Shown here one piece after another: positions 1 through 64,000 of a stretch of 64,000 nt of DNA. Both the position numbers and the translations under genes were made by a program. The notes beneath the pieces were generated by a model that saw nothing but the letters and a program-made list of their open reading frames with translations, searched no databases and was not told the origin of the DNA. The DNA is from an uncultured Holophagales bacterium. GTDB taxonomy: Bacteria > Acidobacteriota > Thermoanaerobaculia > Multivoradales > UBA5704. Location of the stretch: NCBI GenBank assembly GCA_963842525.1, contig CAWJGT010000025.1:352001-416000 (forward strand), read 5' to 3'. Positions within the stretch are counted from its first letter, which is position 1, and each line of letters starts with the position of its first letter.

Positions 1-365
1 ACCTCGTGCCGACCATCCGCGAGACCGCCGAGCTGGTCCAGGAGGTCACCGCGGCCTCGGACGAGCAGGCCGCCGGCGTCGGCCTGGTCAACCGCGCCAT
101 GAGCGAGGTCGATCTCGTGGCCCAGCGCAACGCCTCGGCGGCGGAGGAGCTGTCGGCCGCGGCCGAGGAGCTGTCGTCCCAGGCCGAGGCCCTGAAGGAT
201 CTCATCGCGTACTTCCGCGTCGACGGCGATGCGCCGCTGCCGCTCCGGCACGATGCCGTGATCGCTCCGTTCCCGACCGCGGCGCGCATGCCGGCGCCCA
301 CCGCGCGCCGCTTCCGGGGCGCGGCCCATGGCGGACCGGGAGAGGCGGAGTTCACTCCTTTCTGA
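1..365 (+). CDS. methyl-accepting chemotaxis protein, C-terminal part (5' truncated by window edge)
   Basis: MCP signalling/methylation helices (EVTAASDEQAAGV..NASAAEELSAAAEEL), C-terminal pentapeptide-like tail EFTPF, upstream of cheW. Confidence 0.9.
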   Translation, partial: LVPTIRETAELVQEVTAASDEQAAGVGLVNRAMSEVDLVAQRNASAAEELSAAAEELSSQAEALKDLIAYFRVDGDAPLPLRHDAVIAPFPTAARMPAPTARRFRGAAHGGPGEAEFTPF

Positions 366-374
366 GGTAGCGCG

Positions 375-938
375 ATGCAAGCAGCGGCCAGACCTGTCGA
401 GACCGTGCAGCAATACCTGACCTTCCACCTCTGCGAGGAGGAGTACGCCGTCGGCATCCTGCAGGTGCGCGAGATCATCGAATACGGCATCGTCACCCGG
501 GTGCCCACCACGCCGCCCTTCATCCGCGGCGTGATCAACGTGCGCGGCAGCGTCGTGCCGGTGATCGACCTCGCCGTCAAGTTCGGCCTGACGCCCAATC
601 CGGTGACCCGGCGGTCCTGCATCCTCCTCATCGAGGTGGAGCTCGCGGGCGAGCCGACCGCGATGGGCGTCGTCGCCGACTCGGTCAGCCAGGTGGTCGA
701 CCTTCTGCCGGGAGACATCGAGCCGGCGCCGGCCTTCGGCACGAGGGTGCACGTCGACTACCTCCTCGGCATGGTCAAGCTGGGGGACAAGTTCGCCCTC
801 GTCCTGGACATCGACCGTATCCTGTCGACCGACGAGCTGCTCCAGGTCAGCGAGGTCCCGCAGGAGGCGGCGAGCATTCTCGCCTCGGCCACCGAGGCGT
901 CCGCCACGATGGAGATCGAGGGGGAGAGCGCCTCGTGA
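375..938 (+). CDS. cheW: chemotaxis coupling protein CheW
   Basis: QYLTF..EEYAV.I..VREI, GVINVRGSVVPVIDL motifs. Confidence 0.95.
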   Translation: MQAAARPVETVQQYLTFHLCEEEYAVGILQVREIIEYGIVTRVPTTPPFIRGVINVRGSVVPVIDLAVKFGLTPNPVTRRSCILLIEVELAGEPTAMGVVADSVSQVVDLLPGDIEPAPAFGTRVHVDYLLGMVKLGDKFALVLDIDRILSTDELLQVSEVPQEAASILASATEASATMEIEGESAS

Positions 939-1825
939 CGACCGCGACGGCGGGCAAGGCGCCGCCGGTCCACCACGCGCCGGACATCCGCGCGCCCACC
1001 GAGCGCGAGTTCCGGCTCTTCCAGGACCTCCTCTCGCGCGAGACCGGGATCTGGCTCAGCGAGCACAAGAGGCCGCTCCTGGTGAGCCGCCTGACCCGGC
1101 GCCTGCGGCAGCTCGGCCTGACCCGCTTCGGCGACTACTACGAGCTGGCCAACGGCGATGCGGCGGAACGGTCGAAGATGATCGAGTGCCTCTGCACGCA
1201 CGAGACGAGCTTCTTCCGCGAGCCCCGCCAGTTCCAGTTCTTCGAGAGCTCGCTGCTGCCGGCCTGGCTCGCCGCCTCCGACGAGGGCTTGCGCCCGCGG
1301 CGGGTGCGGATCTGGAGCGCCGGCTGCTCCACCGGCGAAGAGCCCTTCTCGATCGCCATGCTCCTCGCCGAGTGGCTCCCCGGCTGGGACTGCCGGGTGA
1401 CGGCCACCGACCTGTCGCGCCGGGCGCTCGACAAGGCGCGCTCCGCGACCTGGCCGATCCGGCGGATGGAGGAGATCCCGGTCCCCCTCCTCAAGCGCTA
1501 CATGCTGCGCGGCACCGGCGGCCAGGAGGGCTTCATGCGGGCCGGGGTCGAGCTGCGCGACATGGTCCGCTTCGAGCAGCTCAACCTCGCCGACCCCTAC
1601 TACGGGTTCGAAGAGCCCTTCGACCTCATCTTCTGCCGCAACGTGATGATCTACTTCGATCCCGTCTCCCGCATGCGGGTGGTCGACCGCCTCCTGCGTC
1701 ACCTGATCCCCGGCGGCCATCTCTTCCTCGGGCACGCCGAGAGCCTGCTCGGCCACACCGACCGCATACGCAGCGTGCTGCCGAGCGTCTACTCGCTCCT
1801 CCCGGCCGGCACGAGCGAGGGCTGA
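935..1825 (+). CDS. cheR: chemotaxis protein-glutamate O-methyltransferase CheR
   Basis: THETSFFRE, RIWSAGCSTGEEP, FDLIFCRNVMIYFD, GHAESL. Confidence 0.95.
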   Translation: MTTATAGKAPPVHHAPDIRAPTEREFRLFQDLLSRETGIWLSEHKRPLLVSRLTRRLRQLGLTRFGDYYELANGDAAERSKMIECLCTHETSFFREPRQFQFFESSLLPAWLAASDEGLRPRRVRIWSAGCSTGEEPFSIAMLLAEWLPGWDCRVTATDLSRRALDKARSATWPIRRMEEIPVPLLKRYMLRGTGGQEGFMRAGVELRDMVRFEQLNLADPYYGFEEPFDLIFCRNVMIYFDPVSRMRVVDRLLRHLIPGGHLFLGHAESLLGHTDRIRSVLPSVYSLLPAGTSEG

Positions 1826-1829
1826 GCCC

Positions 1830-2942
1830 ATGGCGCACAAGGACTCGATCCACGTCCTGGTGGTGGACGACTCGGCCGTCGTCCGCCAGCTCCTCTCCGC
1901 CCTCCTCTCCGAGGGGGGCGACATGACGGTGGCCGTGGCCGCCGACCCCTACATCGCGCTGCACAAGATGGGGCAGCAGCGCCCGGACGTCATCGTCCTC
2001 GACCTCGAGATGCCGCGCATGGACGGGATGACCTTCCTGCGCAAGGTGATGCGCGAGGACCCGATCCCGGTGGTGGTCTGCTCGGGCTATGCGGGCAAGG
2101 GGTCCGAAGCCGCCGTGCGCGCGCTGGAGGAGGGGGCGGTCGAGGTACTGGCCAAGCCGAAGGTGGGGCTGCGCGAGTTCCTCTACGAATCGGCCGTGAC
2201 CCTGACCGACGCGGTGCGGGCTGCCTCTCAGGCGAAGGTCCGGCGCAGCCTCCGCCCGGCGCCCAAGCTGTCGGCCGACGCGGTCCTGCCGGCGCGGCCC
2301 CCCCGGTTGCTGGTCGACCCGTCCGGGCTCCGCGTCGTGGCCATGGGAGCCTCCACCGGCGGCACCGAGGCCCTCCACTTCATCCTGTCGCAGATGCCCG
2401 AGACCGCGCCGCCGCTGGTCATCGTCCAGCACATGCCCGAAGGGTTCACCGCCGCCTTCGCCAAGCGTCTGCACGACGTCTGCCGGATCGAGGTCAAGGA
2501 GGCCGCCGACGGCGATGCCGTGGTGCCCGGCCGGGCGCTGATCGCGCCGGGCAACCTCCATACGATGCTGATGCGGCGGGGGAACGGCTATGCGGTCGAG
2601 GTGCGGGACGGGCCGCTGGTGTGCCGGCACCGGCCGAGCGCCGACGTGCTCTTCCGTTCCTTCGCGCAGGCGGCCGGCCCGGCGGCCATTGGGGTGATCC
2701 TCACCGGCATGGGCAACGACGGCTCCGCCGGGCTGCTGGAGATGAAGCAGGCGGGCGCCGCGACCTTCGCCCAGAGCGAGGAGACGTGCGTCGTCTTCGG
2801 GATGCCCAAGGAGGCGATCGCGCTGAAAGCGGTCGACGAGGTGTTGCCGCTGCCGGAGATCCCGCAGGCGCTCCTGCAACGGGCGGCGCTCCCGGTCGTC
2901 CGGCGGCGGACCGGGCAGTGGTCCGCCGAGCCGGCCGAGTAG
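1830..2942 (+). CDS. cheB: chemotaxis response regulator protein-glutamate methylesterase CheB
   Basis: REC domain (VLVVDDS, LDLEMPRMDG) plus GASTGG, VQHMP, GVILTGMGNDG. Confidence 0.95.
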   Translation: MAHKDSIHVLVVDDSAVVRQLLSALLSEGGDMTVAVAADPYIALHKMGQQRPDVIVLDLEMPRMDGMTFLRKVMREDPIPVVVCSGYAGKGSEAAVRALEEGAVEVLAKPKVGLREFLYESAVTLTDAVRAASQAKVRRSLRPAPKLSADAVLPARPPRLLVDPSGLRVVAMGASTGGTEALHFILSQMPETAPPLVIVQHMPEGFTAAFAKRLHDVCRIEVKEAADGDAVVPGRALIAPGNLHTMLMRRGNGYAVEVRDGPLVCRHRPSADVLFRSFAQAAGPAAIGVILTGMGNDGSAGLLEMKQAGAATFAQSEETCVVFGMPKEAIALKAVDEVLPLPEIPQALLQRAALPVVRRRTGQWSAEPAE

Positions 2943-2948
2943 TCGGAG

Positions 2949-4215
2949 TCAGGCCCGCGTCCGCCGCTCGCGCTGGAGCGTGCCCGCGATCTCGCTGGCG
3001 AGCTCCACGGTCAGGCGCTCCTCCTCGCAGGCCTTCCGGAACATGACGAGCGCGGCCAGGGCCTCGCGGTGGACGTCCCGCGATTCGAAGACCGGCATGA
3101 TCTCGGCCGCGAGCCGCTTGAGGTCGCCGGTCCGGTGCTCCTGCGCATAGAGGATGGCCAGGTCGAGCGACACCACGGCGGCGTCGTAGCCCATCCGCCG
3201 CTGCAGGAATTCCTGCTGGACCTGCCGGAACGTCTGCTCAGCCTCGACGAGCTGACCCAAACCGTGAGCGATCTTCGCTTCGGTCCAGTGGAGGCGAACC
3301 AGATCCAGGGGCTTGGCAAGTCGAGAGAAGGACTCTCGCACTGAGGGCAATAAGCTGCTCGCCTCCGCGTGCCGGCCCGCGAGGCTCAAGCAGGTGACCA
3401 GGTTGTGCCGGGCATACAGGTTCAGATGCGGCTCCGCATCCGGGTCGATCTCCTCGATACCCTGGCGGAGCAGCTCGACCGCCGCCGTCACATCTCCGGT
3501 TTCCTCCAGGAGCTTGGCTTTTTTCAGAATGGCCATCCCGAGCCCGTGGGAATCTTCCCCTTCCCGGTAAAGCACCAGGGCACGGTCCGTCAGAGTCAGG
3601 GCCTCCCCAAACCGCCGCTGATCCCTCCGGAGAGAGCCTTCATGTCGAGGATCTCCGCCGCGACCAGCGGGTTGCCGGTCATGCTTTCGCCCAGGTGCTT
3701 CTCCGCCTTGCGGAAAGCGGTCTCTGCGCTCCTGCGCTCCCCAGGATCCGCCGGCCGTTTCCGAGATAGGCGAAGGCGCGCGCATGCAGGTCGGAGATCC
3801 AATGCGGGTCATAGGCGGTCTCGAGATGCTGGGCCGCGTGCAACGCCAGCTCGGCCAGGTTGACAGCCGAGGCCGGATCCTCGAAGGCTGCCTCCAGACT
3901 CTTTTTGAGCAGGTGCTGACAAACGGCCCAGCTCTGGAAGCCCGGATCGTCGGCCACCATCCCGAGCTGCTCGTCGAAGGGGTGACGCAGCAGCTCGGCG
4001 ACGAGCGAGGGAGCCTCCTGTCCCTCGAAGACGGCGACACGCTCGTCCCAATGGCCGACCTCGCGTTTGAGACGCTGGATCTCCTCATAGCGCTCGCTGC
4101 AGGCAGGGCAGCTCGCCAGGAGGTGCGGGATCACCTTGGTGTACAGGTCATCGCTCTCCAGGTCACCGGCCAGCCACTTCGCCATCATTTCGAGCGACAG
4201 ATGAGCGTCTTTCAA
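2949..4215 (-). CDS. TPR protein with N-terminal HL..CPAC zinc-finger-like segment; two frameshifts (~3740, ~3635), probably sequencing errors
   Basis: ORFs 3679-4215, part of 3596-3802 and the 3' part of 2949-4088 join into one helical-repeat protein ending VHREALAALVMFRKA; TTG start with AAGGAGG SD; C-terminus similar to the 51.5-54.3 kb TPR genes. Confidence 0.8.
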
Positions 4216-4342
4216 GGGTCCCTCCTTAGGAAAAGAAATGCTCCCACTCTATGAAGTTGCCGCAGGAGGATAATCCGTGACACGCCGGGAAAAAAAGATG
4301 GGGCCGGTCCTGGCCAGCCCCCGAGCTCGCGGCCAAGCGCTT

Positions 4343-4639
4343 CTAGCCGTGCGGATCGATGGTCGCCCCCACGTCGCCGTCGGAAGTCACTCCGCTCGAG
4401 CCATCACCCTGTCCTGGGTTCCCGTGCGGATCGAGCCCGGCACCGACCATCCCCCAGATGCCGACGATCGCCTCCCAGGCCCGCGTCAGGACACTCATCG
4501 GCCGGCCGTGATCCCGCTGCTCCCACTGCTGGGGCTCGGTGTCCCAGCCGAGCACCCCGGCGAAGGAAGCAACAGGCAGCAGCGCAAGCAGTCCGGCCAG
4601 AACCACGGGGAGTGTACGCCTCCAAATCTTCGAAGACAT
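4343..4639 (-). CDS. small secreted protein (98 aa) with two GAx[LI]DPHG repeats
   Basis: signal peptide MSSKIWRRTLPVVLAGLLALLPVASFA, Trp amphipathic helix AWEAIVGIW, GAGLDPHG and C-terminal GATIDPHG; paralogous motif at 51263 and 52382. Confidence 0.75.
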   Translation of the reverse strand: MSSKIWRRTLPVVLAGLLALLPVASFAGVLGWDTEPQQWEQRDHGRPMSVLTRAWEAIVGIWGMVGAGLDPHGNPGQGDGSSGVTSDGDVGATIDPHG

Positions 4640-4791
4640 GTCTTGACCCCTTTCAGGGCGGGCGAAATGGCGCGGCGCCATGCCGCGGATGCCCATCCCC
4701 GTAAAAGAGAGTCAGCAGCCACGTCAACAGCGGGACAAAATCCGGGGAAAAATCTGCCAAGCACGAACTTCCGTCGCCGGAAGCCAACCCT

Positions 4792-5490
4792 TCAGCGGCA
4801 GTAGCGGGCCAGGCTGCGGCGGTCGTGGACCCGGATGCGGTGGTCGGGATCGACGGAGATGTAGCCGCGCTGCTTGAGCTCGACGATCACCTGGTTGACC
4901 CGCTCGCGGGAGGCGCCGACGATCTCGCCGAGGTCGCTCTGCGTCAGCCGCAGCGGGATGGTCACCTCGCCGCCGGCCTCCTCGGCTGCCATAGCGGTCG
5001 GCCAGGGCGAGGATCTGGCGGGCCACCCGGCCGGGCACGTCCAGGGTGCACAGCGCCTGGATCTGCTCGTTGGCGAAGCGCAGCCGGTTCGACGAGCAGC
5101 CGGACGAGGTTGTTGGCCAGCGGCGTGAGCGTCCGCAGGCAGGTCTGGAAGGTGGCGCGGTCCATCCAGAGGAGGCGGGAGCGCTCGGTCGTCACCACGT
5201 TGGCGGAACGGCCGGCGCTGTCGATCAGGCTCATCTCCCCTACCGTGTCGCCGCGGCCGAGGAAGGCGAGGATGACCTCGCGGCCGTCCTCCCGGGTGAC
5301 GTAGATCTTCACCGTGCCTTCGAGGATGACGTAGACCACCTCGCCGGGCTGGTCGGCCGTGATGAAGTGGGTCCCGGCCGGGATCACGGAGCTGCGCAGC
5401 AGGCCGTTCGAGTCGCCGAGCTGCTCGGGCGCCAGCCCCTCGAACAGCTCGAGGCTCGCCCAGAAGCTTCGGATCCTCGACGGCTGGCAT
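4792..5490 (-). CDS. Crp/Fnr family transcriptional regulator (about 3 frameshifts, probably sequencing errors)
   Basis: cNMP domain (VYVILEGTVKI..GEMSLIDSAGRSANV) and Crp HTH (LTQSDLGEIVGASRERVN) in different frames. Confidence 0.85.
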   Translation of the reverse strand: MPAVEDPKLLGEPRAVRGAGARAARRLERPAAQLRDPGRDPLHHGRPARRGGLRHPRRHGEDLRHPGGRPRGHPRLPRPRRHGRGDEPDRQRRPFRQRGDDRALPPPLDGPRHLPDLPADAHAAGQQPRPAARRTGCASPTSRSRRCAPWTCPAGWPARSSPWPTAMAAEEAGGEVTIPLRLTQSDLGEIVGASRERVNQVIVELKQRGYISVDPDHRIRVHDRRSLARYCR

Positions 5491-5507
5491 CGGCGGCTCG
5501 GCGGCGG

Positions 5508-6662
5508 CTATCGGCCGAGCAGGGTGGCGAGGACCTCGACGCCACGCTCGACCACGTCCGGCGGTGCGGCGGTGAAGCAGACCCGGACATGGGTGGGATA
5601 GGGGCCGAAGCTCGGCCCAGGAGCCACGAACAGACCGCGGTCGACGCAGTCTTCGAGGAAGCCGCCGAGCCCGCGCTCGTCCAGCCGGTCCGCCACGTCC
5701 AGGAAAAGGAAGGTGCTCCCCTGCGGTGGATCGAGCCCCAGCCGCGCCGCCGCGCGTTCGCCGGACGCGCGGTACTGCTCCCGTGCCCGGGCGATCCACG
5801 CCTCCCCCGGCCCGTCGAGCACCCGCAGGGCGGCGAGCTGCGCGGCCGTGGGCGTGCTGTAGAAGCTGTGCATGCCGATCTTGCGCAGCTCTTTCATGGC
5901 CCCGGCCGGGCCGACGACGTGCCCGCAGCGGTTGCCCGCCATGCCATAGGCCTTGGAGAAGGAATGCGCGGCGAAGGTGCGCTCGGGCGCCAGCGGCCGG
6001 CACTAGGTGTGCTCGCCGTCGTAGACGTAGTCCTCGTAGACCTCGTCGGCCAGGATCCAGAGGTCCTCGTTCGTGCGCCCAGGCGACCAGCGCCTCGACC
6101 CAGGAGCGCGGGATGGTGCGGCCGGTCGGGTTGCTCGGCGTGTTGAGGTAGAGGGCGATCGTGCGCGGGGTGAGCTTCTCCCGCACCACCTCGACGGCGG
6201 TTTCAGGTGAATCGGCGCGCGCCGAAGAAGGGCGACGTCCACCGGCACGCCATGGAAGGAGTGGACGATGCCGGTGATCAGCGGCCAGTGCGGCGCGAGC
6301 AGGAGCACCTCGTCGCCGGGGGTCTACGATCGCGCCGGCCACCGCGGCCAGGCCGCCGGTGGCTCCGGTGGTGACCAGGACGTTCTCCCGCTCGGTCGGC
6401 ACGCCCGTGCGTGCTCGCGTCTGCTCGACGAGGGCGTCGAGCAGCGCCGGCATCCCTGGGGCGGCGCGTAGCGGTGCATGCCGGGGTGCTCCGCGACGCG
6501 CAGGTCCTCCATGCGGCACCCCGCGGCGGGCTCCATCCAGGTGTCGCCGACGTGCAGCGGGTAGACCTCGCCCTGGTGGGTGGCGAGGCGGTGGGCGAGC
6601 GCCGAGTACACGGCGCCCGCAATGTCACCGACGGTCGGGGAGAATCCAGGATAACGAGGCAT
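5508..6662 (-). CDS. PLP-dependent aminotransferase class I/II (multiple frameshifts)
   Basis: fragments VLVTTGATGGL, LNTPSNPTG, ILADEVYEDY, SFSKAYGMAGNRCG across frames. Confidence 0.85.
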
Positions 6663-6697
6663 CGCTACGGCCCTGTCCGGCGAACCGGCTCATCGTA

Positions 6698-7313
6698 TCA
6701 AAACGACAGGATCAGGCCGGCCGAGGCCTCCCCCTGGAGGAGATCCCCCTGGGAGTCGTAGCGGTCGTAGCGGTCGTCGAAGTCGGTGTCGAGGTTGGTC
6801 CAGTAGCCGCGGGCCTCGAGACGGATGCCGACGTTCGGGCTGAAGAAGATCTTCACGCCGCCGCCCAAGGTGCCGGCGAAGTAGTTCTCGGCGTCGAGGC
6901 TCGGGGAAATCCGGCTCGATCCGCGCCAGGCCCCCGGTGATCACGAAGAACGGCTTCACCTGTCCCGCGCCGGTCTGGAAGAGGAAGCCGGCCTGGTAGT
7001 AGGAGAGCGTCACGTCGCCCAGGTCGCTCGACGGGGACAACAGCCCCTCGTCGACGCTGAACGAGGTGTCCTGCCGGCTGGCCATCAGCTCGATCGACCA
7101 GTTGGGCGTGAAGCCGATGTCGAACAGGACTCCAAAGACCTCGCTCTCTTCGACCTGCACGTCCTGGTCGAAGCCGAGGTCGGCCGAGGAATCGATGGTG
7201 CCGTCCAGGCGGTAGCCCGCGAACGGCGTGAGCTCGAACTGGTTCGGCTGGGCGAAGGCCGCGGCGGGAACGAGAAGCAGAACGGAAGCAAGAGCGAGAA
7301 GCGCTCGGCGCAT
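6698..7313 (-). CDS. outer membrane beta-barrel protein (one frameshift ~6900)
   Basis: signal peptide, alternating beta strands; the shifted frame gives GGGVKIFFSPNVGIRLEARGY...AGLILSF with terminal Phe. Confidence 0.8.
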
Positions 7314-7413
7314 GTCGGTCGTCTCCATGGTCAGGCGGGCCCCGGACCTCCGGGGGCCTCGCTTCCGTTGTATCACGTTTGCTCCCAGGCGCCGGTGATA
7401 GCATCCTCCCGCC

Positions 7414-7740
7414 ATGGAGACGGTCCTTACCGAGGCACGAAGGCTGCCGGACACACGCCGGCTGCGGCTGACCTGGAGCGACGGTCACGTCGCCGAATAT
7501 CCCTACGACTACCTGCGCGGCTGGTGCCCCTGCGCCGGCTGCCAGGGCCATACCGGCATGAAGATCCGCTACCAGCCGCCGGCCAAGCCCGTCATGGTCG
7601 AATCCATCAAGCCGGTTGGCAACTACGCCATCTCTCTCGCCTTCTCGGACGGCCACGGCACCGGCATCTACCGCTACGAATTCCTGCGCGAGATCTGCCC
7701 CTGCGAGAAATGCGGCGGGGTGGAAGACGCGGTCGGCTAA
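7414..7740 (+). CDS. DUF971 / gamma-butyrobetaine hydroxylase-like N-terminal domain protein
   Basis: WSDGH, LRGWCPCAGC, PVGNYAI, FSDGHGTGIY. Confidence 0.85.
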   Translation: METVLTEARRLPDTRRLRLTWSDGHVAEYPYDYLRGWCPCAGCQGHTGMKIRYQPPAKPVMVESIKPVGNYAISLAFSDGHGTGIYRYEFLREICPCEKCGGVEDAVG

Positions 7741-8297
7741 CTGCCCAGGTCTTCCGGCCGGTTCACGTTCAGGAACATCTCCTCCGGCCGGCCGAACGCG
7801 GCCAGCTCAGCCCCCTCCAGCCAGCGGATCCCCAGATCATCCTCCGCCAGCTCGTGCAGTGCGAAGAGACCGCGCTCGACGCGGGCGGCGAGGGCGGCGA
7901 GGGCGCGCGGCCGGTAGAGGGCGCAGAGCGGCTCGATCCCGCCCTCCCACCGCGGCAGCACCAGGTCGCCGGCACAGAGGGCGATGTGTGTGAGGAGCGG
8001 GACCGGCACCCGCGGCAGGTCGCAGGCGAGGACCAGCAGCGGACGGTCCGGACAGGCCGCTGCGGCGCCCAGGAGCCCGGCGGCCGGACCGCGGCCGGGG
8101 CCGTCCGGCACGGAGGGGAGGCCGGGCAGGAGATGCCGGCCGGCGTCGGCCAGGATCACCTCCGGGCAGACCGCCGCCAGGCGCCGCGCCGCCCTTCCGG
8201 CCAGGGTCTCGCCTCCGACCATCAGGAGAGCCTTGTCGCGCCCCATGCGACGCGAGGCGCCTCCGGCCAGCACCACCCCGGCGACCCCTGCGCACAC
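7737..8297 (-). CDS. mobA: molybdenum cofactor guanylyltransferase
   Basis: VVLAGGASRRMGRDKA, LACDLP, EPLCALY, FLNVNRPEDL; start codon uncertain. Confidence 0.85.
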   Translation of the reverse strand: MCAGVAGVVLAGGASRRMGRDKALLMVGGETLAGRAARRLAAVCPEVILADAGRHLLPGLPSVPDGPGRGPAAGLLGAAAACPDRPLLVLACDLPRVPVPLLTHIALCAGDLVLPRWEGGIEPLCALYRPRALAALAARVERGLFALHELAEDDLGIRWLEGAELAAFGRPEEMFLNVNRPEDLGS

Positions 8298-8346
8298 TCC
8301 CGTCGTGTTAGCATCCCGGCCGGACAACGCCAAAGGAGACCGCTCC

Positions 8347-8943
8347 ATGAATGCAACCTTCCTTCTCTTCTTCTTCCTCGTCTTCGGGATCGTCGGCTCG
8401 ACCGCGGCTCAGCAGGGCGGCGGCGGCGTGGGAAACCCGCGCGTGGCCTTCGACACCACGAAGGGGAAGATCGTCATCGAGCTGTTCGAGGACAAGGCGC
8501 CCAAGACGGTCGCCAACTTCCTGCAGTACGTCAAGTCCAAGCACTTCGACGGCACCATCTTCCACCGCGTCATCCCCGGCTTCGTGATCCAGGGGGGCGG
8601 CTTCACGGCGGACATGACCCAGAAGCCCACCAAGCCCCCCGTCCAGAACGAGGCGGACAACGGCCTCAAGAACGGGCGCGGCACCCTCTCCATGGCCCGC
8701 ACCAGCGACCCGAACAGCGCCAGCTCCCAGTTCTTCATCAACCTGAGCGACAACGCCTCCCTCGACCACAAGGGCAAATCCCCGCAGGGCTGGGGCTATG
8801 CGGTGTTCGGCAAGGTGGTCGAGGGCATGGACGTGGTGGACCAGGTCGCCCAGGTGCGCACCGGCAGCAAGAGTGGTCACAGCGACGTGCCGGTCGAGCC
8901 GATCGTCGTCCGCAAGGCCGAAGTCCTCGGCAACGGGAAGTAG
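8347..8943 (+). CDS. cyclophilin-type peptidyl-prolyl isomerase, exported
   Basis: signal peptide; FDGTIFHRVIPGFVIQGGG, MARTSDPNSASSQFFIN, GYAVFGKV. Confidence 0.95.
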   Translation: MNATFLLFFFLVFGIVGSTAAQQGGGGVGNPRVAFDTTKGKIVIELFEDKAPKTVANFLQYVKSKHFDGTIFHRVIPGFVIQGGGFTADMTQKPTKPPVQNEADNGLKNGRGTLSMARTSDPNSASSQFFINLSDNASLDHKGKSPQGWGYAVFGKVVEGMDVVDQVAQVRTGSKSGHSDVPVEPIVVRKAEVLGNGK

Positions 8944-8946
8944 CTC

Positions 8947-9633
8947 CTACTTCTTCGTGCTCTTACGGACCTGCACCAGGCAGTTCCAGAGGATCTCGAG
9001 CTGCTCCTTGCCATGGGGCAGCTCGTGGTCCCGCCAGACGTCGCGGGTGGCGGTGAGGAGCGCGTACCAGTCGACCGGGTGCCCCTTCTCGTAGATGCGT
9101 CGCATGGCCGCGAACAGGTCGGGGACCGTCCAGCGGGCCGGCTGCCGGCCGCCGAGCTCACGCCAGCCGTAGCGAAGCTGTGCCAGGCGATGGCGCGACA
9201 GCTCCTGGTTCTTGGTGCGCACCCGCAGCCGGCCCACCTCGGGAAGCCGCTCGAACGCCAGGTCGTCCGGCGGGGTATGGTCCGTCAGCACCTGCCAGTG
9301 CTGGGGGATCAGCTCCTCCTTGCGCACCTGGAGGATCAGCGTATCGAACTTCCCTACGGTGAGCCCCTCGAACAGCGCGCCGAGCAGCGGCACGTCGGCG
9401 CCATGGATCCAGGCCGCGATGTCCTCCGGGGCCGGCAGGGGCCGTGCCGGGGCCGCGGCCTCCTTGGCGGCCTTGGCGGCGGCGGCCTTGGCCAGGATCT
9501 CGGCTTTGTCGGGCTTCGCGGCGGCGGCCGGGACAGGGGCGGGCCGCGGATCTGCTTCGGTCAGGGTCGTCGAGGCCGCCTCTGGCGAGGTCGGCGCCTC
9601 CGGCTTGAACGTCACGTCGGTCGGTTCACTCAT
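8947..9633 (-). CDS. hypothetical protein
   Basis: GGAGGA SD, normal codon usage, Ala/Pro-rich N-terminus. Confidence 0.7.
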   Translation of the reverse strand: MSEPTDVTFKPEAPTSPEAASTTLTEADPRPAPVPAAAAKPDKAEILAKAAAAKAAKEAAAPARPLPAPEDIAAWIHGADVPLLGALFEGLTVGKFDTLILQVRKEELIPQHWQVLTDHTPPDDLAFERLPEVGRLRVRTKNQELSRHRLAQLRYGWRELGGRQPARWTVPDLFAAMRRIYEKGHPVDWYALLTATRDVWRDHELPHGKEQLEILWNCLVQVRKSTKK

Positions 9634-9752
9634 GGTCTCCTCCGGGGACGCCCTAGCATAGCGCACACCTCCCCTGTCTGGCCGTCCGGCCGACTCACGG
9701 TTCCCCCGCGCCAACGACGGATTTCAGGAGTCTCGTTGCTTGGAGTGTACGT

Positions 9753-9962
9753 TCAGCCCCGCATGACGTTTCGAGCCTGCAGTCCCTTGGGCCCCTGCAC
9801 CACCTCGAATTGGACCTTCTCCCCCTGGTTCAGGGTCCGGAACCCCTCGGCGACGATCGCGGTGTGGTGGACGAAGATGTCCTCGCCGCCTGTCTCGTCC
9901 TGGATGAAGCCGTATCCCTTGGCGTTGTTGAACCACTTCACCGTTCCCTGTTGTTGGGACAT
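9753..9962 (-). CDS. cold-shock domain protein (CspA family)
   Basis: [31 protein letters not shown]. Confidence 0.95.
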
Positions 9963-9984
9963 GATGCTGCTACTCCTTTCTCAG

Positions 9985-10018
9985 AAAAAACGCGAGCTTC
10001 GCCACCCCGAAGCCCGTG
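9985..10018 (-). terminator. intrinsic terminator-like hairpin in the leader of the csp gene
   Basis: minus strand cgggcttcg-gggtgg-cgaagctcg then cg and T6, about 22 nt upstream of the ATG. Confidence 0.55.
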
Positions 10019-10160
10019 ATGGAGCCAGGAAAGACAAGCTGAGGTGTTCTGTTTCGGTACGGCACGACATGTCCACAGACCGACCCAGGGAACTGCTACG
10101 CTAGAGTTTGGAAAATACTGGCACCGGCGGAGGGAAAAATCAAGCCTTGCCGCAAACGCG

Positions 10161-10362
10161 ACCTCACCCCCTGTCCCCCTCTCCCATCGCCCCCCGCCGA
10201 CCGGGAGAGGGGGGACGTAGCTGAAGCGTGGAGGCGAGGTCGGCTCTCTCGAAAGGAGAGTCTCTGAAAAGAAACTGCTAGCTATCCCCTCAGAGCACCA
10301 ACCACGTTCCCCCTCTCCCGGGGGAAGGGGGGGCGATGGGAGAGGGGGACAGGGGGTGAGGT
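10161..10362. repeat. REP-like inverted pair (CCTCACCCC..CCCTCTCCC family)
   Basis: ~34-bp perfect outer inverted repeat acctcaccccctgtccccctctcccatcgccccc; related copies at 21390, 23694, 54379. Confidence 0.85.
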
Positions 10363-10383
10363 TTCTTTCAGATCTGGGAGGGA

Positions 10384-10468
<85 letters not shown>

Positions 10469-10496
10469 ACAAAGAACATTCTAGCAGGGCCCGGGC

Positions 10497-10859
10497 TCAG
10501 CGCGGAGCGCCTTGCCCTTGACCCTGCGCCGGACCCGGAGTCGGGGCGGCGGGCTGGGCCGGGGCCGGGACGGGAGTAGGAGCCGGAGCCGCCGGGGCCG
10601 CCGTTTCGCCGCCGCCCATCACCGAGGAGCCGCGACGGATCTGCGGCAGGCCGATCAGCAGGGTCGTCAGCACGAAGATCACGAACGAGCCCACCGTCAG
10701 CTTGTGCAGGAGCGTCGTGGCTCCCCGCGCCCCGAAGGCCGTCTGCGTGGTGCCGCCGCCGAACACCGAAAGGTCCGCACCCTTGCCCTGCTGGAGCAGG
10801 ACCACGAGGATCAGGAAGATGCAGACCAGAATATGGATGGCATACAGCACATAGATCAC
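10497..10859 (-). CDS. secG: preprotein translocase subunit SecG
   Basis: LVVLLQQGKGADL..FGGG, two TM helices, tpiA-secG-tRNA-Leu synteny. Confidence 0.95.
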   Translation of the reverse strand: MIYVLYAIHILVCIFLILVVLLQQGKGADLSVFGGGTTQTAFGARGATTLLHKLTVGSFVIFVLTTLLIGLPQIRRGSSVMGGGETAAPAAPAPTPVPAPAQPAAPTPGPAQGQGQGAPR

Positions 10860-10911
10860 GGTTCAGACCTCCAAGAACTCGGCCCGGGACTCGACCCCGG
10901 GTTGGGGCCGG

Positions 10912-11655
10912 TCAGCCGGAAGCCCGGATGATAGCAAGGAATTTCTCCGGGTCAAGACTGGCACCGCCCACCAGGAACCCGTCGATGTCGGGTTGGGCGA
11001 TCAGGCCCGCCGCGTTGTCCGGTGTGACGGAGCCGCCGTAGAGGAGGGAAACCGCTGCAGCCCCGCCCGGTATTCCCGCCCGCCCCGCCAGCAGCCCGCG
11101 CAGGAACAGGTGCGCCTCCTGCGCGGTCTCGGGGGTCGCCGTCTCGCCCGTGCCGATCGCCCAGACGGGCTCGTAGGCCACGGCGAAGTTTTCCGGCTGC
11201 ACTTTCAGCACCGCCTTGAGCTGCCGCTCCAGCACCTCGAACGTGCGCCCGGCCCGCCGTTCGTCGCGCGTCTCCCCGACGCAGACCATGGCGGCGAGGC
11301 CATTCCGTCCCGCCGCCGTGGCCTTGCGGGCCACCAGCTCGTCCGATTCGCCATGGTCGCGCCGCCGCTCGCTGTGCCCGCAGAGCACCCACGTGCAGCC
11401 GGCGTCGACGAGCTGCGGCCCGGAGACGTCCCCGGTGTGGGCCCCCTTGTCCTCGGGTTGAAGGTCCTGCCCGCCCACGGCGACCCCGCTGCCGTCGAGC
11501 TCCCGGGCCACCGCCGGGATCAGCGGGAACGACGGGAAGATCACGACCTGCGTGTCCGCAGGAGCGCCGGCATCCAGACCGGCCAGCAGGGTACGGCAGT
11601 ACGCCTCCGCGTCCGCCCGCAGATGGTGCATCTTCCAGTTGCCGGCGACGATCAC
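10912..11655 (-). CDS. tpiA: triose-phosphate isomerase
   Basis: AGNWKMH, GHSERR, AYEPVWAIGTG, YGGSV, LVGGASL; GTG start overlaps the pgk stop. Confidence 0.97.
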   Translation of the reverse strand: MIVAGNWKMHHLRADAEAYCRTLLAGLDAGAPADTQVVIFPSFPLIPAVARELDGSGVAVGGQDLQPEDKGAHTGDVSGPQLVDAGCTWVLCGHSERRRDHGESDELVARKATAAGRNGLAAMVCVGETRDERRAGRTFEVLERQLKAVLKVQPENFAVAYEPVWAIGTGETATPETAQEAHLFLRGLLAGRAGIPGGAAAVSLLYGGSVTPDNAAGLIAQPDIDGFLVGGASLDPEKFLAIIRASG

Positions 11656-12857
11656 AGTTTTTTCTCCAATACCGCCACCCCGGGCAGGGCCTTGCCGGCG
11701 AGGAATTCGAGCGAGGCGCCGCCGCCGGTCGAGACGTGGCCGATCCGGTCCGCCACCCCGGACTGCTTGACCGCGGCCACCGTCTCGCCGCCGCCGATCA
11801 CCGAAAAGCCGGGGCAGTCCGCCAGCGCCACCGCCACCGCGCGGGTCCCTTCGTCGAACGGCGGCTTCTCGAACACGCCCAGCGGGCCGTTCCAGAAGAG
11901 CGTGCGCGCCCGGCCGATGGCCTTGGCGAACGCCTCGCGGGTGGCCGGCCCGACATCCACCGCCTTGGTGCCCGCCGGTACCTGATCGGCCGGCACGGTG
12001 CGTACCCGGTCGCCGGGATTGTCGAGGTCCTCGGTGACCACGAGATCGGTCGGCAGCAGGACCTCCATGCCGCGCGCCTTGGCCCGCGCCAGGATGTCCC
12101 GCGCCACGTCGAGCTTGTCGGGCTCGAAGAGGGAGACGGCCAGGTCGTGTCCCTGGGAGGCGAGGAAGGTGTTGGCCATGCCGCCGCCCAGCAGGAGGAA
12201 GTCCAGCCGGGGGAGCAGGTTCTCCAGGGTCTCGATCTTGTCCTCGATCTTGGCGCCGCCGAGCAAGGCGGCGAACGGCCGCTCGGGCTCGCCGAGGAGG
12301 CGCGAGAGGGCGGCGACCTCCTTCTCCATCAGCCGGCCGGCCGCCTTCTCGCGCACCCGTTCGGGTACGCCCACTACCGAGGCATGGGCGCGGTGGGCGG
12401 CGCCGAAGGCGTCGTCCACGTAGATCTCGGCCAAAGCCGCGAGCTGGTCCGCGAATTCGGGGCTGTTCTTGGTCTCCCCGGCGTGGAAGCGGAGGTTCTC
12501 GAGCAGCAGCACCTCGCCGGGATCGAGCGTGCGGGCAACCTTCTCGACCTCCTCGCCCACACATTCGTCGACGAAGCGGACCGCCTGCCCCAGCAGCTCG
12601 ACCAGCTTGTCGGCCACCGGCCGCAGGCTCCAGCGCGGGTCGCGCTCCCCCTTGGGCCGGCCTGCGTGGGAGGCGAGAAGGACGCGGGCGCCGGCCGCCG
12701 TCAGCTCGCGGATCGTCGGGATCGCCTCCTCCAGGCGGGTGGCATCGAGCACCTCGTGCGCCGCGGAGAGCGGGACGTTGAAGTCCACGCGGACGAACAC
12801 GCGCCGTCCTTCCATGCGGTCGAGGTCGAGGTCGTCGAGGGTCCACAGCTCGATCAT
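11652..12857 (-). CDS. pgk: phosphoglycerate kinase
   Basis: RVDFNVP, LLENLRF, DAFGAAHRAHAS, HVSTGGGASLEFL. Confidence 0.97.
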   Translation of the reverse strand: MIELWTLDDLDLDRMEGRRVFVRVDFNVPLSAAHEVLDATRLEEAIPTIRELTAAGARVLLASHAGRPKGERDPRWSLRPVADKLVELLGQAVRFVDECVGEEVEKVARTLDPGEVLLLENLRFHAGETKNSPEFADQLAALAEIYVDDAFGAAHRAHASVVGVPERVREKAAGRLMEKEVAALSRLLGEPERPFAALLGGAKIEDKIETLENLLPRLDFLLLGGGMANTFLASQGHDLAVSLFEPDKLDVARDILARAKARGMEVLLPTDLVVTEDLDNPGDRVRTVPADQVPAGTKAVDVGPATREAFAKAIGRARTLFWNGPLGVFEKPPFDEGTRAVAVALADCPGFSVIGGGETVAAVKQSGVADRIGHVSTGGGASLEFLAGKALPGVAVLEKKL

Positions 12858-13129
12858 GGCTTCACACTCTCCTCTCTGCCAGGAGCACCAGCAGGCCGGC
12901 CGAGGCGGGGCGCCTAGTCTATGTCACGCTGCGCCGCTCCCACGCACTACTACTGTGGAACCGGTCCGGCTTCCTTCGGACCGGACTTTGACGGATAATA
13001 CGCGCGCTCGAGAAGGCCTTTTGCCGAAAACGCACGCGGCGCCTGCCGGCCCGCGGTGGACGAGGCCGGCGGAAGCACCGTATTCCACGTAGACATTCGA
13101 CGACCTCACCTCAGTTGGAGGACCGACCA

Positions 13130-13513
13130 ATGGCGGAGATGGGCAAGTATTGCAAAGCGTACCTGGCGAAGCAGTTCCGGGAGTATCCGGGCTGGACCGA
13201 GAACAAGGAGAACGTCCGCAAGGAGAAGAAGGAAGTGGACGGCAAGGAGGTCGAGGTCGAGCGCGTACTGGACGACGACTCGATCCTCTATCTCCAGGAG
13301 AACTTCATCGTCACCGACGGGATCTTCAAGGACCAGAACATCATCTTCGACAACGTCACGGACGAGTGGAAGGAGTTCTGCCACGGTCCGCTGGCCTTCG
13401 AGATCCCGGTCTACGAGCCGATCAACATCCCGACGGCGGGCAGCGAAACGCAGGGCGAGGCCCAGGGCGAAGCCCAGCCGGCCGAAGCGGCCAGCGGCTC
13501 CAGCAACGGCTGA
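13130..13513 (+). CDS. hypothetical protein
   Basis: GGAGGA SD, strong GC3 codon bias, MAEMGKYCKAYL..YLQENFIVTDGIF. Confidence 0.8.
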   Translation: MAEMGKYCKAYLAKQFREYPGWTENKENVRKEKKEVDGKEVEVERVLDDDSILYLQENFIVTDGIFKDQNIIFDNVTDEWKEFCHGPLAFEIPVYEPINIPTAGSETQGEAQGEAQPAEAASGSSNG

Positions 13514-13538
13514 GCCTCACTTCCTGGCTCTCCGGGAA

Positions 13539-13620
13539 AAGGACGAACAAGGACTCCAAGGACAGCAGGGACGACAAAGACGTCGTTGATCGTCCTTGGG
13601 GTCCTTTGAGTCCTTTCCTT
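13539..13620. repeat. 9-bp-periodic AAGGAC/GTCCTT palindromic repeat
   Basis: about five aaggacNNN units followed by about four gtccttNNN inverted units. Confidence 0.65.
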
Positions 13621-13628
13621 TGCCCCCC

Positions 13629-14699
13629 ATGCGCCGCCCCCCTCTCGTTCTCGGCATCGAGACCTCCTGCGATGACACCGCCTGCGCGGTGCTCGACGGC
13701 GAGGGGCGCGTCCTCTCTTCGGTGGTCTCCAGCCAGCTCGCCTCGCACCGGCCCTATGGCGGCGTGGTCCCGGAGATCGCTTCGCGCGAGCACCTGGGGA
13801 GCTGGCCGCTGGTGAGCGGCGAGGCCCTGGAGCAGGCCGGGGCACGGATGGAGCAGATGGACGTCATTGCCGCCACGCGCGGCCCCGGCCTGGTGGGGGC
13901 CCTCCTCGTGGGCCTCTCCCTCGGCAAGGCCATGGCCTTCGCCCTCGACCGCCCCTTCCACGCCGTCCACCATCTCGAAGGGCACCTCTTTTCGCCCTTC
14001 CTGCCGCCCCGCGGCTCCGGCGAGCCGGCGCAACCGCCGCCCGGGCGCTTCGTCGGGCTCGTGCTCTCCGGCGGCCACAGCTCCCTCTTCGCCGTCGAGG
14101 ACGGCGCCGTCGCCACTCTGGGCGAGACCCGCGACGACGCCATCGGCGAGGTCTTCGACAAGGTCGGCAGGCGCCTGGGACTCCCTTATCCTCAGGGCCC
14201 CAGGGTCGACGAGCTGGCCGAGCGCGGGGATGCCGCGGCCCGGCGCATGTCCGTCCCCCTGGCCGGCGGCGAGACTCTGGACTTCTCCTACTCGGGCCTC
14301 AAGAGCCAGACCCTGCTCGAGATCGAGCGTCTGGAACGGGACCTCGGCCCCATCGACCTGGGCACGGTGCCGGACGGCGAGGAGCCGCAGCCGGTGCTCG
14401 ACCTCCTGGCCGGCTTTCGCGCCGCCGCGGTGGGCCAGGTCTTCGACCGCCTCGACCGCCTGCACCGGGAACGGCCGATCGGCCTCCTCGCCGTCTCCGG
14501 CGGCGCCGCCGCCAACCGCCTCCTGCGGCGCCAGCTCCCGGCCTGGTGTGAGGAGCGGGGGATCGACCTGCGCCTCGTCCCCCTCGCCTACGCCGGAGAC
14601 AATGCCGCCATGATCGCCCACGCCGCCCTGCTCCGGCACCGCCGCGGCCAGCAGGACGACCCCTTCCGCGCCGAGGCCGCGAGCCGGATCGCGATCTAG
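13629..14699 (+). CDS. tsaD: tRNA N6-adenosine threonylcarbamoyltransferase
   Basis: LGIETSCDDT, YGGVVPEIASREH, VHHLEGH, SGGHS, TRDDAIGEVFDK, DNAAMIA. Confidence 0.97.
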   Translation: MRRPPLVLGIETSCDDTACAVLDGEGRVLSSVVSSQLASHRPYGGVVPEIASREHLGSWPLVSGEALEQAGARMEQMDVIAATRGPGLVGALLVGLSLGKAMAFALDRPFHAVHHLEGHLFSPFLPPRGSGEPAQPPPGRFVGLVLSGGHSSLFAVEDGAVATLGETRDDAIGEVFDKVGRRLGLPYPQGPRVDELAERGDAAARRMSVPLAGGETLDFSYSGLKSQTLLEIERLERDLGPIDLGTVPDGEEPQPVLDLLAGFRAAAVGQVFDRLDRLHRERPIGLLAVSGGAAANRLLRRQLPAWCEERGIDLRLVPLAYAGDNAAMIAHAALLRHRRGQQDDPFRAEAASRIAI

Positions 14700-14736
14700 G
14701 TCCTCGCTTCTGATGCAAAACCGAAAAGGAGATCCA

Positions 14737-15747
14737 ATGCGCAAGCTTTCAGTCTTTGTCCTGCTGGTGCTCGGCCTGACGTTCGCCGGCGCCGCCGGGC
14801 TCCAGGCCCATCCGCCGCACGCGGGGACGCTCGACGTCGTCGCGACCTTCGACGCCGCACAGCTCGAGACGCCGGAGAGCATCGCCATCGACCGCGACGG
14901 CAACATCTTCCTCAGCCTGGCGCTGACCGGCGAGATCCGGAAGATCGAGCCGGACGGCACCCAGAGCACCTATGCCCTGCTGCCGATCGGCCCGCCGCTG
15001 ACCCCGTGCGGCCCGTTCGTCAACGCGGTCACCGGTATCACCCTGGACGCCCACGACAACCTTTATGTCTCGGTCGTGTCCTGTAATCTCGCCGATCGGG
15101 GGATCTGGAAGATCTCGGCCAACGGCAACCAGGAGATCCTGGCGAACCTGCCGCTGGAGAGCATCCCGAACGGGATCGAGCTGCACCGCGGCTACCTCTA
15201 CGTGGCCGACTCCTCCCAGCCGCGGATCTGGCGGGTTCCGGCCGACGGCGGCCCCGCGGAGGTCTGGCTCGAAGACCCGCTGCTCCAACAGCCGCCGCCG
15301 GTCCCGGGCTCCATCCCCTTCCCGGGCGCGAACGGCCTCCAGATCTTCCGCCAGAAGGTCTACGTCGCCAACTCGGGACAGGGGACCATCGTGGCCATCC
15401 CCTTCCGGCCGAACGGCACGGCAGGCACACCGCGCATCCACGCCCACCTGCCCACCCCCATGGGCGGCGACGACTTCGCCTTCGACGTCTTCGGCGCCAT
15501 CTACTGCACGACCGACCCGTTCAATACCCTGGTCAGGATCTCGCCGGACGGCTCCACCTCGCAGATCCTGCTCACCGCCGCCGACGGCCTGGACGGTCCC
15601 ACGGCCGCCACCTTCGGCCGGAAGGGGCTGGACCGCTTCAACCTCTACATCACCAACGGCGCCTTTCCCTTCTTCTCCACCACCCACAACCCCAGCCTGA
15701 TGCGCCTGCACCTGAACGTTCCCGGCGCGCCATCCAACAACTGGTAG
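14737..15747 (+). CDS. secreted SMP-30/gluconolactonase-like beta-propeller protein
   Basis: signal peptide; PESIAID, PNGI, YVADS, GANGL, DDFAFD, PTAATFG blades. Confidence 0.8.
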   Translation: MRKLSVFVLLVLGLTFAGAAGLQAHPPHAGTLDVVATFDAAQLETPESIAIDRDGNIFLSLALTGEIRKIEPDGTQSTYALLPIGPPLTPCGPFVNAVTGITLDAHDNLYVSVVSCNLADRGIWKISANGNQEILANLPLESIPNGIELHRGYLYVADSSQPRIWRVPADGGPAEVWLEDPLLQQPPPVPGSIPFPGANGLQIFRQKVYVANSGQGTIVAIPFRPNGTAGTPRIHAHLPTPMGGDDFAFDVFGAIYCTTDPFNTLVRISPDGSTSQILLTAADGLDGPTAATFGRKGLDRFNLYITNGAFPFFSTTHNPSLMRLHLNVPGAPSNNW

Positions 15748-15806
15748 AGCGCCGAGACCCGATCACCTCGCGAGACGGCCGGAGAGACGTCCCGGCCGGC
15801 CCTATC

Positions 15807-15986
15807 TCAGCACTCATCCGTCTCGCCGGGGGTGATCTCGCAGGGGTGCTCCGCGGTTGGACACACGGCGGTCATGCACTCGGAGGACTGGTTCGGGCCA
15901 CCGCCCGCCACGTGTCCGAGCTCCCGCGATGCGAGCATCCGAAGCGTCTCCTTGGCCAACGTCAGCTTCTTCGCCTTCTTCATCAT
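15807..15986 (-). CDS. RiPP/lanthipeptide-like precursor peptide, 59 aa (not in ORF track)
   Basis: manual translation MMKKAKKLTLAKETLRMLASRELGHVAGG-GPNQSSECMTAVCPTAEHPCEITPGETDEC; GAGAGGAG SD. Confidence 0.8.
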   Translation of the reverse strand: MMKKAKKLTLAKETLRMLASRELGHVAGGGPNQSSECMTAVCPTAEHPCEITPGETDEC

Positions 15987-16084
15987 CTGCTTCTCCTCTC
16001 TGATGGGGCGCGATGAGACCTTATTCTAAGGCTCCCTCAGTTAAACTCCGTGCCAACGCGGCAGCCCCGAGCAAGGAGGACAGC

Positions 16085-16714
16085 ATGGCCAACGGAAGCG
16101 GCAACGCCCGAGGAATCGACGTGGCCCACTACCAGGGCACGGTGGACTGGCCGCAGGTCTGCCAGTCAGGGATCGTCTTCGCTTTCGCCAAGGCGACGGA
16201 CGGCATCACCTATGTCGACCCGCAATTCACGACGAACTGGGCGGGCATCAAGGCGGCCGGCCTCGTCCGCGGCGCCTATCACTTCTTCGAGCCGGCGGAC
16301 GACGCCACAAGCCAGGCCCAGCACTTTCTCTCCACGGTCCACCTCGCCCCGGGGGACCTGCCGCCAGTCCTCGACGTAGAGACCCGCCCCAGCAGCGTGA
16401 CCACCTCCCAGCTCTGGAGCGGCGTCGCGACCTGGCTCCAGGTAATCCAGCAGCACACCGGGGTGCTCCCCATCATCTACACGGCTCCGGGCTTCTGGGA
16501 TTCCAATTCGCCGGACCTCGCGCTCACAAAGCATCCTCTCTGGCTCGCCGACTACGCTACCCAGCCCAAGCTACCGACCGGCTGGGCTACCTGGCAGATC
16601 TGGCAGTACTCGCAGTCCGGCTCCGTCCCGGGCATCACCGGCGCGGTGGATTTGGACGAGTTCAACGGTCCGGTCGAGCAGCTTTTGGCGTTCGCAAAAC
16701 CGGCGCCGCTCTGA
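16085..16714 (+). CDS. glycoside hydrolase family 25 lysozyme
   Basis: GIDVAHYQG, FAKATDG, RGAYHFF, PPVLDVE, WQIWQYS, VDLD. Confidence 0.92.
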   Translation: MANGSGNARGIDVAHYQGTVDWPQVCQSGIVFAFAKATDGITYVDPQFTTNWAGIKAAGLVRGAYHFFEPADDATSQAQHFLSTVHLAPGDLPPVLDVETRPSSVTTSQLWSGVATWLQVIQQHTGVLPIIYTAPGFWDSNSPDLALTKHPLWLADYATQPKLPTGWATWQIWQYSQSGSVPGITGAVDLDEFNGPVEQLLAFAKPAPL

Positions 16715-16796
16715 TTCACGCTCCCCAAGCTTATCCATCCCGGTCTATTTTTGAGGTATCATAGCCCCACTAGCTTCTGGACGCGAGGTTCTGAGC

Positions 16797-17660
16797 GTGG
16801 CGACGTGGATTCGTTGGTCTGTCTGCGCCTTGGCGCTTGCCTTCGGCTTGTGCGCCGCCCGGGCGCAGACCATGGCGGCCTGGCAGGACGAATGGCTGGC
16901 TCGTTTCAACCGGAAACGGGCGCTCGCCCGCGTGCCGGCGCTTCGTCTTTCTCCGGTCCTGGCCCAGGTCGCCCAGCAACAGGCGGAGGAGATGGCTGCG
17001 GACCGGCGACTCCGGCCTCCTTCGGGCGCGGTGATCGCAGAGCGGCTGCGGCGGGTCGGGTACTCGGCCCGCGAGTGGCGCGAGGGCTTCGCGATCGCGG
17101 ATGCGGCTCCCGAGGCCCGGGCGGCCCTGGACGGCCGCTTCCGGGACCTGGGCGTCGGCGCCGCCGTCGTTGACGGATTCCCTTTCTATATCTTCCTCTT
17201 CGGATGGCATCAGGGAGACTACTTCGCCGAGGCCACGGCCGGGCTCGGGGACAAGACGCGGGTCGCGGCCGAGATGCTGGCGCGGGTCAACGGCTTCCGC
17301 CGGCGGGCGAGCCTGCCGCCGCTCGCGGCCAATCCTCTCCTCGACCGGGTGTCCCAGGCGCATGCCGAGGACATGCTGCGGCGCTCCTATTTCGGGCACC
17401 GGTCGCCCGAAGGTCTGAGCCCGTCCGAGCGGGCCTGGGCGCGCGGCTACCGTTCGGGTATCGGCGAGAACCTCGTGGAGCAGCGCTTCTCCGCCAAAGA
17501 GGCGCTGGACGCCTGGCTGGACAGCCCGAACCACCGCAGGAACATCCTCGACCCGGGCTGCCGCGAGGTGGGCCTGGGGCTCGCCGTCGGCGCGGGCTAC
17601 GACGCGGCCCCCGGCGGCTACCGGGTCATCTGGGTCCAGAGCCTCGGCAGGGGAAACTGA
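16797..17660 (+). CDS. secreted CAP (SCP) domain protein, tandem domains
   Basis: AHAEDM..YFGH.SPEG, IGENL, WLDSPNHRRNIL; degenerate first copy. Confidence 0.85.
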   Translation: MATWIRWSVCALALAFGLCAARAQTMAAWQDEWLARFNRKRALARVPALRLSPVLAQVAQQQAEEMAADRRLRPPSGAVIAERLRRVGYSAREWREGFAIADAAPEARAALDGRFRDLGVGAAVVDGFPFYIFLFGWHQGDYFAEATAGLGDKTRVAAEMLARVNGFRRRASLPPLAANPLLDRVSQAHAEDMLRRSYFGHRSPEGLSPSERAWARGYRSGIGENLVEQRFSAKEALDAWLDSPNHRRNILDPGCREVGLGLAVGAGYDAAPGGYRVIWVQSLGRGN

Positions 17661-17666
17661 GCCGCC

Positions 17667-20147
17667 CTACGTAAATGCCAGCGTCAGCAGCGTCTGCTGC
17701 TCCAGCGTGTGGGCCTTGGCCGAGCCGGTGGCCGGGCTGCCGCTCGCCGAGCGCTTGACCGAGCGGATGGGCCGGCCCAGCAGGCGCTCGATGCGCGGCT
17801 GGACGAAGAAGAGGGCTCCCATGTTGGCCGGCTCCTCCTGCACCCAGACCACGCCCCGGGCGTTGGGATGGCGCGCCATCTCGGCCTCCAGCTCCTTTTC
17901 CGGGAACGGGTAGAGCTGCTCGAGGAAGACAACCGCCGTCGTCGTGTCCTTCCTCTTGTCCCGTTCCCGCCGCAGCTCGTGGCCGATCTTGCCCGTGCAG
18001 AGGAGGACCCTCTGCGCGTCCGTGACCTGCGGATCGCCGAGCACGTTGAGGAACCGGTCGCGGCCGAGCTCGTCGATCGGCGACGCCGAGTCCTTGTGGC
18101 GCAGCATGCTCTTGGGGGTCAGCACCACGAGCGGCTTGCGCCAGGTCCGCAGGGCCTGCCGGCGCAAAAGATGGAAATATTGCGCCGCGGTCGAGGGCTG
18201 GGCGACCTGGATGTTGTCCTCGCCGCAGAGCTGGAGGTAGCGCTCCACCCGGGCGCTCGAGTGCTCGGGGCCCTGCCCCTCGTAACCGTGGGGGAGGAGC
18301 ATGACGATCCCCGAGAGGAGCCCCCACTTGTCCTCGCCCGCGGTGACGAACTGGTCGATGATGATCTGGGCGCCGTTGGCGAAGTCGCCGAACTGCGCCT
18401 CCCAGAGCACCAGGGCCTCGGGGAAGTCGCGGCTGAAGCCGTACTCGTAGCCGAGGACCGCCGCCTCGGACAGGGTCGAATCGTAGATCTCGACCCAGGC
18501 GCTGTCGGGCGGCACGACGTGCGCGAGCGGCATGTATTCCTGGCCGTTCTCGACGTCGATCAGCACTGAATGCCGCTGGTTGAACGTGCCGCGGCGGGTG
18601 TCCTGGCCGCTGAAGCGGACCGGCACCCCGTCCCTGAGCAGCGAGGCGAGGGCCACGGCCTCGGCCATGCCGTAGTCGAACGGCCGCTTGCCGTTGCCCA
18701 TCTCGGCCCGCTGCTCCAGGAGCTTCCTGATCTTGTCGTGGATGTGGAAGCTCTCCGGCCAGGTGGTGAGCGGCCGGGTCAGCTCGCGGACCTCGTCCGC
18801 CGAGAGGCCGGTCCGCACCTCGTACTCGGGCTTGTAGCAACCCCTGTGGTAGGGGTCCCAATAGGCGGGAAGGGTACGCAGCGTCGGCTTCTTCTCGATG
18901 GTGGCCGCTTCCTTGTGGTCGGCGTCGAGCTCGGCGCGCACGGCGGCGAGCCGGCGGTCCATCTCCTCCTCGGAGAGCCCGATCTTCCGGCCGTAGAGCC
19001 GCCATGCCGGCGGATGGGCCGCGATCTTCTTGTAGAGCAGGGGCTGGGTGATGGTCGGATCGTCCACCTCGCTGTGGCCGTGCCGGCGGAAACCGATCAG
19101 GTCGACGACCACGTCGTCCTTGAAGGTGTAGCGGTATTCGACCGCCATCCGCGCCACCCGCGCCACGGCGTCCGGGTCCTCGCCGTTGACGTGGAAGATG
19201 GGGATCGGCAGCCGGCGCGCCACGTCCGAGGCGAAGCGGGACGACTGGAAGTGCCGCGGCTCGGTGGTGAAGCCGATCAGGTTGTTGACGATCACCTGCA
19301 CCGTGCCGCCCACCTCGTAGGCCGGCACCTCGGCGAGGTTGAGGGTCTCGGCGAGGACCCCCTGGCCGGCGAAGGCGGCATCGCCATGGAGGACGATGGG
19401 CAGGACCTGGGTGCGCTTGGCATCGCCGAGCCGCTGCTGTTTGGCGCGCACCCGGCCCACGGCCACGGGATCGACCGCTTCCAGATGGCTCGGGTTGGAG
19501 ACCAGGTGGATGTCGAGCGCGCGGCCGTTGCGGCCCCGGAAGTCACCCGTGGCGCCCATGTGGTATTTGACGTCGCCGCCGCCCAGGATGCTGCGCGGGT
19601 CGACGTCCTCGAAGCCGGCGAAGATCTCGGCCGCGCTTTTGCGGACGGTGTGGACCATGACGTTCAGCCGGCCGCGGTGGCTCATGGCGAGGACCACCTG
19701 GCGGGCCTGCTGATCGGCGGCGGTCTCCAGCATCTCTTCGAGCAACGGGATCAGGGCCTCGACACCTTCGATCGAGAACCGCTTGGTGCCGAGGTAGCGC
19801 TGCTGGAGCATCTGCTCGAAGGTCTCGGCGCGCAGGAGCTGCTCGAAGATCTTCTGCTGGTCGAAGCGCGGGGGCTCGGCCTCCATCCGCTCCTGGATCC
19901 AGCCGCGGCGCACCGCATCGGGGATGTGCATGAACTCGACGCCGATCGTGCCGCAGTACCAGCGCCGGGCCGCCTCGGCCGTCTGCGGGTCGGCCCCTTC
20001 GAGGAGCGGCAGGGGCTCGGGCGGCAGCCGGCTCATCGGGTCGAGGTCCGCCTGCAGATAGCCCAGCCGGCGATAGATGTTCAGCGTCCTCTCGTCGTAA
20101 ACCTGACGGCCCTGTGCGGGAGGAGCGGGAGTGGTGATCGTTTCCAT
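17667..20147 (-). CDS. sucA: 2-oxoglutarate dehydrogenase E1 component
   Basis: AMSHRGRLN, GDVKYHMG, NPSHLEAV, HGDAAFAGQG, WEAQFGDFANGAQ, LPHGYEGQGPEHSS. Confidence 0.97.
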   Translation of the reverse strand: METITTPAPPAQGRQVYDERTLNIYRRLGYLQADLDPMSRLPPEPLPLLEGADPQTAEAARRWYCGTIGVEFMHIPDAVRRGWIQERMEAEPPRFDQQKIFEQLLRAETFEQMLQQRYLGTKRFSIEGVEALIPLLEEMLETAADQQARQVVLAMSHRGRLNVMVHTVRKSAAEIFAGFEDVDPRSILGGGDVKYHMGATGDFRGRNGRALDIHLVSNPSHLEAVDPVAVGRVRAKQQRLGDAKRTQVLPIVLHGDAAFAGQGVLAETLNLAEVPAYEVGGTVQVIVNNLIGFTTEPRHFQSSRFASDVARRLPIPIFHVNGEDPDAVARVARMAVEYRYTFKDDVVVDLIGFRRHGHSEVDDPTITQPLLYKKIAAHPPAWRLYGRKIGLSEEEMDRRLAAVRAELDADHKEAATIEKKPTLRTLPAYWDPYHRGCYKPEYEVRTGLSADEVRELTRPLTTWPESFHIHDKIRKLLEQRAEMGNGKRPFDYGMAEAVALASLLRDGVPVRFSGQDTRRGTFNQRHSVLIDVENGQEYMPLAHVVPPDSAWVEIYDSTLSEAAVLGYEYGFSRDFPEALVLWEAQFGDFANGAQIIIDQFVTAGEDKWGLLSGIVMLLPHGYEGQGPEHSSARVERYLQLCGEDNIQVAQPSTAAQYFHLLRRQALRTWRKPLVVLTPKSMLRHKDSASPIDELGRDRFLNVLGDPQVTDAQRVLLCTGKIGHELRRERDKRKDTTTAVVFLEQLYPFPEKELEAEMARHPNARGVVWVQEEPANMGALFFVQPRIERLLGRPIRSVKRSASGSPATGSAKAHTLEQQTLLTLAFT

Positions 20148-20266
20148 GGTGTGAGAATACCGCAACTGACGGAGGGGGGCCGGGAATGGGCGCACCCCCG
20201 GATCGTCTTATTCTTCCATGCAGGCGCGCGCGCCAGCCCAGCATTCTGCCCGGTAAAGGAGCCGTC

Positions 20267-21358
20267 ATGAAGCCCGTCGAGATCTTCGATTTCCTCTCCC
20301 GCCAGGTGATCGGCCAGGAAGAGTCCCTGCGCTATGTCTCCGTGGCCATCTTCAAGCACCTGCAGGGAGAGAAGTACGGCAACCTCCTGCTGATCGGCAA
20401 CTCCGGCACCGGCAAGACCACGATCATGCGCGGCATCGAGGCCCTCTACCAGACCCACGAGGACTTCCGGGAGCACCGGGTGGTCCTCATCCTGAACGCC
20501 AACACCCTGGCCACGGAAGAGGGGGCGGTGGACACCGGCCGCCTCTTTACGCGCCTGGAGGAGCGAGCCCGGCAGGTGCTGGGCGCCGGCGCCTCGGCCG
20601 AGGAGATCGGCCGCAACATGGAGCGCGCCACCGTCTGCCTGGACGAGATCGACAAGGTCTCCGGCCTGATCGGCGGCAAGCCCTATGTCACCGGCATCAA
20701 CATCCAGCAGTCGCTGCTCACCCTGATGGAAGGGGAACGGGTGCCTTACCGGATCACCGGGATGAAGGACGGCGTCCCCGAGTCCGTCGCCGTCTGGATC
20801 GACACGAGCAAGATGCTCTTCCTCTGCGCCGGGGCGTTCGAGACCCTCTACGACCAGGTCTTCCAGCGGGTCGTCTCGCCCAAGAGCGGCGTCAAGCTCC
20901 CCACGGTGACGACCTACATCAACGGCAAGATCCAGATCCGCGAGTACTTCACCCTGCGCCACCACTTCCGGCAGGAGGACCTCTTCGAGTACGGGATGCA
21001 GCCGCAGTTTCTGTCGCGCTTCGACAACGCGGTGATCCTGGAGGATCTGAACGCCGGCACGCTGTCGCGGATCTTCCGCGAGCCGGAGGAAGGGGTCTTC
21101 CGGACCTCGCAGAACTTCTTCCGCAAGTACGGCATCGAGCTGGATGTCACCGCCGAGGCGATCCAGAAGATCGCCGAAGAGGCGTCCAAGAGCAGCCGCA
21201 TCGGCGCCCGCGCCCTGAAATCGATCTACGGCCGGGTGATCAAGCCGTTCGAGTTCGACCCCTTCTCCCGCGAGGAGGTCCAGAAGAACGGCGGCGAAAC
21301 CTTCAAGCTGGTCATCGACGAGAAGCTCGTCTCCGAGTCGCTCAAGCCGGCGGTGTGA
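20267..21358 (+). CDS. ClpX/HslU-like AAA+ ATPase lacking the N-terminal zinc-binding domain
   Basis: VIGQE, GNSGTGKT, CLDEIDK, IQQSLLTLMEG, FLCAGAF, IGARAL. Confidence 0.85.
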   Translation: MKPVEIFDFLSRQVIGQEESLRYVSVAIFKHLQGEKYGNLLLIGNSGTGKTTIMRGIEALYQTHEDFREHRVVLILNANTLATEEGAVDTGRLFTRLEERARQVLGAGASAEEIGRNMERATVCLDEIDKVSGLIGGKPYVTGINIQQSLLTLMEGERVPYRITGMKDGVPESVAVWIDTSKMLFLCAGAFETLYDQVFQRVVSPKSGVKLPTVTTYINGKIQIREYFTLRHHFRQEDLFEYGMQPQFLSRFDNAVILEDLNAGTLSRIFREPEEGVFRTSQNFFRKYGIELDVTAEAIQKIAEEASKSSRIGARALKSIYGRVIKPFEFDPFSREEVQKNGGETFKLVIDEKLVSESLKPAV

Positions 21359-21389
21359 GGGAGTGTCCCAGAGCCCTATGCGGCGAGCC

Positions 21390-21611
21390 CTGGCCCCTCA
21401 CCCCCGGCCCCTCTCCCATCCGCACTCACACCCACCCGGGAGAGGGGAGACGTTGCTCGAAGGATCTGGGGGAAGGCAAGCTCCGCCCACCCAGATTCTT
21501 CGCTGCGCTCAGAATGACAGTCGCGGGCTCGCGCTGACCGCCCCGCCTGCGTCCCCCCTCTCCCGGGGGAAGGGAGTGCGGATGGGAGAGGGGCCGGGGG
21601 TGAGGGGCCAG
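21390..21611. repeat. composite REP element: 38-bp perfect inverted pair enclosing a GAAGGATCT..AGATTCTTCGCTGCGCTCAGAATGACA unit
   Basis: 21390-21427 is the reverse complement of 21574-21611; inner unit related to 35491-35522. Confidence 0.85.
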
Positions 21612-21652
21612 AGCTCGCGCAGGACTTTTGAAACGTTCTCCAAGGAGCCTCC

Positions 21653-23707
21653 ATGTCCTCGAAGATCCTCGTTCTCACCCTCCTCTTCACCCTGGCCCCT
21701 CTGGTGGTCGGGATCGTCTCGGCCCAGTCGTCCATCGGGGCCGACACGATCCGGCAGACCGTGGACCGGCTGGTCGCCAAGCATGGCCAGGAGCACGCGG
21801 CCCGCATCCGGCAGGGGGTCGAGCAGGTCGCCCAGCGGTGGTGGGCCGAGGACGGGGATGCCGCGGCGTTCACCGCTTTCTGTGAGGAGAATTTCCTCAC
21901 CGATCCGGCCGAGATCGAAGCCACGTTCGAGCGCCTGCAGACGGTCCTGGAGCAGGCCTTTGGCCGGCTGCACGAGATCCGCCGCGAGGTGACCACCCCG
22001 CTCGACCTCGATACGGGCGAGATCTCCCGCGTCGACCAGCTCCTCGCCAACCTGGAGCTCTCCGCCCATCTGGATGACGACCTTTTCAAGTCCCGGGTGG
22101 CCTTTCTCGCCCTGCTCAACTTCCCGGTGCACACGCTGCACGACCGGCTGGAGAACGGCGAGAAGTGGGACCGCGAGACCTGGGCGCGGTCGCGCATGAT
22201 GGACCGCTTTGCCATCCGGTTGCCGGCCGCGATCTCCCAGGAGGTGACCCAGGCCTACACGGCGGCCGACCAATACATCGCCGCCTACAACATCCGCATG
22301 GACCGGCTGATCGACGAAAAGGGCAAGCGGCTTTTTCCGGAAGGGCTGCGACTCATCACCCACTGGGGGCTGCGCGACGAGCTCGCCTCGCACTATGGGG
22401 GCGGCCCGGAGGGGCTCGCGAAGCAGCAGATGATCCTCGAGGTCATGAAGCGGATCGTCCGCCAGGAGATCCCGCAGGCGGTGATCGACAACGCCGACCT
22501 GCTCTGGAACCCGTACACCAACGAGGTCCGGCCATTGAAGGACGGAGCGAAGACCGCCGCGGACCTCGGCAGGCGCGAGGCAGACGTGCGGTACGCCAAG
22601 CTGCTCGACGTCTTCCGCGCCAACCGCAAGGTCGACCCTTTCTCGCCGACCGAGCCGACCTTCATGGCCCGCCGCTTCGAGCGCGACCGCCAGATTCCCG
22701 AAAAGGAAGCCGAGGCGCTGCTGGTCTCGGTGCTGGAGTCCCAGGAGGTCAAGGACCTGGCGAAGGTGATCGAAAAGCGCCTGGGCCGCAAGCTCGAGCC
22801 GTTCGACATCTGGTACGCGGGCTTCAAGTCCCGCGCCGCCTATAGCGAGGCGGACCTCGACAAGCTCGTGCGCCAGAAGTACCCCACGGTCGAGTCCTTC
22901 CAGGCGGACCTCTCGAACATCCTTCAGAAATTGGGTTTCTCTGTGGACAAGGCGCGCTGGGTTGCCGACCGCGTCGTGGTCGATCCGTCCCGGGGCGCCG
23001 GCCATGCCATGCCCGCGGCGCGCCGCGAGGACAAGGTCCACCTGCGCACCCGCATCGCCAAGGGGGGAATGGACTACAAGGGGTACAACATCGCCATCCA
23101 CGAGTTCGGCCACAACGTCGAGCAGGTCTTCTCGCTCAACGGCATCGACTTCTGGTGGCTGTCCGGGGTGCCCAACAACGCCTTCACCGAGGCGCTCGCC
23201 TTCGTCTTCCAGCACCGGGACCTGGAGCTGCTCGGCCTGAAGCCGCCCGGAGAGGACGCCCGCCATACCGAGACCCTGGGGACGCTCTGGAACACCTATG
23301 AGATCTCCGGCGTCTCGCTGGTCGACATGCGGGTCTGGGACTGGATGTACGAGCATCCGGAGGCCACGCCGGCCGAGCTGCGGGAGGCAACCCTGGCAAT
23401 CGCCCGCGACGTCTGGAACCGGTATTTCGCGCCGGTCTTCGGCGTCCGCGACTCGGAGATCCTGGCGGTCTACTCGCACATGATCGTCTACGGCCTGTAC
23501 CTGCCGGACTACGCCATCGGCCACCTGATCGCGTTCCAGGTGGACGACAAGATGACCCCGCAGAATTTCGGCGCCGAGTTCGAGCGCGTCAGCCGCCAGG
23601 GCAGCCTCACGCCGGACGCCTGGATGCGCGGGGCCGTGGGCAGCCCGATCTCGGCCAAGGCGCTGCTGGAGGCGTCCCGGGAGGCGCTCCAGGCCCTCAC
23701 CCCCTGA
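21653..23707 (+). CDS. secreted putative zinc metallopeptidase (gluzincin-like)
   Basis: signal peptide; HEFGH followed by NAFTEALA. Confidence 0.7.
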   Translation: MSSKILVLTLLFTLAPLVVGIVSAQSSIGADTIRQTVDRLVAKHGQEHAARIRQGVEQVAQRWWAEDGDAAAFTAFCEENFLTDPAEIEATFERLQTVLEQAFGRLHEIRREVTTPLDLDTGEISRVDQLLANLELSAHLDDDLFKSRVAFLALLNFPVHTLHDRLENGEKWDRETWARSRMMDRFAIRLPAAISQEVTQAYTAADQYIAAYNIRMDRLIDEKGKRLFPEGLRLITHWGLRDELASHYGGGPEGLAKQQMILEVMKRIVRQEIPQAVIDNADLLWNPYTNEVRPLKDGAKTAADLGRREADVRYAKLLDVFRANRKVDPFSPTEPTFMARRFERDRQIPEKEAEALLVSVLESQEVKDLAKVIEKRLGRKLEPFDIWYAGFKSRAAYSEADLDKLVRQKYPTVESFQADLSNILQKLGFSVDKARWVADRVVVDPSRGAGHAMPAARREDKVHLRTRIAKGGMDYKGYNIAIHEFGHNVEQVFSLNGIDFWWLSGVPNNAFTEALAFVFQHRDLELLGLKPPGEDARHTETLGTLWNTYEISGVSLVDMRVWDWMYEHPEATPAELREATLAIARDVWNRYFAPVFGVRDSEILAVYSHMIVYGLYLPDYAIGHLIAFQVDDKMTPQNFGAEFERVSRQGSLTPDAWMRGAVGSPISAKALLEASREALQALTP

Positions 23708-23754
23708 CCCCCTCTCCCATCTCCCTTCCACCCCCCGCCGGGAGAGGGGGAACG
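23694..23754. repeat. single REP-like unit overlapping the stop codon of the upstream gene
   Basis: ccctcacccccTGAccccctctccc..gggagaggggg. Confidence 0.75.
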
Positions 23755-23760
23755 GTGACC

Positions 23761-23788
23761 CCAACGCTTTCCCCGGCCCGTGCGTTTA
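23761..23788 (+). promoter_or_regulatory. putative ECF-type autoregulatory promoter
   Basis: CAAC..N17..CGTTT directly upstream of an ECF sigma gene. Confidence 0.4.
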
Positions 23789-23794
23789 CCGGTC

Positions 23795-24361
23795 GTGAGC
23801 GCAAACCTGATGACGAGCGCGATCTTGGACCGGACAACCGAAAGCTCCACCGCGACCGACCGGCTCGCGGACCTTTTCGAAGTCCACCAGCAGCGGCTGT
23901 TCCGGCTGGCCGTGCGGCTGTCGTCCGACCGGGAGGAGGCGCGGGACCTGGTGCAGGAGACCTTCCTGCGCGCCGCCCGCAGCCCCCGGTCGATCCCCGA
24001 GGGGGACTCCCCCGGTGAAGCCTGGCTGGTGCGGACGCTGGTCAACCTCTGCCGCGACCGCTACCGCCGGGTGACCGTCCGGCTGCGTGGCCGCGAGGTC
24101 CTGGAGCGGGACGAGGAGCGCCTCGCCGATCCCGAATCGGCCGAGGTCGCCCGCGCCACCGTGCGCGCCGCGCTGACCCGCCTCTCGCCGCGCCGCCGCG
24201 CCGTCGTCGTCCTCCACGAGCTCGAAGGCAGGCCGGCCCGCGAGGTCGCCCGCCTGCTGGGTATCCGCGAGGTGACCGTCCGCTGGCACCTGCTGGCCGC
24301 GCGGCGCGAGCTCGCCCGCGTGCTGCTCGATCCACCTGCTTCCCGAGGAGCCGAGCCATGA
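23795..24361 (+). CDS. ECF RNA polymerase sigma factor
   Basis: EEARDLVQETFLRA, AWLVRTLVNLCRD, region 4 LSPRRRAVVVLHELEG..EVARLLGI; start at GTG 23795 or ATG 23810. Confidence 0.92.
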   Translation: MSANLMTSAILDRTTESSTATDRLADLFEVHQQRLFRLAVRLSSDREEARDLVQETFLRAARSPRSIPEGDSPGEAWLVRTLVNLCRDRYRRVTVRLRGREVLERDEERLADPESAEVARATVRAALTRLSPRRRAVVVLHELEGRPAREVARLLGIREVTVRWHLLAARRELARVLLDPPASRGAEP

Positions 24362-24918
24362 GCCATCCATCAGACCGCAACGAGCGGCTGCATACCGCGT
24401 TGCGCCGTGGCGATCCCGCCGCCGGCGAGCCCGACCTCGCGCCCGAGGAGGTCCGCGCGATGCGGCGGGCCGTGCTCAGCGCAGTGCCCGAGCCGCGGCG
24501 CAGTATCCGGCTGGTCCCGGCTTTCGCATTCGCGTCGGTCCTGGCCGTGGCCTTCGTCGTCGGCCTTGCGATCTACCGGTCGCTGGGGCCGGGCCCGGTG
24601 CCTCCTGAGCCGCGGATCGCGGACCGTCCGGCCGCGCCGCCGCCCGTTTCAGCTCCGAAGCCTCCGGAGACCTCGGCACCGCCCGAGGCCTCTGTCCGGA
24701 TCGCGACCGCTACGCCACCGGCCCTGGAGCCGGTCCGGCCGCGGCGGCTGCATCGAGCGGTCCGCCGCTTCGATCCGGCTCCCCTGATTCCCTCCGCTCC
24801 CGATCGGCCGGTCGAGGAGAGCCACACGGAGGAGCCCCTGACGCGCCAGGTCCAGTTCGACACCCCCGGCGGCACCCGGATCATCTGGATGCTGACCGAG
24901 GACACCCATTCCCGCTGA
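24358..24918 (+). CDS. putative membrane anti-sigma factor
   Basis: overlaps the sigma stop, one TM helix, Pro-rich linker, C-terminal QVQFDTPGGTRIIW. Confidence 0.65.
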   Translation: MSHPSDRNERLHTALRRGDPAAGEPDLAPEEVRAMRRAVLSAVPEPRRSIRLVPAFAFASVLAVAFVVGLAIYRSLGPGPVPPEPRIADRPAAPPPVSAPKPPETSAPPEASVRIATATPPALEPVRPRRLHRAVRRFDPAPLIPSAPDRPVEESHTEEPLTRQVQFDTPGGTRIIWMLTEDTHSR

Positions 24919-24935
24919 CCGAGGAGAAGAACGTC

Positions 24936-25748
24936 ATGAGACTGCTTTCCCGTTGGATCGCCTTTTTCCTGCTGCTGGCCGGCTCGTCCGGTCCGGCCCT
25001 GGCGCGCGCCCAGGAAGGATTCGGCGAAACCTACACGAGCCGTTACGAGATCCGCTACATGGACCTGCATGCGGCCCAGGCCCTCGCCTGGGAACAGTGC
25101 CCCGCCACGCTCAAGGACCGCTGCCGTGTCAGTGCGCTGGCGCTCGCGAACGACCCGAGCAAGAAGGCCTATCTAGAAGTGTTCGCCGACGCCGCGACGC
25201 ACGAGCGGATCGCGCGGGCGCTGGTGAAGGCGGACGCGTCACCGCGGACCCAGGTGTTCCAGCTCGTCCTGCTGTCCGCCAGCGGCAAGAAGACCGGCGC
25301 GCCGCCCGAGCTGTCGCAGAGCGCGCAGAAGGCCCTTTCGGACCTGCAAGGTTTCCTGCCCTACAAGAGCTACGAGGTGCTCGATACGGCCTGGATCCGC
25401 ACCACCCAGGACGATTGGACCGAAGGCCGCGTCGTCGGTCTCGGCGGCGCTCCCTACATCCTGCAGCTCCTCTTCCGGGTCACGGGGGCCGTCGATGAAG
25501 GGCAGCTCTTCATCGACGGCTTCCGCCTGAGGCAGGAGCCCGGCGTGCCGCAGCCGCCGGCGCCGGCGAAGGAGGGCTCGGGCCAGCCGGCAGCGGCACT
25601 GACGCCCCGCCCGGCCCGCGATCTGGTCTCGACCTCGTTCGGCCTGAAGGTGGGCGAGACCATCGTGGTCGGCTCCTCGAAGGTGGACGGCGCCGAGGAC
25701 GCGCTGGTGATCCTGCTGACCGCGGTGCCGGAGGGCGGACGCTCGTGA
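24936..25748 (+). CDS. exported hypothetical protein (secretin-N-like features)
   Basis: signal peptide, co-transcribed with the ECF/anti-sigma pair, GETIVVGSS motif. Confidence 0.65.
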   Translation: MRLLSRWIAFFLLLAGSSGPALARAQEGFGETYTSRYEIRYMDLHAAQALAWEQCPATLKDRCRVSALALANDPSKKAYLEVFADAATHERIARALVKADASPRTQVFQLVLLSASGKKTGAPPELSQSAQKALSDLQGFLPYKSYEVLDTAWIRTTQDDWTEGRVVGLGGAPYILQLLFRVTGAVDEGQLFIDGFRLRQEPGVPQPPAPAKEGSGQPAAALTPRPARDLVSTSFGLKVGETIVVGSSKVDGAEDALVILLTAVPEGGRS

Positions 25749-27088
25749 GGTCCACCGTCCTCGGCCTCCTGCTCCTCGGCGCGACGGGCGCGGCCCTGTC
25801 CGCCGAGGGGCTCCCCCTCTCTGCTCTCGCTGGACACTGGGAAGGCGCCGCCAGCCGGCTGGGGGCCGTCCAGGTCCTCCAGATCGACCTCCGCGAGGAG
25901 GACGGCCGCCTCGCCGGCACGGTGGACGTGCCGGCCCTCGGCCTTCTCGGGCTGCCCGTGGAGAACGTCCGCTACGAGCCGCCGGCGCTCCGCTTCAAGT
26001 TCATCTACGGCGAGCCGGCGCTGACGGTCGATGCCGACGCGGGAGAGATCACCGGTGTCATCGAAGCCTGGGAGCCGGACGTCCGGCTCCACCTCAAGAA
26101 GATGCCGCCGCCGCCCCCCTCCTTCCGCGAGGAGGAGGTGGCCTTCCGCAGCGGCGGGGTCACCCTGGCCGGCACCCTCCGCCAGCCCCTCACCCCTGGG
26201 CCGCACCCGGCGGTCGTGCTAGTCCACGGCTCGCAGCAGGCCGACCGGTCCAATCCGCGCTACCGTTCGGACGCCATCCTCCTCGCCCGCCACGGCATCG
26301 CGGCCCTGGTCTACGACCGCCGTGGGCTGGGGAGCTCGACGGGCGACGACGAGGCGGCGACCTTCGACGACCTCGCCGCGGATGCGGCTGCGGCCGTGAG
26401 CGCCCTGCGGGCCCGCCGGGACGTGGGGAAGATCGGCCTGATCGGCTACAGCCAGGGAGGGTGGCTCGCGCCGCTCGCCGCGACGAAGACGGACGGCATC
26501 GCTTTCCTCGTCCTGGTCTGCGGCCCGGCCGTAAGCGTGGAGGAGCAGGAGGTCCAGCGCGTGCGCCACACCCTGATGGACGGCGGCGCGTCCGAGGAGG
26601 ACGTGGCCCGGGCGGTCGCCTATACGCGGAAGGTCTTCGATGCGGCCTACCGGGGCGGGAGTTGGGAGGAGCTGGCCGCAGCCACCGAGAAGGCGAAGGG
26701 GGCGCCGTGGGCCGAGACGGCGCAGCTCGTCGCCGCGCCGGCGGACCTGGAGGGCTGGCGCCGCGAGCGATTCGATCCGGAGCCGGTCCTGCGGCGGACG
26801 ACCTTGCCGGTCCTGGCCCTCTTCGGCGGCCAGGACCCCATTGTGCCGCCGTCCGAGAACGCCGAGCTGATGCGGCGCCTCCTCATAGAAGCGGGCAACC
26901 GGGACGTCACCATCGAGGTCTTCCCGCGCGCCCACCACGGCCTCGAGCAGTACGGCGAGCTCCGCCAGGGGAGCTGGAGCTGGCCCACCGGCTACTGGCT
27001 CTGGGGCCGGCGGGCTCCGGGTGCCGACGAGACCCTGCTCGGCTGGATCCGGGAGCGAGCTGCTCCTCGGCACACCTCCGCGCCTTGA
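25745..27088 (+). CDS. secreted alpha/beta hydrolase
   Basis: VLVHGS, YDRRGLG, nucleophile GYSQGG, GGQDPIV, AHH. Confidence 0.88.
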   Translation: MRSTVLGLLLLGATGAALSAEGLPLSALAGHWEGAASRLGAVQVLQIDLREEDGRLAGTVDVPALGLLGLPVENVRYEPPALRFKFIYGEPALTVDADAGEITGVIEAWEPDVRLHLKKMPPPPPSFREEEVAFRSGGVTLAGTLRQPLTPGPHPAVVLVHGSQQADRSNPRYRSDAILLARHGIAALVYDRRGLGSSTGDDEAATFDDLAADAAAAVSALRARRDVGKIGLIGYSQGGWLAPLAATKTDGIAFLVLVCGPAVSVEEQEVQRVRHTLMDGGASEEDVARAVAYTRKVFDAAYRGGSWEELAAATEKAKGAPWAETAQLVAAPADLEGWRRERFDPEPVLRRTTLPVLALFGGQDPIVPPSENAELMRRLLIEAGNRDVTIEVFPRAHHGLEQYGELRQGSWSWPTGYWLWGRRAPGADETLLGWIRERAAPRHTSAP

Positions 27089-27190
27089 CACCCTCGCCGT
27101 CGTCTCCGTAGTCTGCCCCTACCTCGAAATCCCGACGCGGCTCTCCTGTGGGATACAGGATTGCCGCGCCGGCTGCGGAGAAAGGACACG

Positions 27191-30655
<3,465 letters not shown>

Positions 30656-30664
30656 CTCCAGCCA

Positions 30665-30687
30665 GGGGCCGGCGCCGCGCCGGCCCC
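30665..30687 (+). terminator. GC-rich hairpin after the amidohydrolase
   Basis: ggggccggcg-ccg-cgccggcccc, T-rich tract nearby. Confidence 0.55.
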
Positions 30688-30829
30688 CTCCCTGCCTGTT
30701 TTGTCAAATCGGGCTCTCCGGGAAAATTCTCGGACGAGTTATGAAAGATTTGGCCTCCGTTTTTCGTCTTTTACAGGCCCATAGAGGGCGTACCTCGCCC
30801 GCCGGATAGACCGGCGGGCCGCGCCTGCT

Positions 30830-31425
30830 ATGGGAGACGAGCGCGTGAGGAGCCACGACCAGCTCACGAAGGACCTCCTACGAGCCTTCTTCGCCGACTT
30901 CCTCGCGCTGACGCTGCCGGATGTCTCGGGGCGCCTGCGGCTGGAGGAGCATGTCTTCGTGGACAAGGAGAGCTTCACCGACTGGCCGACCGGCAGCCGG
31001 CGGGAGCTGGACCTCCTGGCCCGCGTCCCGGTCGAGGGAGAGGAGGACTGAAGGTGGAGTGCCTGCGGCGGATTGCCGGGGGAGACTTGACGCAGCTCCA
31101 GCGCTTTCTGCTGGTCAACTTCGTCGAAACCTATCTACAATTGACGGGGTCGCAGGCCGCGGAATACGCTCGTCTGCGACAGCTTGCCGAAAACCGGGAG
31201 GTGATGACCATGGAGATGACCTGGGCGGAGCAGATGGAAATGCGCGGGATCGAGAAGGGTGTGGAGGCCCTGCGGGAGGTGGTCCTCCGCCAACTTGAGC
31301 AGCGCTTTGGAAGGGTGCCGGGGACGACGAAGCGGAAGATTGGGAAGATCAAGTCCCTCGAGCCGCTCACCGAGATCGCCGAGAAGGTCTTTGTGGTCGA
31401 CTCGATCGACGAGCTCGGCCTGTAG
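30830..31425 (+). pseudogene. Rpn/YhgA-like (PD-(D/E)XK) gene with internal deletion; DUF4351-like C-terminus intact
   Basis: N-terminal HDQLTKDLLRAFFADFL..RRELDLLARV joined out of frame at ~31050 to FVETYLQL..RGIEKG..LRQLEQRFG; central nuclease core absent. Confidence 0.75.
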
Positions 31426-31439
31426 GTTGGTTGGGGACT

Positions 31440-31462
31440 AAAAAAAGGCCCCTTGCGGGGCC
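31440..31462 (-). terminator. intrinsic terminator for micropeptide gene C
   Basis: minus strand ggcccc-GCAA-ggggcc-TTTTTTT. Confidence 0.85.
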
Positions 31463-31528
31463 AGAAAGAGACGCCGGTCCCCAGGGGCGAGCCGGGTACC
31501 GGTTCAGAAAAACTTCACATTCGCCTTC

Positions 31529-31579
31529 CTACTCGGCCAGGGTCATGCCGCCGGCCTTCACGTTCGCCTTGACTTTCAT
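31529..31579 (-). CDS. 16-aa micropeptide C, MKVKANVKAGGMTLAE
   Basis: manual translation; GGAGG SD; paralogue of A and B; own promoter copy and terminator. Confidence 0.85.
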   Translation of the reverse strand: MKVKANVKAGGMTLAE

Positions 31580-31608
31580 GGTTGCCTCCGCCGTTTGTGT
31601 TGCTGTCC

Positions 31609-31667
31609 GTTCATTCACTAACGCGTAAAGCGGTGGCCAAAGCGATCACGGGGCTTGCGAGGTTTTT
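31609..31667 (-). promoter_or_regulatory. duplicated alternative-sigma-type promoter, copy 2
   Basis: CGTGATCGCTTT-N11-TACGCGTTA; 45/59 ungapped identity to 31888-31946. Confidence 0.7.
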
Positions 31668-31685
31668 GGGCGGGCTTGAAGGGAG

Positions 31686-31740
31686 GTAAAAAGGGTCGAG
31701 GGTCGGCTCCCGCGTCGTCCGCCGCAGGAGCCGACCCTCG
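31686..31740 (-). terminator. terminator after micropeptides A-B
   Basis: 14-bp perfect stem cgagggtcggctcc/ggagccgaccctcg followed by acccTTTTT on the minus strand. Confidence 0.75.
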
Positions 31741-31754
31741 GAGGGAGCCTGGAG

Positions 31755-31805
31755 CTAGTCCGACAGCATCATGCCGCCGGCCTTCACATTCGCCTTGATC
31801 CTCAT
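31755..31805 (-). CDS. 16-aa micropeptide B, MRIKANVKAGGMMLSD
   Basis: manual translation; purine-rich GGGGGAAAG SD; 12 nt downstream of A. Confidence 0.85.
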   Translation of the reverse strand: MRIKANVKAGGMMLSD

Positions 31806-31817
31806 GATCTTTCCCCC

Positions 31818-31868
31818 TCAGTCGCCGATAAGGACGCCGCCAGCCTTCACGTTCGCCTTGATCTTCAT
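31818..31868 (-). CDS. 16-aa micropeptide A, MKIKANVKAGGVLIGD
   Basis: manual translation; AAGGAG SD. Confidence 0.85.
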   Translation of the reverse strand: MKIKANVKAGGVLIGD

Positions 31869-31887
31869 GCCAGTCTCCTTTTCGCCT

Positions 31888-31946
31888 GTTCATCCCTTAA
31901 CGCGTAGAACCGCGGCGAAAGCGATCACGCGATCGGCGAGTTTTTT
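31888..31946 (-). promoter_or_regulatory. duplicated alternative-sigma-type promoter, copy 1
   Basis: TGATCG-N17-CGCGTT with upstream A tract, abutting the kinase stop codon. Confidence 0.7.
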
Positions 31947-34754
31947 TCAGGCGGGGGTGCGGGCGCTGCAGGACACCGGCGGGCCGCCGTGGGTCTTGCG
32001 GAAGGCGCTCAGCCTTTCGCAGGCGGCCACGGTCTTGGGATGGGAAGGCCCCCGGGAGCGGTCGAGGGCCTCGTAGCCGGCGGTGAGAAGCGGTCCGGCC
32101 TCGGCCGGCCGGCCGCGCGCCGCCAGACAGGCGCCGAGCTGGCTCTCAGCATCGGCAACCCGCCAGTGGCCGGCGGGCAGGGCGGCGCGCAGGATCTCGA
32201 GGCCCTGCCGCAGCAGCGGCTCCGCCTCTTCGGATGCGCCCCGGGCGAGGCGCAGCGTTCCGACTCCCACCAGCGAAGCCCCGACGTCCGGATGCGTATC
32301 GCCGAGCGCCTTGCGACGGATGGCGAGGGCCTGCCGGGCCAGCGGCTCGGCCAGTGCCAGATCGCCCTGCGCGGCATGGAGCGTCGCCAGGTTCGCAAGC
32401 GTCGTGGCGACGCGGGGGTGCTCGGCGCCCAACGCCTTGCGGGAGATGCGCAGGGCCTCCTCGTAGAGAGGCCGTGCGGCGGCCAGATCTCCCCTCTCCT
32501 CGAGCACCCGGGCGAGGTTGTGAAGCCCCATGGACACCTGCTCGTGCTCGGGGCCGAGCAGCTTGCGGCGCATGGTCAGCGAACGGCGCAGCAGCGGCTC
32601 GGCGGCCTTGGAATCACCGCGCAGGACGAGCAGGGACGCCAGGTTGTTGTGCTGCAGGGCGATCTCGGCATGCTCCTCGCCGTAGACACGGTGCGCAACC
32701 GCAAGCGCCTCACGGTAGCTCGCCTCCGCGCCTGCGATATCGCCGCGCTCGGTCTGGAGCACGGCCAGGTTGTTGAGCTGGGTGGCGATATTCGGATGCG
32801 CCGGCCCGAAGACGCGCCGCATGGTGGCGAGGGCCTCGCGGTAGAGCGCTTCGGCCTCCTCCGGATGTCCTCTCTGCTTTTCGATGAAACCCAGGTTGCC
32901 GAGGTTCGTCGCCACCTCCTCGTGGTCGTTGCCGAAGCGCCGGCGGTTGATGGCGAGCGCCTCCCGGAACAGCGGCTCGGCGTCGTCGTACTGCGCTTTG
33001 GTGGCGAGGTCCGTAGCGAGCGAGTTGAGGCTCTCGGCCACCGCCGGATCGTTGGACCCAAGGAGCTTGCGCCGCATCTCCAGCGACTCCCGGTGCAGGG
33101 CTTCGGCGCGGTCGAGATCGCCGCGGGCCTGGGCGAGGGTCCCCAGGGCATCCAGGCTCGCCGCCACCTCGGGGTGCTCGTTGCCGTAAACCTGCCGGCG
33201 CAGGGCGAGCGACCTCTCCAGGAGAGGCAGAGAGCGGTCGTTCAGCCCCAGGCCGCGGTAGGCCTTGCCGATGGTCGTGGCAAGGGCCGCCTGGACCTCC
33301 GGCTGGTCCTTCAGCCCGGTCTGGACCCGCGCCACGCCCTGGTCGAGGATCTCCCGCGCGGTAACGGTCTGGCCCCGCGCCTCGCTCGGATCGGTAACTG
33401 AGAAAATATTTTCGAGCAGGCGGGCCACCTCGACCGCCTTGTCCCGCTCCCGGCGGATCTCGTCGCGTTGGCGGGCGAGGCGCACCGCCTGCACCGTCAT
33501 CACCACGGCGAGCCCGAGGACGAGGAGGAAGACCCCCGCGGCCAAGCCCACGCCCAGGCGATGGCGACTGACGAACTTCGACGTCCGGTAGCCCAGGGTC
33601 AACGGCCGCGCCAGGACCGGCATGCGCTCGCGATAGCGCCGGAGATCCTCCGACAGGAGCTCCACGGAGCCATAGCGCCGCTGCGGCTCCTTGCGGAGCG
33701 CCATGAGGACAATATTGTCGAGGTCGCCCGCGAGGCGGCGCGCGAGCCGCCGGTCCTGCACCGTGTCCGCCGGCGCGGCGTCGCCGGACGGGACCGAGCG
33801 GCCGGCGGCGGTGCTCGGCTTTTCGGGCTGCTGCTCGACCACCGCCTGCTCGACGGCGCCGAGGCGGTCCGGGTCCAGGCGGTACGGCAGGCGGCCGGTC
33901 AGCAGGACGTAGAGCAGCACGCCCAGCGCATAGACGTCGCTCGCCGTGGTCACCACCCGGCCCTCCACCTGCTCGGGGCTGGCGTAGTGCGGCGTCATCA
34001 GGCGCTGGCCGGTCCGCGTGAGGTCGGCGCCGGGCAGGGTGGAGCCCTCCAGGAGCTTGGCGATCCCGAAGTCCAGGAGGTGAGGCCGGCCGTCGGCGGT
34101 GACCAGGATGTTGGACGGCTTGATGTCGCGATGGACCACCAGGTTCTGGTGGGCGAACTGGACCGCGGAGCAGACCTCGCGGAAAAGGTCGATGCGGGCG
34201 TCGATCCCCAGCCCCTGCTCGTCGCAGTAGCGGTCGATAGGAACACCGTCGATGTACTCCATCACCAGGTACGGCAGGCCATCCTCAGTGGTGCCGCCGT
34301 CCAGGAGGCGGGCGATGTTGGGATGTTCGAGTGAGGCGAGGATCTGCCGTTCGGAGCGGAAGCGCTCCAGCAGGTCGGACCGGTCTGCGCCATAGCCGAA
34401 GACCTTGATAGCGACCTGCTGGCGGAACTCGCCGTCAGCGCGCTCGCCGAGGTAGACGGTGGCCATCCCCCCTTCGCCGAGCTTTTTCTCGACACGCCAG
34501 GGGCCGACGCGCCGTCCCACGGCCGAGGGTGGAGGCAGGGCGATGTCTGCGATGTTCGAAAGATCCGTAGGGAGGGGCGGCTGTTCGAGGAACTCGCCGG
34601 CCGCGGCCTCTGCGGCGAGGAGAGAGGCGATCTCCCGCCGTAGCGCATCGTCGCCGCTGCACAGGTCCGCGAGGCGCGCGTCCCGTTCGGCCGGCGGCAG
34701 GGCCTCGACCTCTTCGAAGATCTCCTCGATGCGCCGCCAGCGGTCAGCCGGCAT
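31947..34754 (-). CDS. membrane Ser/Thr protein kinase with extracytoplasmic TPR repeats
   Basis: LGEGGMATVY, VAIK, HRDIKPSN, DFG, TPHYASPE; TM GVGLAAGVFLLVLGLAVVM; about 10 repeats of 42 aa (HPxVAxxLxNL). Confidence 0.95.
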   Translation of the reverse strand: MPADRWRRIEEIFEEVEALPPAERDARLADLCSGDDALRREIASLLAAEAAAGEFLEQPPLPTDLSNIADIALPPPSAVGRRVGPWRVEKKLGEGGMATVYLGERADGEFRQQVAIKVFGYGADRSDLLERFRSERQILASLEHPNIARLLDGGTTEDGLPYLVMEYIDGVPIDRYCDEQGLGIDARIDLFREVCSAVQFAHQNLVVHRDIKPSNILVTADGRPHLLDFGIAKLLEGSTLPGADLTRTGQRLMTPHYASPEQVEGRVVTTASDVYALGVLLYVLLTGRLPYRLDPDRLGAVEQAVVEQQPEKPSTAAGRSVPSGDAAPADTVQDRRLARRLAGDLDNIVLMALRKEPQRRYGSVELLSEDLRRYRERMPVLARPLTLGYRTSKFVSRHRLGVGLAAGVFLLVLGLAVVMTVQAVRLARQRDEIRRERDKAVEVARLLENIFSVTDPSEARGQTVTAREILDQGVARVQTGLKDQPEVQAALATTIGKAYRGLGLNDRSLPLLERSLALRRQVYGNEHPEVAASLDALGTLAQARGDLDRAEALHRESLEMRRKLLGSNDPAVAESLNSLATDLATKAQYDDAEPLFREALAINRRRFGNDHEEVATNLGNLGFIEKQRGHPEEAEALYREALATMRRVFGPAHPNIATQLNNLAVLQTERGDIAGAEASYREALAVAHRVYGEEHAEIALQHNNLASLLVLRGDSKAAEPLLRRSLTMRRKLLGPEHEQVSMGLHNLARVLEERGDLAAARPLYEEALRISRKALGAEHPRVATTLANLATLHAAQGDLALAEPLARQALAIRRKALGDTHPDVGASLVGVGTLRLARGASEEAEPLLRQGLEILRAALPAGHWRVADAESQLGACLAARGRPAEAGPLLTAGYEALDRSRGPSHPKTVAACERLSAFRKTHGGPPVSCSARTPA

Positions 34755-35340
34755 GGGCAGGATCTCCGCTCTCGTCGCCCGAGAGCCGGCGGTAGAGCCA
34801 GGCCTTGGCCACCCGCCAGCGACGCCGCACCGTGGGATTGGATACGCCGAGGAGAGCGGCGATCTCGTCGTGCTCCAGGCCGCCGAAGAAGCGCAGCTCG
34901 ACGATCTTGGCGAGCGGCTCGTCCTCGTGAGCGAGATCGCTCAGAGCGTCGTCGAGCGCCACCAGGTCTTCATCGCGATGGATGGCGAGGTCCGGCACCT
35001 GGTCCAGCACGAGCTGCCGCACGTCGCCGCCGTGCCGTTGCGAGCCGCGGCGGCGGGCGTGGTCGACGAGGATCCGCCGCATCATCTGCGCGGCGATGCC
35101 GAAGAAATGGGCACGGCTCTGCCAATCCACCTGGCGCTGGTCGACCAGCCGCAGGAATGCCTCATGGATGAGGTCGTGGGTTTCGAGGGTGTGGCCTTCG
35201 CGTTCGCGGTTGAGATACCGCCCGGCGAGCTTGCGCAGCTCGCCATAGACCAGAGGCATGAGCTCTTCGAGCGCGTTTTCGTCCCCGGCCTGCCAATCCG
35301 CGAGCAGCCGGGTCACGCTGCCTGGGGAAACATCGCCCAC
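34744..35340 (-). CDS. ECF sigma factor, TIGR02999/ECF43-like (kinase-coupled)
   Basis: VTRLL..W..GD..A...L.PLVY.ELR, GHTLETHDLIHEAFLRL, RAHFFGIAAQMMRRILVDHAR, VELRFFGGL; overlaps the kinase start. Confidence 0.92.
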   Translation of the reverse strand: MGDVSPGSVTRLLADWQAGDENALEELMPLVYGELRKLAGRYLNREREGHTLETHDLIHEAFLRLVDQRQVDWQSRAHFFGIAAQMMRRILVDHARRRGSQRHGGDVRQLVLDQVPDLAIHRDEDLVALDDALSDLAHEDEPLAKIVELRFFGGLEHDEIAALLGVSNPTVRRRWRVAKAWLYRRLSGDESGDPAHAG

Positions 35341-35490
35341 GAGAGGCCCCCTTTCGCCGTTGTCATTCTGGCATGGAAGGGCCTCAGCAATGCCTTAGGG
35401 CTCGGCACAAAATAAGTGTCTCAATTTCGGCTCTTCAACGCGGCCTTCCAGCGAGCTGACAAGGTCTGTCCTGGGACCCCAGACCCGTCG

Positions 35491-35522
35491 TGTCATCCTG
35501 AGCGTAGCGAAGGATCTGGGGG
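35491..35522. repeat. GTCATCCTGAGCGxAGCGAAGGATCT REP-like unit
   Basis: reverse-complement match to the inner unit at 21459-21519. Confidence 0.7.
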
Positions 35523-35537
35523 CAGGGAGGCTGCACG

Positions 35538-35823
35538 CCGCGGGACCACTGCGCGCCACCGCAGTGAGCGTCCATGGTCCTGTGGTGGCTCCTGCCGGTC
35601 CCGCGGGACCACTGCGCGCCACCGCAGTGAGCGTCCATGGTCCCGTGACTCCTGCCGGTCCCGCGGGACCACTGCGCGCCACCGCAGTGAGCGTCCATGG
35701 TCCCGTGGTGACTCCTGCCGGTACCGCGGAACCACTGCGAGCCACCGCAGTGAGCGTCCATGGTCCTGTGGTGACTCCTGCCGGTCCCGCGGGATCACTG
35801 CGAGCCACCGCAGTGAGCGTCCA
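35538..35823. repeat. tandem repeat, ~4.6 copies of a 60-63 bp palindromic unit
   Basis: units start at 35538, 35601, 35661, 35724, 35787; each has the hairpin cactgcg-N6-cgcagtg. Confidence 0.92.
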
Positions 35824-36998
35824 CTGCGTGTCTGACGATGTGCTACAGTTAATGGTTGAACCGTGTGAGCCAGGTCTTCCTCAGTTACCGGCACGTCTCC
35901 CCCGACGAACAGTTCGCGGAGCGGCTTTGCGCCCATCTCCAAGAGCGGGGGCTCCGTGTCTTCCTCGACAAGCAGATCCAGATCGGCCTCGACTGGGTGG
36001 CGGAGATCGATCGCCAGCTCCGGGCGTCGGACTCTTTTGTTGTCCTCCTCTCCGAAGAGTCGATCCGTAGCGACATGGTGCGCCAGGAGGTGCAGACCGC
36101 CCATGAGCTCCGGCGGGAGGGAAAGCCCGCTATCTTCCCGGTGCGACTGGGCTTCCAGGGGAAGTTGCCCTATGACCTGGGCTCGTATCTGAATCGCATC
36201 AAGTACGCCCTTTGGCATCCGGGTGATTCGGAGGCGGAGCTGTTCGACCTCCTTTACGCCGCAATCACGAGCGGTGCCACTCTCCCGATGGCGCCGCCTT
36301 CCGAGGACCCTGTGGTCGTCTCCTTCACGGACCTTCCCGAGTGGAAGGGGGCTCCCTTGCCCGCGGCCGATCCCCGGATCGTAATGGAGACAGGGACGAT
36401 TCGCCTTAACTCGCCATTCTACATCCGGCGAAGGGAAGACGAGATCATCGAGCGGAGTCTGACGGGTCCGAGTGACACGATTATGGTTTCTGGTCCTGGA
36501 CAGACCGGCAAGAGCTCTCTTCTAGCTCGGGCACATGCTCTGGCGCATCAGAAGGGGCTCAGATCGGTTTTCTTAGACTTCCAGAATGATTTCGATCAAG
36601 CTCAAATCGCCAACCTAAGCACCACTCTCCTGGCCCTTGCCCAGAAAATTGCAAGAGCGCTCAAAACGACTGTCCAGCCGTCCGACGTCTGGGACTCCAC
36701 GCTCCTTGGAGAAAAGGGAAGCTTCTCGGAGTTCCTGGAAACTGCGGTCCTGGCCGGGGCCTCTGGGCCATTCGTTCTTATCCTTGATCAAGTGGACATC
36801 CTGTTCGACAGGGTTCATCGTAGTGATTTCTTCGCAGCCGTCCGCGGCTGGCACAACAATCGAGCGACCAAAGGGGCTTGGGAAAACCTACACCTCGTCC
36901 TTGGCCATGCCACGGACCCAGGACTGTGGATCGAGAACCTGAACGAGTCCCCCTTCAACGTCGGTGTCCGTCTCCGCCTGGGCGACTTAACCCGCGAT

Positions 36999-38656
36999 GT
37001 ATCTGTTTACCGTCAGCGGCACTTTTGGGGAAGGTTTTCCCTGGACACACGTCCGCGCTGGCCAGGCGACCTGACGAGGGCGAGCGGCTACCGACCTGGA
37101 GCCACGGATAACTCGTGGCGAGAACTGTTACGGTGGCTGTGACGCAGGAAGTATTGCCTCAAGCTTCGGTAGCTGGGGGCTGCGCAGAAGCTGGGGCAAG
37201 ATCTCGAGTGTCCCGACTTGGTGTTGCTGAAATGTGCGCAGGGCACTCATCAAGACCGCTTGCGCCTGGGACCCCTCGGCCGTCCGATTTCCCCCAGATG
37301 TCTTGCGGTTGATGACCGCCGGGCGAATCCCTTGTTCGGCCGGCCAATTGGTCGCCTCCACATCCGTGCGTTCCAGGAAGACAAACAGCTGCTCCTGGTG
37401 ACGTATCAAATGCTGAGCCAGACGCTGGTTGTCGGGGTTCGTGAACTGCCCCGACAGACGCCTTTCCATCTGGAGCTCCAAGTCCTGCTTGACCTTCTCC
37501 AGCGCCTCGCCGCTGAGCTTGCCCGCGTCCCGCTGATCTCGCGCCTCCAAGGCGGCCTGCAGGATCTCTTTCACCGCCCGAGGAAAGCGCACCGCACCCC
37601 CTGTCGCCTTCTCCAGCAGCTCCTCGCAACGGCGCAACAGATGCGCCAGACAGGTCTGATGAGTCGCTTCTTCAAATTTCTGATAGGGAGCCCAACCATC
37701 AGCCACCAGCACGCCGACAAAGCCCTCCCCCAGGACCTCAGAGGCCTCGGCATAGCCACGACCCGGCTGGATGCTGTAGACCGTCTCGCTGCGATTGGTG
37801 AACACCCACAACCACACGCTATAGCCCCCCTCCCGCCAGCCCGTCTCGTCCGGGTACACCACAGGAGAAGCTCCGGATCTTCGCCTTCAGCTCCTCGTAC
37901 AAGGGCTCCAGCTTCTTACTCATGCGAAGCAGCGCGCGGCACAGGGCCGAGCGCGACACAGACAGTCCAGCCAGCTCCTTCAGCAACGCGGCGATCTTGC
38001 CGTAGCTCAAGCCTCCGACCTTGTTGAGCCAGGCGGCGAGCCCCAACACGTTTGGACCGAGTTGCACGTTGCCGACCCGGAACGCCTGGGAAGTCTGGCG
38101 CGGGTGACGCCCCACAGCTTCCCGGCCACATGCCGAGCACTTCCCATAATGGAGGATGAACTCCGTCGTCACCGGCCGAATCGGCGGCAGATCGGTCTGA
38201 TACTGGCGAGCTTCGCCCTGCGGAATGACCTGACCCCCACAGTGCTCACAATACAGCGGGCACTCCACCACGATGGTTTCGTCGACGTGATCGGGCACAG
38301 CTCGAGTCGCTTGCTGACCATATTGATCCCCGGCTTTGCGCCCTGGAGACTTGGGATCCTCGCTCGGATCTCCCTTCGAGAAGGGGGCAGCCTGGCGTTT
38401 GCCCCGGCGCCGTAGCTCCTCGACAAGTTTCTCCAGATCGACGATTCGGCGCTTCAGGTGCGCAATCTGGCGCTCCTGCTCCTCCACCCGCTGGCGAAGC
38501 TCACCGTTGTCTTGGCGAAGCTCAGAGTTCTCTTGAAGGAGTTCCTCGTAAGTCGGCATGCCTGAAAGACATTAGACCATGCCGAGAAGAGAACTTCAAG
38601 CCCTTGCGGACGTGCCACCGCTCGGGGAAGGCGGCACTAGGGCGGTAAACAGATAC
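36999..38656 (-). mobile_element. IS66-family insertion sequence (single-ORF type), 1658 bp
   Basis: 14-bp perfect terminal IR GTATCTGTTTACCG; 8-bp TSD CCCGCGAT at 36991-36998 and 38657-38664. Confidence 0.93.
37128..38559 (-). CDS. IS66 transposase (one frameshift ~37870)
   Basis: coiled coil, CxxCG zinc ribbon, DETGW, DGW, QTCLAHLLR, TNWPAEQGIR. Confidence 0.9.
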
Positions 38657-39050
38657 CCCGCGATCAGGTGACGGACCTCAACGCGCGGCATGGGAGCCCC
38701 CTTCGCAGCTCTGAGGAGATCACCAGTCTGATGGAACTGGTCGGCGGCCATCCTTATCTGATACGGCAGGCTCTCTACGTGCTGGCGACGGAACGCTGGT
38801 CCCTCTCGCGGCTTCGGGAGGAGGCGGGCAAGGATGCGGGACCCTTCGGAGATCACCTCCGGCGCCATCTCTGGGCACTGCACCAGAGCGACCGGCTGCG
38901 CGCTGTCGTCTCCCAGATCGTCAGGGGTGAGGGCTGCGACGACGAAAGGCTCTTCCGACGCCTCTTGGCCGACGGCTTGGCCGCCGGAGAGGTCCGCTCC
39001 GAGGCGCGCCTGCGCTGCGCACTCTACCAGCAATACTTTTCGAGACACCT

Positions 39051-42000
39051 GTGAGCGAGACGGCAGCTCCCGCCAGTCCGTTCTACGTCGTCGGGGGCAC
39101 CCTGAAGCCAGGGGCACCCAGTTACGTCGAACGGCGGGCGGACACGGATCTCTATGAGAGCCTCCTGGCGGAAAGCTTCTGCTATGTCCTCACCGCGCGG
39201 CAGATGGGGAAGTCCAGCTTAATGGCCCGGACCGCGAAGCGGTTGGAGCAGGACGACATCCGTACCGCTGTCGTGGACCTTACCCAAATCGGGACCGAAC
39301 GGGGAGCCTTGGCGGCGGGGCAGTGGTATTTTGGGATCGCCAACGAGGTCCATCGACACCTCCAAATCGCCGTGCCGCTGCGCCCCTGGTGGCAGGAGAG
39401 GGCCGACCTCCCGCCGATCCAGCGCCTCACCAACTTCTTCCGCGAGTTCGTGCTGGAACATTGCCTCGGCCGGGTCGTGGTCTTCGTGGACGAGATCGAT
39501 TCGACGATCGGTCTACCCTTCGCGGACGACTTCTTCGCGGCCCTCCGCTCCTGCTTCAACGCCCGAGCCACAGACACCTCTTTCGAGCGGTTGACCTTTG
39601 TCCTGCTTGGCGTCGCCACACCGGACCAGCTCATCCAGGACCCGGCGCGCACGCCGTTCAACATCGGAAAGAGAATCGACCTGACCGACTTCACTGCGGA
39701 CGAAGCCTGGAGGCTGGCGCCCGGGCTGCACGCTGATCCTGCCGCGGCGGGCCGCCAGCTGGAGCGCGTTCTTCATTGGACCGGCGGGCATCCCTATCTG
39801 ACTCAGGTGCTCTGCCGTGCCGTCCGGGAGCAGGCTGCGGAGAACGGCACGGCGGAGGAGTCAGTCGATCCCTGGGTCGAGGAGCTCTTCTTCTCCTCGC
39901 GAGCGCAACGGGAAGAGGCCAATCTCAAGCAGGCACGAGCCCGCCTCGAGAGACCCGGCCCTGAAGGCCGCCGGCTCCTACGCATCTATCGTCGCATCCG
40001 ACAGGGAAAGTCGGTAACGGACCAGCCGCTCTCCCCCCTTTTCGCTCAGCTTAAGCTCGCGGGAGTGGTCAAGGCAACGGACGAAGGTCGGCTCGCGGTG
40101 CGCAACCGCATCTACGAGGTGGTCTTCACGCCGGAATGGGCGAAGTCTGCGATGCCTGCCGATCGCGGCCGGCAGCTCGCAACAGCCACACTGGCGGCGG
40201 CCGTGGTGGGTGTCCTTGTCTGGTACGTGGCTTTCCAGCCGCCCCTCTACGAGCGGGCGTTCCAAGCCGCGTTTGAGGACGACGGTTACAACGGAGCCCG
40301 CGAAGCCTACATTGCCCTCCGCGCCAATCCTTTCTCCAGGTCCAAGGCGACTGAGTTGATGCAGCAGTTCTGGGAACAGAGAGCCCTGCGATATGCCCAC
40401 GCAGGCCAAAGGGATGAGAGCCTTCTGAGCTGTCTCCAAGGATTGGCCTTGAGAGACAGCGAAAAGCTCGGGAGGCAGGCCACGAATCTCGTTGGCCCGG
40501 ACTACGACAGGCTCCGGTTCACATTTCGGCATCAGGAATCCATTGCTGCGGTTGCCTTCAGCCCTGATGGCCGGACCGTCCTGACAGGGTCCTGGGACAA
40601 CACGGCCCGGCTCTGGGATGCTGGCTCCGGACAGCCGCTCACCCCTCCCTTGCGGCATCTCGACGACGTCGTCGCCGTGGCCTTCAGCCCTGATGGCCGG
40701 ACCGTCTTGACAGGGTCCTGGGATGACACGGCCCGGCTCTGGGATGCTGGCTCCGGACAGCCCCTCACCCCTCCCTTACAGCATCAGGACTCCGTCGCCG
40801 CCGTCGGCTTCAGCCCTGATGGCCGGATCATCCTGACGGGGTCCTGGGACAAAACGGCCCGGCTGTGGGACGTTAGCTCCGGACATCCGCTCACCCCTCC
40901 CCTGCAGCATCAGGACGACGTCGCCGCCGTCGGCTTCAGCCCTGATGGCCGGATCATCTTGACGGGGTCCAGGGACAAAACGGCCCGGCTCTGGGACGCT
41001 CGCTCCGGACAGCCGCTCACCTCTCCCTTGCAACATCAGAAAGATGTCGTCGCCGTCAGCTTCAGCCCTGATGGCCGGATCATCTTGACGGGCTCCGAGG
41101 ACAACACGGCTCGGCTCTGGGACATTGGCTCCGGACAGCCGCTCACCTCGCCCTTGCAGCATCAGGGCGTCGTCGTCGCCGTGACCTTCAGCCCTGATGG
41201 CCGGATCATCTTGACGGGGTCCAGGGACAAAACGGCCCGGCTCTGGGACGCTCGCTCCGGGCAACCGCTCACCTCCGCCTTACAGCATCAGGGCGCCGTC
41301 GTCGCCGTGGCCTTCAGCCCTGACGGCCGGACCATCCTGACGGGATCCGAGGACAACACCGTCCGGCTCTGGGACGCTCGCTCCGGACAACCGCTCACCT
41401 CCGCCTTACAGCATCAGGGCGCCGTTGTCGCCGTGGCCTTCAGCCCGGATGGCCGTACCGTCCTGACGGGGTCCTGGGACAAAACGGCCCGGCTCTGGGA
41501 CGCTCGCCCCGGACATCCGCTCACCCTTTCCTTGCGGCATCTGGACGACATCGTCGCCGTGGCCTTCAGCCCGGATGGCCGTACCGTCCTGACGGGGTCC
41601 TGGGACAAAACGGCCCGGCTCTGGGACGCTCGTTCCGGACAGCCGCTCACCTCCGCTCTACAGCACCAGGGCGCCGTCGTCGCCGTGGCCTTCAGTCCGG
41701 ATGGCCAGACCGTCCTGACGGGATCCGAGGACAAAATGGCCCGGCTCTGGGACGCTCGTTCCGGACAGCCGCTCACCTCCGCCTTACAGCATCAGGGTGC
41801 CGTCGTCGCCGTGGCCTTCAGCCCGGATGGCCGGACTGTCTTGACAGGGTCCTGGGATGACACGGCCCGGCTCTGGGATGCTGGCTCCGGACAGCCCCTC
41901 CCCCCTCCCTTGCAGCATCAGGACTCCGTCGCAGCCGTGGCCTTCAGCCCGGATGGCCGGACCATCCTGACGGGGTCCGGGGACAACACCGCCCGGCTCT

Positions 42001-42518
42001 GGGACGCTCGCTCCGGACAGCCGCTCACCTCCGCCCTGCAGCATCAGGGCGCCGTCGTCGCCGTAGCCTTCAGCCCGGATGGCCGGACCATCCTGACGGG
42101 GTCCGGAGACAACACCGCCCGGCTCTGGGACGCTCGCTCCGGACGGTCCGTTTCGCCTATCTTGCGAATTCAGGATTCAGCTCGGAACATTGCCTTCAAG
42201 CCAGATGGAGAGGCCTTTTTCGTAGCAACAGGCCACTGGCTGAATTTCTATTCGTGGAATGGCAAAGAAGCTGTACCCCAAAGCAGCCAGTGGCTCCGGG
42301 GGTTTTGGAAAAAGGGATTCCGATTCCCTCCCGACTGCGAGAGCTGCCTCCAGGTCGCGTTGGGGGGTACCGGCAATTCCTTCCGCCTCGAAACCCTTCG
42401 CCTCGACGAGCCTATCGATCCGCCGATCGAGGGAGACCCGGAGAAGCTCCTCAAAATGTGGCAGGACCGCCTGGGGCTCAATTTTGACGAGCAGACGATG
42501 AAGCCGGTTCCAAGATAG
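39051..42518 (+). CDS. AAA_35-like STAND NTPase - TM - WD40 repeat protein
   Basis: YVERRAD, ARQMGKSSL, VFVDEID, TPFNIG, TGGHPYL, one TM helix, 13 WD40 repeats plus one degenerate; overlaps the upstream stop. Confidence 0.93.
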   Translation: MSETAAPASPFYVVGGTLKPGAPSYVERRADTDLYESLLAESFCYVLTARQMGKSSLMARTAKRLEQDDIRTAVVDLTQIGTERGALAAGQWYFGIANEVHRHLQIAVPLRPWWQERADLPPIQRLTNFFREFVLEHCLGRVVVFVDEIDSTIGLPFADDFFAALRSCFNARATDTSFERLTFVLLGVATPDQLIQDPARTPFNIGKRIDLTDFTADEAWRLAPGLHADPAAAGRQLERVLHWTGGHPYLTQVLCRAVREQAAENGTAEESVDPWVEELFFSSRAQREEANLKQARARLERPGPEGRRLLRIYRRIRQGKSVTDQPLSPLFAQLKLAGVVKATDEGRLAVRNRIYEVVFTPEWAKSAMPADRGRQLATATLAAAVVGVLVWYVAFQPPLYERAFQAAFEDDGYNGAREAYIALRANPFSRSKATELMQQFWEQRALRYAHAGQRDESLLSCLQGLALRDSEKLGRQATNLVGPDYDRLRFTFRHQESIAAVAFSPDGRTVLTGSWDNTARLWDAGSGQPLTPPLRHLDDVVAVAFSPDGRTVLTGSWDDTARLWDAGSGQPLTPPLQHQDSVAAVGFSPDGRIILTGSWDKTARLWDVSSGHPLTPPLQHQDDVAAVGFSPDGRIILTGSRDKTARLWDARSGQPLTSPLQHQKDVVAVSFSPDGRIILTGSEDNTARLWDIGSGQPLTSPLQHQGVVVAVTFSPDGRIILTGSRDKTARLWDARSGQPLTSALQHQGAVVAVAFSPDGRTILTGSEDNTVRLWDARSGQPLTSALQHQGAVVAVAFSPDGRTVLTGSWDKTARLWDARPGHPLTLSLRHLDDIVAVAFSPDGRTVLTGSWDKTARLWDARSGQPLTSALQHQGAVVAVAFSPDGQTVLTGSEDKMARLWDARSGQPLTSALQHQGAVVAVAFSPDGRTVLTGSWDDTARLWDAGSGQPLPPPLQHQDSVAAVAFSPDGRTILTGSGDNTARLWDARSGQPLTSALQHQGAVVAVAFSPDGRTILTGSGDNTARLWDARSGRSVSPILRIQDSARNIAFKPDGEAFFVATGHWLNFYSWNGKEAVPQSSQWLRGFWKKGFRFPPDCESCLQVALGGTGNSFRLETLRLDEPIDPPIEGDPEKLLKMWQDRLGLNFDEQTMKPVPR
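40530..42167 (+). repeat. 13 x 126-bp highly similar WD40-coding repeats
   Basis: 42-aa unit H..xV.AVxFSPDGRx[VI]LTGSxDxTARLWDxxSGQPLT. Confidence 0.93.
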
Positions 42519-42539
42519 GCCGCATCCCGCGCGGGCATC

Positions 42540-43114
42540 TCACCCCTGGTGCAAGAAGCTCCCATCTCGGAGCTGGGAAAGCGCCGTTTCGAGCTCAGCC
42601 CGGGTGTTCATGACGATCGGTCCGTGCCAGGCGACGGGCTCTTCCAGGGGCTTTCCTGAGGCGAGGAGGAAACGGATGCCTTCCTCGCCGGCCTGCACGA
42701 CGACTTCGTCGCCGCGGTCGCGGTCATCTTGAGGGAAGCGGGGAGATTCGCCCAGAGCTGGAAGCCGTGCATCCGGCCCGTCTCATCGCCCTGCGGCATC
42801 TCCTGATGGATGATGCCGCGCCCTGCGGTCATCCACTGCAGGTCCCCGGCGCCGAGCGCGCCCTGGTTGCCGAGGCTGTCGTTATGGGACACGGTGCCCG
42901 AGAGCACATAGGTGATCGTCTCGATGCCGCGGTGCGGGTGCCACGGAAAGCCGGCCAGGTAGTCCGCCGGCCGGTCATTCCGGAAGTCGTCCAGAAGCAG
43001 GAATGGATCAAAATCTCCGGTCTCGCCGAATCCGAAAGCCCGGCGCAGCCGAACGCCGGCGCCCTCGACCGTCGGGGTGGCCTGGGAGATGTGATTGATG
43101 GAGCGGATCGACAT
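42540..43114 (-). pseudogene. pirin family gene with internal deletion
   Basis: N-terminal GFPWHPHRGIETITY..GFQLWANLP..KMT joined out of frame at ~42720 to C-terminal DRGDEV..GKPLEEPVAWHGPIVMNT; middle part missing. Confidence 0.85.
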
Positions 43115-43236
43115 GGGAAGCCTCCTGTCAGGTGCTGCTCCCGTTGCAACTGTCGCTACAGGACGGGAATTCCCCCGCGGCCTTGGATCCGCCGTCAGGC
43201 CGCGGGATCGCCATACATCGGGAACTTGTCGAAGAA

Positions 43237-44095
43237 CTAGTCGTCGTCATATCGGCGGACGGCGTGAAGGGCCTCGCGGCGCGCCCCGGCGTCGCTCGTC
43301 ATCAGCCGTGCCAGCGCCGCGGGAAGCAGGGCGTCGCCGGCCCGGCTTGCGATCAGCTCGCGAATGCGATCGGCTTTGAAGTGAACGACCGCCATCCGCA
43401 ACTGGTTGTGCAGCACTGTCTCCCAGTCGCGCTGGTAGTCGGGGAAAGCATCCGACGGCGGAAAAGGTGAGCAATGTCCAGAGCGGGAGCGAGCATGCAC
43501 CGGTAGCCGAGGAGCCATAGCCTCAAGCTCAGCTCCGCGTCCTCGATGCCGTACCGGACCATGCCCTCGTCGAAACCGCCGGTGGCTTCGAAGACCTCGC
43601 GGCGCATCGCCAGGAAACCGCCGCCCAACAGCGGGACCGGGTAGGGATCGGTCCCTCCTTGCGGTGGAGGGAGCGCCAGTCGAGCCATGGGTCGGAGAAG
43701 TGCAGACCCCACCCCTTGAGGGTGCGGTCGTCCATATTGCTGATCACCGGACCGACGACGCCGACCCCCGGGTCCGCCAGCGCCTCCAGCAGCGGAGAGA
43801 CCCAACTTGGCGGCGCCTCGATGTGGGCGTCGCCGAAGACGACGACATCACCGTGGCATTGGCGGGCACCCAGGTTCCGCGCCTGCGAGACCCCCAGCCG
43901 TTCTCGTTGACGAAGGACCCGGACGACCGGCGGACCGCCGTCGTCTTCGAGGCGGTCGGCGCTGCCGTCGGTCGAGTTGTCGTCCACGATCACGATCTCG
44001 CCGCCCTGCGGGAGCCCGGCCCGCAGGCTGCTCACAGTGCTGCGGAGATGCTCGCCCTCGTTGCGGCTGACGATCACCACGCTTACTTGAGCCAT
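43237..44095 (-). CDS. glycosyltransferase family 2 (two frameshifts)
   Basis: VSVVIVSRNEG, VDDNSTDGS, ARNLGA, FGDAH, GGFDEGM..EDAELSLR across frames. Confidence 0.85.
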
Positions 44096-45078
44096 TGGAA
44101 CTCGTTCTGGTGGACGAAGTTCGTGAAGGTGACGGTGACGCTGACGTCGAGTGACTTCACGTGGTGCCACCATCCGACCGGCAGGAACAGCACCTCGCCG
44201 GGCTCAAGGACGACCTGCATCGACGTGACGTCGCGAAACAGGGGATGCCTCTGGAAGTCCGGGTTGTCGCAGTCGACATCGCTGAAGACGCCGACCTCGT
44301 TGTAGACGCGGTGCGTCTGGTCCGGGGAGATCAGCAGGACGCGCTTCCTGCCGAAGACCTGGGCCATGAAGATGTTCATCACGTCGTGATGCAGCGGGGT
44401 GACGGTGCCGGCGGGTCCGAACCAGAAGTGCACCTGGCCGGCGGTCCTCTCAGGGTCCAGGTGCTCGGGGAAGCACCGGATGTCGTCGTAGAGCGGCTGC
44501 ATCTCCGGACGGCCGAAGAACCCGTTGTTGGCCACGAGATAGACGTCGTTGCTCTCGCCTCCGGCGGTGACCATGTCCGCGTAGTCACCGAACCGGACCT
44601 CTGTCCTGTGGGCCAGGCAGTTGATCTCGTACCGCGGATCCCTGTTCCGGCCGCTCATGATCTCGACGATCGCGTCGCCGCAGGTCTCCTTGAAATACCC
44701 CGGGTTCCACCGGGAGAGCGCCGGCCAGTCCTCCATGAGACCGGTGAGGATCACCGGTCGGTTGGCCGCGTAGTACCTCTCCAGGAGCTCCGCCCGGGAG
44801 ATCCCGCCGCGGCGCTCGACCGTCCCGGAGCCGTACGCGAGTGAGGCCAGAAAGCGATGAATGTCCAGCACCGATTCGAGCTTCTTCAGGCGTTGCACCA
44901 TCCGCGCGCCCGCCTGGAAGCCGGGGTCCATGGTCATGGCCTGGACCGCATGGGCCGCGGTGCTCGCGTCAAACCCGTTCTGGACGAGCGTCGCGACGAG
45001 CTGTTCGTCGCCGACCTCGAGCAGCTTGTTCTCGGCGATCCAGCGGCGCCAATCGTCGGAGACGGTCTGCATGCTCAT
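44083..45078 (-). CDS. JmjC / cupin-like (Cupin_8) 2OG-Fe(II) hydroxylase
   Basis: NRPVILTG, WFGPAGTVTPLHHD, QVFGRK, LEPGEVLFLPVGWWHHV. Confidence 0.9.
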   Translation of the reverse strand: MSMQTVSDDWRRWIAENKLLEVGDEQLVATLVQNGFDASTAAHAVQAMTMDPGFQAGARMVQRLKKLESVLDIHRFLASLAYGSGTVERRGGISRAELLERYYAANRPVILTGLMEDWPALSRWNPGYFKETCGDAIVEIMSGRNRDPRYEINCLAHRTEVRFGDYADMVTAGGESNDVYLVANNGFFGRPEMQPLYDDIRCFPEHLDPERTAGQVHFWFGPAGTVTPLHHDVMNIFMAQVFGRKRVLLISPDQTHRVYNEVGVFSDVDCDNPDFQRHPLFRDVTSMQVVLEPGEVLFLPVGWWHHVKSLDVSVTVTFTNFVHQNEFQWLK

Positions 45079-45128
45079 GGTGATCTCCTCGCCTAAGAAT
45101 AAGCTCAATCTTAAACCATGGGCCAGCC

Positions 45129-45345
45129 GCTCTTCGGAGCGGGTGACTTGCTCCGCGGAGCGGCGGCCTCCTGCCGAAAACTGGCTGAGTCGCTCCATGG
45201 AGCGGGCCAGGGGCTCTTCGGACCGTGCGGCTCGCTCCGAAGACCGGATGCTCCCGCCGAGGCATGGACGAGTCGCTCCATGGAGCGGGCCGGCCGCTCC
45301 GTGGTGTGGGCCCGACGCGCCGTGGAGCGAGCAGCACCAGCCGCG
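45129..45345. repeat. degenerate 21-bp-period GCTCCNNGGAGC palindrome array, left part
   Basis: units at 45129, 45150, 45192, 45213, 45234, 45275, 45296, 45317, 45338; continues after the IS1 element. Confidence 0.7.
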
Positions 45346-45386
45346 GGTCGTGTCCTAACTCAGTGTTGGCGCTGGAGGGGCGCAAG

Positions 45387-45668
45387 TCAGGAGGAGGGGT
45401 AAGAGGCTTCCGGGAACTCCCACGGGTCTAGGCGGACCCCCTTTTTCTCAATTGTCCGGCGCGCGCTGTATAGGATCGCTCTGAGGTAGTCTGATTGCGC
45501 CCGAGCCCCATCTACAGAGAACTTCTCCACTAGGGGGTTGTGTGGGGGAATCCAGACCCTAAACCTGATTTCGTCTCTGTCATCCGAAATTTGAGCGCGC
45601 GCCACCCACGGAGAGAAGGCTCCCTGTGTGGTGTCTATCAGCCACCGCTCGAAGGATTCAGGTGTCAT
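45387..45668 (-). CDS. hypothetical passenger protein
   Basis: low-GC ORF MTPESFERWLIDTT..; no recognisable motif. Confidence 0.5.
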   Translation of the reverse strand: MTPESFERWLIDTTQGAFSPWVARAQISDDRDEIRFRVWIPPHNPLVEKFSVDGARAQSDYLRAILYSARRTIEKKGVRLDPWEFPEASYPSS

Positions 45669-45833
45669 GCGGGCGCTCCACGCCGCTATTCTACTACTCC
45701 CATGCTCCCTCCTGTCGTCCCTCCTGTAGAATCCCCTCAAGCGCGGCTAGGCTGATCCCCGAAAGCCTGCCCCCCACGGCTGGCCCGCCGCGCTGATCTT
45801 TCCTCTCGTGGGGGTGCGCCGTGGGGGGTGCCA

Positions 45834-46106
45834 ATGGCGAACGCACGCAAGTATGGCCTCTCTCGCATTCTGGAGGCGTGCCGCTCCTTCGGGATGACGG
45901 AGGAGGATACACAGCTCTTCCTCGAAGAGCTTGAGCAATCTTCCGCACCTGTGGGGCGCCCGCCAAAGAAGCCAAGGCTGCAAACGCCACCGCCAACCGC
46001 GCCACACCCTGAGCCGCACCTGAAACCGAAGCCTTCCTCGCATCGAATTAGCTTCCTGGAGGGGCTCGCGGCGGCGGCGAGCGAGCGCCGGGACCGGAAA
46101 AAGTAG
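45834..46106 (+). CDS. hypothetical passenger protein
   Basis: GGGGGGTG SD-like sequence, helical N-terminus. Confidence 0.4.
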   Translation: MANARKYGLSRILEACRSFGMTEEDTQLFLEELEQSSAPVGRPPKKPRLQTPPPTAPHPEPHLKPKPSSHRISFLEGLAAAASERRDRKK

Positions 46107-46420
46107 AGCTGCTTTCCACGCGAAAGTGGACCGACTTTTGAGGCGCTCCATAGGAAAAGTCGGTCCACTTACAGCGAGAAAGTGGAGCCACTTTAAACAT
46201 CTGGAGTTATTGAGCTTACGGGGTTGACAGCCGGCGAGTCTGCTGCTTATGGTCTAGAAGACGAAGAGCCCAAGGGGTGCGATCCCAAGGGCTCTTCAGA
46301 GAACCAGACGCGGACCGTCCGGGACTCAGCAGGGGTAAGTGTACCCTCCCGCCGTCCGCGTCGCAACTGGAGGTTGCGATGCACCACTTCTACCGCGGTC
46401 CGGTGCCCCTTCACCGCTCC

Positions 46421-46642
46421 CTAGTCGGGCTCGTCGAGCGGAGCCTTCCCCGCCGCCTCATACCGCGCGGCTTCGGCGATCTCGCGCCGGGCGGTCCGGA
46501 CCAGCCTGTCCCGTATCCAGTCGGACAGACTGGTCCCGGTCAGCTCCGCGGCTTGCCGGATCAATGCGTCGTGGTCCCGGGTCAGCCTGATCCGGATGGA
46601 CTCTGAGTGCGTGCGGTTCTCGTCCTTCTTAGGTCTAGCCAT
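46421..46642 (-). CDS. ribbon-helix-helix DNA-binding protein (DUF1778-like)
   Basis: MARPKK..SIRIRLT....LIRQAAELTGTSLSDWIR. Confidence 0.8.
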   Translation of the reverse strand: MARPKKDENRTHSESIRIRLTRDHDALIRQAAELTGTSLSDWIRDRLVRTARREIAEAARYEAAGKAPLDEPD

Positions 46643-46650
46643 GGTTCAAA

Positions 46651-46732
46651 ATTGTATGCCTATGCGACCCACAAATCAAGAGGGAATATCTCGCCGAAAC
46701 CCCTTGACAAGTGTGCCACGTGGGCATACAAT
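46651..46732. promoter_or_regulatory. divergent sigma70 promoter pair
   Basis: plus strand TTGACA(46704)-N17-TACAAT; minus strand TTGATT(46679)-N17-TACAAT; shared 10-bp GGCATACAAT inverted repeat. Confidence 0.75.
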
Positions 46733-46755
46733 AACTCCAGAGTCGAGACAGAGAC

Positions 46756-47733
46756 ATGGACGCCACCACCCCCACCCTGACAGCCCTGGTCTGCCGCACA
46801 TGCGGCGGGCCGACCATTGGCTGGGGGCGGGACGCCAACCGCAACCCCCGCCGGTTCTGCAAGGCTTGCAGGAAGAGCTACGGGATCATCCCGGAGCGTC
46901 CCCTCGGCCGGATGAGGATCGACATGGACAAGGCCGTCCTGTGCATCTCTCTCCTGACAGAGGGCGCCTCGATTCGGAGCACAGAGAGGGTTGCGGGAAT
47001 CCACCGGGACACGATCATGCGGCTCCTGCGGCTCGCTGGCGGCAAGTGCGAGGCGATCCTGGGCAAGCACCTCCAGGCCGTCCCGGTGAAGGACGTTCAG
47101 GCGGACGAGCTGTGGTGCTTCGTGGGCATGAAGGAGAAGACGAAGGCCCGGAAGCAAAACACGGACCCGGACATGGGGGACGCCTACACCTTCCTGGCGA
47201 TCGAGCGCGATTCCAAGCTCCTCCTGGCGCATCACGTCGGCCGGCGCACCAGTGAGGATGCGAACATGTTCGCCGCCAAGCTGTCCGCCGCCGTGGGAAG
47301 CGACCGCTTCCAGATCTCGACGGACGGGCTGGACGCTTACCCGGAAGCCCTTGAATCTCATTTGGGCGGCCGGATCGACTATGCCCAGATCATCAAAACC
47401 TTTTCAGGTGAGGGACTCGACAGCGAACGGCGGTATTCTCCGCCGTCCATAATAGCCACCGAAAAGAGAGTTATTTCCGGGAGCCCGGATGAGTCCCGGA
47501 TCTGCACGAGCCATGTGGAGCGGGTCAACCTGCACGTGCGGATGATGTCCCGGCGGTTCACCCGCCTAACCACGGGATTCTCGAAGAAGCGGGAGGCTCT
47601 GAAGTCGGCGGTTGCCGTGTTCGTGGCGTCTTACAACTTCTGCTGGCGCCACTCGACGCTCCGGATGTCGCCCGCGATGCATGCGGGACTCACCCGGAAG
47701 GTATGGACGGTGCGCGATCTGCTGGTAGGCTAG
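46756..47733 (+). CDS. IS1-family DDE transposase
   Basis: CxxC..CxxC zinc ribbon, HTH (SIRSTERVAGIHRDT), ADELWCFV, STDGLDAY, HVERVNLHVRMMSRRFTRLTTGFSKK. Confidence 0.9.
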   Translation: MDATTPTLTALVCRTCGGPTIGWGRDANRNPRRFCKACRKSYGIIPERPLGRMRIDMDKAVLCISLLTEGASIRSTERVAGIHRDTIMRLLRLAGGKCEAILGKHLQAVPVKDVQADELWCFVGMKEKTKARKQNTDPDMGDAYTFLAIERDSKLLLAHHVGRRTSEDANMFAAKLSAAVGSDRFQISTDGLDAYPEALESHLGGRIDYAQIIKTFSGEGLDSERRYSPPSIIATEKRVISGSPDESRICTSHVERVNLHVRMMSRRFTRLTTGFSKKREALKSAVAVFVASYNFCWRHSTLRMSPAMHAGLTRKVWTVRDLLVG

Positions 47734-47752
47734 AAGAAAAAGGAGAGCCCTA

Positions 47753-48031
47753 ATGGCAAAGGATGAGAAGCGGACACCCGACGAAGACGCGATGACGATT
47801 GCGTTGGCGGCCGCTGCCGCGGCCTATTCAGATCTGCTTGTCAGAATTGCCCAACTCACCCAAGCCCTTATAGCCAAGGGTGTAATCACCGCCGCCGATG
47901 TTGAGAAGTCGATGACGGCTGAGGAGCGGAGCGATCTGTATGACGTTGCGACGGATCGTTTTGGGAATCAGCTCTTTGAGCTAGGTAAGACAAAGGCTCG
48001 AATTGACCGAGCGCGCCCTTCAACTCCTTAG
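47753..48031 (+). CDS. hypothetical passenger protein
   Basis: AAGGAG SD, lower GC, directly after the transposase. Confidence 0.6.
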   Translation: MAKDEKRTPDEDAMTIALAAAAAAYSDLLVRIAQLTQALIAKGVITAADVEKSMTAEERSDLYDVATDRFGNQLFELGKTKARIDRARPSTP

Positions 48032-48161
48032 CTCGGGCAAGAGCTTCGCGAAGGATCTTAGCTTGAGTGAGGGTCATAATGTCTCACTATGGGGCAATTT
48101 GCCCCTGTAGTCAAGAGGTGCGCGACAAAAAGGGCCGGCCCCTCTCGGGGCCGGTCGTGTC

Positions 48162-48908
48162 CTACTTCGCTTCGGAGAGATGCCGCGCCACGATCGGCGC
48201 GGGGTCCGGCAGCTCGCCGCGGAGCAGCACCGGGGCAAGCTCAGAGGCCAGCACCCGACACTGCGCGGAGGTCTTGAGCGTGGCGATCACGCGATGGGTG
48301 GGGAGGTGTACCAGGGTGCGGAGGTGATTGCGGTCCGGCCCGTGGCTCGTCCCCTGGTAGATCCCGAAGGGAGGGGAAACGACGCCGCGGACCTCGGTCT
48401 CTTGGCCGTCCATGAGGCAGACACGGAAGCGGACACCGTACCGCCATGCCAGAGGCAGAGGATTGCCGGCCCTGGCCCGGACCTTGAGATAGGCATCCGC
48501 CGCCGCAGCGAGCCACGTGCCGGCCGCACGGTGCCCCTCGGCCTCTGCCGCACGCTTCCAGCGGATCGACTGCTCGGCCGTCGCGTGGACCGTGAAAGAG
48601 GACGTCTTCATCAGGCCCATCGGTTGGGTATCTCCGCTTCGTCGGCCTTCCGTTTCGCCTGGAGCTTCCCGGCGTTCCCGCTCGAATTCGCGGAACGTCT
48701 CTTTGAGCTTGGGATGGTGGCGGATCAGGTGGTCCGCGGCGTAAAGCAGGAACTTGGCGAGAGGGGTGCCGTTCCCGAGTGCCTGCCGCGCCGCTTCGTC
48801 AAGCCGGCGCTGATCAAAGGTGTCATGGATGGTCACGGCAACCCGTTGCGGGCGGTACTCACCCACGGGTGCCAAGAGCTTGCGGCGGTCCTGATGGTAC
48901 CAGGCCAT
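48162..48908 (-). CDS. hypothetical passenger protein with two RHH-like segments (possibly two genes)
   Basis: RVAVTI..LDEAARQA..LAKFLLYAA and SFTVHAT..WKRAAEAEG..GTWLAAAA; terminator-like hairpin at 48127-48156. Confidence 0.55.
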   Translation of the reverse strand: MAWYHQDRRKLLAPVGEYRPQRVAVTIHDTFDQRRLDEAARQALGNGTPLAKFLLYAADHLIRHHPKLKETFREFERERREAPGETEGRRSGDTQPMGLMKTSSFTVHATAEQSIRWKRAAEAEGHRAAGTWLAAAADAYLKVRARAGNPLPLAWRYGVRFRVCLMDGQETEVRGVVSPPFGIYQGTSHGPDRNHLRTLVHLPTHRVIATLKTSAQCRVLASELAPVLLRGELPDPAPIVARHLSEAK

Positions 48909-48912
48909 GGCC

Positions 48913-49248
48913 TCAACCCCTCTCCGCCTGCCGACGTTGCCAGTCCTCGTACAGCGCTTCAGGCGTCATCTCTCCCGCTTCCTCCAGGGATAGGATGGCC
49001 GGCTCCAGATCATCAGCGAGGATGCATTCGATCGTGCCGCGCAGGGCAAAGGCGACGGACTGCGGGACCCTACCCTCTCCCATGGCTTCACTCTCTTCCG
49101 GGTAGATGAGGCTCTCTTCCAGCTCCCGGAGACAGAGCCGGGTGGTCTTGAGGAAGGAGTTGCAGCACTGTACGATCATCTGCGCTGCGATCTCTTCGGC
49201 GGTGTGCTCGGGGACGGGGGGCAGGGTAGAATCAGACAGCTCGGGCAT
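48913..49248 (-). CDS. hypothetical acidic helical passenger protein
   Basis: GGGAG SD; MPELSD..LRGTIECILADDLEPAILSLEEA. Confidence 0.6.
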   Translation of the reverse strand: MPELSDSTLPPVPEHTAEEIAAQMIVQCCNSFLKTTRLCLRELEESLIYPEESEAMGEGRVPQSVAFALRGTIECILADDLEPAILSLEEAGEMTPEALYEDWQRRQAERG

Positions 49249-49417
49249 GGGTTCGCTCCCTTGCTCGGGTAGGTCCGGGCGGGTGTGCAAGCACCCGTTC
49301 GGGCCGCTACCAGATTGTCAGTGGAGAGGCGTATTCCTCCCTACGGGAGGGAAGCTACCGCAGCTCAGAGGGGGCCGGGGCGGCCCCCTACCGCCAACAC
49401 TGAATTAGGACACGACC

Positions 49418-49580
49418 CAGCCGCGGAGCGGGGAGGCCGCTCCACAGCACGACTGCTCACTCCGCGGAGCGGTCTCCACCGATTTCGGTGCGGACCGCCC
49501 GCTCCGTGGCGAGAACCCCGTTCCGTGGAGCAGGCTGCTCCGAATTCCGGCCGGTCGACTTGTAGAGCTATGGAGCCGGC
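49418..49580. repeat. degenerate 21-bp-period palindrome array, right part
   Basis: units at 49418, 49439, 49459, 49501, ~49520, starting in register with the left part. Confidence 0.6.
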
Positions 49581-49739
49581 GCTTCCGAATACATCGCGGC
49601 CAGCCCCACACCGGTCAGCTTGCGCCAGTCAAGGTCCCAGGGCGCCCCTTTTCACGACCCATCATGATCGGCGCCGCTGCCACCCACCCGCCGCCCCTTT
49701 TCGTCTTAGGGCGTCTTCTATGAGAAGGCCCCGAATGTC

Positions 49740-49975
49740 AAGGCCGCCCTTGGCGGCCTTCCCTATCTGGCTTCAGAGCTGCGTCTGTCCCCGAGTCTTC
49801 TATCCGCACTCTCGAGGAGTCCGTCGCTTGGACTCGGTGCATGATGGGGTTCCACCGCAGCGGCGCTGCTATCTCTACAGCGGCCTCGTAGGCTGAAGAC
49901 GCCCAGCGCAGTCGCCGGCAGCGGGGGTTCGAACGCGAGCCTCCTATCGACCGTGGTTTCTCCTACCTGAGATTT
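49740..49975 (-). ncRNA. predicted bridge/seek RNA of the IS1111 element (ends approximate)
   Basis: target loop GGGCGTCTTC / GTAGAGA matches both flanks; donor loop CCCATC / ATAGA matches the circle junction; 3' hairpin at 49740-49760. Confidence 0.78.
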
Positions 49976-49993
49976 CCCCCTACCTGAGCTTTT

Positions 49994-51053
49994 TTACGCT
50001 GCTGCCGGCTGGCGGCACAGCTCGTAATCCTCGCCGCTGATCCAGAGCCGGTGCAGCAGCATCGCCAGTTTCCGGGCCACGGCCACCACCGCTCGCTTCT
50101 TGCCGTTTTTGCCTCCACGCCGCGCCAGTTCCAGTCCGAACCTGCGTAGATCGCTGTCCTGGCCGAAAGGACCGAGGATGTAGTGCGCGGCCTGCACCAG
50201 CAGCCAGCGCAACAGCCGGTCGCCCTGCTTGGTGATCGGCAACTGCGGCGTCGAGCTGCCCGAGCTTCGACTTGCTGGCACCAATCCCAGGTAGGCCCCC
50301 ACCGAGCGCGAGCGAGCAAAACGATGCGGATCGTCCAGCGTCAACACGAAGACCAGAGACGTCAGCGCTCCCACTCCCTTGATCTGGCGCAACCGCTGCG
50401 TCACGGCAAAACGCTGCGCCCACGCCTCAATGTCTCGATCAAAGCCCCCGATCCGCTCACTCAGATCAGCGATCACCGCCAACAGCGGCTCCAGAGAAGC
50501 CTTCAGCGTCTGCGGCAAGGCCTGCGACGCACTTCGGGCGAAGCTCTTCGCCGAGCACCCCGGCAGGCGAAAGCCGAACGACTTCACCATCCCGCGGACC
50601 TGGTTGACCAGCATCGTCCGGACCTTGACCAGACCCTCCCGGGCGCGCACCACTGCCAAGGCTTGCTGCGACTCCGGGCTTCGCGCGTGCACCGGACTGA
50701 GCAACTCTGGGTCCACTCGGCCCAACTGCGCCAGGCACCGGGCATCCCGCTCGTCGCTTTTGCGCAGGCTCGATGCGATCGCCCGAACCTTGCTGGGATT
50801 GGCGGTGATCACCTGGTGGCCCAAAGATTCCAACAACCGCCGCACCCAGGGTGTGTGCGTCCCGCTCTCCAGGATGACCAAACACGGGCTTGCCCCTTCA
50901 AAGTAGCGCTGAAAGCTCGCCGAGGTCGTCGACAGACGCTTCTCTTCCAAGATCGCTCCCCGTTTCTCGATCCAGACGACAGATCTGACTCGAACGGTCC
51001 CCAAGGTCTACGCCCACCACCGCCTCCACCTCCACTCTGATAGCATTCTTCAT
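49994..51053 (-). CDS. IS110 DEDD recombinase (one frameshift in a G run ~50960)
   Basis: VGVDLG, ILESG, KSDERDA, IKGVG, AYLGLVP..SSG, ITKQGD, AVVAVARKL. Confidence 0.92.
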
Positions 51054-51262
51054 GGCCACCCTCCTTTCTTGCGCTTTCCAGCGCTTAAATATTCCCAGTT
51101 TGCAGGGCCATTTTAAGGCACTGCGCACCGGGAGGGTGGCCTTCTCATCCCATCTCTACGGTGGCGATACCGGCAGTGGTGGTTTCAGGCACCTTGTTTG
51201 ATGAACGCGGCCCGCACGGTCCAGGACGGCCCGGCGGCGGCGCTGCGTGGGAGACTCCCATC

Positions 51263-51541
51263 ATGCACCGCACGGCCGTTGCCTTTGTTCTCGCTGCTTC
51301 GATCCTGACGTCCCCCAGCCTTTTCGACCCCCTTTGGAACCTGCTTTCCTCGCTCTGGAGCCACTCAACCACGGAGTCAGGGTGCCGCATTGATCCGTTG
51401 GGCCACTGCCTCCCCGGGACCGAGCCGGCGGCGGACACAGGTTGCGGCTGGGATCCCTACGGCCGGTGTCTCCCGGACACGCAGCCGGCGTCGGATTCGG
51501 GTTGCGGTATGGACCCTTGGGGCTGCCCGCAGGGCTCATGA
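51263..51541 (+). CDS. small secreted protein (92 aa) with three GCxxDPxGxC repeats
   Basis: hydrophobic N-terminus, LWNLLSSLW helix, ESGCRIDPLGHC, DTGCGWDPYGRC, DSGCGMDPWGC. Confidence 0.8.
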   Translation: MHRTAVAFVLAASILTSPSLFDPLWNLLSSLWSHSTTESGCRIDPLGHCLPGTEPAADTGCGWDPYGRCLPDTQPASDSGCGMDPWGCPQGS

Positions 51542-52096
51542 GGCCTTGAACCGGAGGCCCTGGTCGTAGCGGGCGCGGAAGAGGAAGCGCAAGACACTGC
51601 GGGCCAGCTCGGCCGTGGCCTGTTCGCGTTCGATCGCCTCGTGGAAGAGCCGCAAGGCGGCCAGGGCCTCCCGATGGACTCCCTTGAATTCAAAGACCTT
51701 GGCCAGCTCCGGTGCGAGCGCCTTGACTTCTTCTTTGCGGCCCTCTTCTAAGAGCAACGCGAGCTCTTCAAGCAACGCCTGGGCGACTTCGAAGGGCAGA
51801 TCGCGCGCAGCAAATTGCCGACGGGCCTTCTCAAGTGCATCCAGGGCCTCACTGGACTGGCCGAGCCCGGCGGCGATGCGCCCTTCGAGCCACGTCACAC
51901 GACTGAGGCTGATTTTGTCGCCCAGCGCAGTGGCAGCCGCCTGGACCTGCTCCAGGAGCTCGGCGGCATCCCGGAATCGACCGACATGGGTGTAGTTGAC
52001 GGCCAGATTGAAGAAGAGCATGTAGAACAGGCGCGGATCGGCGTGGCGCTCGACCATGGGAACGGCTTGCAGGAGGGTTTCGATGGCACGGCCGTA
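51536..52096 (-). pseudogene. 3' half of a TPR regulator gene (5' deleted)
   Basis: YGRAIETLLQAVP..FNLAVNY..WLEGRIAAGLG..VHREALAALRLF..RARYDQGLRF; no N-terminal part. Confidence 0.8.
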
Positions 52097-52320
52097 CGGT
52101 GGTCCACTTGGAGCAGGGGCGCACCGCGAAGGTCAAGCAGCTTGCTGAGGGGATGTGGTGGATCTTCCAGGACCAGCAGGTGCACGAGGAGGCCCTGGCA
52201 GCCCTGAAGCTGTTTTGCGATGCGGCCAGGAAGGAGGAGACCGAAGCCGGGTGGGTGCGGCGCCTCCTTGCCTATCTCTCCCGCGCCCGAGGCAACCCCC
52301 GCCTGCGTTTCGAGCCATGA
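52097..52320 (+). pseudogene. 3' end of a second TPR regulator gene (5' deleted)
   Basis: close paralogue of 54057-54278 (VHL.QGRTA.VKQLAEGMWWI..RARGNPRLRFEP). Confidence 0.85.
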
Positions 52321-52330
52321 AGGGCTTGAG

Positions 52331-52360
52331 AAAAAGCGGGGCGCAGCGATCTGCGCCCCG
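52331..52360. terminator. hairpin between convergent TPR and peptide genes
   Basis: AAAAA-g-cggggcgcag-cgat-ctgcgccccg; second copy at 54293-54322. Confidence 0.75.
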
Positions 52361-52381
52361 GTGGCAGGTTAGCCCGGCGCG

Positions 52382-52657
52382 TCAGCCGATGCAGCGGCCG
52401 TCCGGGTCGAGGATGCAGCCGTTGTCGCCCGTGAGCGAGCTGGTGCCCGGGTCCGGCAGGCAGCGGCCGTTCGGGTCGATGACGCACCCGTGCTCGGCCC
52501 AGATGTGCTCGAGGAGGCCCCAGACCTGCCCCAGGAAATCCCAGGGGGTCCGGGCGCCCTCCGCAGGCGCGCGGCCGGCAGCCCTGGCGGCCGGCGCCGC
52601 GAGCACCACGACGAGAACGAACACGAAGACGACTCTCCACAGCGAGGAACGAGACAT
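52382..52657 (-). CDS. small secreted protein (91 aa) with two GCxxDPxGRC repeats
   Basis: AGGAG SD; signal peptide ending AARA; VWGLLEHIW helix; EHGCVIDPNGRC, DNGCILDPDGRCIG. Confidence 0.82.
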   Translation of the reverse strand: MSRSSLWRVVFVFVLVVVLAAPAARAAGRAPAEGARTPWDFLGQVWGLLEHIWAEHGCVIDPNGRCLPDPGTSSLTGDNGCILDPDGRCIG

Positions 52658-52799
52658 GTCCGACTCCTGTGCGGAGCACGCGCCGGAACGGCCCCCATGG
52701 CCGGCCTGGGCGTCTCCGCGCCATAGGTTGCCAGGAGTCGGACCCGAAACTAAACCCGAGAAGCCAAACACGTTGGCTCTCCACGAGGAGGAGCTGGAC

Positions 52800-54278
52800 A
52801 TGGCACAGTGGGCAGATCCCCAAGACCTCAGGCTGGTCATCATCCTGCTGCGCGAGCTCAAGGACTGGGACCAGTCGGATCTCGTCCGCGGGACCGGCAT
52901 CGACCCGTCCTCGCTCTCCAGGTACGAGGCAGCCAAAAAGACGCCCTCCCCGAAGACGCTGGCGCGGGTCGCCGCGGCCGTAGATGTGCCGTACGCCTTC
53001 GCCGAGGAGCTGATCCCCTTGTGTCGCGGCCTCCGGCTCGCCTACGAGCGCGTCGTCGCCCGCGGGGCCTTCGCAGAGGCGGATCCCGAAGCCGCCGCGG
53101 AGCTGGATCGGCGCGTCACCGAGGCCGCCCTCCGGGCGGCAGCCCCGCTGCTGCTGGAGCTGGGGGCCCTGGGGCATGGTGGACCCCGCGCCGAAGACCG
53201 CGACTGGGCAGTGGCCCAATGGGAAAGGATGAAGGACCTTCCGCTCCGAGAGCAGGAGATGATCATCGACACGTTGGACAGCGAGCGGATCTGGGCGCTG
53301 GCGGAACGGCTCAGCCAGGAAAGCATCGCCGCGGCGGCGGACCGGGCCGACCAGTGCCTGGAGCTGGCGCAGCTCGGCCTGCATGCCGCCCGGCGCATCC
53401 CGGAAGGGAGCTGGCGTTCGCTCAACGAAGGGCACGCCATGGCCTTGCTCGCCAACGCCCGCAGGGTCGGAGGCAGCCTGCCCGCCGCCCGCGAGGCGTT
53501 CGGAACCTCCGACCGTCTGGCCTGATCGAGGAGGTTCAAAGCCTCGTCGAACTTGTCATCGTCCATGAGCAGAGAAGCCTTGAGGTCCAGCCGCCGGGAG
53601 GCGTCGAGCAGGCCGGCGGGGTCGCCGCCTTCGCCGGCTTCCCATGCAGAAAGCCGGTCCGAGGCAGCCCGGGCACGCCTGCTGGTGTGCCAGTCCACGG
53701 CTTTCGTACTCCTGGGTGACGCCGAGCGTGTGGTCGAGGTCCTGGAACGTGCGGCCCCCCTGATCGACGAAAAGCGCGAGCCGCGGCAGGCCTTCGCGCA
53801 GCGCTTCAACCTCGCCGCGGGGTTCTGTGACCTGCAGCGCTACGGCGAAGCGGAGAACCTCCTGCACCGGATCCGCGAAATGGCCGTCGAGCTGGGCAAC
53901 GAGCTGGACATCACCAGGACCCTCTGGTTGGACGCGAAAATCAAGGCCGGGTTCGGGGACCTGACGGCAGCGTGCGCGGCCTTCGAGCAGGTGCGCCGGG
54001 CCCTGGAGGAGCAGAAGATCGCCTCTGACTACGCCGTGGCGAGCCTGGACCTGGCAGCGGTCCACCTGGACCAGGGGCGCACCGCGGAGGTCAAGCAGCT
54101 CGCCGAGGGGATGTGGTGGATCCTCCAGAGCCAGAAGGTGCACAAGCAGGCCCTGGCGGCCCTGAAGCTGTTTTGCGACGCGGCGAAGAAGGAGGAGGCC
54201 GATGCCGGGTGGGTGCGGCGCCTCAGTGCCTATCTCACCCGCGCCCGGGGCAATCCCCGTTTGCGCTTCGAGCCGTGA
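52800..54278 (+). pseudogene. XRE-HTH + TPR regulator (492 aa if repaired), interrupted by an internal inversion at ~53516-53654
   Basis: HTH LRELKDWDQSDLVRGTGIDPSSLSRYE; premature TGA at 53523; the missing TPR segment WEAG..RRLDLKASLL..FDEALNLLDQA is on the minus strand. Confidence 0.85.
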
Positions 54279-54340
54279 GGGGGTGGCGAAAACATCGGGG
54301 CGCAGCGATCTGCGCCCCGATGCCGGTTCAGCCCGGCACG

Positions 54341-54366
54341 TCAGCCGATGCAGCGGCCGTCCGGGT
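54341..54366 (-). pseudogene. 3' remnant of another DPxG peptide gene (..PDGRCIG*)
   Basis: 26-nt exact match to 52382-52407, in the same position relative to the TPR end and hairpin. Confidence 0.75.
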
Positions 54367-54378
54367 ACTACACGGGCG

Positions 54379-54441
54379 CCCCTCACTCCTGGCCCCTCTC
54401 CCACCCGCACTCACGCCCGCCCGGCAGAGGGGGAGGGAACG
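54379..54441. repeat. REP-like unit overlapping the metallophosphoesterase stop
   Basis: cccctcactcctggcccctctcccacccgcactcac.. similar to the 21390 copy. Confidence 0.7.
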
Positions 54442-55199
54442 TTGCTCGGTCCGCCGCCGTCGACCGCCACCTCGAAGATCCTGACCGGCGGGCCGTCCGG
54501 AAAGAGCTGTCGCAGGAGCTGGATGCTGACGTTGTAGACCGGCACGCCGGCCGCGGTCTTCCCCTCGGGCTGGCCGCGGTGGGCGTGGCCGTGGAAGACG
54601 ACGTCCACGGGGTAGCGGTGGAGCGGCTCCTCCAGCCGGCTCGAGCCGAGGAAGGGATAGATCTCCGCCGGCTCCCCCTCGACCGTCGCCTCGATCGGCG
54701 AATAGTGGAGGACGACCACCCGCGGCCGGTGGCGCAGGCGGGCGAGCGCCGACTCCAGCTTCAAGGCCTCGTCCACCGCCTCGCGGACGAAGGCCTTGAT
54801 GATGTCCTCCCCCCAAGGCCCCAGGGCGCGCTTGCCGAACCCGCCGCAGAACCCCTTGATGCCGGCGAAGCCGACTCCCTCGATCTCGCAGGCGTCGCCG
54901 TCGAGGATCTGGATGCCGCTCTCCCGTAGGAGCTCCTTGACCTCGTCCTGCTTCCCGCTTTCGAAGTCGTGATTGCCCAGCACCGCGATCACCGGCACGC
55001 CCACGGCCGAGTGGACCTCCCGGGCGAGCCCCTGGGCCTCCTCGGGCAGGCCGTGATCGGTCAGGTCGCCGCAGAGCAGCAGCACGTCGCACTCGCGGCC
55101 GGCCCGGCTCAGCTCCTCCCGCAGGCTCGGCTCCGGAAACCTGGCGTAGTGAAGGTCCCCCATCGCGCCGATGCGGACCACTCCTTTTTTTCTGGCCAT
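54411..55199 (-). CDS. metallophosphoesterase (calcineurin-like)
   Basis: GDLH, CGDLTD, LGNHD, LHYSP, FHGHAH. Confidence 0.92.
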   Translation of the reverse strand: MARKKGVVRIGAMGDLHYARFPEPSLREELSRAGRECDVLLLCGDLTDHGLPEEAQGLAREVHSAVGVPVIAVLGNHDFESGKQDEVKELLRESGIQILDGDACEIEGVGFAGIKGFCGGFGKRALGPWGEDIIKAFVREAVDEALKLESALARLRHRPRVVVLHYSPIEATVEGEPAEIYPFLGSSRLEEPLHRYPVDVVFHGHAHRGQPEGKTAAGVPVYNVSIQLLRQLFPDGPPVRIFEVAVDGGGPSNVPSPSAGRA

Positions 55200-55310
55200 T
55201 CGATGTCTCCCCTCGCGTTCTCTCAATCGTTCCCGAGCCGGGGCAAGACCCATGCCAGAGGAGGGAGGCCTGGTATGCGTCTTGCTCTTCGCCTTGCCAT
55301 GAACCTTGCC

Positions 55311-56150
55311 ATGACTGAGACCCTGGCCGCACCCCACGCCGATCTGGCTCCGGAGACACTCGACTTCTATCGCAAGGCGATGACCACGCTGCAGGAGGCG
55401 GACGTCCCCTTCCTGGTTGGCGGCGCCTACGCCTTTGCCCATTACACAGGAATCGTCCGGCACACCAAGGACTTCGACATCTTCGTGCGGCCGGAGGGCT
55501 TCGAACGCGCCATCGCGGCCCTCGGCCGGGCGGGCTACGAGACCCAGCGCAACTTTCCCCACTGGCTGGGCAAGGCCCTTCAGGGAGATGACTTCGTCGA
55601 CCTGATCTTCAGCTCGGGCAACGGCGTCGCCCGTGTCGATGAGCTCTGGTTCCAGCACGCGGTGTCCCAGGAGGTGCTGGGGATCCCGACCCAGCTCGTC
55701 CCGGCCGAGGAGATGATCTGGTCGAAGGCCTTCATCATGGAGCGCGAGCGCTTCGACGGCGCCGACGTGGCCCATGTGCTCCAGGCCCGCGCCGAGCACC
55801 TCGACTGGCCGCGGCTCCTCGGCCGCTTCGGCGAGAACTGGCCCGTGCTGCTCAGCCACCTGCTCCTGTTCGGCTACATCTATCCCGACGACGCCGGGAG
55901 GCTCCCGGACTGGGTCATGGACGACCTGCTCGACCGGGCGCGGAGGGAGCGCAAGCGCCCCGCGGTGCAGCGGCACCTCTGCCGCGGAACGATCCTCTCC
56001 CGGGGCCAGTACCTTTCGGACGTCGAGGAGCGGGGCTATACCGACGCGCGGCTCGAGCCGGTCGGCGCCATGAGCTCCGAGGAGATCGGGATCTGGACCG
56101 AGGCGGCCCGCGAGGAGGCGGAAAAACAGCTCCAGAAGGACAAGGATTAG
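55311..56150 (+). CDS. nucleotidyltransferase family protein
   Basis: FLVGGAYAF..YTG..RHTKDFDIF; divergent from the phosphoesterase. Confidence 0.85.
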   Translation: MTETLAAPHADLAPETLDFYRKAMTTLQEADVPFLVGGAYAFAHYTGIVRHTKDFDIFVRPEGFERAIAALGRAGYETQRNFPHWLGKALQGDDFVDLIFSSGNGVARVDELWFQHAVSQEVLGIPTQLVPAEEMIWSKAFIMERERFDGADVAHVLQARAEHLDWPRLLGRFGENWPVLLSHLLLFGYIYPDDAGRLPDWVMDDLLDRARRERKRPAVQRHLCRGTILSRGQYLSDVEERGYTDARLEPVGAMSSEEIGIWTEAAREEAEKQLQKDKD

Positions 56151-56797
56151 CCGCGCAGCCAGTCCACCCGGTCGGTGATCACCCCGTCGAGGCCGAGCTC
56201 GACGCACCGGCGGTGCTCGGCCGGTGTGTGCGCGCCGTAGACCCAGGTCCGGATGCCCGTTGCCGCCGCGCGGGCTGCGAGGTCGGGATCGAGGACCTCG
56301 TAATCCCAGACCGCTGTGCGGATCCGCCCGTCGGTGGTGAAGAGCGCGAAGAAGGCTTCGTCGTCGACCGGCCGGCTGGCCAGGAGGAGGGCGCCCTCGA
56401 ACCCCCGTTGGGCGCAGGCCGCGACCAGCGGATGCCAGAAGGAGGAGACCAGGAGGCGCCGGCCGGACGGCAGGGCGTTCAGGACCTCCAGGGTTGCGCC
56501 GAGAGCGGCCGGCGTCTTGACCTCGACGTTCCAGAGGATGTCCTCCCAGCGCGTGAGGACCTGGGGAAGGGTGGGGACGGGATAGCCGGCGGCGGCGCTC
56601 AGCTCGGCGGCGGTGAGCGCGGCCACCTCGCGGCCATCGGGTGCCACCCGGTCGTGGAAGAGGACGGGGAGGCCGTCGCGCGACAGCCGCACGTCGGTCT
56701 CGATGCCGTCGGCCCCCAGCGCCACCGCGCGCGCGAACGCCTCCAGGGTGTTCTCCGGCGCCTCCAGGTGGAACCCCCGGTGGCTCAACACCAGCAT
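56147..56797 (-). CDS. glycerophosphodiester phosphodiesterase
   Basis: SHRG..PENT, GIETDV..SRDG.PVLFHD, NVEVK, LDGVITD. Confidence 0.92.
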   Translation of the reverse strand: MLVLSHRGFHLEAPENTLEAFARAVALGADGIETDVRLSRDGLPVLFHDRVAPDGREVAALTAAELSAAAGYPVPTLPQVLTRWEDILWNVEVKTPAALGATLEVLNALPSGRRLLVSSFWHPLVAACAQRGFEGALLLASRPVDDEAFFALFTTDGRIRTAVWDYEVLDPDLAARAAATGIRTWVYGAHTPAEHRRCVELGLDGVITDRVDWLRG

Positions 56798-56799
56798 GG

Positions 56800-58134
56800 C
56801 TAGGGCCAGATGCCGCGCGCCAGGGCCACCTCGGCGACGCGCTGGATCGCCAGGGCATAGGCAGCGGTGCGCAGGCCGATCTCTCCCGCCTCCACCGGAT
56901 GCTCCTCGCACAGGCGCTTCCAGGTGTCGATCACCGCGTCCGTGGCCCGTTCCATCCTGGTGTGCAGCTTGGCATTGACCGCCTCCATCCCCCACTGCTC
57001 GTTCTCGATGTTCTGCACCCACTCGAAATAGCTGACCGTGACGCCTCCCGAGTTGGCGAGGATGTCGGGGACTACCGGGATGCCGCGCGCCAGCAGGATG
57101 CGGTCCGCCTCCGGCGTGGTCGGGCCGTTGGCCGCCTCGACCACCAGCCGGGTACGCACGGCGTCCGCGTTGTCGGCCCGGATCTGGTTCTCCAGCGCCG
57201 CCGGGATCAGGATGTCGCAGGGGAGGGTCAGCAGCCGTTCTTGGTCGACCGCCTCGGACCCCTCGAAGCCGGCCACCGAGCCGGTCTGCTCCTTGTGGCG
57301 GATCACGGCCTGTGGATCGAGCCCGTCCTGCCGCAGGATGCCGCCGCGGGTGTCGCTGACCGCGATCACGCGCGCCCCGGCGGCGGTGAACAGCTCGGCC
57401 GCGATCGCGCCGGCGTTGCCGAAGCCCTGGATCACCACCGTGGCCCCGTCGATCGACTGCAGCCCCGGCACGGCACCGCGCTCCAGGACGCGGCGGGTGA
57501 CGAAGAGGGCGCCCTGCGCAGTGGCCTCCCGCCGGCCGAGCGAGCCGCCGACGCCCAGCGGCTTGCCGGTCACCACCGGCAGGTTGTTCTTGCCCGGGTG
57601 CATCATCTGGTACGTGTCGTAGATCCAGGCCATGGTGCCGGCGTGGGTGTTGACGTCGGGAGCGGGGACGTCCGTGTGCGGGCCGATGTTGTCCCCCAGG
57701 GCGGCGATGAAGCGGCGGGTGAGCTTGCGCAGCGCGGCGTCGCCGAGCTTCTTGGGGTCGCAGATCACGCCCCCCTTGGCGCCGCCGAACGGGATGTCCG
57801 CCACCGCGCACTTCCAGGTCATCCAGGAGGCGAGCGCCCGCACCTCGTCCTCGCTCACGTCCGGGTGATACCGGATCCCTCCCTTGCCCGGCCCGCGCAC
57901 CGAGCTGTGCAGCACCCGGTAGCCGGTGAAGGTCTGCACCGTCCCATCCTCCATCTCGACCGGGAAGCAGACCGAGATGACGCGGTTCGGCGTCTTCAGG
58001 AAGGCGGCGAGCCCGTTCCGCAGATCGGGGACGAAGCGGACGGCCTGGTTGAACTGGCGCTGCGCGATGCGGAAGGGGTTGAGGTCTTCAGCGGCCTGCG
58101 AGGATACGGCGGGACTCGTCTCGAGCTGTGCCAT
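56800..58134 (-). CDS. gdhA: Glu/Leu/Phe/Val dehydrogenase (glutamate dehydrogenase)
   Basis: GPGKGGIRYHP, MTWKCA, GGAKGG, VPAPDV, VTGKP, QGFGNAG, EAANGP, GVTVSYFEW. Confidence 0.92.
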   Translation of the reverse strand: MAQLETSPAVSSQAAEDLNPFRIAQRQFNQAVRFVPDLRNGLAAFLKTPNRVISVCFPVEMEDGTVQTFTGYRVLHSSVRGPGKGGIRYHPDVSEDEVRALASWMTWKCAVADIPFGGAKGGVICDPKKLGDAALRKLTRRFIAALGDNIGPHTDVPAPDVNTHAGTMAWIYDTYQMMHPGKNNLPVVTGKPLGVGGSLGRREATAQGALFVTRRVLERGAVPGLQSIDGATVVIQGFGNAGAIAAELFTAAGARVIAVSDTRGGILRQDGLDPQAVIRHKEQTGSVAGFEGSEAVDQERLLTLPCDILIPAALENQIRADNADAVRTRLVVEAANGPTTPEADRILLARGIPVVPDILANSGGVTVSYFEWVQNIENEQWGMEAVNAKLHTRMERATDAVIDTWKRLCEEHPVEAGEIGLRTAAYALAIQRVAEVALARGIWP

Positions 58135-58199
58135 GGTCTCCTCTGGAAAAGAAAATCTGGCGCATGGTAGCTCAATCAGGGCTCATGCAGAAGATGACC

Positions 58200-58643
58200 T
58201 CACCCCGGCTCCCAGCCCGCCGGCGCCAGCTCGAAGGCGGCGAACTCGAAACCGGGCGCGACCGTGCAGCCGACCAGGACCCAGCCGCCTACCGGCCGCG
58301 CCGCCTGCCAGACCCCGGCGGGCACGACCGCCTGCGGACGCTCCCCGGCCGCGAGGTCCTTCCCCAGCCGCACCGTCTCGCGCCGCCGCCCGTCCGGCGA
58401 CAGGGTCAGCTCCAGCGGCGAGCCCGCGTAGTGATGCCAGACCTCGGCCGCGTCGCGCACCCGGTGCCAGGCCGAGACGTCCCCGGCGCGCAGCAGGTAG
58501 TAGATGGCGGTCGAGGCGCCCCGGCCGCCGCCTTCGGCCGGAGCGTCCCGGAATGTCTCGCGGTAGAAGCCGCCCTCCGGATGAGGCCGAAGGCCCAGCA
58601 GGCGCACGACCTCATCGGGCTCATCGGGCTCGCCGGGGCTCAC
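58200..58643 (-). CDS. cupin superfamily protein (DUF985 / Cupin_5)
   Basis: PHPEGGFYRETFR, STAIYYLL, EVWHHYAG, GCTVAPGFEF. Confidence 0.92.
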   Translation of the reverse strand: MSPGEPDEPDEVVRLLGLRPHPEGGFYRETFRDAPAEGGGRGASTAIYYLLRAGDVSAWHRVRDAAEVWHHYAGSPLELTLSPDGRRRETVRLGKDLAAGERPQAVVPAGVWQAARPVGGWVLVGCTVAPGFEFAAFELAPAGWEPG

Positions 58644-59386
58644 TCGGGCGCGATCTCCCAGCGGATCGTGACGCTGGCGCTCACCCCCACCTGGCCGCTG
58701 GAGACCGGCGTGTTGGCCATGGCGAGGTCCGCCTCGAAGCGCCCCTTGAGGAACGGCGGCGGCTGTACCGCGATGCCGCCCTCGGCGACCTCCACGACCC
58801 GGACCAGCTTCACTCGCAGTGCCCGCGCCAGGGTATTCGCCTTGATGGTGGCCGCCTCGACGGCGCGGGTCAGGGCTTCGGCCTGGGCCTTCTCGTCGTT
58901 GCGCAGCCCGAAGGACACCCCGTCCAGGCGGTTGGCCCCGGCGCCGAGCCCGGCGTCGATCACCGGCCCGACCTGGTCGAGCTTGTCGAGGCGCACGGCC
59001 ACGACGTTGGAGGCCTGATAGCCGACGATGCGCGGCTCCTGTGGCTCCTGTGGCTCCCCGGTGGGCCGGCCCTGGGAATAGACGGGGCTCAGGGTCAGCT
59101 CCTGGGTCTGGATCTGGTCCGCCGGCACCCCGACGCTGCGGACCGCCGCCAGGATGGCGTTGGCTATCCGATTCACCTGATCCTGCGCGGCTTTGGCCGT
59201 GGGTGCCTGGGCGAACACCCCCAGGCGGACGATCGCCTCATCCGGCGCGACCCGTGCTTCCCCGGTGCCCGCGACGGTCAGGACAGGGATCACCTGGGCC
59301 TGTGGTCCGGTCGTGGCCGTCTGTGCGAGTGCGGGCAGGGCGACGAGCCACCCTGCGATGATGATTCCGCTGATGTTTCTTTTCAT
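58640..59386 (-). CDS. SIMPL (DUF541) domain periplasmic protein
   Basis: LTVAGTGEARVAPD, IQT..L.L.P.Y, GYQASN, GAN...GVSF. Confidence 0.9.
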   Translation of the reverse strand: MKRNISGIIIAGWLVALPALAQTATTGPQAQVIPVLTVAGTGEARVAPDEAIVRLGVFAQAPTAKAAQDQVNRIANAILAAVRSVGVPADQIQTQELTLSPVYSQGRPTGEPQEPQEPRIVGYQASNVVAVRLDKLDQVGPVIDAGLGAGANRLDGVSFGLRNDEKAQAEALTRAVEAATIKANTLARALRVKLVRVVEVAEGGIAVQPPPFLKGRFEADLAMANTPVSSGQVGVSASVTIRWEIAPE

Positions 59387-59487
59387 CCGCTCCTCCTTCC
59401 GGGAGGAGTATACGGAGAAGGACGCGGAGGAGGTGAAAAGGGGGTCAAGAGGTGCGGCCCGGTACCGCCGGGCCGCACCAGGGAGGA

Positions 59488-59931
59488 TCAGGATACGGTC
59501 GCGCTCCGGCCTCGGGGACGCCCGCCGCTGCCGCCGCGGCGAATGCCGTTCACCAGGTCGAGGAGGGCGGCGATGATGGCTGCCACCATGGCCGCGTCGC
59601 AGTTGCCGGCGAGCACCGCGATCACGGCGGCCAGATCGAAGGCCGTGGCGGCCGCAGCCAGGAGCTGCGAAGGAGTCGGAGGCGTATAGGGGATGGGATC
59701 TTTAGCATAAACGTGTACGTTGCTGAACCACAGCTCGATCTGGAGGACGTCCACGAGCCCGAACAGGAAAGCGATTGCCGCGAGGATCGCGCCGATGTCG
59801 CAGGCGTTGAACAGCATGGCGAGGAACGCAGCCACACCGAACCCCCCAGACATCATCGCCATCCTCGCACCCGGTGGTGGCGGCTCCCACGTGCCGGGTT
59901 GGGTTCTTTGGGGACCTGAAGGATTGCTCAT
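59488..59931 (-). CDS. hypothetical hydrophobic membrane protein with an internal two-fold repeat
   Basis: purine-rich SD; FNACDIGAILAAIAFLFGLVD versus AGNCDAAMVAAIIAALLDLVN. Confidence 0.55.
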   Translation of the reverse strand: MSNPSGPQRTQPGTWEPPPPGARMAMMSGGFGVAAFLAMLFNACDIGAILAAIAFLFGLVDVLQIELWFSNVHVYAKDPIPYTPPTPSQLLAAAATAFDLAAVIAVLAGNCDAAMVAAIIAALLDLVNGIRRGGSGGRPRGRSATVS

Positions 59932-60019
59932 GGCTTCTCTCCCTTCTCTGGATCGAATGACATCGGACAATTTGAAAAGTACGCCACCACTGGCGTAGGA
60001 AGGTACTCGAATGTTACGC

Positions 60020-63000
60020 CTACTGGGGCCGGCCGATCAGGATGACGGGCGCCCAGTGGTACGGATGATCCAAACCCTTGCGGATCAGCTCGAGCTTGGC
60101 GAGCCGCAGCGCCTCGGCCGTATCCTCTGTCTCGTTGAGATGACGATAGAAGCTTACCATCAGCTCGGCGGTCGAGGTGTCCGAGACCTGCCAGAGACTC
60201 ACCACCACGCTGGCTGCCCCGGCGTAGAGGAACGCTCGGGTCATGCCGATCAGCCCTTCTCCCATCACGGCGTTGCCGAGGGCGGTATCGCAAGCCGAGA
60301 GGACGACCAGGTCTGCATCGAGCTCCAGGTTGAAGATCTCATAGACCTGAAGGAGGCCATCTTCCCCACGGAGGTCGCCCTCGCGCGCCAGGATCAGGCC
60401 GGAGCGCGCCGGCTGCCGCGGATCGAGGAACCCATGGACGGCGAAGTGGATGCGGCGCGCGGACTTCAGCGAAGGGCTGTTCTTGACTCTGTCCTCCGAG
60501 GCATCCGCGCCGAGGTGGACCTCGGACAGCTCCGGACTGTAGAGGGCTGCGATGTCGAGCACTTCCTGGCGCGAGGCGGCAAGGCGACGCGGCCGGGACA
60601 GGCCGGCCGTCTGGAAGAAGCGCTCCACAGACCCGGCAGGGAGCTCAGGAGCGTCGGAGGCCGGCGGGGCCCCTGCGTCTCCGTACTCGGGGTCCCCGAA
60701 TCCCAGGAAGGCCTTGCCCGCCACCGGCTCGGCGGCCTGCTGGTTTGACCGGGCAAGCTCGGCGAGCACGCTGGCCGACGGGGCGTAGGTCACCGAGCGC
60801 TCGCGGATCAGATAGGGCAGATCGCCATAGAGCGATCCCGCCCCTCCGGGATTCGGAGACGCGGTCAGCAGAGCCTCGAAGCTGAGCAGAAGCAGCGGAC
60901 CATCGGGCGAGACGATCAGGTGGGGCTTGTCTCGGAGTGAGCCCAACGCGGGGGCGACGAGAATCTGGTAGAGGCGCTGGGCGGCGTCGACGTAGCGGGC
61001 GTACAACAGGCGGCTGGGTTCGTGGATGGCCTGGCGGAAGGAGTCGACCAGCTTTGCCAGCTCGGCTGCAGGCGGCAGGGGATAGCCCCGGAGGCCGTCC
61101 CTGGTCACGACAAAGAGATACGAAATCTCCTCGCCGACGGAGTATTCCAGAAGCGCTGTCCGCGGATCGAGGAGCTCCTGAATCTGCCCGACCTGCAGAG
61201 GGATGGGGTCGCGCACCGCAGCGTAGTGCGGGTGCTCCCTGCGGATCTGTCCTTCGAGGCGCTCTCGGTCCTCCTCTGCCTGGGCGAGCTCGGCCTCGAG
61301 ACGAGCGCCCCCCAGAGCACCTCGACCCCCTCCTGCGAGCTCGTCGAGGACCTGGCTCTGCAGAAAGGCGATGCGGGCGGCGATCTCCGATTCCTTCTGC
61401 TTCAGGGCCGGCGCAATGCCCTGCTTGACGTCGACGCGGCCCTCGGCAAGCAGGTCGAGCAGGCCGCGCGCCCGGGCGCTCTCGCTGGCCCCGAGTGCCG
61501 CGGCAACATGCCCTCCGTCGGGATCGTGCCCGGCAAGGCGCATCAGGAGGTCGACGTAGAGGCTCGTAGTACTCGCGCCGCGAGGCGAAAAAGGAGACGC
61601 GCAGCCGGTTGACGGCGATGTTGGGGCGCACCGTCTCGATGATGTGCAACGCGCTCTTGATCGTCGCTGTTGCGGCTTTCAGGTCGCCGCGGTCTCGCTC
61701 CAGCCGCGCCAGCGCCGACAGGGAGAAGGCCTCGGCCAGGGGTGCCTTTCTCTGGCGGCTCAGGTCCAAGGCTTGTCGAAAGAACCGCTCGGCCTGCTCG
61801 TCGTCGGAGAGCGCTCCCCAGGCGCGCCCCAGACCCATGAGGACGTTGATCTGCCCCAGTGCGTTCTCCTTCTCCTCAAAGATCGCCTTCGCCTCTTCGA
61901 GCTTCCCGCAGGGCCTGGCGGGGATCGCCGAGATCAAGGTGGGCCCGCCCCATGCCCCAGAGGGCCGCAGCCCGGCTCTGGAGGTCGTCTCCGGACCGGC
62001 TGATCTCGTACGCCTGGGTGTGGTATTCGAGAGCCTTGTGGAAATCGCCCTGCAGCTCGTACACCCCGCCGAGATCGCGCAATGCATAGGCCTTCCAACC
62101 GGAGCTCCCCAGAGTGGTGTAGATCTCGAGCGCCTGGGTGTAATAGCCGAGCGCCTTCTCTGAATCTCCCAGGTAGAGGGAAGCCGTGCCGAGGCTCGAC
62201 AGCGCTTTCCCCTCCTCAAACCGGTCACCGGTGGCGCGGTAGAGCTCGAGCGCCTGGCCGAAGAGCTCCAGCGCCTTCTGGAGCTCGCCTCGCCGCAACT
62301 CGAGAGCGGCCGTGTGCTTGAGCGCGCTGGCCTCGCTCGTCCTGTCGCCTGCGGCGCGGGCCAGCTCGAGGGCCTGGGTGAAATCGCGGAGCGCCGTCTC
62401 GGTGTCCCCCTGGTCGCGGTGAATGACACCGAGGGAGTCCAGGACCGAAGCCTCTCCCGACAGGTTGCCCGCCGCGCGGCACAAGCCCTGGGCGCGGTTG
62501 AGATAGCCCAGGGCCTCTGTGAATTCCTGCCGCTCGATGAGGACCACGGCCAGGTTCAGGAGAGCCGTGCCCAACTCGCTTTCGCTGCCGAGGGCCTCCC
62601 ACAGGCGCAGAGCTGCGCGGTAGGCTTCGGCCGCTTTCAGGGTTTCGCCTAACTGGCGATAGGCGAGCCCCAGACTGTGCAAGGACCAGGCTTCCCAGGT
62701 GCCGTTGCCAGCCTTGCGGGCAGTGGATAGAGCGAGCTCCAGAAGCGTCAGCCCGCCCTGAGCGTCACCCAATTCCCGATGCAGCTCTCCGAGCCCGAGC
62801 AGAGTCTCAGCTTCCTCAGCGAGATCGCCGATGGCGCGCCAGTGCGGCAGAGCCTCTTCCAGCAGAGCGAGCGCCTTCCTGCGGCTCTCTTCGGATTCCA
62901 GAGTCCTCAAATGCCTGGCTTCGTGGACTGTCGCCTCGGTGGCCACCCGCTCGCCGTCCTTCAGGTCGGCCGGTCGTACTTCCTCCAGCCGCACGGTATA

Positions 63001-63402
63001 CCGGCCTGCCGGCGCCTTCGGGTCGCGGGGCGTCACGACCAGCCGCAGCTCCCCGGCCGCCGTGGTCACCAGCGACAACCGTTCCGGCGCTGTCATCCTC
63101 CCCGGCCCGTCAACCTCGGCAAGGGTCTCGCCCGAGGGGCCGAGCAGCTTTGCAGCCACGTCGACGCTGTTCTGGTCGATCTTGAGCCGGAGATACCAAT
63201 CCGCCTCGACCGCGATCCGGTGCTCGTGGGTCTCTCCGCCGCCAAGCTGCCGTTCCACGGGCACGCCCGGGACCAGGTTCTGCAGGGCCGATCCAGCCGG
63301 TGGCGCTGTGGCACAGGACCAGCCGAAGATCAGAGCCGGCAGAAGGACAACGAGGTGGAGGACCGGGACGCGAGCGGTGGAGGGGGCAGGAAGGGACGTC
63401 AC
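60020..63402 (-). CDS. CHAT (caspase-like) protease with TPR repeats and a lipoprotein-like signal (frameshifts ~61910 and ~61560)
   Basis: FGWSC, TPR repeats, ESARARGLLD, IHFAVHG, LVVLSACDT, LWQVSD, HPYHWA. Confidence 0.9.
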
Positions 63403-63539
63403 GGCCGGCTTGCCTGCTGAACGAAGATCATCTTACCCCAAGCCGGGCTCACGATCATTCGTGCATGTCAGACCGGCTCTTCCATCCGCGAAGATCTATA
63501 AAAGGATAGGATAACTACGATGAAGGGATAGATGCTGCG

Positions 63540-64000
63540 ATGGCAACTGAAGACCAGGAGATGGCGGCCCGGTTCCTCCGGGGCGAGATGGACGCGGTGA
63601 AGACCGTGGACGGCTGGATCTCGCGCGCCGCCTGGCCCTACCAGCGCCGGCTCGGCGACCGCTGGGAAGACGTCCTCCAGGAGATCCGCCTGGAGATCAC
63701 GCGCCTCTTTGGCCAGGGGAAGTTCCGCGGTGATTCGAGCCTCCGCACCTACCTCTGGCGGGTCGTCAGCCATACCTGCCTGGACCAGATCCGGGCACAA
63801 AAGAAGTGGCAGTGGACCGACCTCGACGACTTCGAGGATCGGGGCAATGGCAGTACCGGTAGCACCCCACCCCAGACCACCCCCTCCGGGCATGAGGACC
63901 GCGACCTCCTGATGCGCGTCCTCGAACGGATGCCCCAGGACTGCCGGGAGCTCTGGCGCATGCTTGTGGCCGGCTTTTCCTACCGCGACATGAGCCTGCG
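63540..64000 (+). CDS. ECF sigma factor (3' truncated by window edge)
   Basis: manual translation MATEDQEM..WEDVLQE..KFRGDSSLRTYLWRVVSHTCLDQIR..CRELWRMLVAGFSYRDM. Confidence 0.88.
   Translation, partial: MATEDQEMAARFLRGEMDAVKTVDGWISRAAWPYQRRLGDRWEDVLQEIRLEITRLFGQGKFRGDSSLRTYLWRVVSHTCLDQIRAQKKWQWTDLDDFEDRGNGSTGSTPPQTTPSGHEDRDLLMRVLERMPQDCRELWRMLVAGFSYRDMSL

What the first reader, a model, noticed from the sequence alone, without database searches (positions are those of the whole stretch)
31440..35340. Candidate peptide-signalling loop: ECF43-like sigma + TPR Ser/Thr kinase + three 16-aa double-glycine micropeptides
Seen: directly downstream of the sigma-kinase operon are three 51-nt ORFs too short for the ORF track: MKIKANVKAGG-VLIGD (31818-31868), MRIKANVKAGG-MMLSD (31755-31805) and MKVKANVKAGG-MTLAE (31529-31579). 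Each has an SD. The 11-aa leader is conserved with synonymous changes (aac/aat, gct/gcc), while the pentapeptide after GG varies on a hydrophobic-x-hydrophobic-small-acidic pattern. They form two transcription units, each with its own terminator. Established: ECF43-type sigmas (EcfP/PknT, EcfK/PknS) are activated by a co-encoded membrane kinase, TPR domains bind short peptides, and GG is a common leader cleavage site. Inference: exported pentapeptides could be the ligands of the kinase TPR ectodomain, or its output, giving a quorum-sensing-like feedback loop. I do not know of a described family for these peptides.
Basis: partly seen in the sequence, partly recalled or inferred. Interest (0 to 1): 0.92.

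Follow-up and report, generated by a model that had tools for sequence, protein, structure and literature searches.

The report
Exported micropeptides beside a sigma-kinase pair
Three real 16-codon genes belong to a large, unnamed family of tiny peptides in soil bacteria that sit beside a cutting-and-exporting pump and, here, beside a membrane receptor kinase and its sigma factor, which makes peptide signalling in this phylum directly testable.

Summary
Three 51-nt ORFs with Shine-Dalgarno sites, two shared promoter boxes and two terminators lie downstream of a TIGR02999 ECF sigma and a kinase-TM-TPR gene.

They belong to a large, unnamed family with the leader MK[IV]K[TAS]N[VI]KAG and a short variable tail. 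Neither Pfam nor NCBIfam has a model for it.

The conserved boundary is KAG, not GG. The family sits beside HlyD, C39-peptidase ABC (PCAT) and ABC export operons in 34 of 115 loci, and beside this sigma type in 11 of 115.

In a congener, G005, PCAT-ABC2-sigma-kinase-four peptides form one same-strand cluster. In this genome the cluster is split: the window holds sigma, kinase and three peptides, and contig C30 holds HlyD-PCAT-ABC2 and one peptide, with the genome's only detected C39 domain.

The exact promoter box occurs only in genomes with the sigma orthologue, always upstream of peptide genes. The flanks hold no conserved modifying enzyme.

Best reading: unmodified 5-6-residue exported peptides under this sigma's control. 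Whether they bind the kinase ectodomain is untested, and three points count against it:
- The sigma lacks the ECF43 phospho-threonine.
- One genome has peptides and exporter but no close kinase orthologue was found there.
- Most family loci show no sigma.

The parts
34744..35340 (-). ECF sigma factor, 198 aa, TIGR02999 / PF07638 type. The sigma-2.2 motif is HTL-ETHD-LI.
   Evidence: TIGR02999 219.6 bits against cutoff 126.15. One search gives the motif alignment. Orthologues are 83-84% identical in G005 and G434.
31947..34754 (-). Hanks-type Ser/Thr receptor kinase, 935 aa. It has an 86-aa N-terminal extension, a kinase domain, a single TM segment at about 398-428, and a C-terminal TPR region at about 431-935 that is predicted to be periplasmic. 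It overlaps the sigma gene by 11 nt.
   Evidence: Pkinase 87-368; TPR_12 in 8 stretches. (one hydrophobic segment; the P-loop, HRDIKPSN, DFG and SPE motifs are present). (75% identical to the L062 kinase and 82% to G005, but at most 45% to paralogues in the same genome).
31898..31928 (-). Promoter-like box 1, GTGATCGCTTT-N13-CGCGTTA, 29 nt upstream of peptide gene 1.
   Evidence: one of only two exact copies in the genome. (one exact copy each in G005 and G434, both upstream of the orthologous peptide arrays; none in G433).
31818..31868 (-). Micropeptide gene 1: MKIKANVKAGGVLIGD.
   Evidence: The same VLIGD tail occurs in G434 with two synonymous codon differences.
31755..31805 (-). Micropeptide gene 2: MRIKANVKAGGMMLSD. 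It lies 12 nt after gene 1, in the same transcription unit.
31697..31740 (-). Intrinsic terminator of unit 1 (18-bp stem followed by a T run).
31619..31649 (-). Promoter-like box 2, with the same bipartite sequence as box 1.
31529..31579 (-). Micropeptide gene 3: MKVKANVKAGGMTLAE.
31440..31462 (-). Intrinsic terminator of unit 2 (6-bp GC stem followed by T7).

Best explanation
The three ORFs are translated prepeptides of a widespread family. Each has a 10-residue leader, MK[IV]K[TAS]N[VI]KAG, and a short variable tail.

The leader is the address for a dedicated exporter made of HlyD, a C39-peptidase ABC transporter (PCAT) and a second ABC protein. In this genome that exporter lies on contig C30. 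It would cut after the conserved Ala-Gly (less likely after Gly-Gly) and release unmodified 5-6-residue peptides ending in Asp or Glu: (G)VLIGD, (G)MMLSD and (G)MTLAE.

The adjacent ECF sigma drives the two peptide units from the shared box GTGATCGCTTT-N13-CGCGTTA. The co-transcribed membrane kinase controls that sigma.

Shown by sequence and comparison:
- The family exists.
- It is linked to exporters and to sigma-kinase pairs.
- Tails, box and module are conserved.

Inferred:
- Cleavage and export.
- Dependence of the box on this sigma.
- As the favoured but unproven closing step, sensing of the mature peptides by the kinase's periplasmic TPR domain. That would give an autoinducing loop like ComC/ComAB/ComDE, but built from a Hanks kinase and an ECF sigma.
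For: Family and translation:
The commonest length is 16 aa.
- SD-like sites precede 219 of 245 family ORFs, against 35 of 246 control ATGs.
- Identical tails are encoded by different codons across genomes.
- The multi-core relatives have 1276 protein homologues.

Export:
- 34 of 115 loci carry ABC, C39 or HlyD genes. An ABC gene lies within 500 nt of a peptide in 14 loci and HlyD in 12.
- G000 has one detected C39 domain. It sits in a HlyD-PCAT-ABC2 operon followed by the family peptide MKIKTKVKAGGIVMTGAD. The catalytic Cys (DCGPA) and His (THFVVV) motifs are present.

One module:
- G005 contig C120 carries PCAT, ABC2, sigma, kinase and four peptides on one strand, with gaps of 12-34 nt between the large genes.
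- G433 has HlyD-PCAT-ABC2 and three peptides of the same subfamily. G434 has sigma, kinase and four peptides.
- Among 12 relatives, a kinase orthologue (81% identity) was found only in G005, which is also the only congener with the peptides.

Promoter:
- The exact box occurs twice in G000 and once each in G005 and G434, always just upstream of peptide genes. It does not occur in G433, where no kinase orthologue was found.
- A looser version, TGA.C..TTT-N12-14-CGC, hits 13 times in 1.59 Mb. Six hits fall in the roughly 2% of sequence that lies within 150 nt upstream of peptide ORFs. The motif was partly derived from these loci.

No modifying enzyme:
- The flanks of the module differ in every genome and are housekeeping genes.

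Receptor plausibility:
- The topology is kinase-TM-TPR.
- The ectodomain is as conserved as the kinase domain, 75-81% against 77-85%.
- PknS has the same architecture and its extracytoplasmic TPR domain is needed for signalling, with no ligand named in the passages I read (PMC13147305).
Against: - There is no evidence of expression or of the peptides themselves. No RNA run was listed.
- The leader is shorter than the 13-residue recognition motif, and lacks the hydrophobic residues at -7 and -12, described for a PCAT protease (PMC6363468 passages). Ala at -2 is atypical.
- Only 11 of 115 family loci show this sigma type in the slice examined, so the family as a whole is not dedicated to sigma-kinase signalling.
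- G433 keeps peptides and exporter, but no kinase match at E <= 1e-150 was found there.
- The window sigma and its orthologues have ETHD where ECF43 has QTTA. The phospho-acceptor position is His and acidic residues are already present, so the canonical kinase-to-sigma switch may not apply.
- The box was not found upstream of the sigma gene or of the C30 exporter operon, so no autoregulation of the regulators is visible.
- Sigma dependence of the box rests on co-occurrence in three related genomes.
Confidence: 0.6

Rival explanations
1. Output only. The kinase senses some other envelope or biotic cue, as proposed for PknS. The sigma then switches on the peptide genes, and the exported peptides act on something else, such as other cells, a protease, a metal or competitors. 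They do not feed back on the kinase.
For: The promoter box lies upstream of the peptides only. G433 has peptides and exporter, but no kinase orthologue was found there. Most family loci lack the sigma. In G000 a different membrane TPR regulator (Trans_reg_C plus TPR) lies about 1.5 kb from the C30 peptide.
Against: The tails are conserved rather than diversifying within the orthologous modules. The ectodomain is conserved in step with them. Exporter, regulators and peptides are contiguous in G005, the layout typical of autoinducing peptide loci (recalled from Gram-positive com, blp and pln systems; abstract starts of PMC7595303).
Confidence: 0.25
2. Precursors of bacteriocins or RiPPs. The variable tails are cores that enzymes encoded elsewhere modify into antimicrobial or other bioactive products. 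The sigma-kinase pair only regulates production.
For: The family has a conserved leader and a hypervariable tail. It forms tandem arrays of up to 14 variants (L130) and 13 (L025, with Cys-rich tails). It has multi-core precursors with KAG-core-NHNQTVARG repeats. Its export genes are of the PCAT/HlyD type, with NHLM_micro_ABC1 as the best but sub-threshold NCBIfam hit.
Against: No recurrent modifying enzyme appears among the neighbour clusters of 115 loci. The only recurrent ones are TPR proteins, ABC/PCAT, HlyD, a sigma-54 activator and the ECF sigma. None lies in the flanks of the three orthologous modules. The window tails of 5-6 residues lack Cys, and Ser/Thr are not conserved. That is very short for an unmodified antimicrobial.
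Confidence: 0.1
3. Not translated. The repeated 30-nt 'leader' is a DNA or RNA element, such as an sRNA, a repeat or a regulatory site, and the ORFs are incidental.
For: There is no direct expression data. The ORFs are below gene-caller size.
Against: Conservation is at the amino-acid level, with synonymous third-position changes. SD-like sites occur in 219 of 245. In-frame multi-core versions have 1276 protein homologues. There is no Rfam match in the peptide region: the only two weak hits (E 0.48 and 0.7) lie inside the kinase gene.
Confidence: 0.03

Closest known systems
Double-glycine leader peptides exported by peptidase-containing ABC transporters (ComC/ComAB, BlpC/BlpAB, class II bacteriocins and microcins, Nif11/NHLP peptides)
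   Same: Both have a short N-terminal leader ending in small residues and a variable C-terminal product. Both have adjacent C39-ABC and HlyD-type genes. In the pheromone examples, regulators, exporter and peptide genes are also clustered (PMC7595303, abstract start only).
   Different: The leader here is only 10 residues. Its conserved boundary is Ala-Gly, not Gly-Gly/Ala/Ser. Only the -4 hydrophobic position matches the -4/-7/-12 pattern (passages). The products are as short as 5-6 residues. The hosts are diderm Acidobacteriota. The linked regulators are a Hanks kinase and an ECF sigma rather than a histidine kinase and response regulator. The PCATs score far below the NHLM_micro_ABC1 cutoff (179 against 853 bits).
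ECF43-type sigma / Hanks receptor kinase pairs (EcfK/PknS of Xanthomonas citri, EcfP/PknT of Vibrio parahaemolyticus)
   Same: The sigma is of the TIGR02999/PF07638 family and is followed directly by a kinase with an N-terminal extension, a kinase domain, one TM segment and a TPR region predicted to be periplasmic. No anti-sigma gene is present (PMC13147305 and PMC7826278 passages).
   Different: The sigma-2.2 motif is ETHD, not QTTA or QATE, so there is no Thr at the phospho-acceptor position. The apparent target is a set of micropeptide genes rather than a T6SS. The known pairs have no reported peptide or exporter partner in the passages I read.
PatS / HetC of heterocyst-forming cyanobacteria
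   Same: PatS is a short, gene-encoded peptide whose RGSGR pentapeptide is essential for its activity. It occurs in a diderm bacterium together with a peptidase-domain ABC exporter (PMC4133259, PMC10986499, PMC7761841: search listing and abstract starts only).
   Different: There is no sequence relation and no RGSGR motif. PatS-derived peptides act on the regulator HetR, not on a membrane kinase. Here the peptide genes occur as paralogous arrays with a family-wide leader.
RRNPP peptide systems (Phr/Rap, PapR/PlcR, NprX/NprR)
   Same: These systems release C-terminal penta- to heptapeptides from small precursors, and the peptides are read by TPR domains (recalled; the family is named in the PMC7595303 abstract start).
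   Different: Those receptors are cytoplasmic and the peptides are re-imported. Here the TPR domain lies beyond a TM segment on a kinase. Export would be by a PCAT rather than by Sec plus extracellular proteases.

Membership tests
Double-glycine (PCAT-substrate) leader peptides | Gly at -2 and Gly/Ala/Ser at -1 of the cleavage site | tested here: inconclusive
   The window peptides carry A-G-G. Family-wide, only K-A-G is invariant: position 10 is G in 238 of 238, position 9 is A in 233 of 238, and position 11 is G in 67 of 233. The conserved site would therefore be Ala(-2)-Gly(-1). The cleavage site itself was not determined.
Double-glycine (PCAT-substrate) leader peptides | Helical leader of about 13 or more residues with hydrophobic residues at -4, -7 and -12 | tested here: not met
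   The leader is 10 residues long. With cleavage after KAG, -4 is V/I/L, but -7 is K/R and there is no -12 (against PMC6363468 passages).
Double-glycine (PCAT-substrate) leader peptides | Genetic linkage to a C39-peptidase ABC transporter with catalytic Cys and His, plus an accessory HlyD-type protein | tested here: met
   On C30 the order is HlyD, PCAT (Peptidase_C39 at residues 13-130, DCGPA and THFVVV motifs), ABC2, then the peptide. The cluster is contiguous in G005. 34 of 115 loci carry export genes.
Double-glycine (PCAT-substrate) leader peptides | Demonstrated cleavage and export | not testable with these tools
   This needs an in vitro C39 assay or peptidomics.
ECF43-type kinase-regulated sigma factors | Sigma of the TIGR02999/PF07638 lineage with a co-encoded Hanks-type transmembrane kinase and no anti-sigma factor | tested here: met
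   The sigma and kinase genes overlap by 11 nt. I did not run the ECF group classifier itself, so 'ECF43' is by analogy.
ECF43-type kinase-regulated sigma factors | Uncharged sigma-2.2 motif (consensus QTTA) with the conserved phospho-acceptor Thr | tested here: not met
   The window, G005 and G434 sigmas read ETHD. In the 23-sequence alignment, most of the other sequences (G000 paralogues and sigmas of other peptide-linked loci) read QPTA, QTTA or QTSA; a few differ. The consensus comes from PMC13147305 passages.
ECF43-type kinase-regulated sigma factors | Phosphorylation of the sigma by the kinase | not testable with these tools
   This needs a biochemical assay.
RiPP precursor | Co-encoded enzyme that modifies the core | tested here: not met
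   No recurrent enzyme cluster appears among 637 neighbour ORFs of the family loci (115) plus L001 and L002. The flanks of the three orthologous modules are unrelated housekeeping genes. An enzyme encoded elsewhere is not excluded.
PatS-type morphogen peptides | RGSGR (RG[ST]GR) pentapeptide | tested here: not met
   It is absent from the window peptides, and I did not see it in the list by eye.

The most novel reading that the evidence does not exclude
The mature 5-6-residue peptides are the ligands of the periplasmic TPR ectodomain of the adjacent Hanks-type kinase. HlyD-PCAT-ABC2, sigma, kinase and peptides would then form a self-contained autoinducing (quorum-sensing-like) circuit. This would be the first peptide pheromone system built on a receptor Ser/Thr kinase and an ECF sigma, the first ligand class for ECF43-type receptor kinases, and the first peptide signalling system in Acidobacteriota. 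The family's other tail types would be further 'pherotypes' read by other TPR receptors.
Probability: 0.3. Interest if true: 0.92.

Novelty: new variant of a known kind. Interest (0 to 1): 0.8.

Why it matters
Acidobacteriota are among the most abundant soil bacteria, yet I know of no described peptide signalling system in them. The four literature searches here found none either.

The passages I read on PknS show that the extracytoplasmic TPR domain of such a receptor kinase is needed for signalling. They name no ligand for it.

This locus and its relatives supply a compact module with defined boundaries. It consists of an exporter with a protease domain, a sigma, a kinase, a sharply defined promoter box, and peptides short enough to synthesise. 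Each arrow of a putative loop can therefore be tested with simple assays.

The work also uncovers a large unannotated family of genes below gene-caller size. Standard annotation and BGC miners probably miss them.

Tried and rejected
- RNA evidence: the look-up of sequencing runs listed no RNA holder, only one DNA metagenome run with an 0.11 share of the words.
- Rfam: nothing in the peptide region.
- NCBIfam on three longer family members: no family. One sub-threshold hit to an epilancin model (E 0.34) was dismissed.
- Protein Atlas: only 'hypothetical protein' clusters, commonest in Acidobacteriota. The structure hits are on a low-confidence model (pLDDT 0.59) and I ignored them.
- Paper search by sequence motif (NVKAG, NHNQT, KTNVK, NIKAG): the 20 listed papers of 387 were irrelevant, being haemoglobin peptides or unrelated words.
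- Co-folding of peptide with the TPR or C39 domain was not sent. The tool asks for chains of 30 residues or more and the peptides have 16.
- Lanthipeptide-synthetase-like kinase (LanKC/LanL): considered because of weak NCBIfam kinase-domain hits. I rejected it because there is no lyase or cyclase domain and the tails lack conserved Ser, Thr or Cys.
- The 91-aa ORF at 31618-31893(-) that overlaps the small ORFs: rejected as a gene because no equivalent ORF exists at the G005 locus.
- A 2-mismatch copy of the promoter box in G435 lies before an unrelated ORF with no peptide, sigma or kinase nearby. I treated it as chance.
- My first neighbour count from picked ORFs undercounted sigmas (7 loci). 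The tblastn recount gave 11.
- Supplements of the ECF classification paper, which hold the group descriptions and promoter motifs, were not available. I could therefore not compare the box with any predicted ECF43 promoter.

Full report
**1. What is in the window**

On the minus strand, the sigma gene at 34744-35340 is followed, with an 11-nt overlap, by a 935-aa kinase gene at 31947-34754.
- The sigma matches PF07638 (E 1.5e-57) and TIGR02999 (219.6 bits, cutoff 126.15).
- The kinase has an 86-residue N-terminal extension and a Hanks kinase domain at residues 87-368. The P-loop, HRDIKPSN, DFG and SPE motifs are intact.
- It has a single strongly hydrophobic segment at about 398-428, followed by eight TPR_12/TPR_10 stretches.
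- Because the kinase domain must be cytoplasmic, the TPR region is predicted to be periplasmic. PknS has the same plan (PMC13147305 passages).

Each has an SD. They form two units, each ending in a hairpin with a T tail. Each unit is preceded by the same box, GTGATCGCTTT-N13-CGCGTTA. These are the only two exact copies in the 9.95-Mb genome. No sigma-70-like promoter was found in the region.

**2. The ORFs belong to a real, large family**

- In the window's own genome a loose regex found 10 small ORFs, against 1 for the reversed control. One of the 10 (contig C32) looks false.
- The other own-genome members are on C3, C4, C11 (a tandem pair), C30 and C34. Several have a near-perfect SD, GGAAAGGAGGTGATCCC.
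- A 39-bit degenerate DNA pattern for the leader matched 2 of 40 relatives and 3 of 400 genomes sampled from the phylum. The reversed controls gave none.
I estimate about 2 chance hits.
- The hits are mostly Acidobacteriota MAGs: Blastocatellia, Pyrinomonadaceae, Bryobacteraceae, Thermoanaerobaculia and Terriglobia. Others are Pirellulaceae, Myxococcota, Chloroflexota, Verrucomicrobiota and a few Pseudomonadota.
- In 115 of these 118 loci I found 246 small ORFs, 170 of them with the strict leader. The commonest length is 16 aa, and arrays reach 14 members.
- SD-like 4-mers precede 219 of 245 of them, against 35 of 246 random ATGs in the same loci.
- Leader positions 1-10 are nearly invariant: M, K, V/I, K, T/S/A, N, V/I/L, K, A, G. 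Position 11 is G in only 67 of 233.
- The family signature therefore ends at KAG. The window's 'GG' is a feature of its subfamily.
- Longer members repeat the unit LKVKT.VKAG-core-NHNQTVARG. One of them has 1276 database homologues, nearly all unnamed or 'hypothetical' and nearly all without a Pfam domain.
- NCBIfam has no model, and the Atlas clusters are unnamed.

**3. What the family sits next to**

I clustered 637 neighbour ORFs from the 8-kb slices of the 115 loci, plus the two 3-kb loci L001 and L002. Only a few recurrent groups emerged:
- TPR proteins, which include kinase-TPR and CHAT-TPR proteins.
- C39-peptidase ABC transporters and a second ABC protein.
- HlyD.
- A sigma-54 activator with FHA and GAF domains.
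- The PF07638 ECF sigma.

A tblastn recount over the 115 loci (796 kb) gave the following:

| Neighbour | Loci with it | Within 500 nt of a peptide ORF |
|---|---|---|
| Any export gene (ABC, C39 or HlyD) | 34 | not counted as a group |
| ABC | 25 | 14 |
| HlyD | 20 | 12 |
| ECF sigma | 11 | 8 |
| Kinase | 14 | 0 (6 within 1500 nt) |
| Sigma and kinase together | 9 | not counted |

In the own genome the sigma query gave 17 tblastn pieces in 9.95 Mb. About 1-2 such genes would therefore be expected in 796 kb of random sequence. This is a rough yardstick taken from one genome. The slices are not centred on the peptides, and related genomes are not independent, so these figures describe the data and are not a test.

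**4. The decisive comparison**

- The window kinase is 75% identical over its full length to the kinase of L062 (genome G434, a Thermoanaerobaculia MAG by its record title) and 81-82% to that of the congener G005. It is at most 45% identical to its own paralogues.
- Both orthologues are preceded by the sigma orthologue (83-84% identity). Both are followed by the exact promoter box and by four peptides of the same subfamily.
- In G005 the two genes immediately upstream of the sigma, on the same strand, are orthologues of the PCAT (76-80%) and ABC2 (73%) of the window genome's contig C30. The gaps between the large genes are 12-34 nt. The cluster reads PCAT-ABC2-sigma-kinase-peptide x4 and is cut by the contig start.
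- In G433, HlyD-PCAT-ABC2 is followed directly by three peptides: ISWAE, VLISD and ITVTGSD. No kinase match at E <= 1e-150 was found in that genome.
- In the window's genome the module is split. Sigma, kinase and three peptides are in the window. HlyD-PCAT-ABC2 and one peptide (IVMTGAD type) are on C30, which holds the only C39 domain detected in the genome.
- Among the 12 relatives searched, the kinase orthologue was found only in G005, which is also the only congener with the peptides.
- PCAT orthologues were also found in G002 and, as a fragment, in G001. My strict pattern found no peptides in either, so the link is not one-to-one.
- The flanks of the module are unrelated housekeeping genes in each genome: an FAD oxidase, a carboxyltransferase with AtuA, malate synthase with isocitrate lyase, and here a DUF4351 protein. 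This sets the module's boundaries and shows no conserved modifying enzyme.

**5. Selection on the tails**

Within the orthologous modules the tails are conserved, not scrambled.
- VLIGD occurs in G000 and G434 with two synonymous differences.
- VLISD occurs in G005 and G433.
- The I-[TV]-x-[TS]-G-[AS]-D type occurs in G000 (C30), G005, G434 and G433.
- Most tails end in Asp or Glu.
- The kinase ectodomain is as conserved as the kinase domain, 75-81% against 77-85% identity.

This fits tails that are read by a specific partner. It does not show that the partner is this ectodomain. The acidic C-terminus recalls the carboxylate-clamp recognition of EEVD tails by TPR domains. That is recalled knowledge and a lead only.

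**6. Mechanism**

Best supported:
- The ORFs are translated.
- The 10-residue leader directs them to the PCAT, which cuts at the conserved Ala-Gly. Val at -4 matches one of the three hydrophobic anchor positions described for LahT.
- HlyD/ABC export releases unmodified 5-6-residue peptides.
- The peptide units are transcribed from a box that co-occurs with this sigma. It has exact copies in G000 (two), G005 and G434, always upstream of peptides, and none in G433.
- More distant sigma-linked loci carry a related bipartite motif upstream of their peptides.

The closing step, peptide binding to the ectodomain, is inferred from gene clustering, topology and conservation.

Points against:
- The sigma and its orthologues read ETHD where the ECF43 consensus is QTTA. 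His occupies the phospho-acceptor position and acidic residues flank it. The kinase may therefore control this sigma by another site or route.
- The box was not seen upstream of the sigma or the exporter.
- G433 lacks a detected kinase orthologue.
- Most family loci show no sigma in the slice examined.

**7. Comparison and novelty**

- In function this most resembles double-glycine peptide pheromone and bacteriocin loci. It fails two of their defining leader features (see the membership test).
- The regulators resemble ECF43/PknS-type pairs, but the sigma lacks the signature threonine.
- PatS/HetC is the nearest diderm analogue of a short, gene-encoded signal peptide with a PCAT. It is unrelated in sequence and in receptor (listings and abstract starts only).
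- Neither Pfam nor NCBIfam has a model, and the source databases give no informative name.
- Four paper searches found no description. This covers only the open library searched.
- I rate it a new variant of a known kind: a new leader family with a new kind of regulatory coupling.

**8. Limits**

- There are no expression data.
- No co-folding was done, because the peptides are shorter than the tool's stated minimum.
- The supplements of the ECF classification paper were unavailable, so the box could not be compared with predicted ECF43 promoters.
- The taxonomic placement of the window (Acidobacteriota, probably Thermoanaerobaculia) is inferred from the titles of matching named loci (L058, L083, L062, L084).

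Noticed in passing
window 35538-35823: A 63-nt tandem repeat with 4.6 copies and 92% matches, containing internal inverted repeats. It fills the gap between the sigma gene and the divergent TIR gene. Its nature is unknown.
   Followed up: partly
window 35856-37142 (+): A 428-aa protein with an N-terminal TIR_2 domain and an AAA_35 ATPase domain. This is a defence- or STAND-like architecture next to the signalling module.
   Followed up: no
window 31054-31425 (+) and 30830-31051 (+): A 123-aa ORF with a weak DUF4351 match (22.5 bits, below the cutoff of 25), convergent on the peptide units. A 73-aa ORF lies just upstream. Together they may be a split gene.
   Followed up: no
G000 contigs C3:1249561, C4:177127, C11:212929 and 213036, C34:111671: Five further family members in the same genome, with other tail types (NFVNPNV, SGKSDLVDG, TENIVWGT, DENIVWSV, PEIINKPTG). 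None is next to a sigma-kinase pair or an exporter. Several have the SD GGAAAGGAGGTGATCCC.
   Followed up: partly
L132 (G000:C30) 2688-4586 (-): A 632-aa protein with a Trans_reg_C DNA-binding domain and TPR repeats lies about 1.5 kb from the C30 peptide and exporter operon. It could be an alternative peptide receptor.
   Followed up: no
L024, L028, L045, L099, L106 and others: Multi-core precursors of up to 122 aa repeat LKVKT.VKAG-core-NHNQT[VL][AS]RG. The NHNQT follower implies a second processing step that the window's single-core peptides would not need.
   Followed up: partly
L025 (Terriglobia MAG) 11-5360: Thirteen family peptides flank a sigma-kinase operon on both sides. One set has Cys-rich tails (PHGCGSGGCMHAA type) and the other Pro/Trp tails (PSGHPW type). 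Each set has its own copy of a related promoter motif.
   Followed up: partly
window 27161-30655 (+): A 1164-aa protein with PD40 beta-propeller repeats and a C-terminal amidohydrolase domain. It is not part of the module.
   Followed up: no
window about 60032-60811 (-): A CHAT-domain homologue by tblastn (38% identity to the CHAT domain of a family-neighbouring protein). The genome has many CHAT paralogues.
   Followed up: no

Follow-up and report, generated by a model that had tools for sequence, protein, structure and literature searches.

The region between positions 51,263 and 54,366 of the window, by which we mean the whole stretch of 64,000 nt analyzed here, holds three clustered cassettes, now degraded, which belong to a lineage-specific gene family. 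When intact, a cassette encodes a precursor in which a signal peptide is followed by a conserved amphipathic helix rich in Trp, with L and W nearly invariant, and by 1-4 units of the type D-x-G-x-x-[ILM]-D-P-x-G, together with one or two receptors displaying an XRE helix-turn-helix (HTH) at the N-terminus and a TPR superhelix some 370 residues long. We tentatively regard the cassette as a peptide-signal/cytoplasmic-receptor system analogous to RRNPP, a reading which, judged by analogy, stands just short of an even chance and is the best explanation that we can offer.

Precursors and damaged receptors of the window

Two precursor genes are intact, and both reading frames were found open, in agreement with the original prediction. 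The first, sp1 (51263..51541, plus strand), encodes 92 residues in which a short signal peptide is followed by a W-x6-W helix (LWNLLSSLW) and three Cys-loop DPxG units (ESGCRIDPLGHC, DTGCGWDPYGRC and DSGCGMDPWGC), and the second, sp2 (52382..52657, minus strand), encodes 91 residues with a signal peptide, two W-x6-W motifs and two Cys-loop DPxG units (EHGCVIDPNGRC and DNGCILDPDGRC). The signal-like character ascribed to their N-termini was likewise confirmed, as both have a K/R within the first 12 residues and the peak of a 12-residue hydropathy window reaches 2.4 in sp1 and 3.7 in sp2. The family HMM matched sp1 in the genome-wide profile search, while neither protein matched a family in Pfam and no NCBIfam family was found for these two and two paralogues. 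The remnant of a third small gene (54341..54366, minus strand), which comprises the last 26 nt including the stop codon and is convergent with receptor C, was also confirmed, within one copy of a direct repeat (90% identity between 52331-52407 and 54290-54366) that extends further (52101-52334 versus 54059-54292, 87% identical); jointly, these repeats span a receptor 3' end, a hairpin and the final 26 nt of a small gene. Each of the three small genes indeed points toward the 3' end of a TPR gene whose product ends in VH..ALAAL...RA....LRF, but the overlap of stop codons claimed for one pair in TCATGA (51536-51541) does not exist, the two stops abutting back to back.

All three receptor genes in this region are disrupted, a damage that the original prediction overlooked. 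Receptor stump A (51536..52099, minus strand), which is convergent with sp1 and shares with it the back-to-back stops in TCATGA, retains only the C-terminal ~184 residues: in tblastn, residues ~305-368 to the end of seven intact paralogues map to 52108..51539 on the minus strand, and the stump matches TPR_12 (2.7e-7) and positions 5-182 of the C-domain HMM. Stump B' (52100..52320, plus strand), convergent with sp2, is reduced to the last ~72 residues, with paralogue residues ~417-476 to the end mapping to 52096-52317 on the plus strand (tblastn) and a match to positions 115-183 of the C-domain HMM; at the DNA level it is an 87% copy of 54059-54292. Both stumps are joined head to head at 52099/52100, which, from the sequence, would be best explained by one deletion spanning two divergent genes. 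Receptor C (52800..54278, plus strand) is divergent from sp2 and displays an XRE HTH (HTH_3, 7.5e-10 in Pfam for 52800-53522) followed by a TPR domain (C-domain HMM 1-183, 2.1e-68). Its description as the best-preserved TPR gene, with an N-terminal XRE HTH, stands as far as the HTH is concerned, but the gene is broken by an internal inversion and carries an in-frame TGA at 53523-53525 (stop at codon 242). The inverted segment (~53506..53664) has an 11-of-13 inverted repeat at its ends (53506-53518 and 53652-53664), and 53510-53695 matches six of the seven paralogues tried in tblastn on the minus strand. In fact, upon re-inversion of this segment in silico, receptor C becomes a single open frame of 492 codons, and residues 238-287 are identical to one paralogue at 29 of 50 positions, compared with 11 of 50 previously.

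A DNA search of five congeners gave no orthologous locus, its best hits being paralogue-like pieces with ~70% identity. None of the sequencing runs listed as containing this DNA is from RNA. In one soil-metagenome run, 12% of the sampled words were present, and its contigs cover only 51351-51605 and 52091-52263 (both at 100% identity) and a 33-nt piece, so that the inversion lies outside this coverage and the junction at 52099/52100 does not have enough letters on both sides. With intact precursors and inactivated receptors, the system at this locus amounts to a relic or an orphaned source of peptide, and the locus illustrates cassette decay by deletion, by inversion (~150 bp) and next to an insertion sequence. 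The latter, an IS110-family transposase gene (49994..51004, minus strand; Transposase_20 3.7e-19, DEDD_Tnp_IS110 4.2e-15), occupies the place where sp1 would presumably have its divergent receptor. After sp2, a terminator-like element is found (52337..52360, minus strand), consisting of a GC-rich hairpin of 10 pairs and a T-run, and a second copy of the hairpin is located at 54293-54319. The intergenic region between sp2 and the divergent receptor C (52658..52799) is presumed to be their shared control region; a sigma-70 scan around it returned no consensus site, an outcome that is uninformative for Acidobacteriota. A copy of a dispersed GC-rich repeat of ~55 nt (54378..54432) lies 12 nt from the truncation point of the third small gene; blastn-short found 131 further matches in the genome, and copies are present in congeners too.

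The cassette family in this and other genomes

An iterated profile retrieved 65 precursor ORFs in the 9.95-Mb genome, of which 60 have a receptor C-domain no more than 1.5 kb away (200 random draws gave 2.4 on average and 7 at most) and three of the five unlinked ones are at contig ends; an earlier profile had placed 49 of 65 within 1 kb, compared with 1.5 expected. The proposed genome-wide adjacency to TPR genes is thus borne out, both here and in 11 loci from 11 other genomes, where the convergent receptor C-domain is present in all 11 and a divergent HTH in eight. What does not hold is the convergent pair as the unit, twin flanking receptors being found instead. In layout 1, a Cys-loop peptide gene is located between twin XRE-HTH/TPR genes, one convergent and one divergent, and in layout 2, which is commoner, a peptide ending in ...IDPNG is encoded upstream of a TPR gene without an XRE domain. 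The window also contains a second-layout precursor (4343..4639, minus strand; 98 aa, family HMM 3.2e-15), which has no Cys loops and ends in ...IDPHG, and downstream of it, on the same strand, a TPR receptor (2949..4248, minus strand; C-domain HMM 3.8e-68) with an N-terminal H-x4-C-x2-C, which in this assembly is split into two overlapping open frames. Among the 69 receptor genes with a full C-domain, 25 have no room for the N-terminal part; about a third of the receptor genes therefore look disrupted, owing either to rapid turnover or to indel errors in the assembly.

Beyond this genome, the peptide profile matched all 18 genomes searched in the taxonomic family and, in the order outside that family, 6 of 12. 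Peptide and receptor copy numbers in 31 genomes, which are related and hence not independent, correlate with a Spearman coefficient of 0.96, and in none of the 31 does the peptide occur without the receptor. In public data the peptide family comprises 4208 cluster representatives, unnamed wherever checked: the three Atlas clusters displayed are all 'hypothetical protein', the Atlas clusters belong to Acidobacteriota, and homologues carry the name Thermoanaerobaculia bacterium. When 17 candidates were scored in each of 301 sampled genomes of the same phylum, matches were obtained only in this genome and in one of its family, and a search of genome contigs with a single precursor gave 600 pattern matches and no relative. 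The family is probably confined to the class Thermoanaerobaculia of the Acidobacteriota. It had been called apparently undescribed, in accordance with a literature search that yielded no description of the cassette family and none linking RRNPP with Acidobacteri*; the literature listed for tetratricopeptide, secreted peptide and quorum sensing contained no Acidobacteri* either, and IDPNG/DPNG retrieved only GH32 invertase motifs and chance strings.

Peptide signalling and alternative readings

The proposal of an RRNPP-like architecture stands in that a small gene with a signal peptide lies beside a gene for a soluble HTH-TPR protein, and is limited in that the match to RRNPP proteins by sequence covers the HTH only. 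A basic N-terminus followed by a hydrophobic core was found in 103 of 104 aligned precursors; a lipoprotein reading was rejected, as the Cys present in some signal peptides is not part of a lipobox. In 66 aligned receptors the median peak hydropathy is 1.19, with charged residues in the peak windows and no window resembling a membrane span, and the receptor is accordingly predicted to be a soluble, cytoplasmic TPR and HTH protein. The predicted receptor structure is an all-helical TPR superhelix (pLDDT 90.4). Peptide-bound Rap and NprR are among the structures that match it best, with Z 20.9-18.6 across ~295 residues, and when 48,161 chains were searched, ranks 6-9 went to NprR, RapI and phi105 Rap. 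Unrelated TPR proteins tie with these, namely APPBP2 (Z 21.8-22.7), LGN (~19-20) and APC subunits (~19), and Foldseek returned generic TPR matches only (LGN, designed TPRs, MalT domain III), PlcR being the 42nd. Likewise, a profile search of PDB sequences matched only HTH and generic TPR, with no TPR-domain match to RRNPP receptors; the HTH matches include Rgg (5.7e-4) and PlcR (7e-3). As a model-based comparison, the fold match suggests a peptide-binding TPR superhelix of this size and does not in itself suggest RRNPP membership. A motif N-x-x-R-[VIL] is found at a fixed position in 38 of 44 intact receptors and in 66 of 66 homologues.

Peptides and receptors also appear to diversify together, their distances being correlated (Mantel r = 0.40, reached by none of 2000 permutations), a signal that co-duplication of neighbours alone would yield. 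At five loci (C7, C11, C9 at 1445 kb, C1 and C14), the receptors on either side of a peptide gene group as sister branches. In the window, stump A clusters with the C31 receptors, and the C31 peptides resemble sp1, whereas receptor C clusters with the C5 receptor, and the C5 peptide is the best match of sp2. Within a precursor, the similarity between units is 0.588, compared with 0.308 between precursors (permutation maximum 0.374). In a signalling system of this kind, the precursor would be exported by Sec and cut into short peptides around the DPxG units, and these peptides could re-enter the cytoplasm, possibly via an Opp-type importer, bind to the TPR domain on its concave face and thereby switch the DNA-binding domain, while the variable residues flanking the invariant DPxG may confer a private specificity on each of the ~60 pairs. 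The genome has three genes encoding binding proteins of the Opp/Dpp type (SBP_bac_5). In a diderm host such signalling needs a peptide of ~1 kDa to cross the outer membrane, which counts against it.

With their invariant DPxG and conserved Trp helix, the precursors do not resemble known RRNPP pro-peptides, and these features could have a structural or membrane-active role. The small proteins could be the end product, that is, regulated secreted effectors (such as mini-proteins with membrane or antimicrobial activity, modules that bind metal or the cell wall, or loops resembling protease inhibitors), with the HTH-TPR protein controlling their expression by another cue and without peptide feedback. 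We hold this to be unlikely. It leaves unexplained that each small gene keeps its own same-family receptor or receptors in ~60 copies, that twin flanking receptors stay sister branches in the sensor domain and that 21 of the 65 precursors terminate exactly at DPxG; adjacency and co-duplication as such would suit a regulator and its target equally. A conserved Trp-rich amphipathic helix and disulfide-closed hairpins, here predicted, are typical of stable secreted mini-proteins, but the model of sp2 (pLDDT 68.7, pTM 0.32), made up of a signal helix at 4-27, a helix at 38-55 and two small hairpins, lacks a compact fold, and many family members are devoid of cysteines, which are thus dispensable in them, so that the disulfide loop cannot be the essential feature. 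In favor of an effector, at least one long protein that is secreted contains DPxG units: of the 150 best homologues, four have 639-783 residues and 9-13 matched stretches, and the long homologue P0001 holds many DPxG units, which places the unit outside the small precursors too.

A secretion-coupled switch seems decidedly improbable. The TPR domain would bind the unexported precursor, and the HTH would be freed or blocked depending on the export state, thus reporting export capacity and not cell density. Although both partners are synthesized in the cytoplasm, the receptor is soluble, its superhelix resembles peptide-binding TPRs in general and no import through two membranes would be required, the precursors carry signal peptides of the ordinary Sec type, such peptides being normally engaged during translation or early after it, and the near-identical repeats and exact C-terminal DPxG ends fit the release of multiple peptides better; TPR chaperones are known for type III secretion substrates. 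A RiPP-type precursor, with an N-terminal leader, repeated units as modified cores and the TPR protein as scaffold or recognition element, is very improbable: the precursors are multi-core with conserved flanks, a hallmark of several RiPP classes, but precursor and receptor are the only genes recurring in the mapped loci and the conserved cassette holds no gene for a modifying enzyme, the N-terminus is a classical signal peptide and not a leader, and the partner bears a DNA-binding domain.

Returning to peptide signalling, a more specific proposal, which we regard as speculative and somewhat unlikely, is that diderm Acidobacteriota possess an independent or distantly RRNPP-related peptide-pheromone system, in which exported multi-core precursors would give rise to DPxG-anchored, partly disulfide-cyclised peptides read by twin cytoplasmic HTH-TPR proteins, with a sister branch bearing a zinc-motif output domain; each genome would have ~60 private channels, and cassettes would arise and be lost rapidly. 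If true, this would be the largest known peptide signal-receptor repertoire in one bacterium, and intragenic inversion could switch off single channels. Peptide communication would then be expected beyond Gram-positives, in dozens of copies per genome of abundant, poorly cultured soil Acidobacteria, which would offer a handle on the social behavior of a dominant soil phylum and many orthogonal peptide/regulator pairs.

Comparison with known systems

According to the RRNPP_detector paper (PMC10075063), RRNPP systems are peptide-based and belong to Firmicutes and their mobile elements. The present family does not display the occurrence in Bacillota and their mobile elements that is typical of RRNPP. 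Cytoplasmic TPR receptors which read genetically encoded peptides are textbook Gram-positive biology, and a Bacillota genome has a handful of RRNPP cassettes, compared with the ~60 found here. NprR-NprX and PlcR-PapR of the Bacillus cereus group likewise combine an XRE-type HTH and C-terminal TPR receptor with a neighboring pro-peptide gene encoding a signal peptide; NprR matches the receptor model with Z 19.2/18.6 and 17.9 (rank 6 of 48,161) and PlcR with Z 15.2 over HTH and TPR, the sequence match of the latter being through the HTH only (7e-3). They differ in phylum, ours being diderm, and in the lack of sequence similarity in the TPR domain. Unlike NprX and PapR, the precursors described here contain 1-4 copies of a unit in which DPxG is invariant, often in Cys loops, which are unlike the known linear RRNPP signals, and a conserved Trp helix; in addition, the peptide gene is convergent or divergent, often with two flanking receptors. 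Arbitrium (AimR-AimP of SPbeta-like phages) also pairs an HTH-TPR protein with an exported pro-peptide that yields the signal from its C-terminal end, but AimR is a weaker match than Rap or NprR (Z 15.0, rank 24), and the system is phage-borne, with a single peptide, co-directional genes and Bacillota hosts.

Among proteins of unrelated biology, APPBP2, which recognizes the RxxGP C-degron (Z 22.7/21.8), and LGN/Pins (19-20) have the highest or equal structural scores; both APPBP2 and LGN hold extended peptides in their groove, and APPBP2 reads a C-terminal ...G-P. Layout-2 receptors, which start with ...H-x4-C-x2-C..., weakly suggest a likeness to zinc anti-sigma factors of the zf-HC2 type (PF13490), where the spacing differs, being H-x3-C-x2-C. 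One of these receptors (G000:C32:4457-4540) exceeds the Pfam cut-off for zf-HC2, and in a test of nine N-termini one matched at E = 0.057 and eight gave nothing; a consistent sigma-factor neighbor of these receptors did not emerge.

The best structural matches among RRNPP proteins are found in the Rap-Phr systems (phi3T Rap, Z 20.9; RapJ-PhrC, 20.7; RapF-PhrF, 20.4), with Z values of 20.9-20.3 for Rap proteins as a whole, from alignments of ~292-300 residues at an rmsd of 3.7-4.3, and no homology to Rap was detected by sequence. Rap lacks an HTH, its targets being proteins, whereas the output here is an XRE HTH or, in layout 2, a domain with a Cys/His motif. The mature Phr peptide is the C-terminal part of an exported precursor, and some phr genes have repeated peptide motifs. 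Like the family described here, Rap-Phr occurs as numerous paralogous pairs per genome.

Precursor genes and broken receptors in the window

The original prediction placed two small open reading frames and the remnant of a third at this locus, and their features were borne out in the sequence. The first precursor gene, sp1 (51263-51541, plus strand), encodes a short hydrophobic N-terminus, the stretch LWNLLSSLW and three units of the form [DE]-x-G-C-x-x-D-P-x-G-(x)-C, and the second, sp2 (52382-52657, minus strand), has two W-x6-W spacings and two such units behind a strongly signal-like N-terminus; no Pfam or NCBIfam model matched either product. The remnant (54341-54366), the last 26 nt of a small gene, closes a direct repeat (52101-52407 versus 54059-54366, 87-90% identity) that also spans a receptor 3' end and a GC hairpin. 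This hairpin (52337-52360), with a T-run on the sp2 strand, looks like the terminator of sp2. The site TCATGA (51536-51541), where two stop codons had been predicted to overlap, is real, but the stops lie in it back to back. A structural model of the sp2 product (pLDDT 68.7, pTM 0.32) lacks a compact fold. Its elements, joined by linkers, are a signal helix, an amphipathic helix that spans residues 38-55, and a small hairpin at each of the two Cys loops. The model fits a putative beads-on-a-string pro-peptide, though it may also fit a flexible secreted protein.

Seven intact paralogous receptors were used as tblastn queries against window 51000-54700. In stump A (51536-52099, minus strand) the match at 51539-52108 covers only the last ~184 residues of the paralogues, and in stump B' (52100-52320, plus strand) that at 52096-52317 only the last ~72. 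The stumps are joined head to head at 52099/52100, a fusion best explained, we infer, by a single deletion spanning the 5' portions of two divergently oriented receptor genes. Receptor C (52800-54278, plus strand), previously singled out as the best-preserved HTH-TPR gene, does carry an XRE domain (HTH_3, 7.5e-10) and a full C-terminal domain, but it is interrupted by a TGA at 53523. Within it, 53510-53695 is matched on the minus strand by six of the seven paralogues at the expected protein position (best match E = 2e-10, 50% identity over 62 residues), and an inverted repeat matching at 11 of 13 positions (53506-53518 and 53652-53664) encloses a segment of ~150 bp (53506-53664). Upon re-inversion of this segment in silico one open frame of 492 codons is obtained, the identity of residues 238-287 to a paralogue rises from 11/50 to 29/50, and the bit score against each of four paralogues gains 23-44. 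Given the minus-strand matches, the bounding repeat and the restored frame, receptor C is inactivated by an inversion within the gene, which may be a fixed lesion or a reversible switch.

The place where a divergent receptor of sp1 would be expected is taken by an IS110 transposase gene (49994-51004), and a dispersed, hairpin-capable GC-rich repeat of ~55 nt (54378-54432) lies 12 nt from where the third small gene breaks off; it has 131 other blastn-short matches in the genome, and copies in congeners too. On account of the stumps, the inversion, the site of the IS110 gene and the cut-off of the third small gene, the locus amounts to two intact precursor genes amid the wreckage of three receptors. 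Either sp1 and sp2 are themselves relics or they are read by paralogous receptors elsewhere in the genome. Just upstream of the cluster (46421-47733 and 49994-51004) are found a TacA-like antitoxin/NikA-like small gene and IS1-like and IS110 transposases, and this stretch is lower in G+C (0.615 at 46-48 kb).

A family of linked precursor and receptor genes

An iterated HMM seeded with sp2 converges on 65 open frames in the source genome. In each, a signal-like N-terminus precedes a helix in which L and W are conserved, and the DPxG units come after it: one in 24 precursors, two in 22, three in 18 and four in a single case. D-P-x-G is invariant, the D-x-G three residues upstream almost invariant, and 21 of the 65 precursors terminate exactly after DPxG. 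At the variable positions, units agree more within a precursor than between precursors (0.588 versus 0.308; maximum 0.374 in 1000 shuffles). The receptor C-terminal domain is found in 99 frames by phmmer and in 119 by profile. Of the 65 precursors, 49 lie at most 1 kb from such a domain, against 1.5 expected; with the profile, the genome-wide adjacency that the original prediction proposed to measure amounts to 60/65 within 1.5 kb, compared with a random mean of 2.4 and a maximum of 7 in 200 draws. Three of the five precursors lacking a nearby domain sit at contig ends, and the linkage is close to complete.

Two layouts can be distinguished. In type A, to which the cluster described above belongs, a Cys-loop precursor gene runs convergently to one XRE-HTH/TPR gene (20 cases) and, as a rule, divergently from another; it is thus placed between twin receptors, with some cassettes in tandem, as on contig C14. 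An example of an intact cassette lies on contig C9, with the receptor gene at 1444822-1446270 and its precursor gene at 1446329-1446670. In type B (26 cases) the precursor gene lies upstream of the TPR gene on the same strand and usually lacks the Cys loop; 16 of the 20 precursors examined end exactly in DP[NDH]G. The window itself holds a type B pair on the minus strand, with a precursor gene (4343-4639) whose product ends in IDPHG and, downstream of it, a TPR receptor gene (2949-4248) that has an H-x4-C-x2-C N-terminus and is split over two overlapping frames. In type B receptors H-x4-C-x2-C replaces the HTH at the N-terminus. Only one passed the Pfam zf-HC2 threshold, and the domain was weak or absent in the nine type B N-termini tested; the zf-HC2 label is a lead. 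Two tandem cassettes at 16410-20599 of contig C31 have sp1-like precursors, and their precursor and receptor frames abut without a gap as at TCATGA; the arrangement is therefore conserved within their subfamily. On contig C7 (90941-94385) one precursor gene has two flanking receptors that are almost the same in the TPR part and differ in the HTH region, a pattern suggestive of gene conversion or of a recent duplication confined to the sensor domain.

Genome-wide, 25 of the 69 receptor genes with a full C-terminal domain lack 230 open codons upstream, so that about a third of the receptor genes in the assembly look disrupted; 50 further matches are partial domains. Such disruption points to fast turnover, unless assembly indel errors are responsible; the 52099/52100 junction and the inversion in the window are structural changes, not of that kind.

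Distribution and co-diversification

Among 1.84 billion cluster representatives, the precursor profile matches 4208 at E <= 1e-3 and 1194 at E <= 1e-10, mostly of 85-150 aa. Of the best 150 matches, four (P0001, P0003, P0008 and P0059, from public collections) are proteins of 639-783 aa with 9-13 matched stretches; P0001 carries many G-x-x-DPNG-[KR] units between its N- and C-terminal domains, and therefore the DPxG unit is also used outside small precursors. The names of ten representatives were checked: five are "hypothetical protein" and five unnamed. The receptor homologues are named "Thermoanaerobaculia bacterium", and the Atlas clusters belong to Acidobacteriota, a diderm phylum. The profile finds matches in 18/18 genomes of the same family (6-55 each) and in 6/12 others of the order; in an even phylum sample of 301 genomes, weakly probed with 17 candidates scored per genome, only this genome and one of the same family matched. 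The receptor C-terminal domain is distributed like the precursor (Spearman 0.96 for copy numbers across 31 genomes, descriptive only since the genomes are kin), and a peptide without a receptor was found in none of the 31. At 11 comparison loci from 11 other genomes (five congeners, six from five other genera) a convergent receptor domain is present in 11/11 and a divergent HTH in 8/11.

Peptide and receptor distances are correlated (Mantel r = 0.40, reached by 0/2000 permutations), also within type A (r = 0.27, 19/2000) and type B (r = 0.22, 7/2000). Type A is a single clade in the receptor tree, nested within type B, and at five loci (C7, C11, C9 at 1445 kb, C1 and C14) the receptors on either side of a peptide gene are sister branches. 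Stump A clusters with the receptors on contig C31, which have sp1-like peptides, and receptor C with a receptor on contig C5 whose peptide is the best match of sp2. These comparisons show that cassettes duplicate and diverge as units, which does not prove physical contact.

Receptor fold, mechanism and known systems

The receptor at L049:523-1971, an intact 483-aa protein of type A, was modeled with 66 homologues. The model (pLDDT 90.4) consists of an HTH domain of five helices, one long helix and about 17 others, and none of the 66 type A and 8 type B receptors scanned has a membrane-span-like window. Foldseek ranked generic TPR proteins at the top and PlcR at 42. Re-alignment of its best 966 chains gave Z 22.7 for APPBP2 with the RxxGP degron, followed by peptide-bound Rap phi3T (20.9), RapJ (20.7), RapF (20.4), LGN (~20) and NprR (19.2, 18.6). 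A search independent of Foldseek, against 48,161 representatives, gave APPBP2 21.8, LGN 19.2 and APC subunits 19.0-18.6, and, for RRNPP proteins, NprR 17.9, RapI 17.8, phi105 Rap 17.8, PlcR 15.2 and AimR 15.0. The TPR domain is thus predicted to be a peptide-binding-type superhelix of Rap/NprR size, and in these model-based rankings RRNPP proteins do not stand above unrelated TPR proteins. A motif N-x-x-R-[VIL], 83-95 residues before the C-terminal domain, is found in 38/44 intact receptors of both types and in 66/66 homologues; it is an attractive candidate for an anchor that would face the peptide's invariant DPxG.

By analogy, the best-supported reading, which we hold tentatively, is a signal-receptor pair acting like RRNPP systems: the precursor would be exported and cut into DPxG-centered peptides, which would re-enter the cell (the genome has three Opp/Dpp-type binding-protein genes), bind the TPR groove and control the HTH. 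A regulated secreted effector without feedback is somewhat unlikely, and a secretion-coupled switch, whereby the TPR protein would retain the unexported precursor, is improbable. A RiPP precursor is very doubtful. Whichever mechanism holds, the window copy consists of degraded cassettes whose receptors are lost.

The predicted RRNPP-like character of the signal-receptor pair is partly supported, namely by the architecture and the genome-wide linkage; the sequence matching RRNPP proteins is limited to the HTH. The RRNPP_detector paper (PMC10075063) frames RRNPP systems as Firmicutes biology; the present family falls outside that taxon, and its RRNPP membership is not established. As had been proposed, the system is apparently undescribed: among the papers searched, none pairs RRNPP with Acidobacteri* and none gives another relevant description. 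Its nearest known counterparts include NprR-NprX and PlcR-PapR, which share HTH-TPR receptors, and Rap-Phr, which offers the best fold match among these systems and many paralogous pairs.
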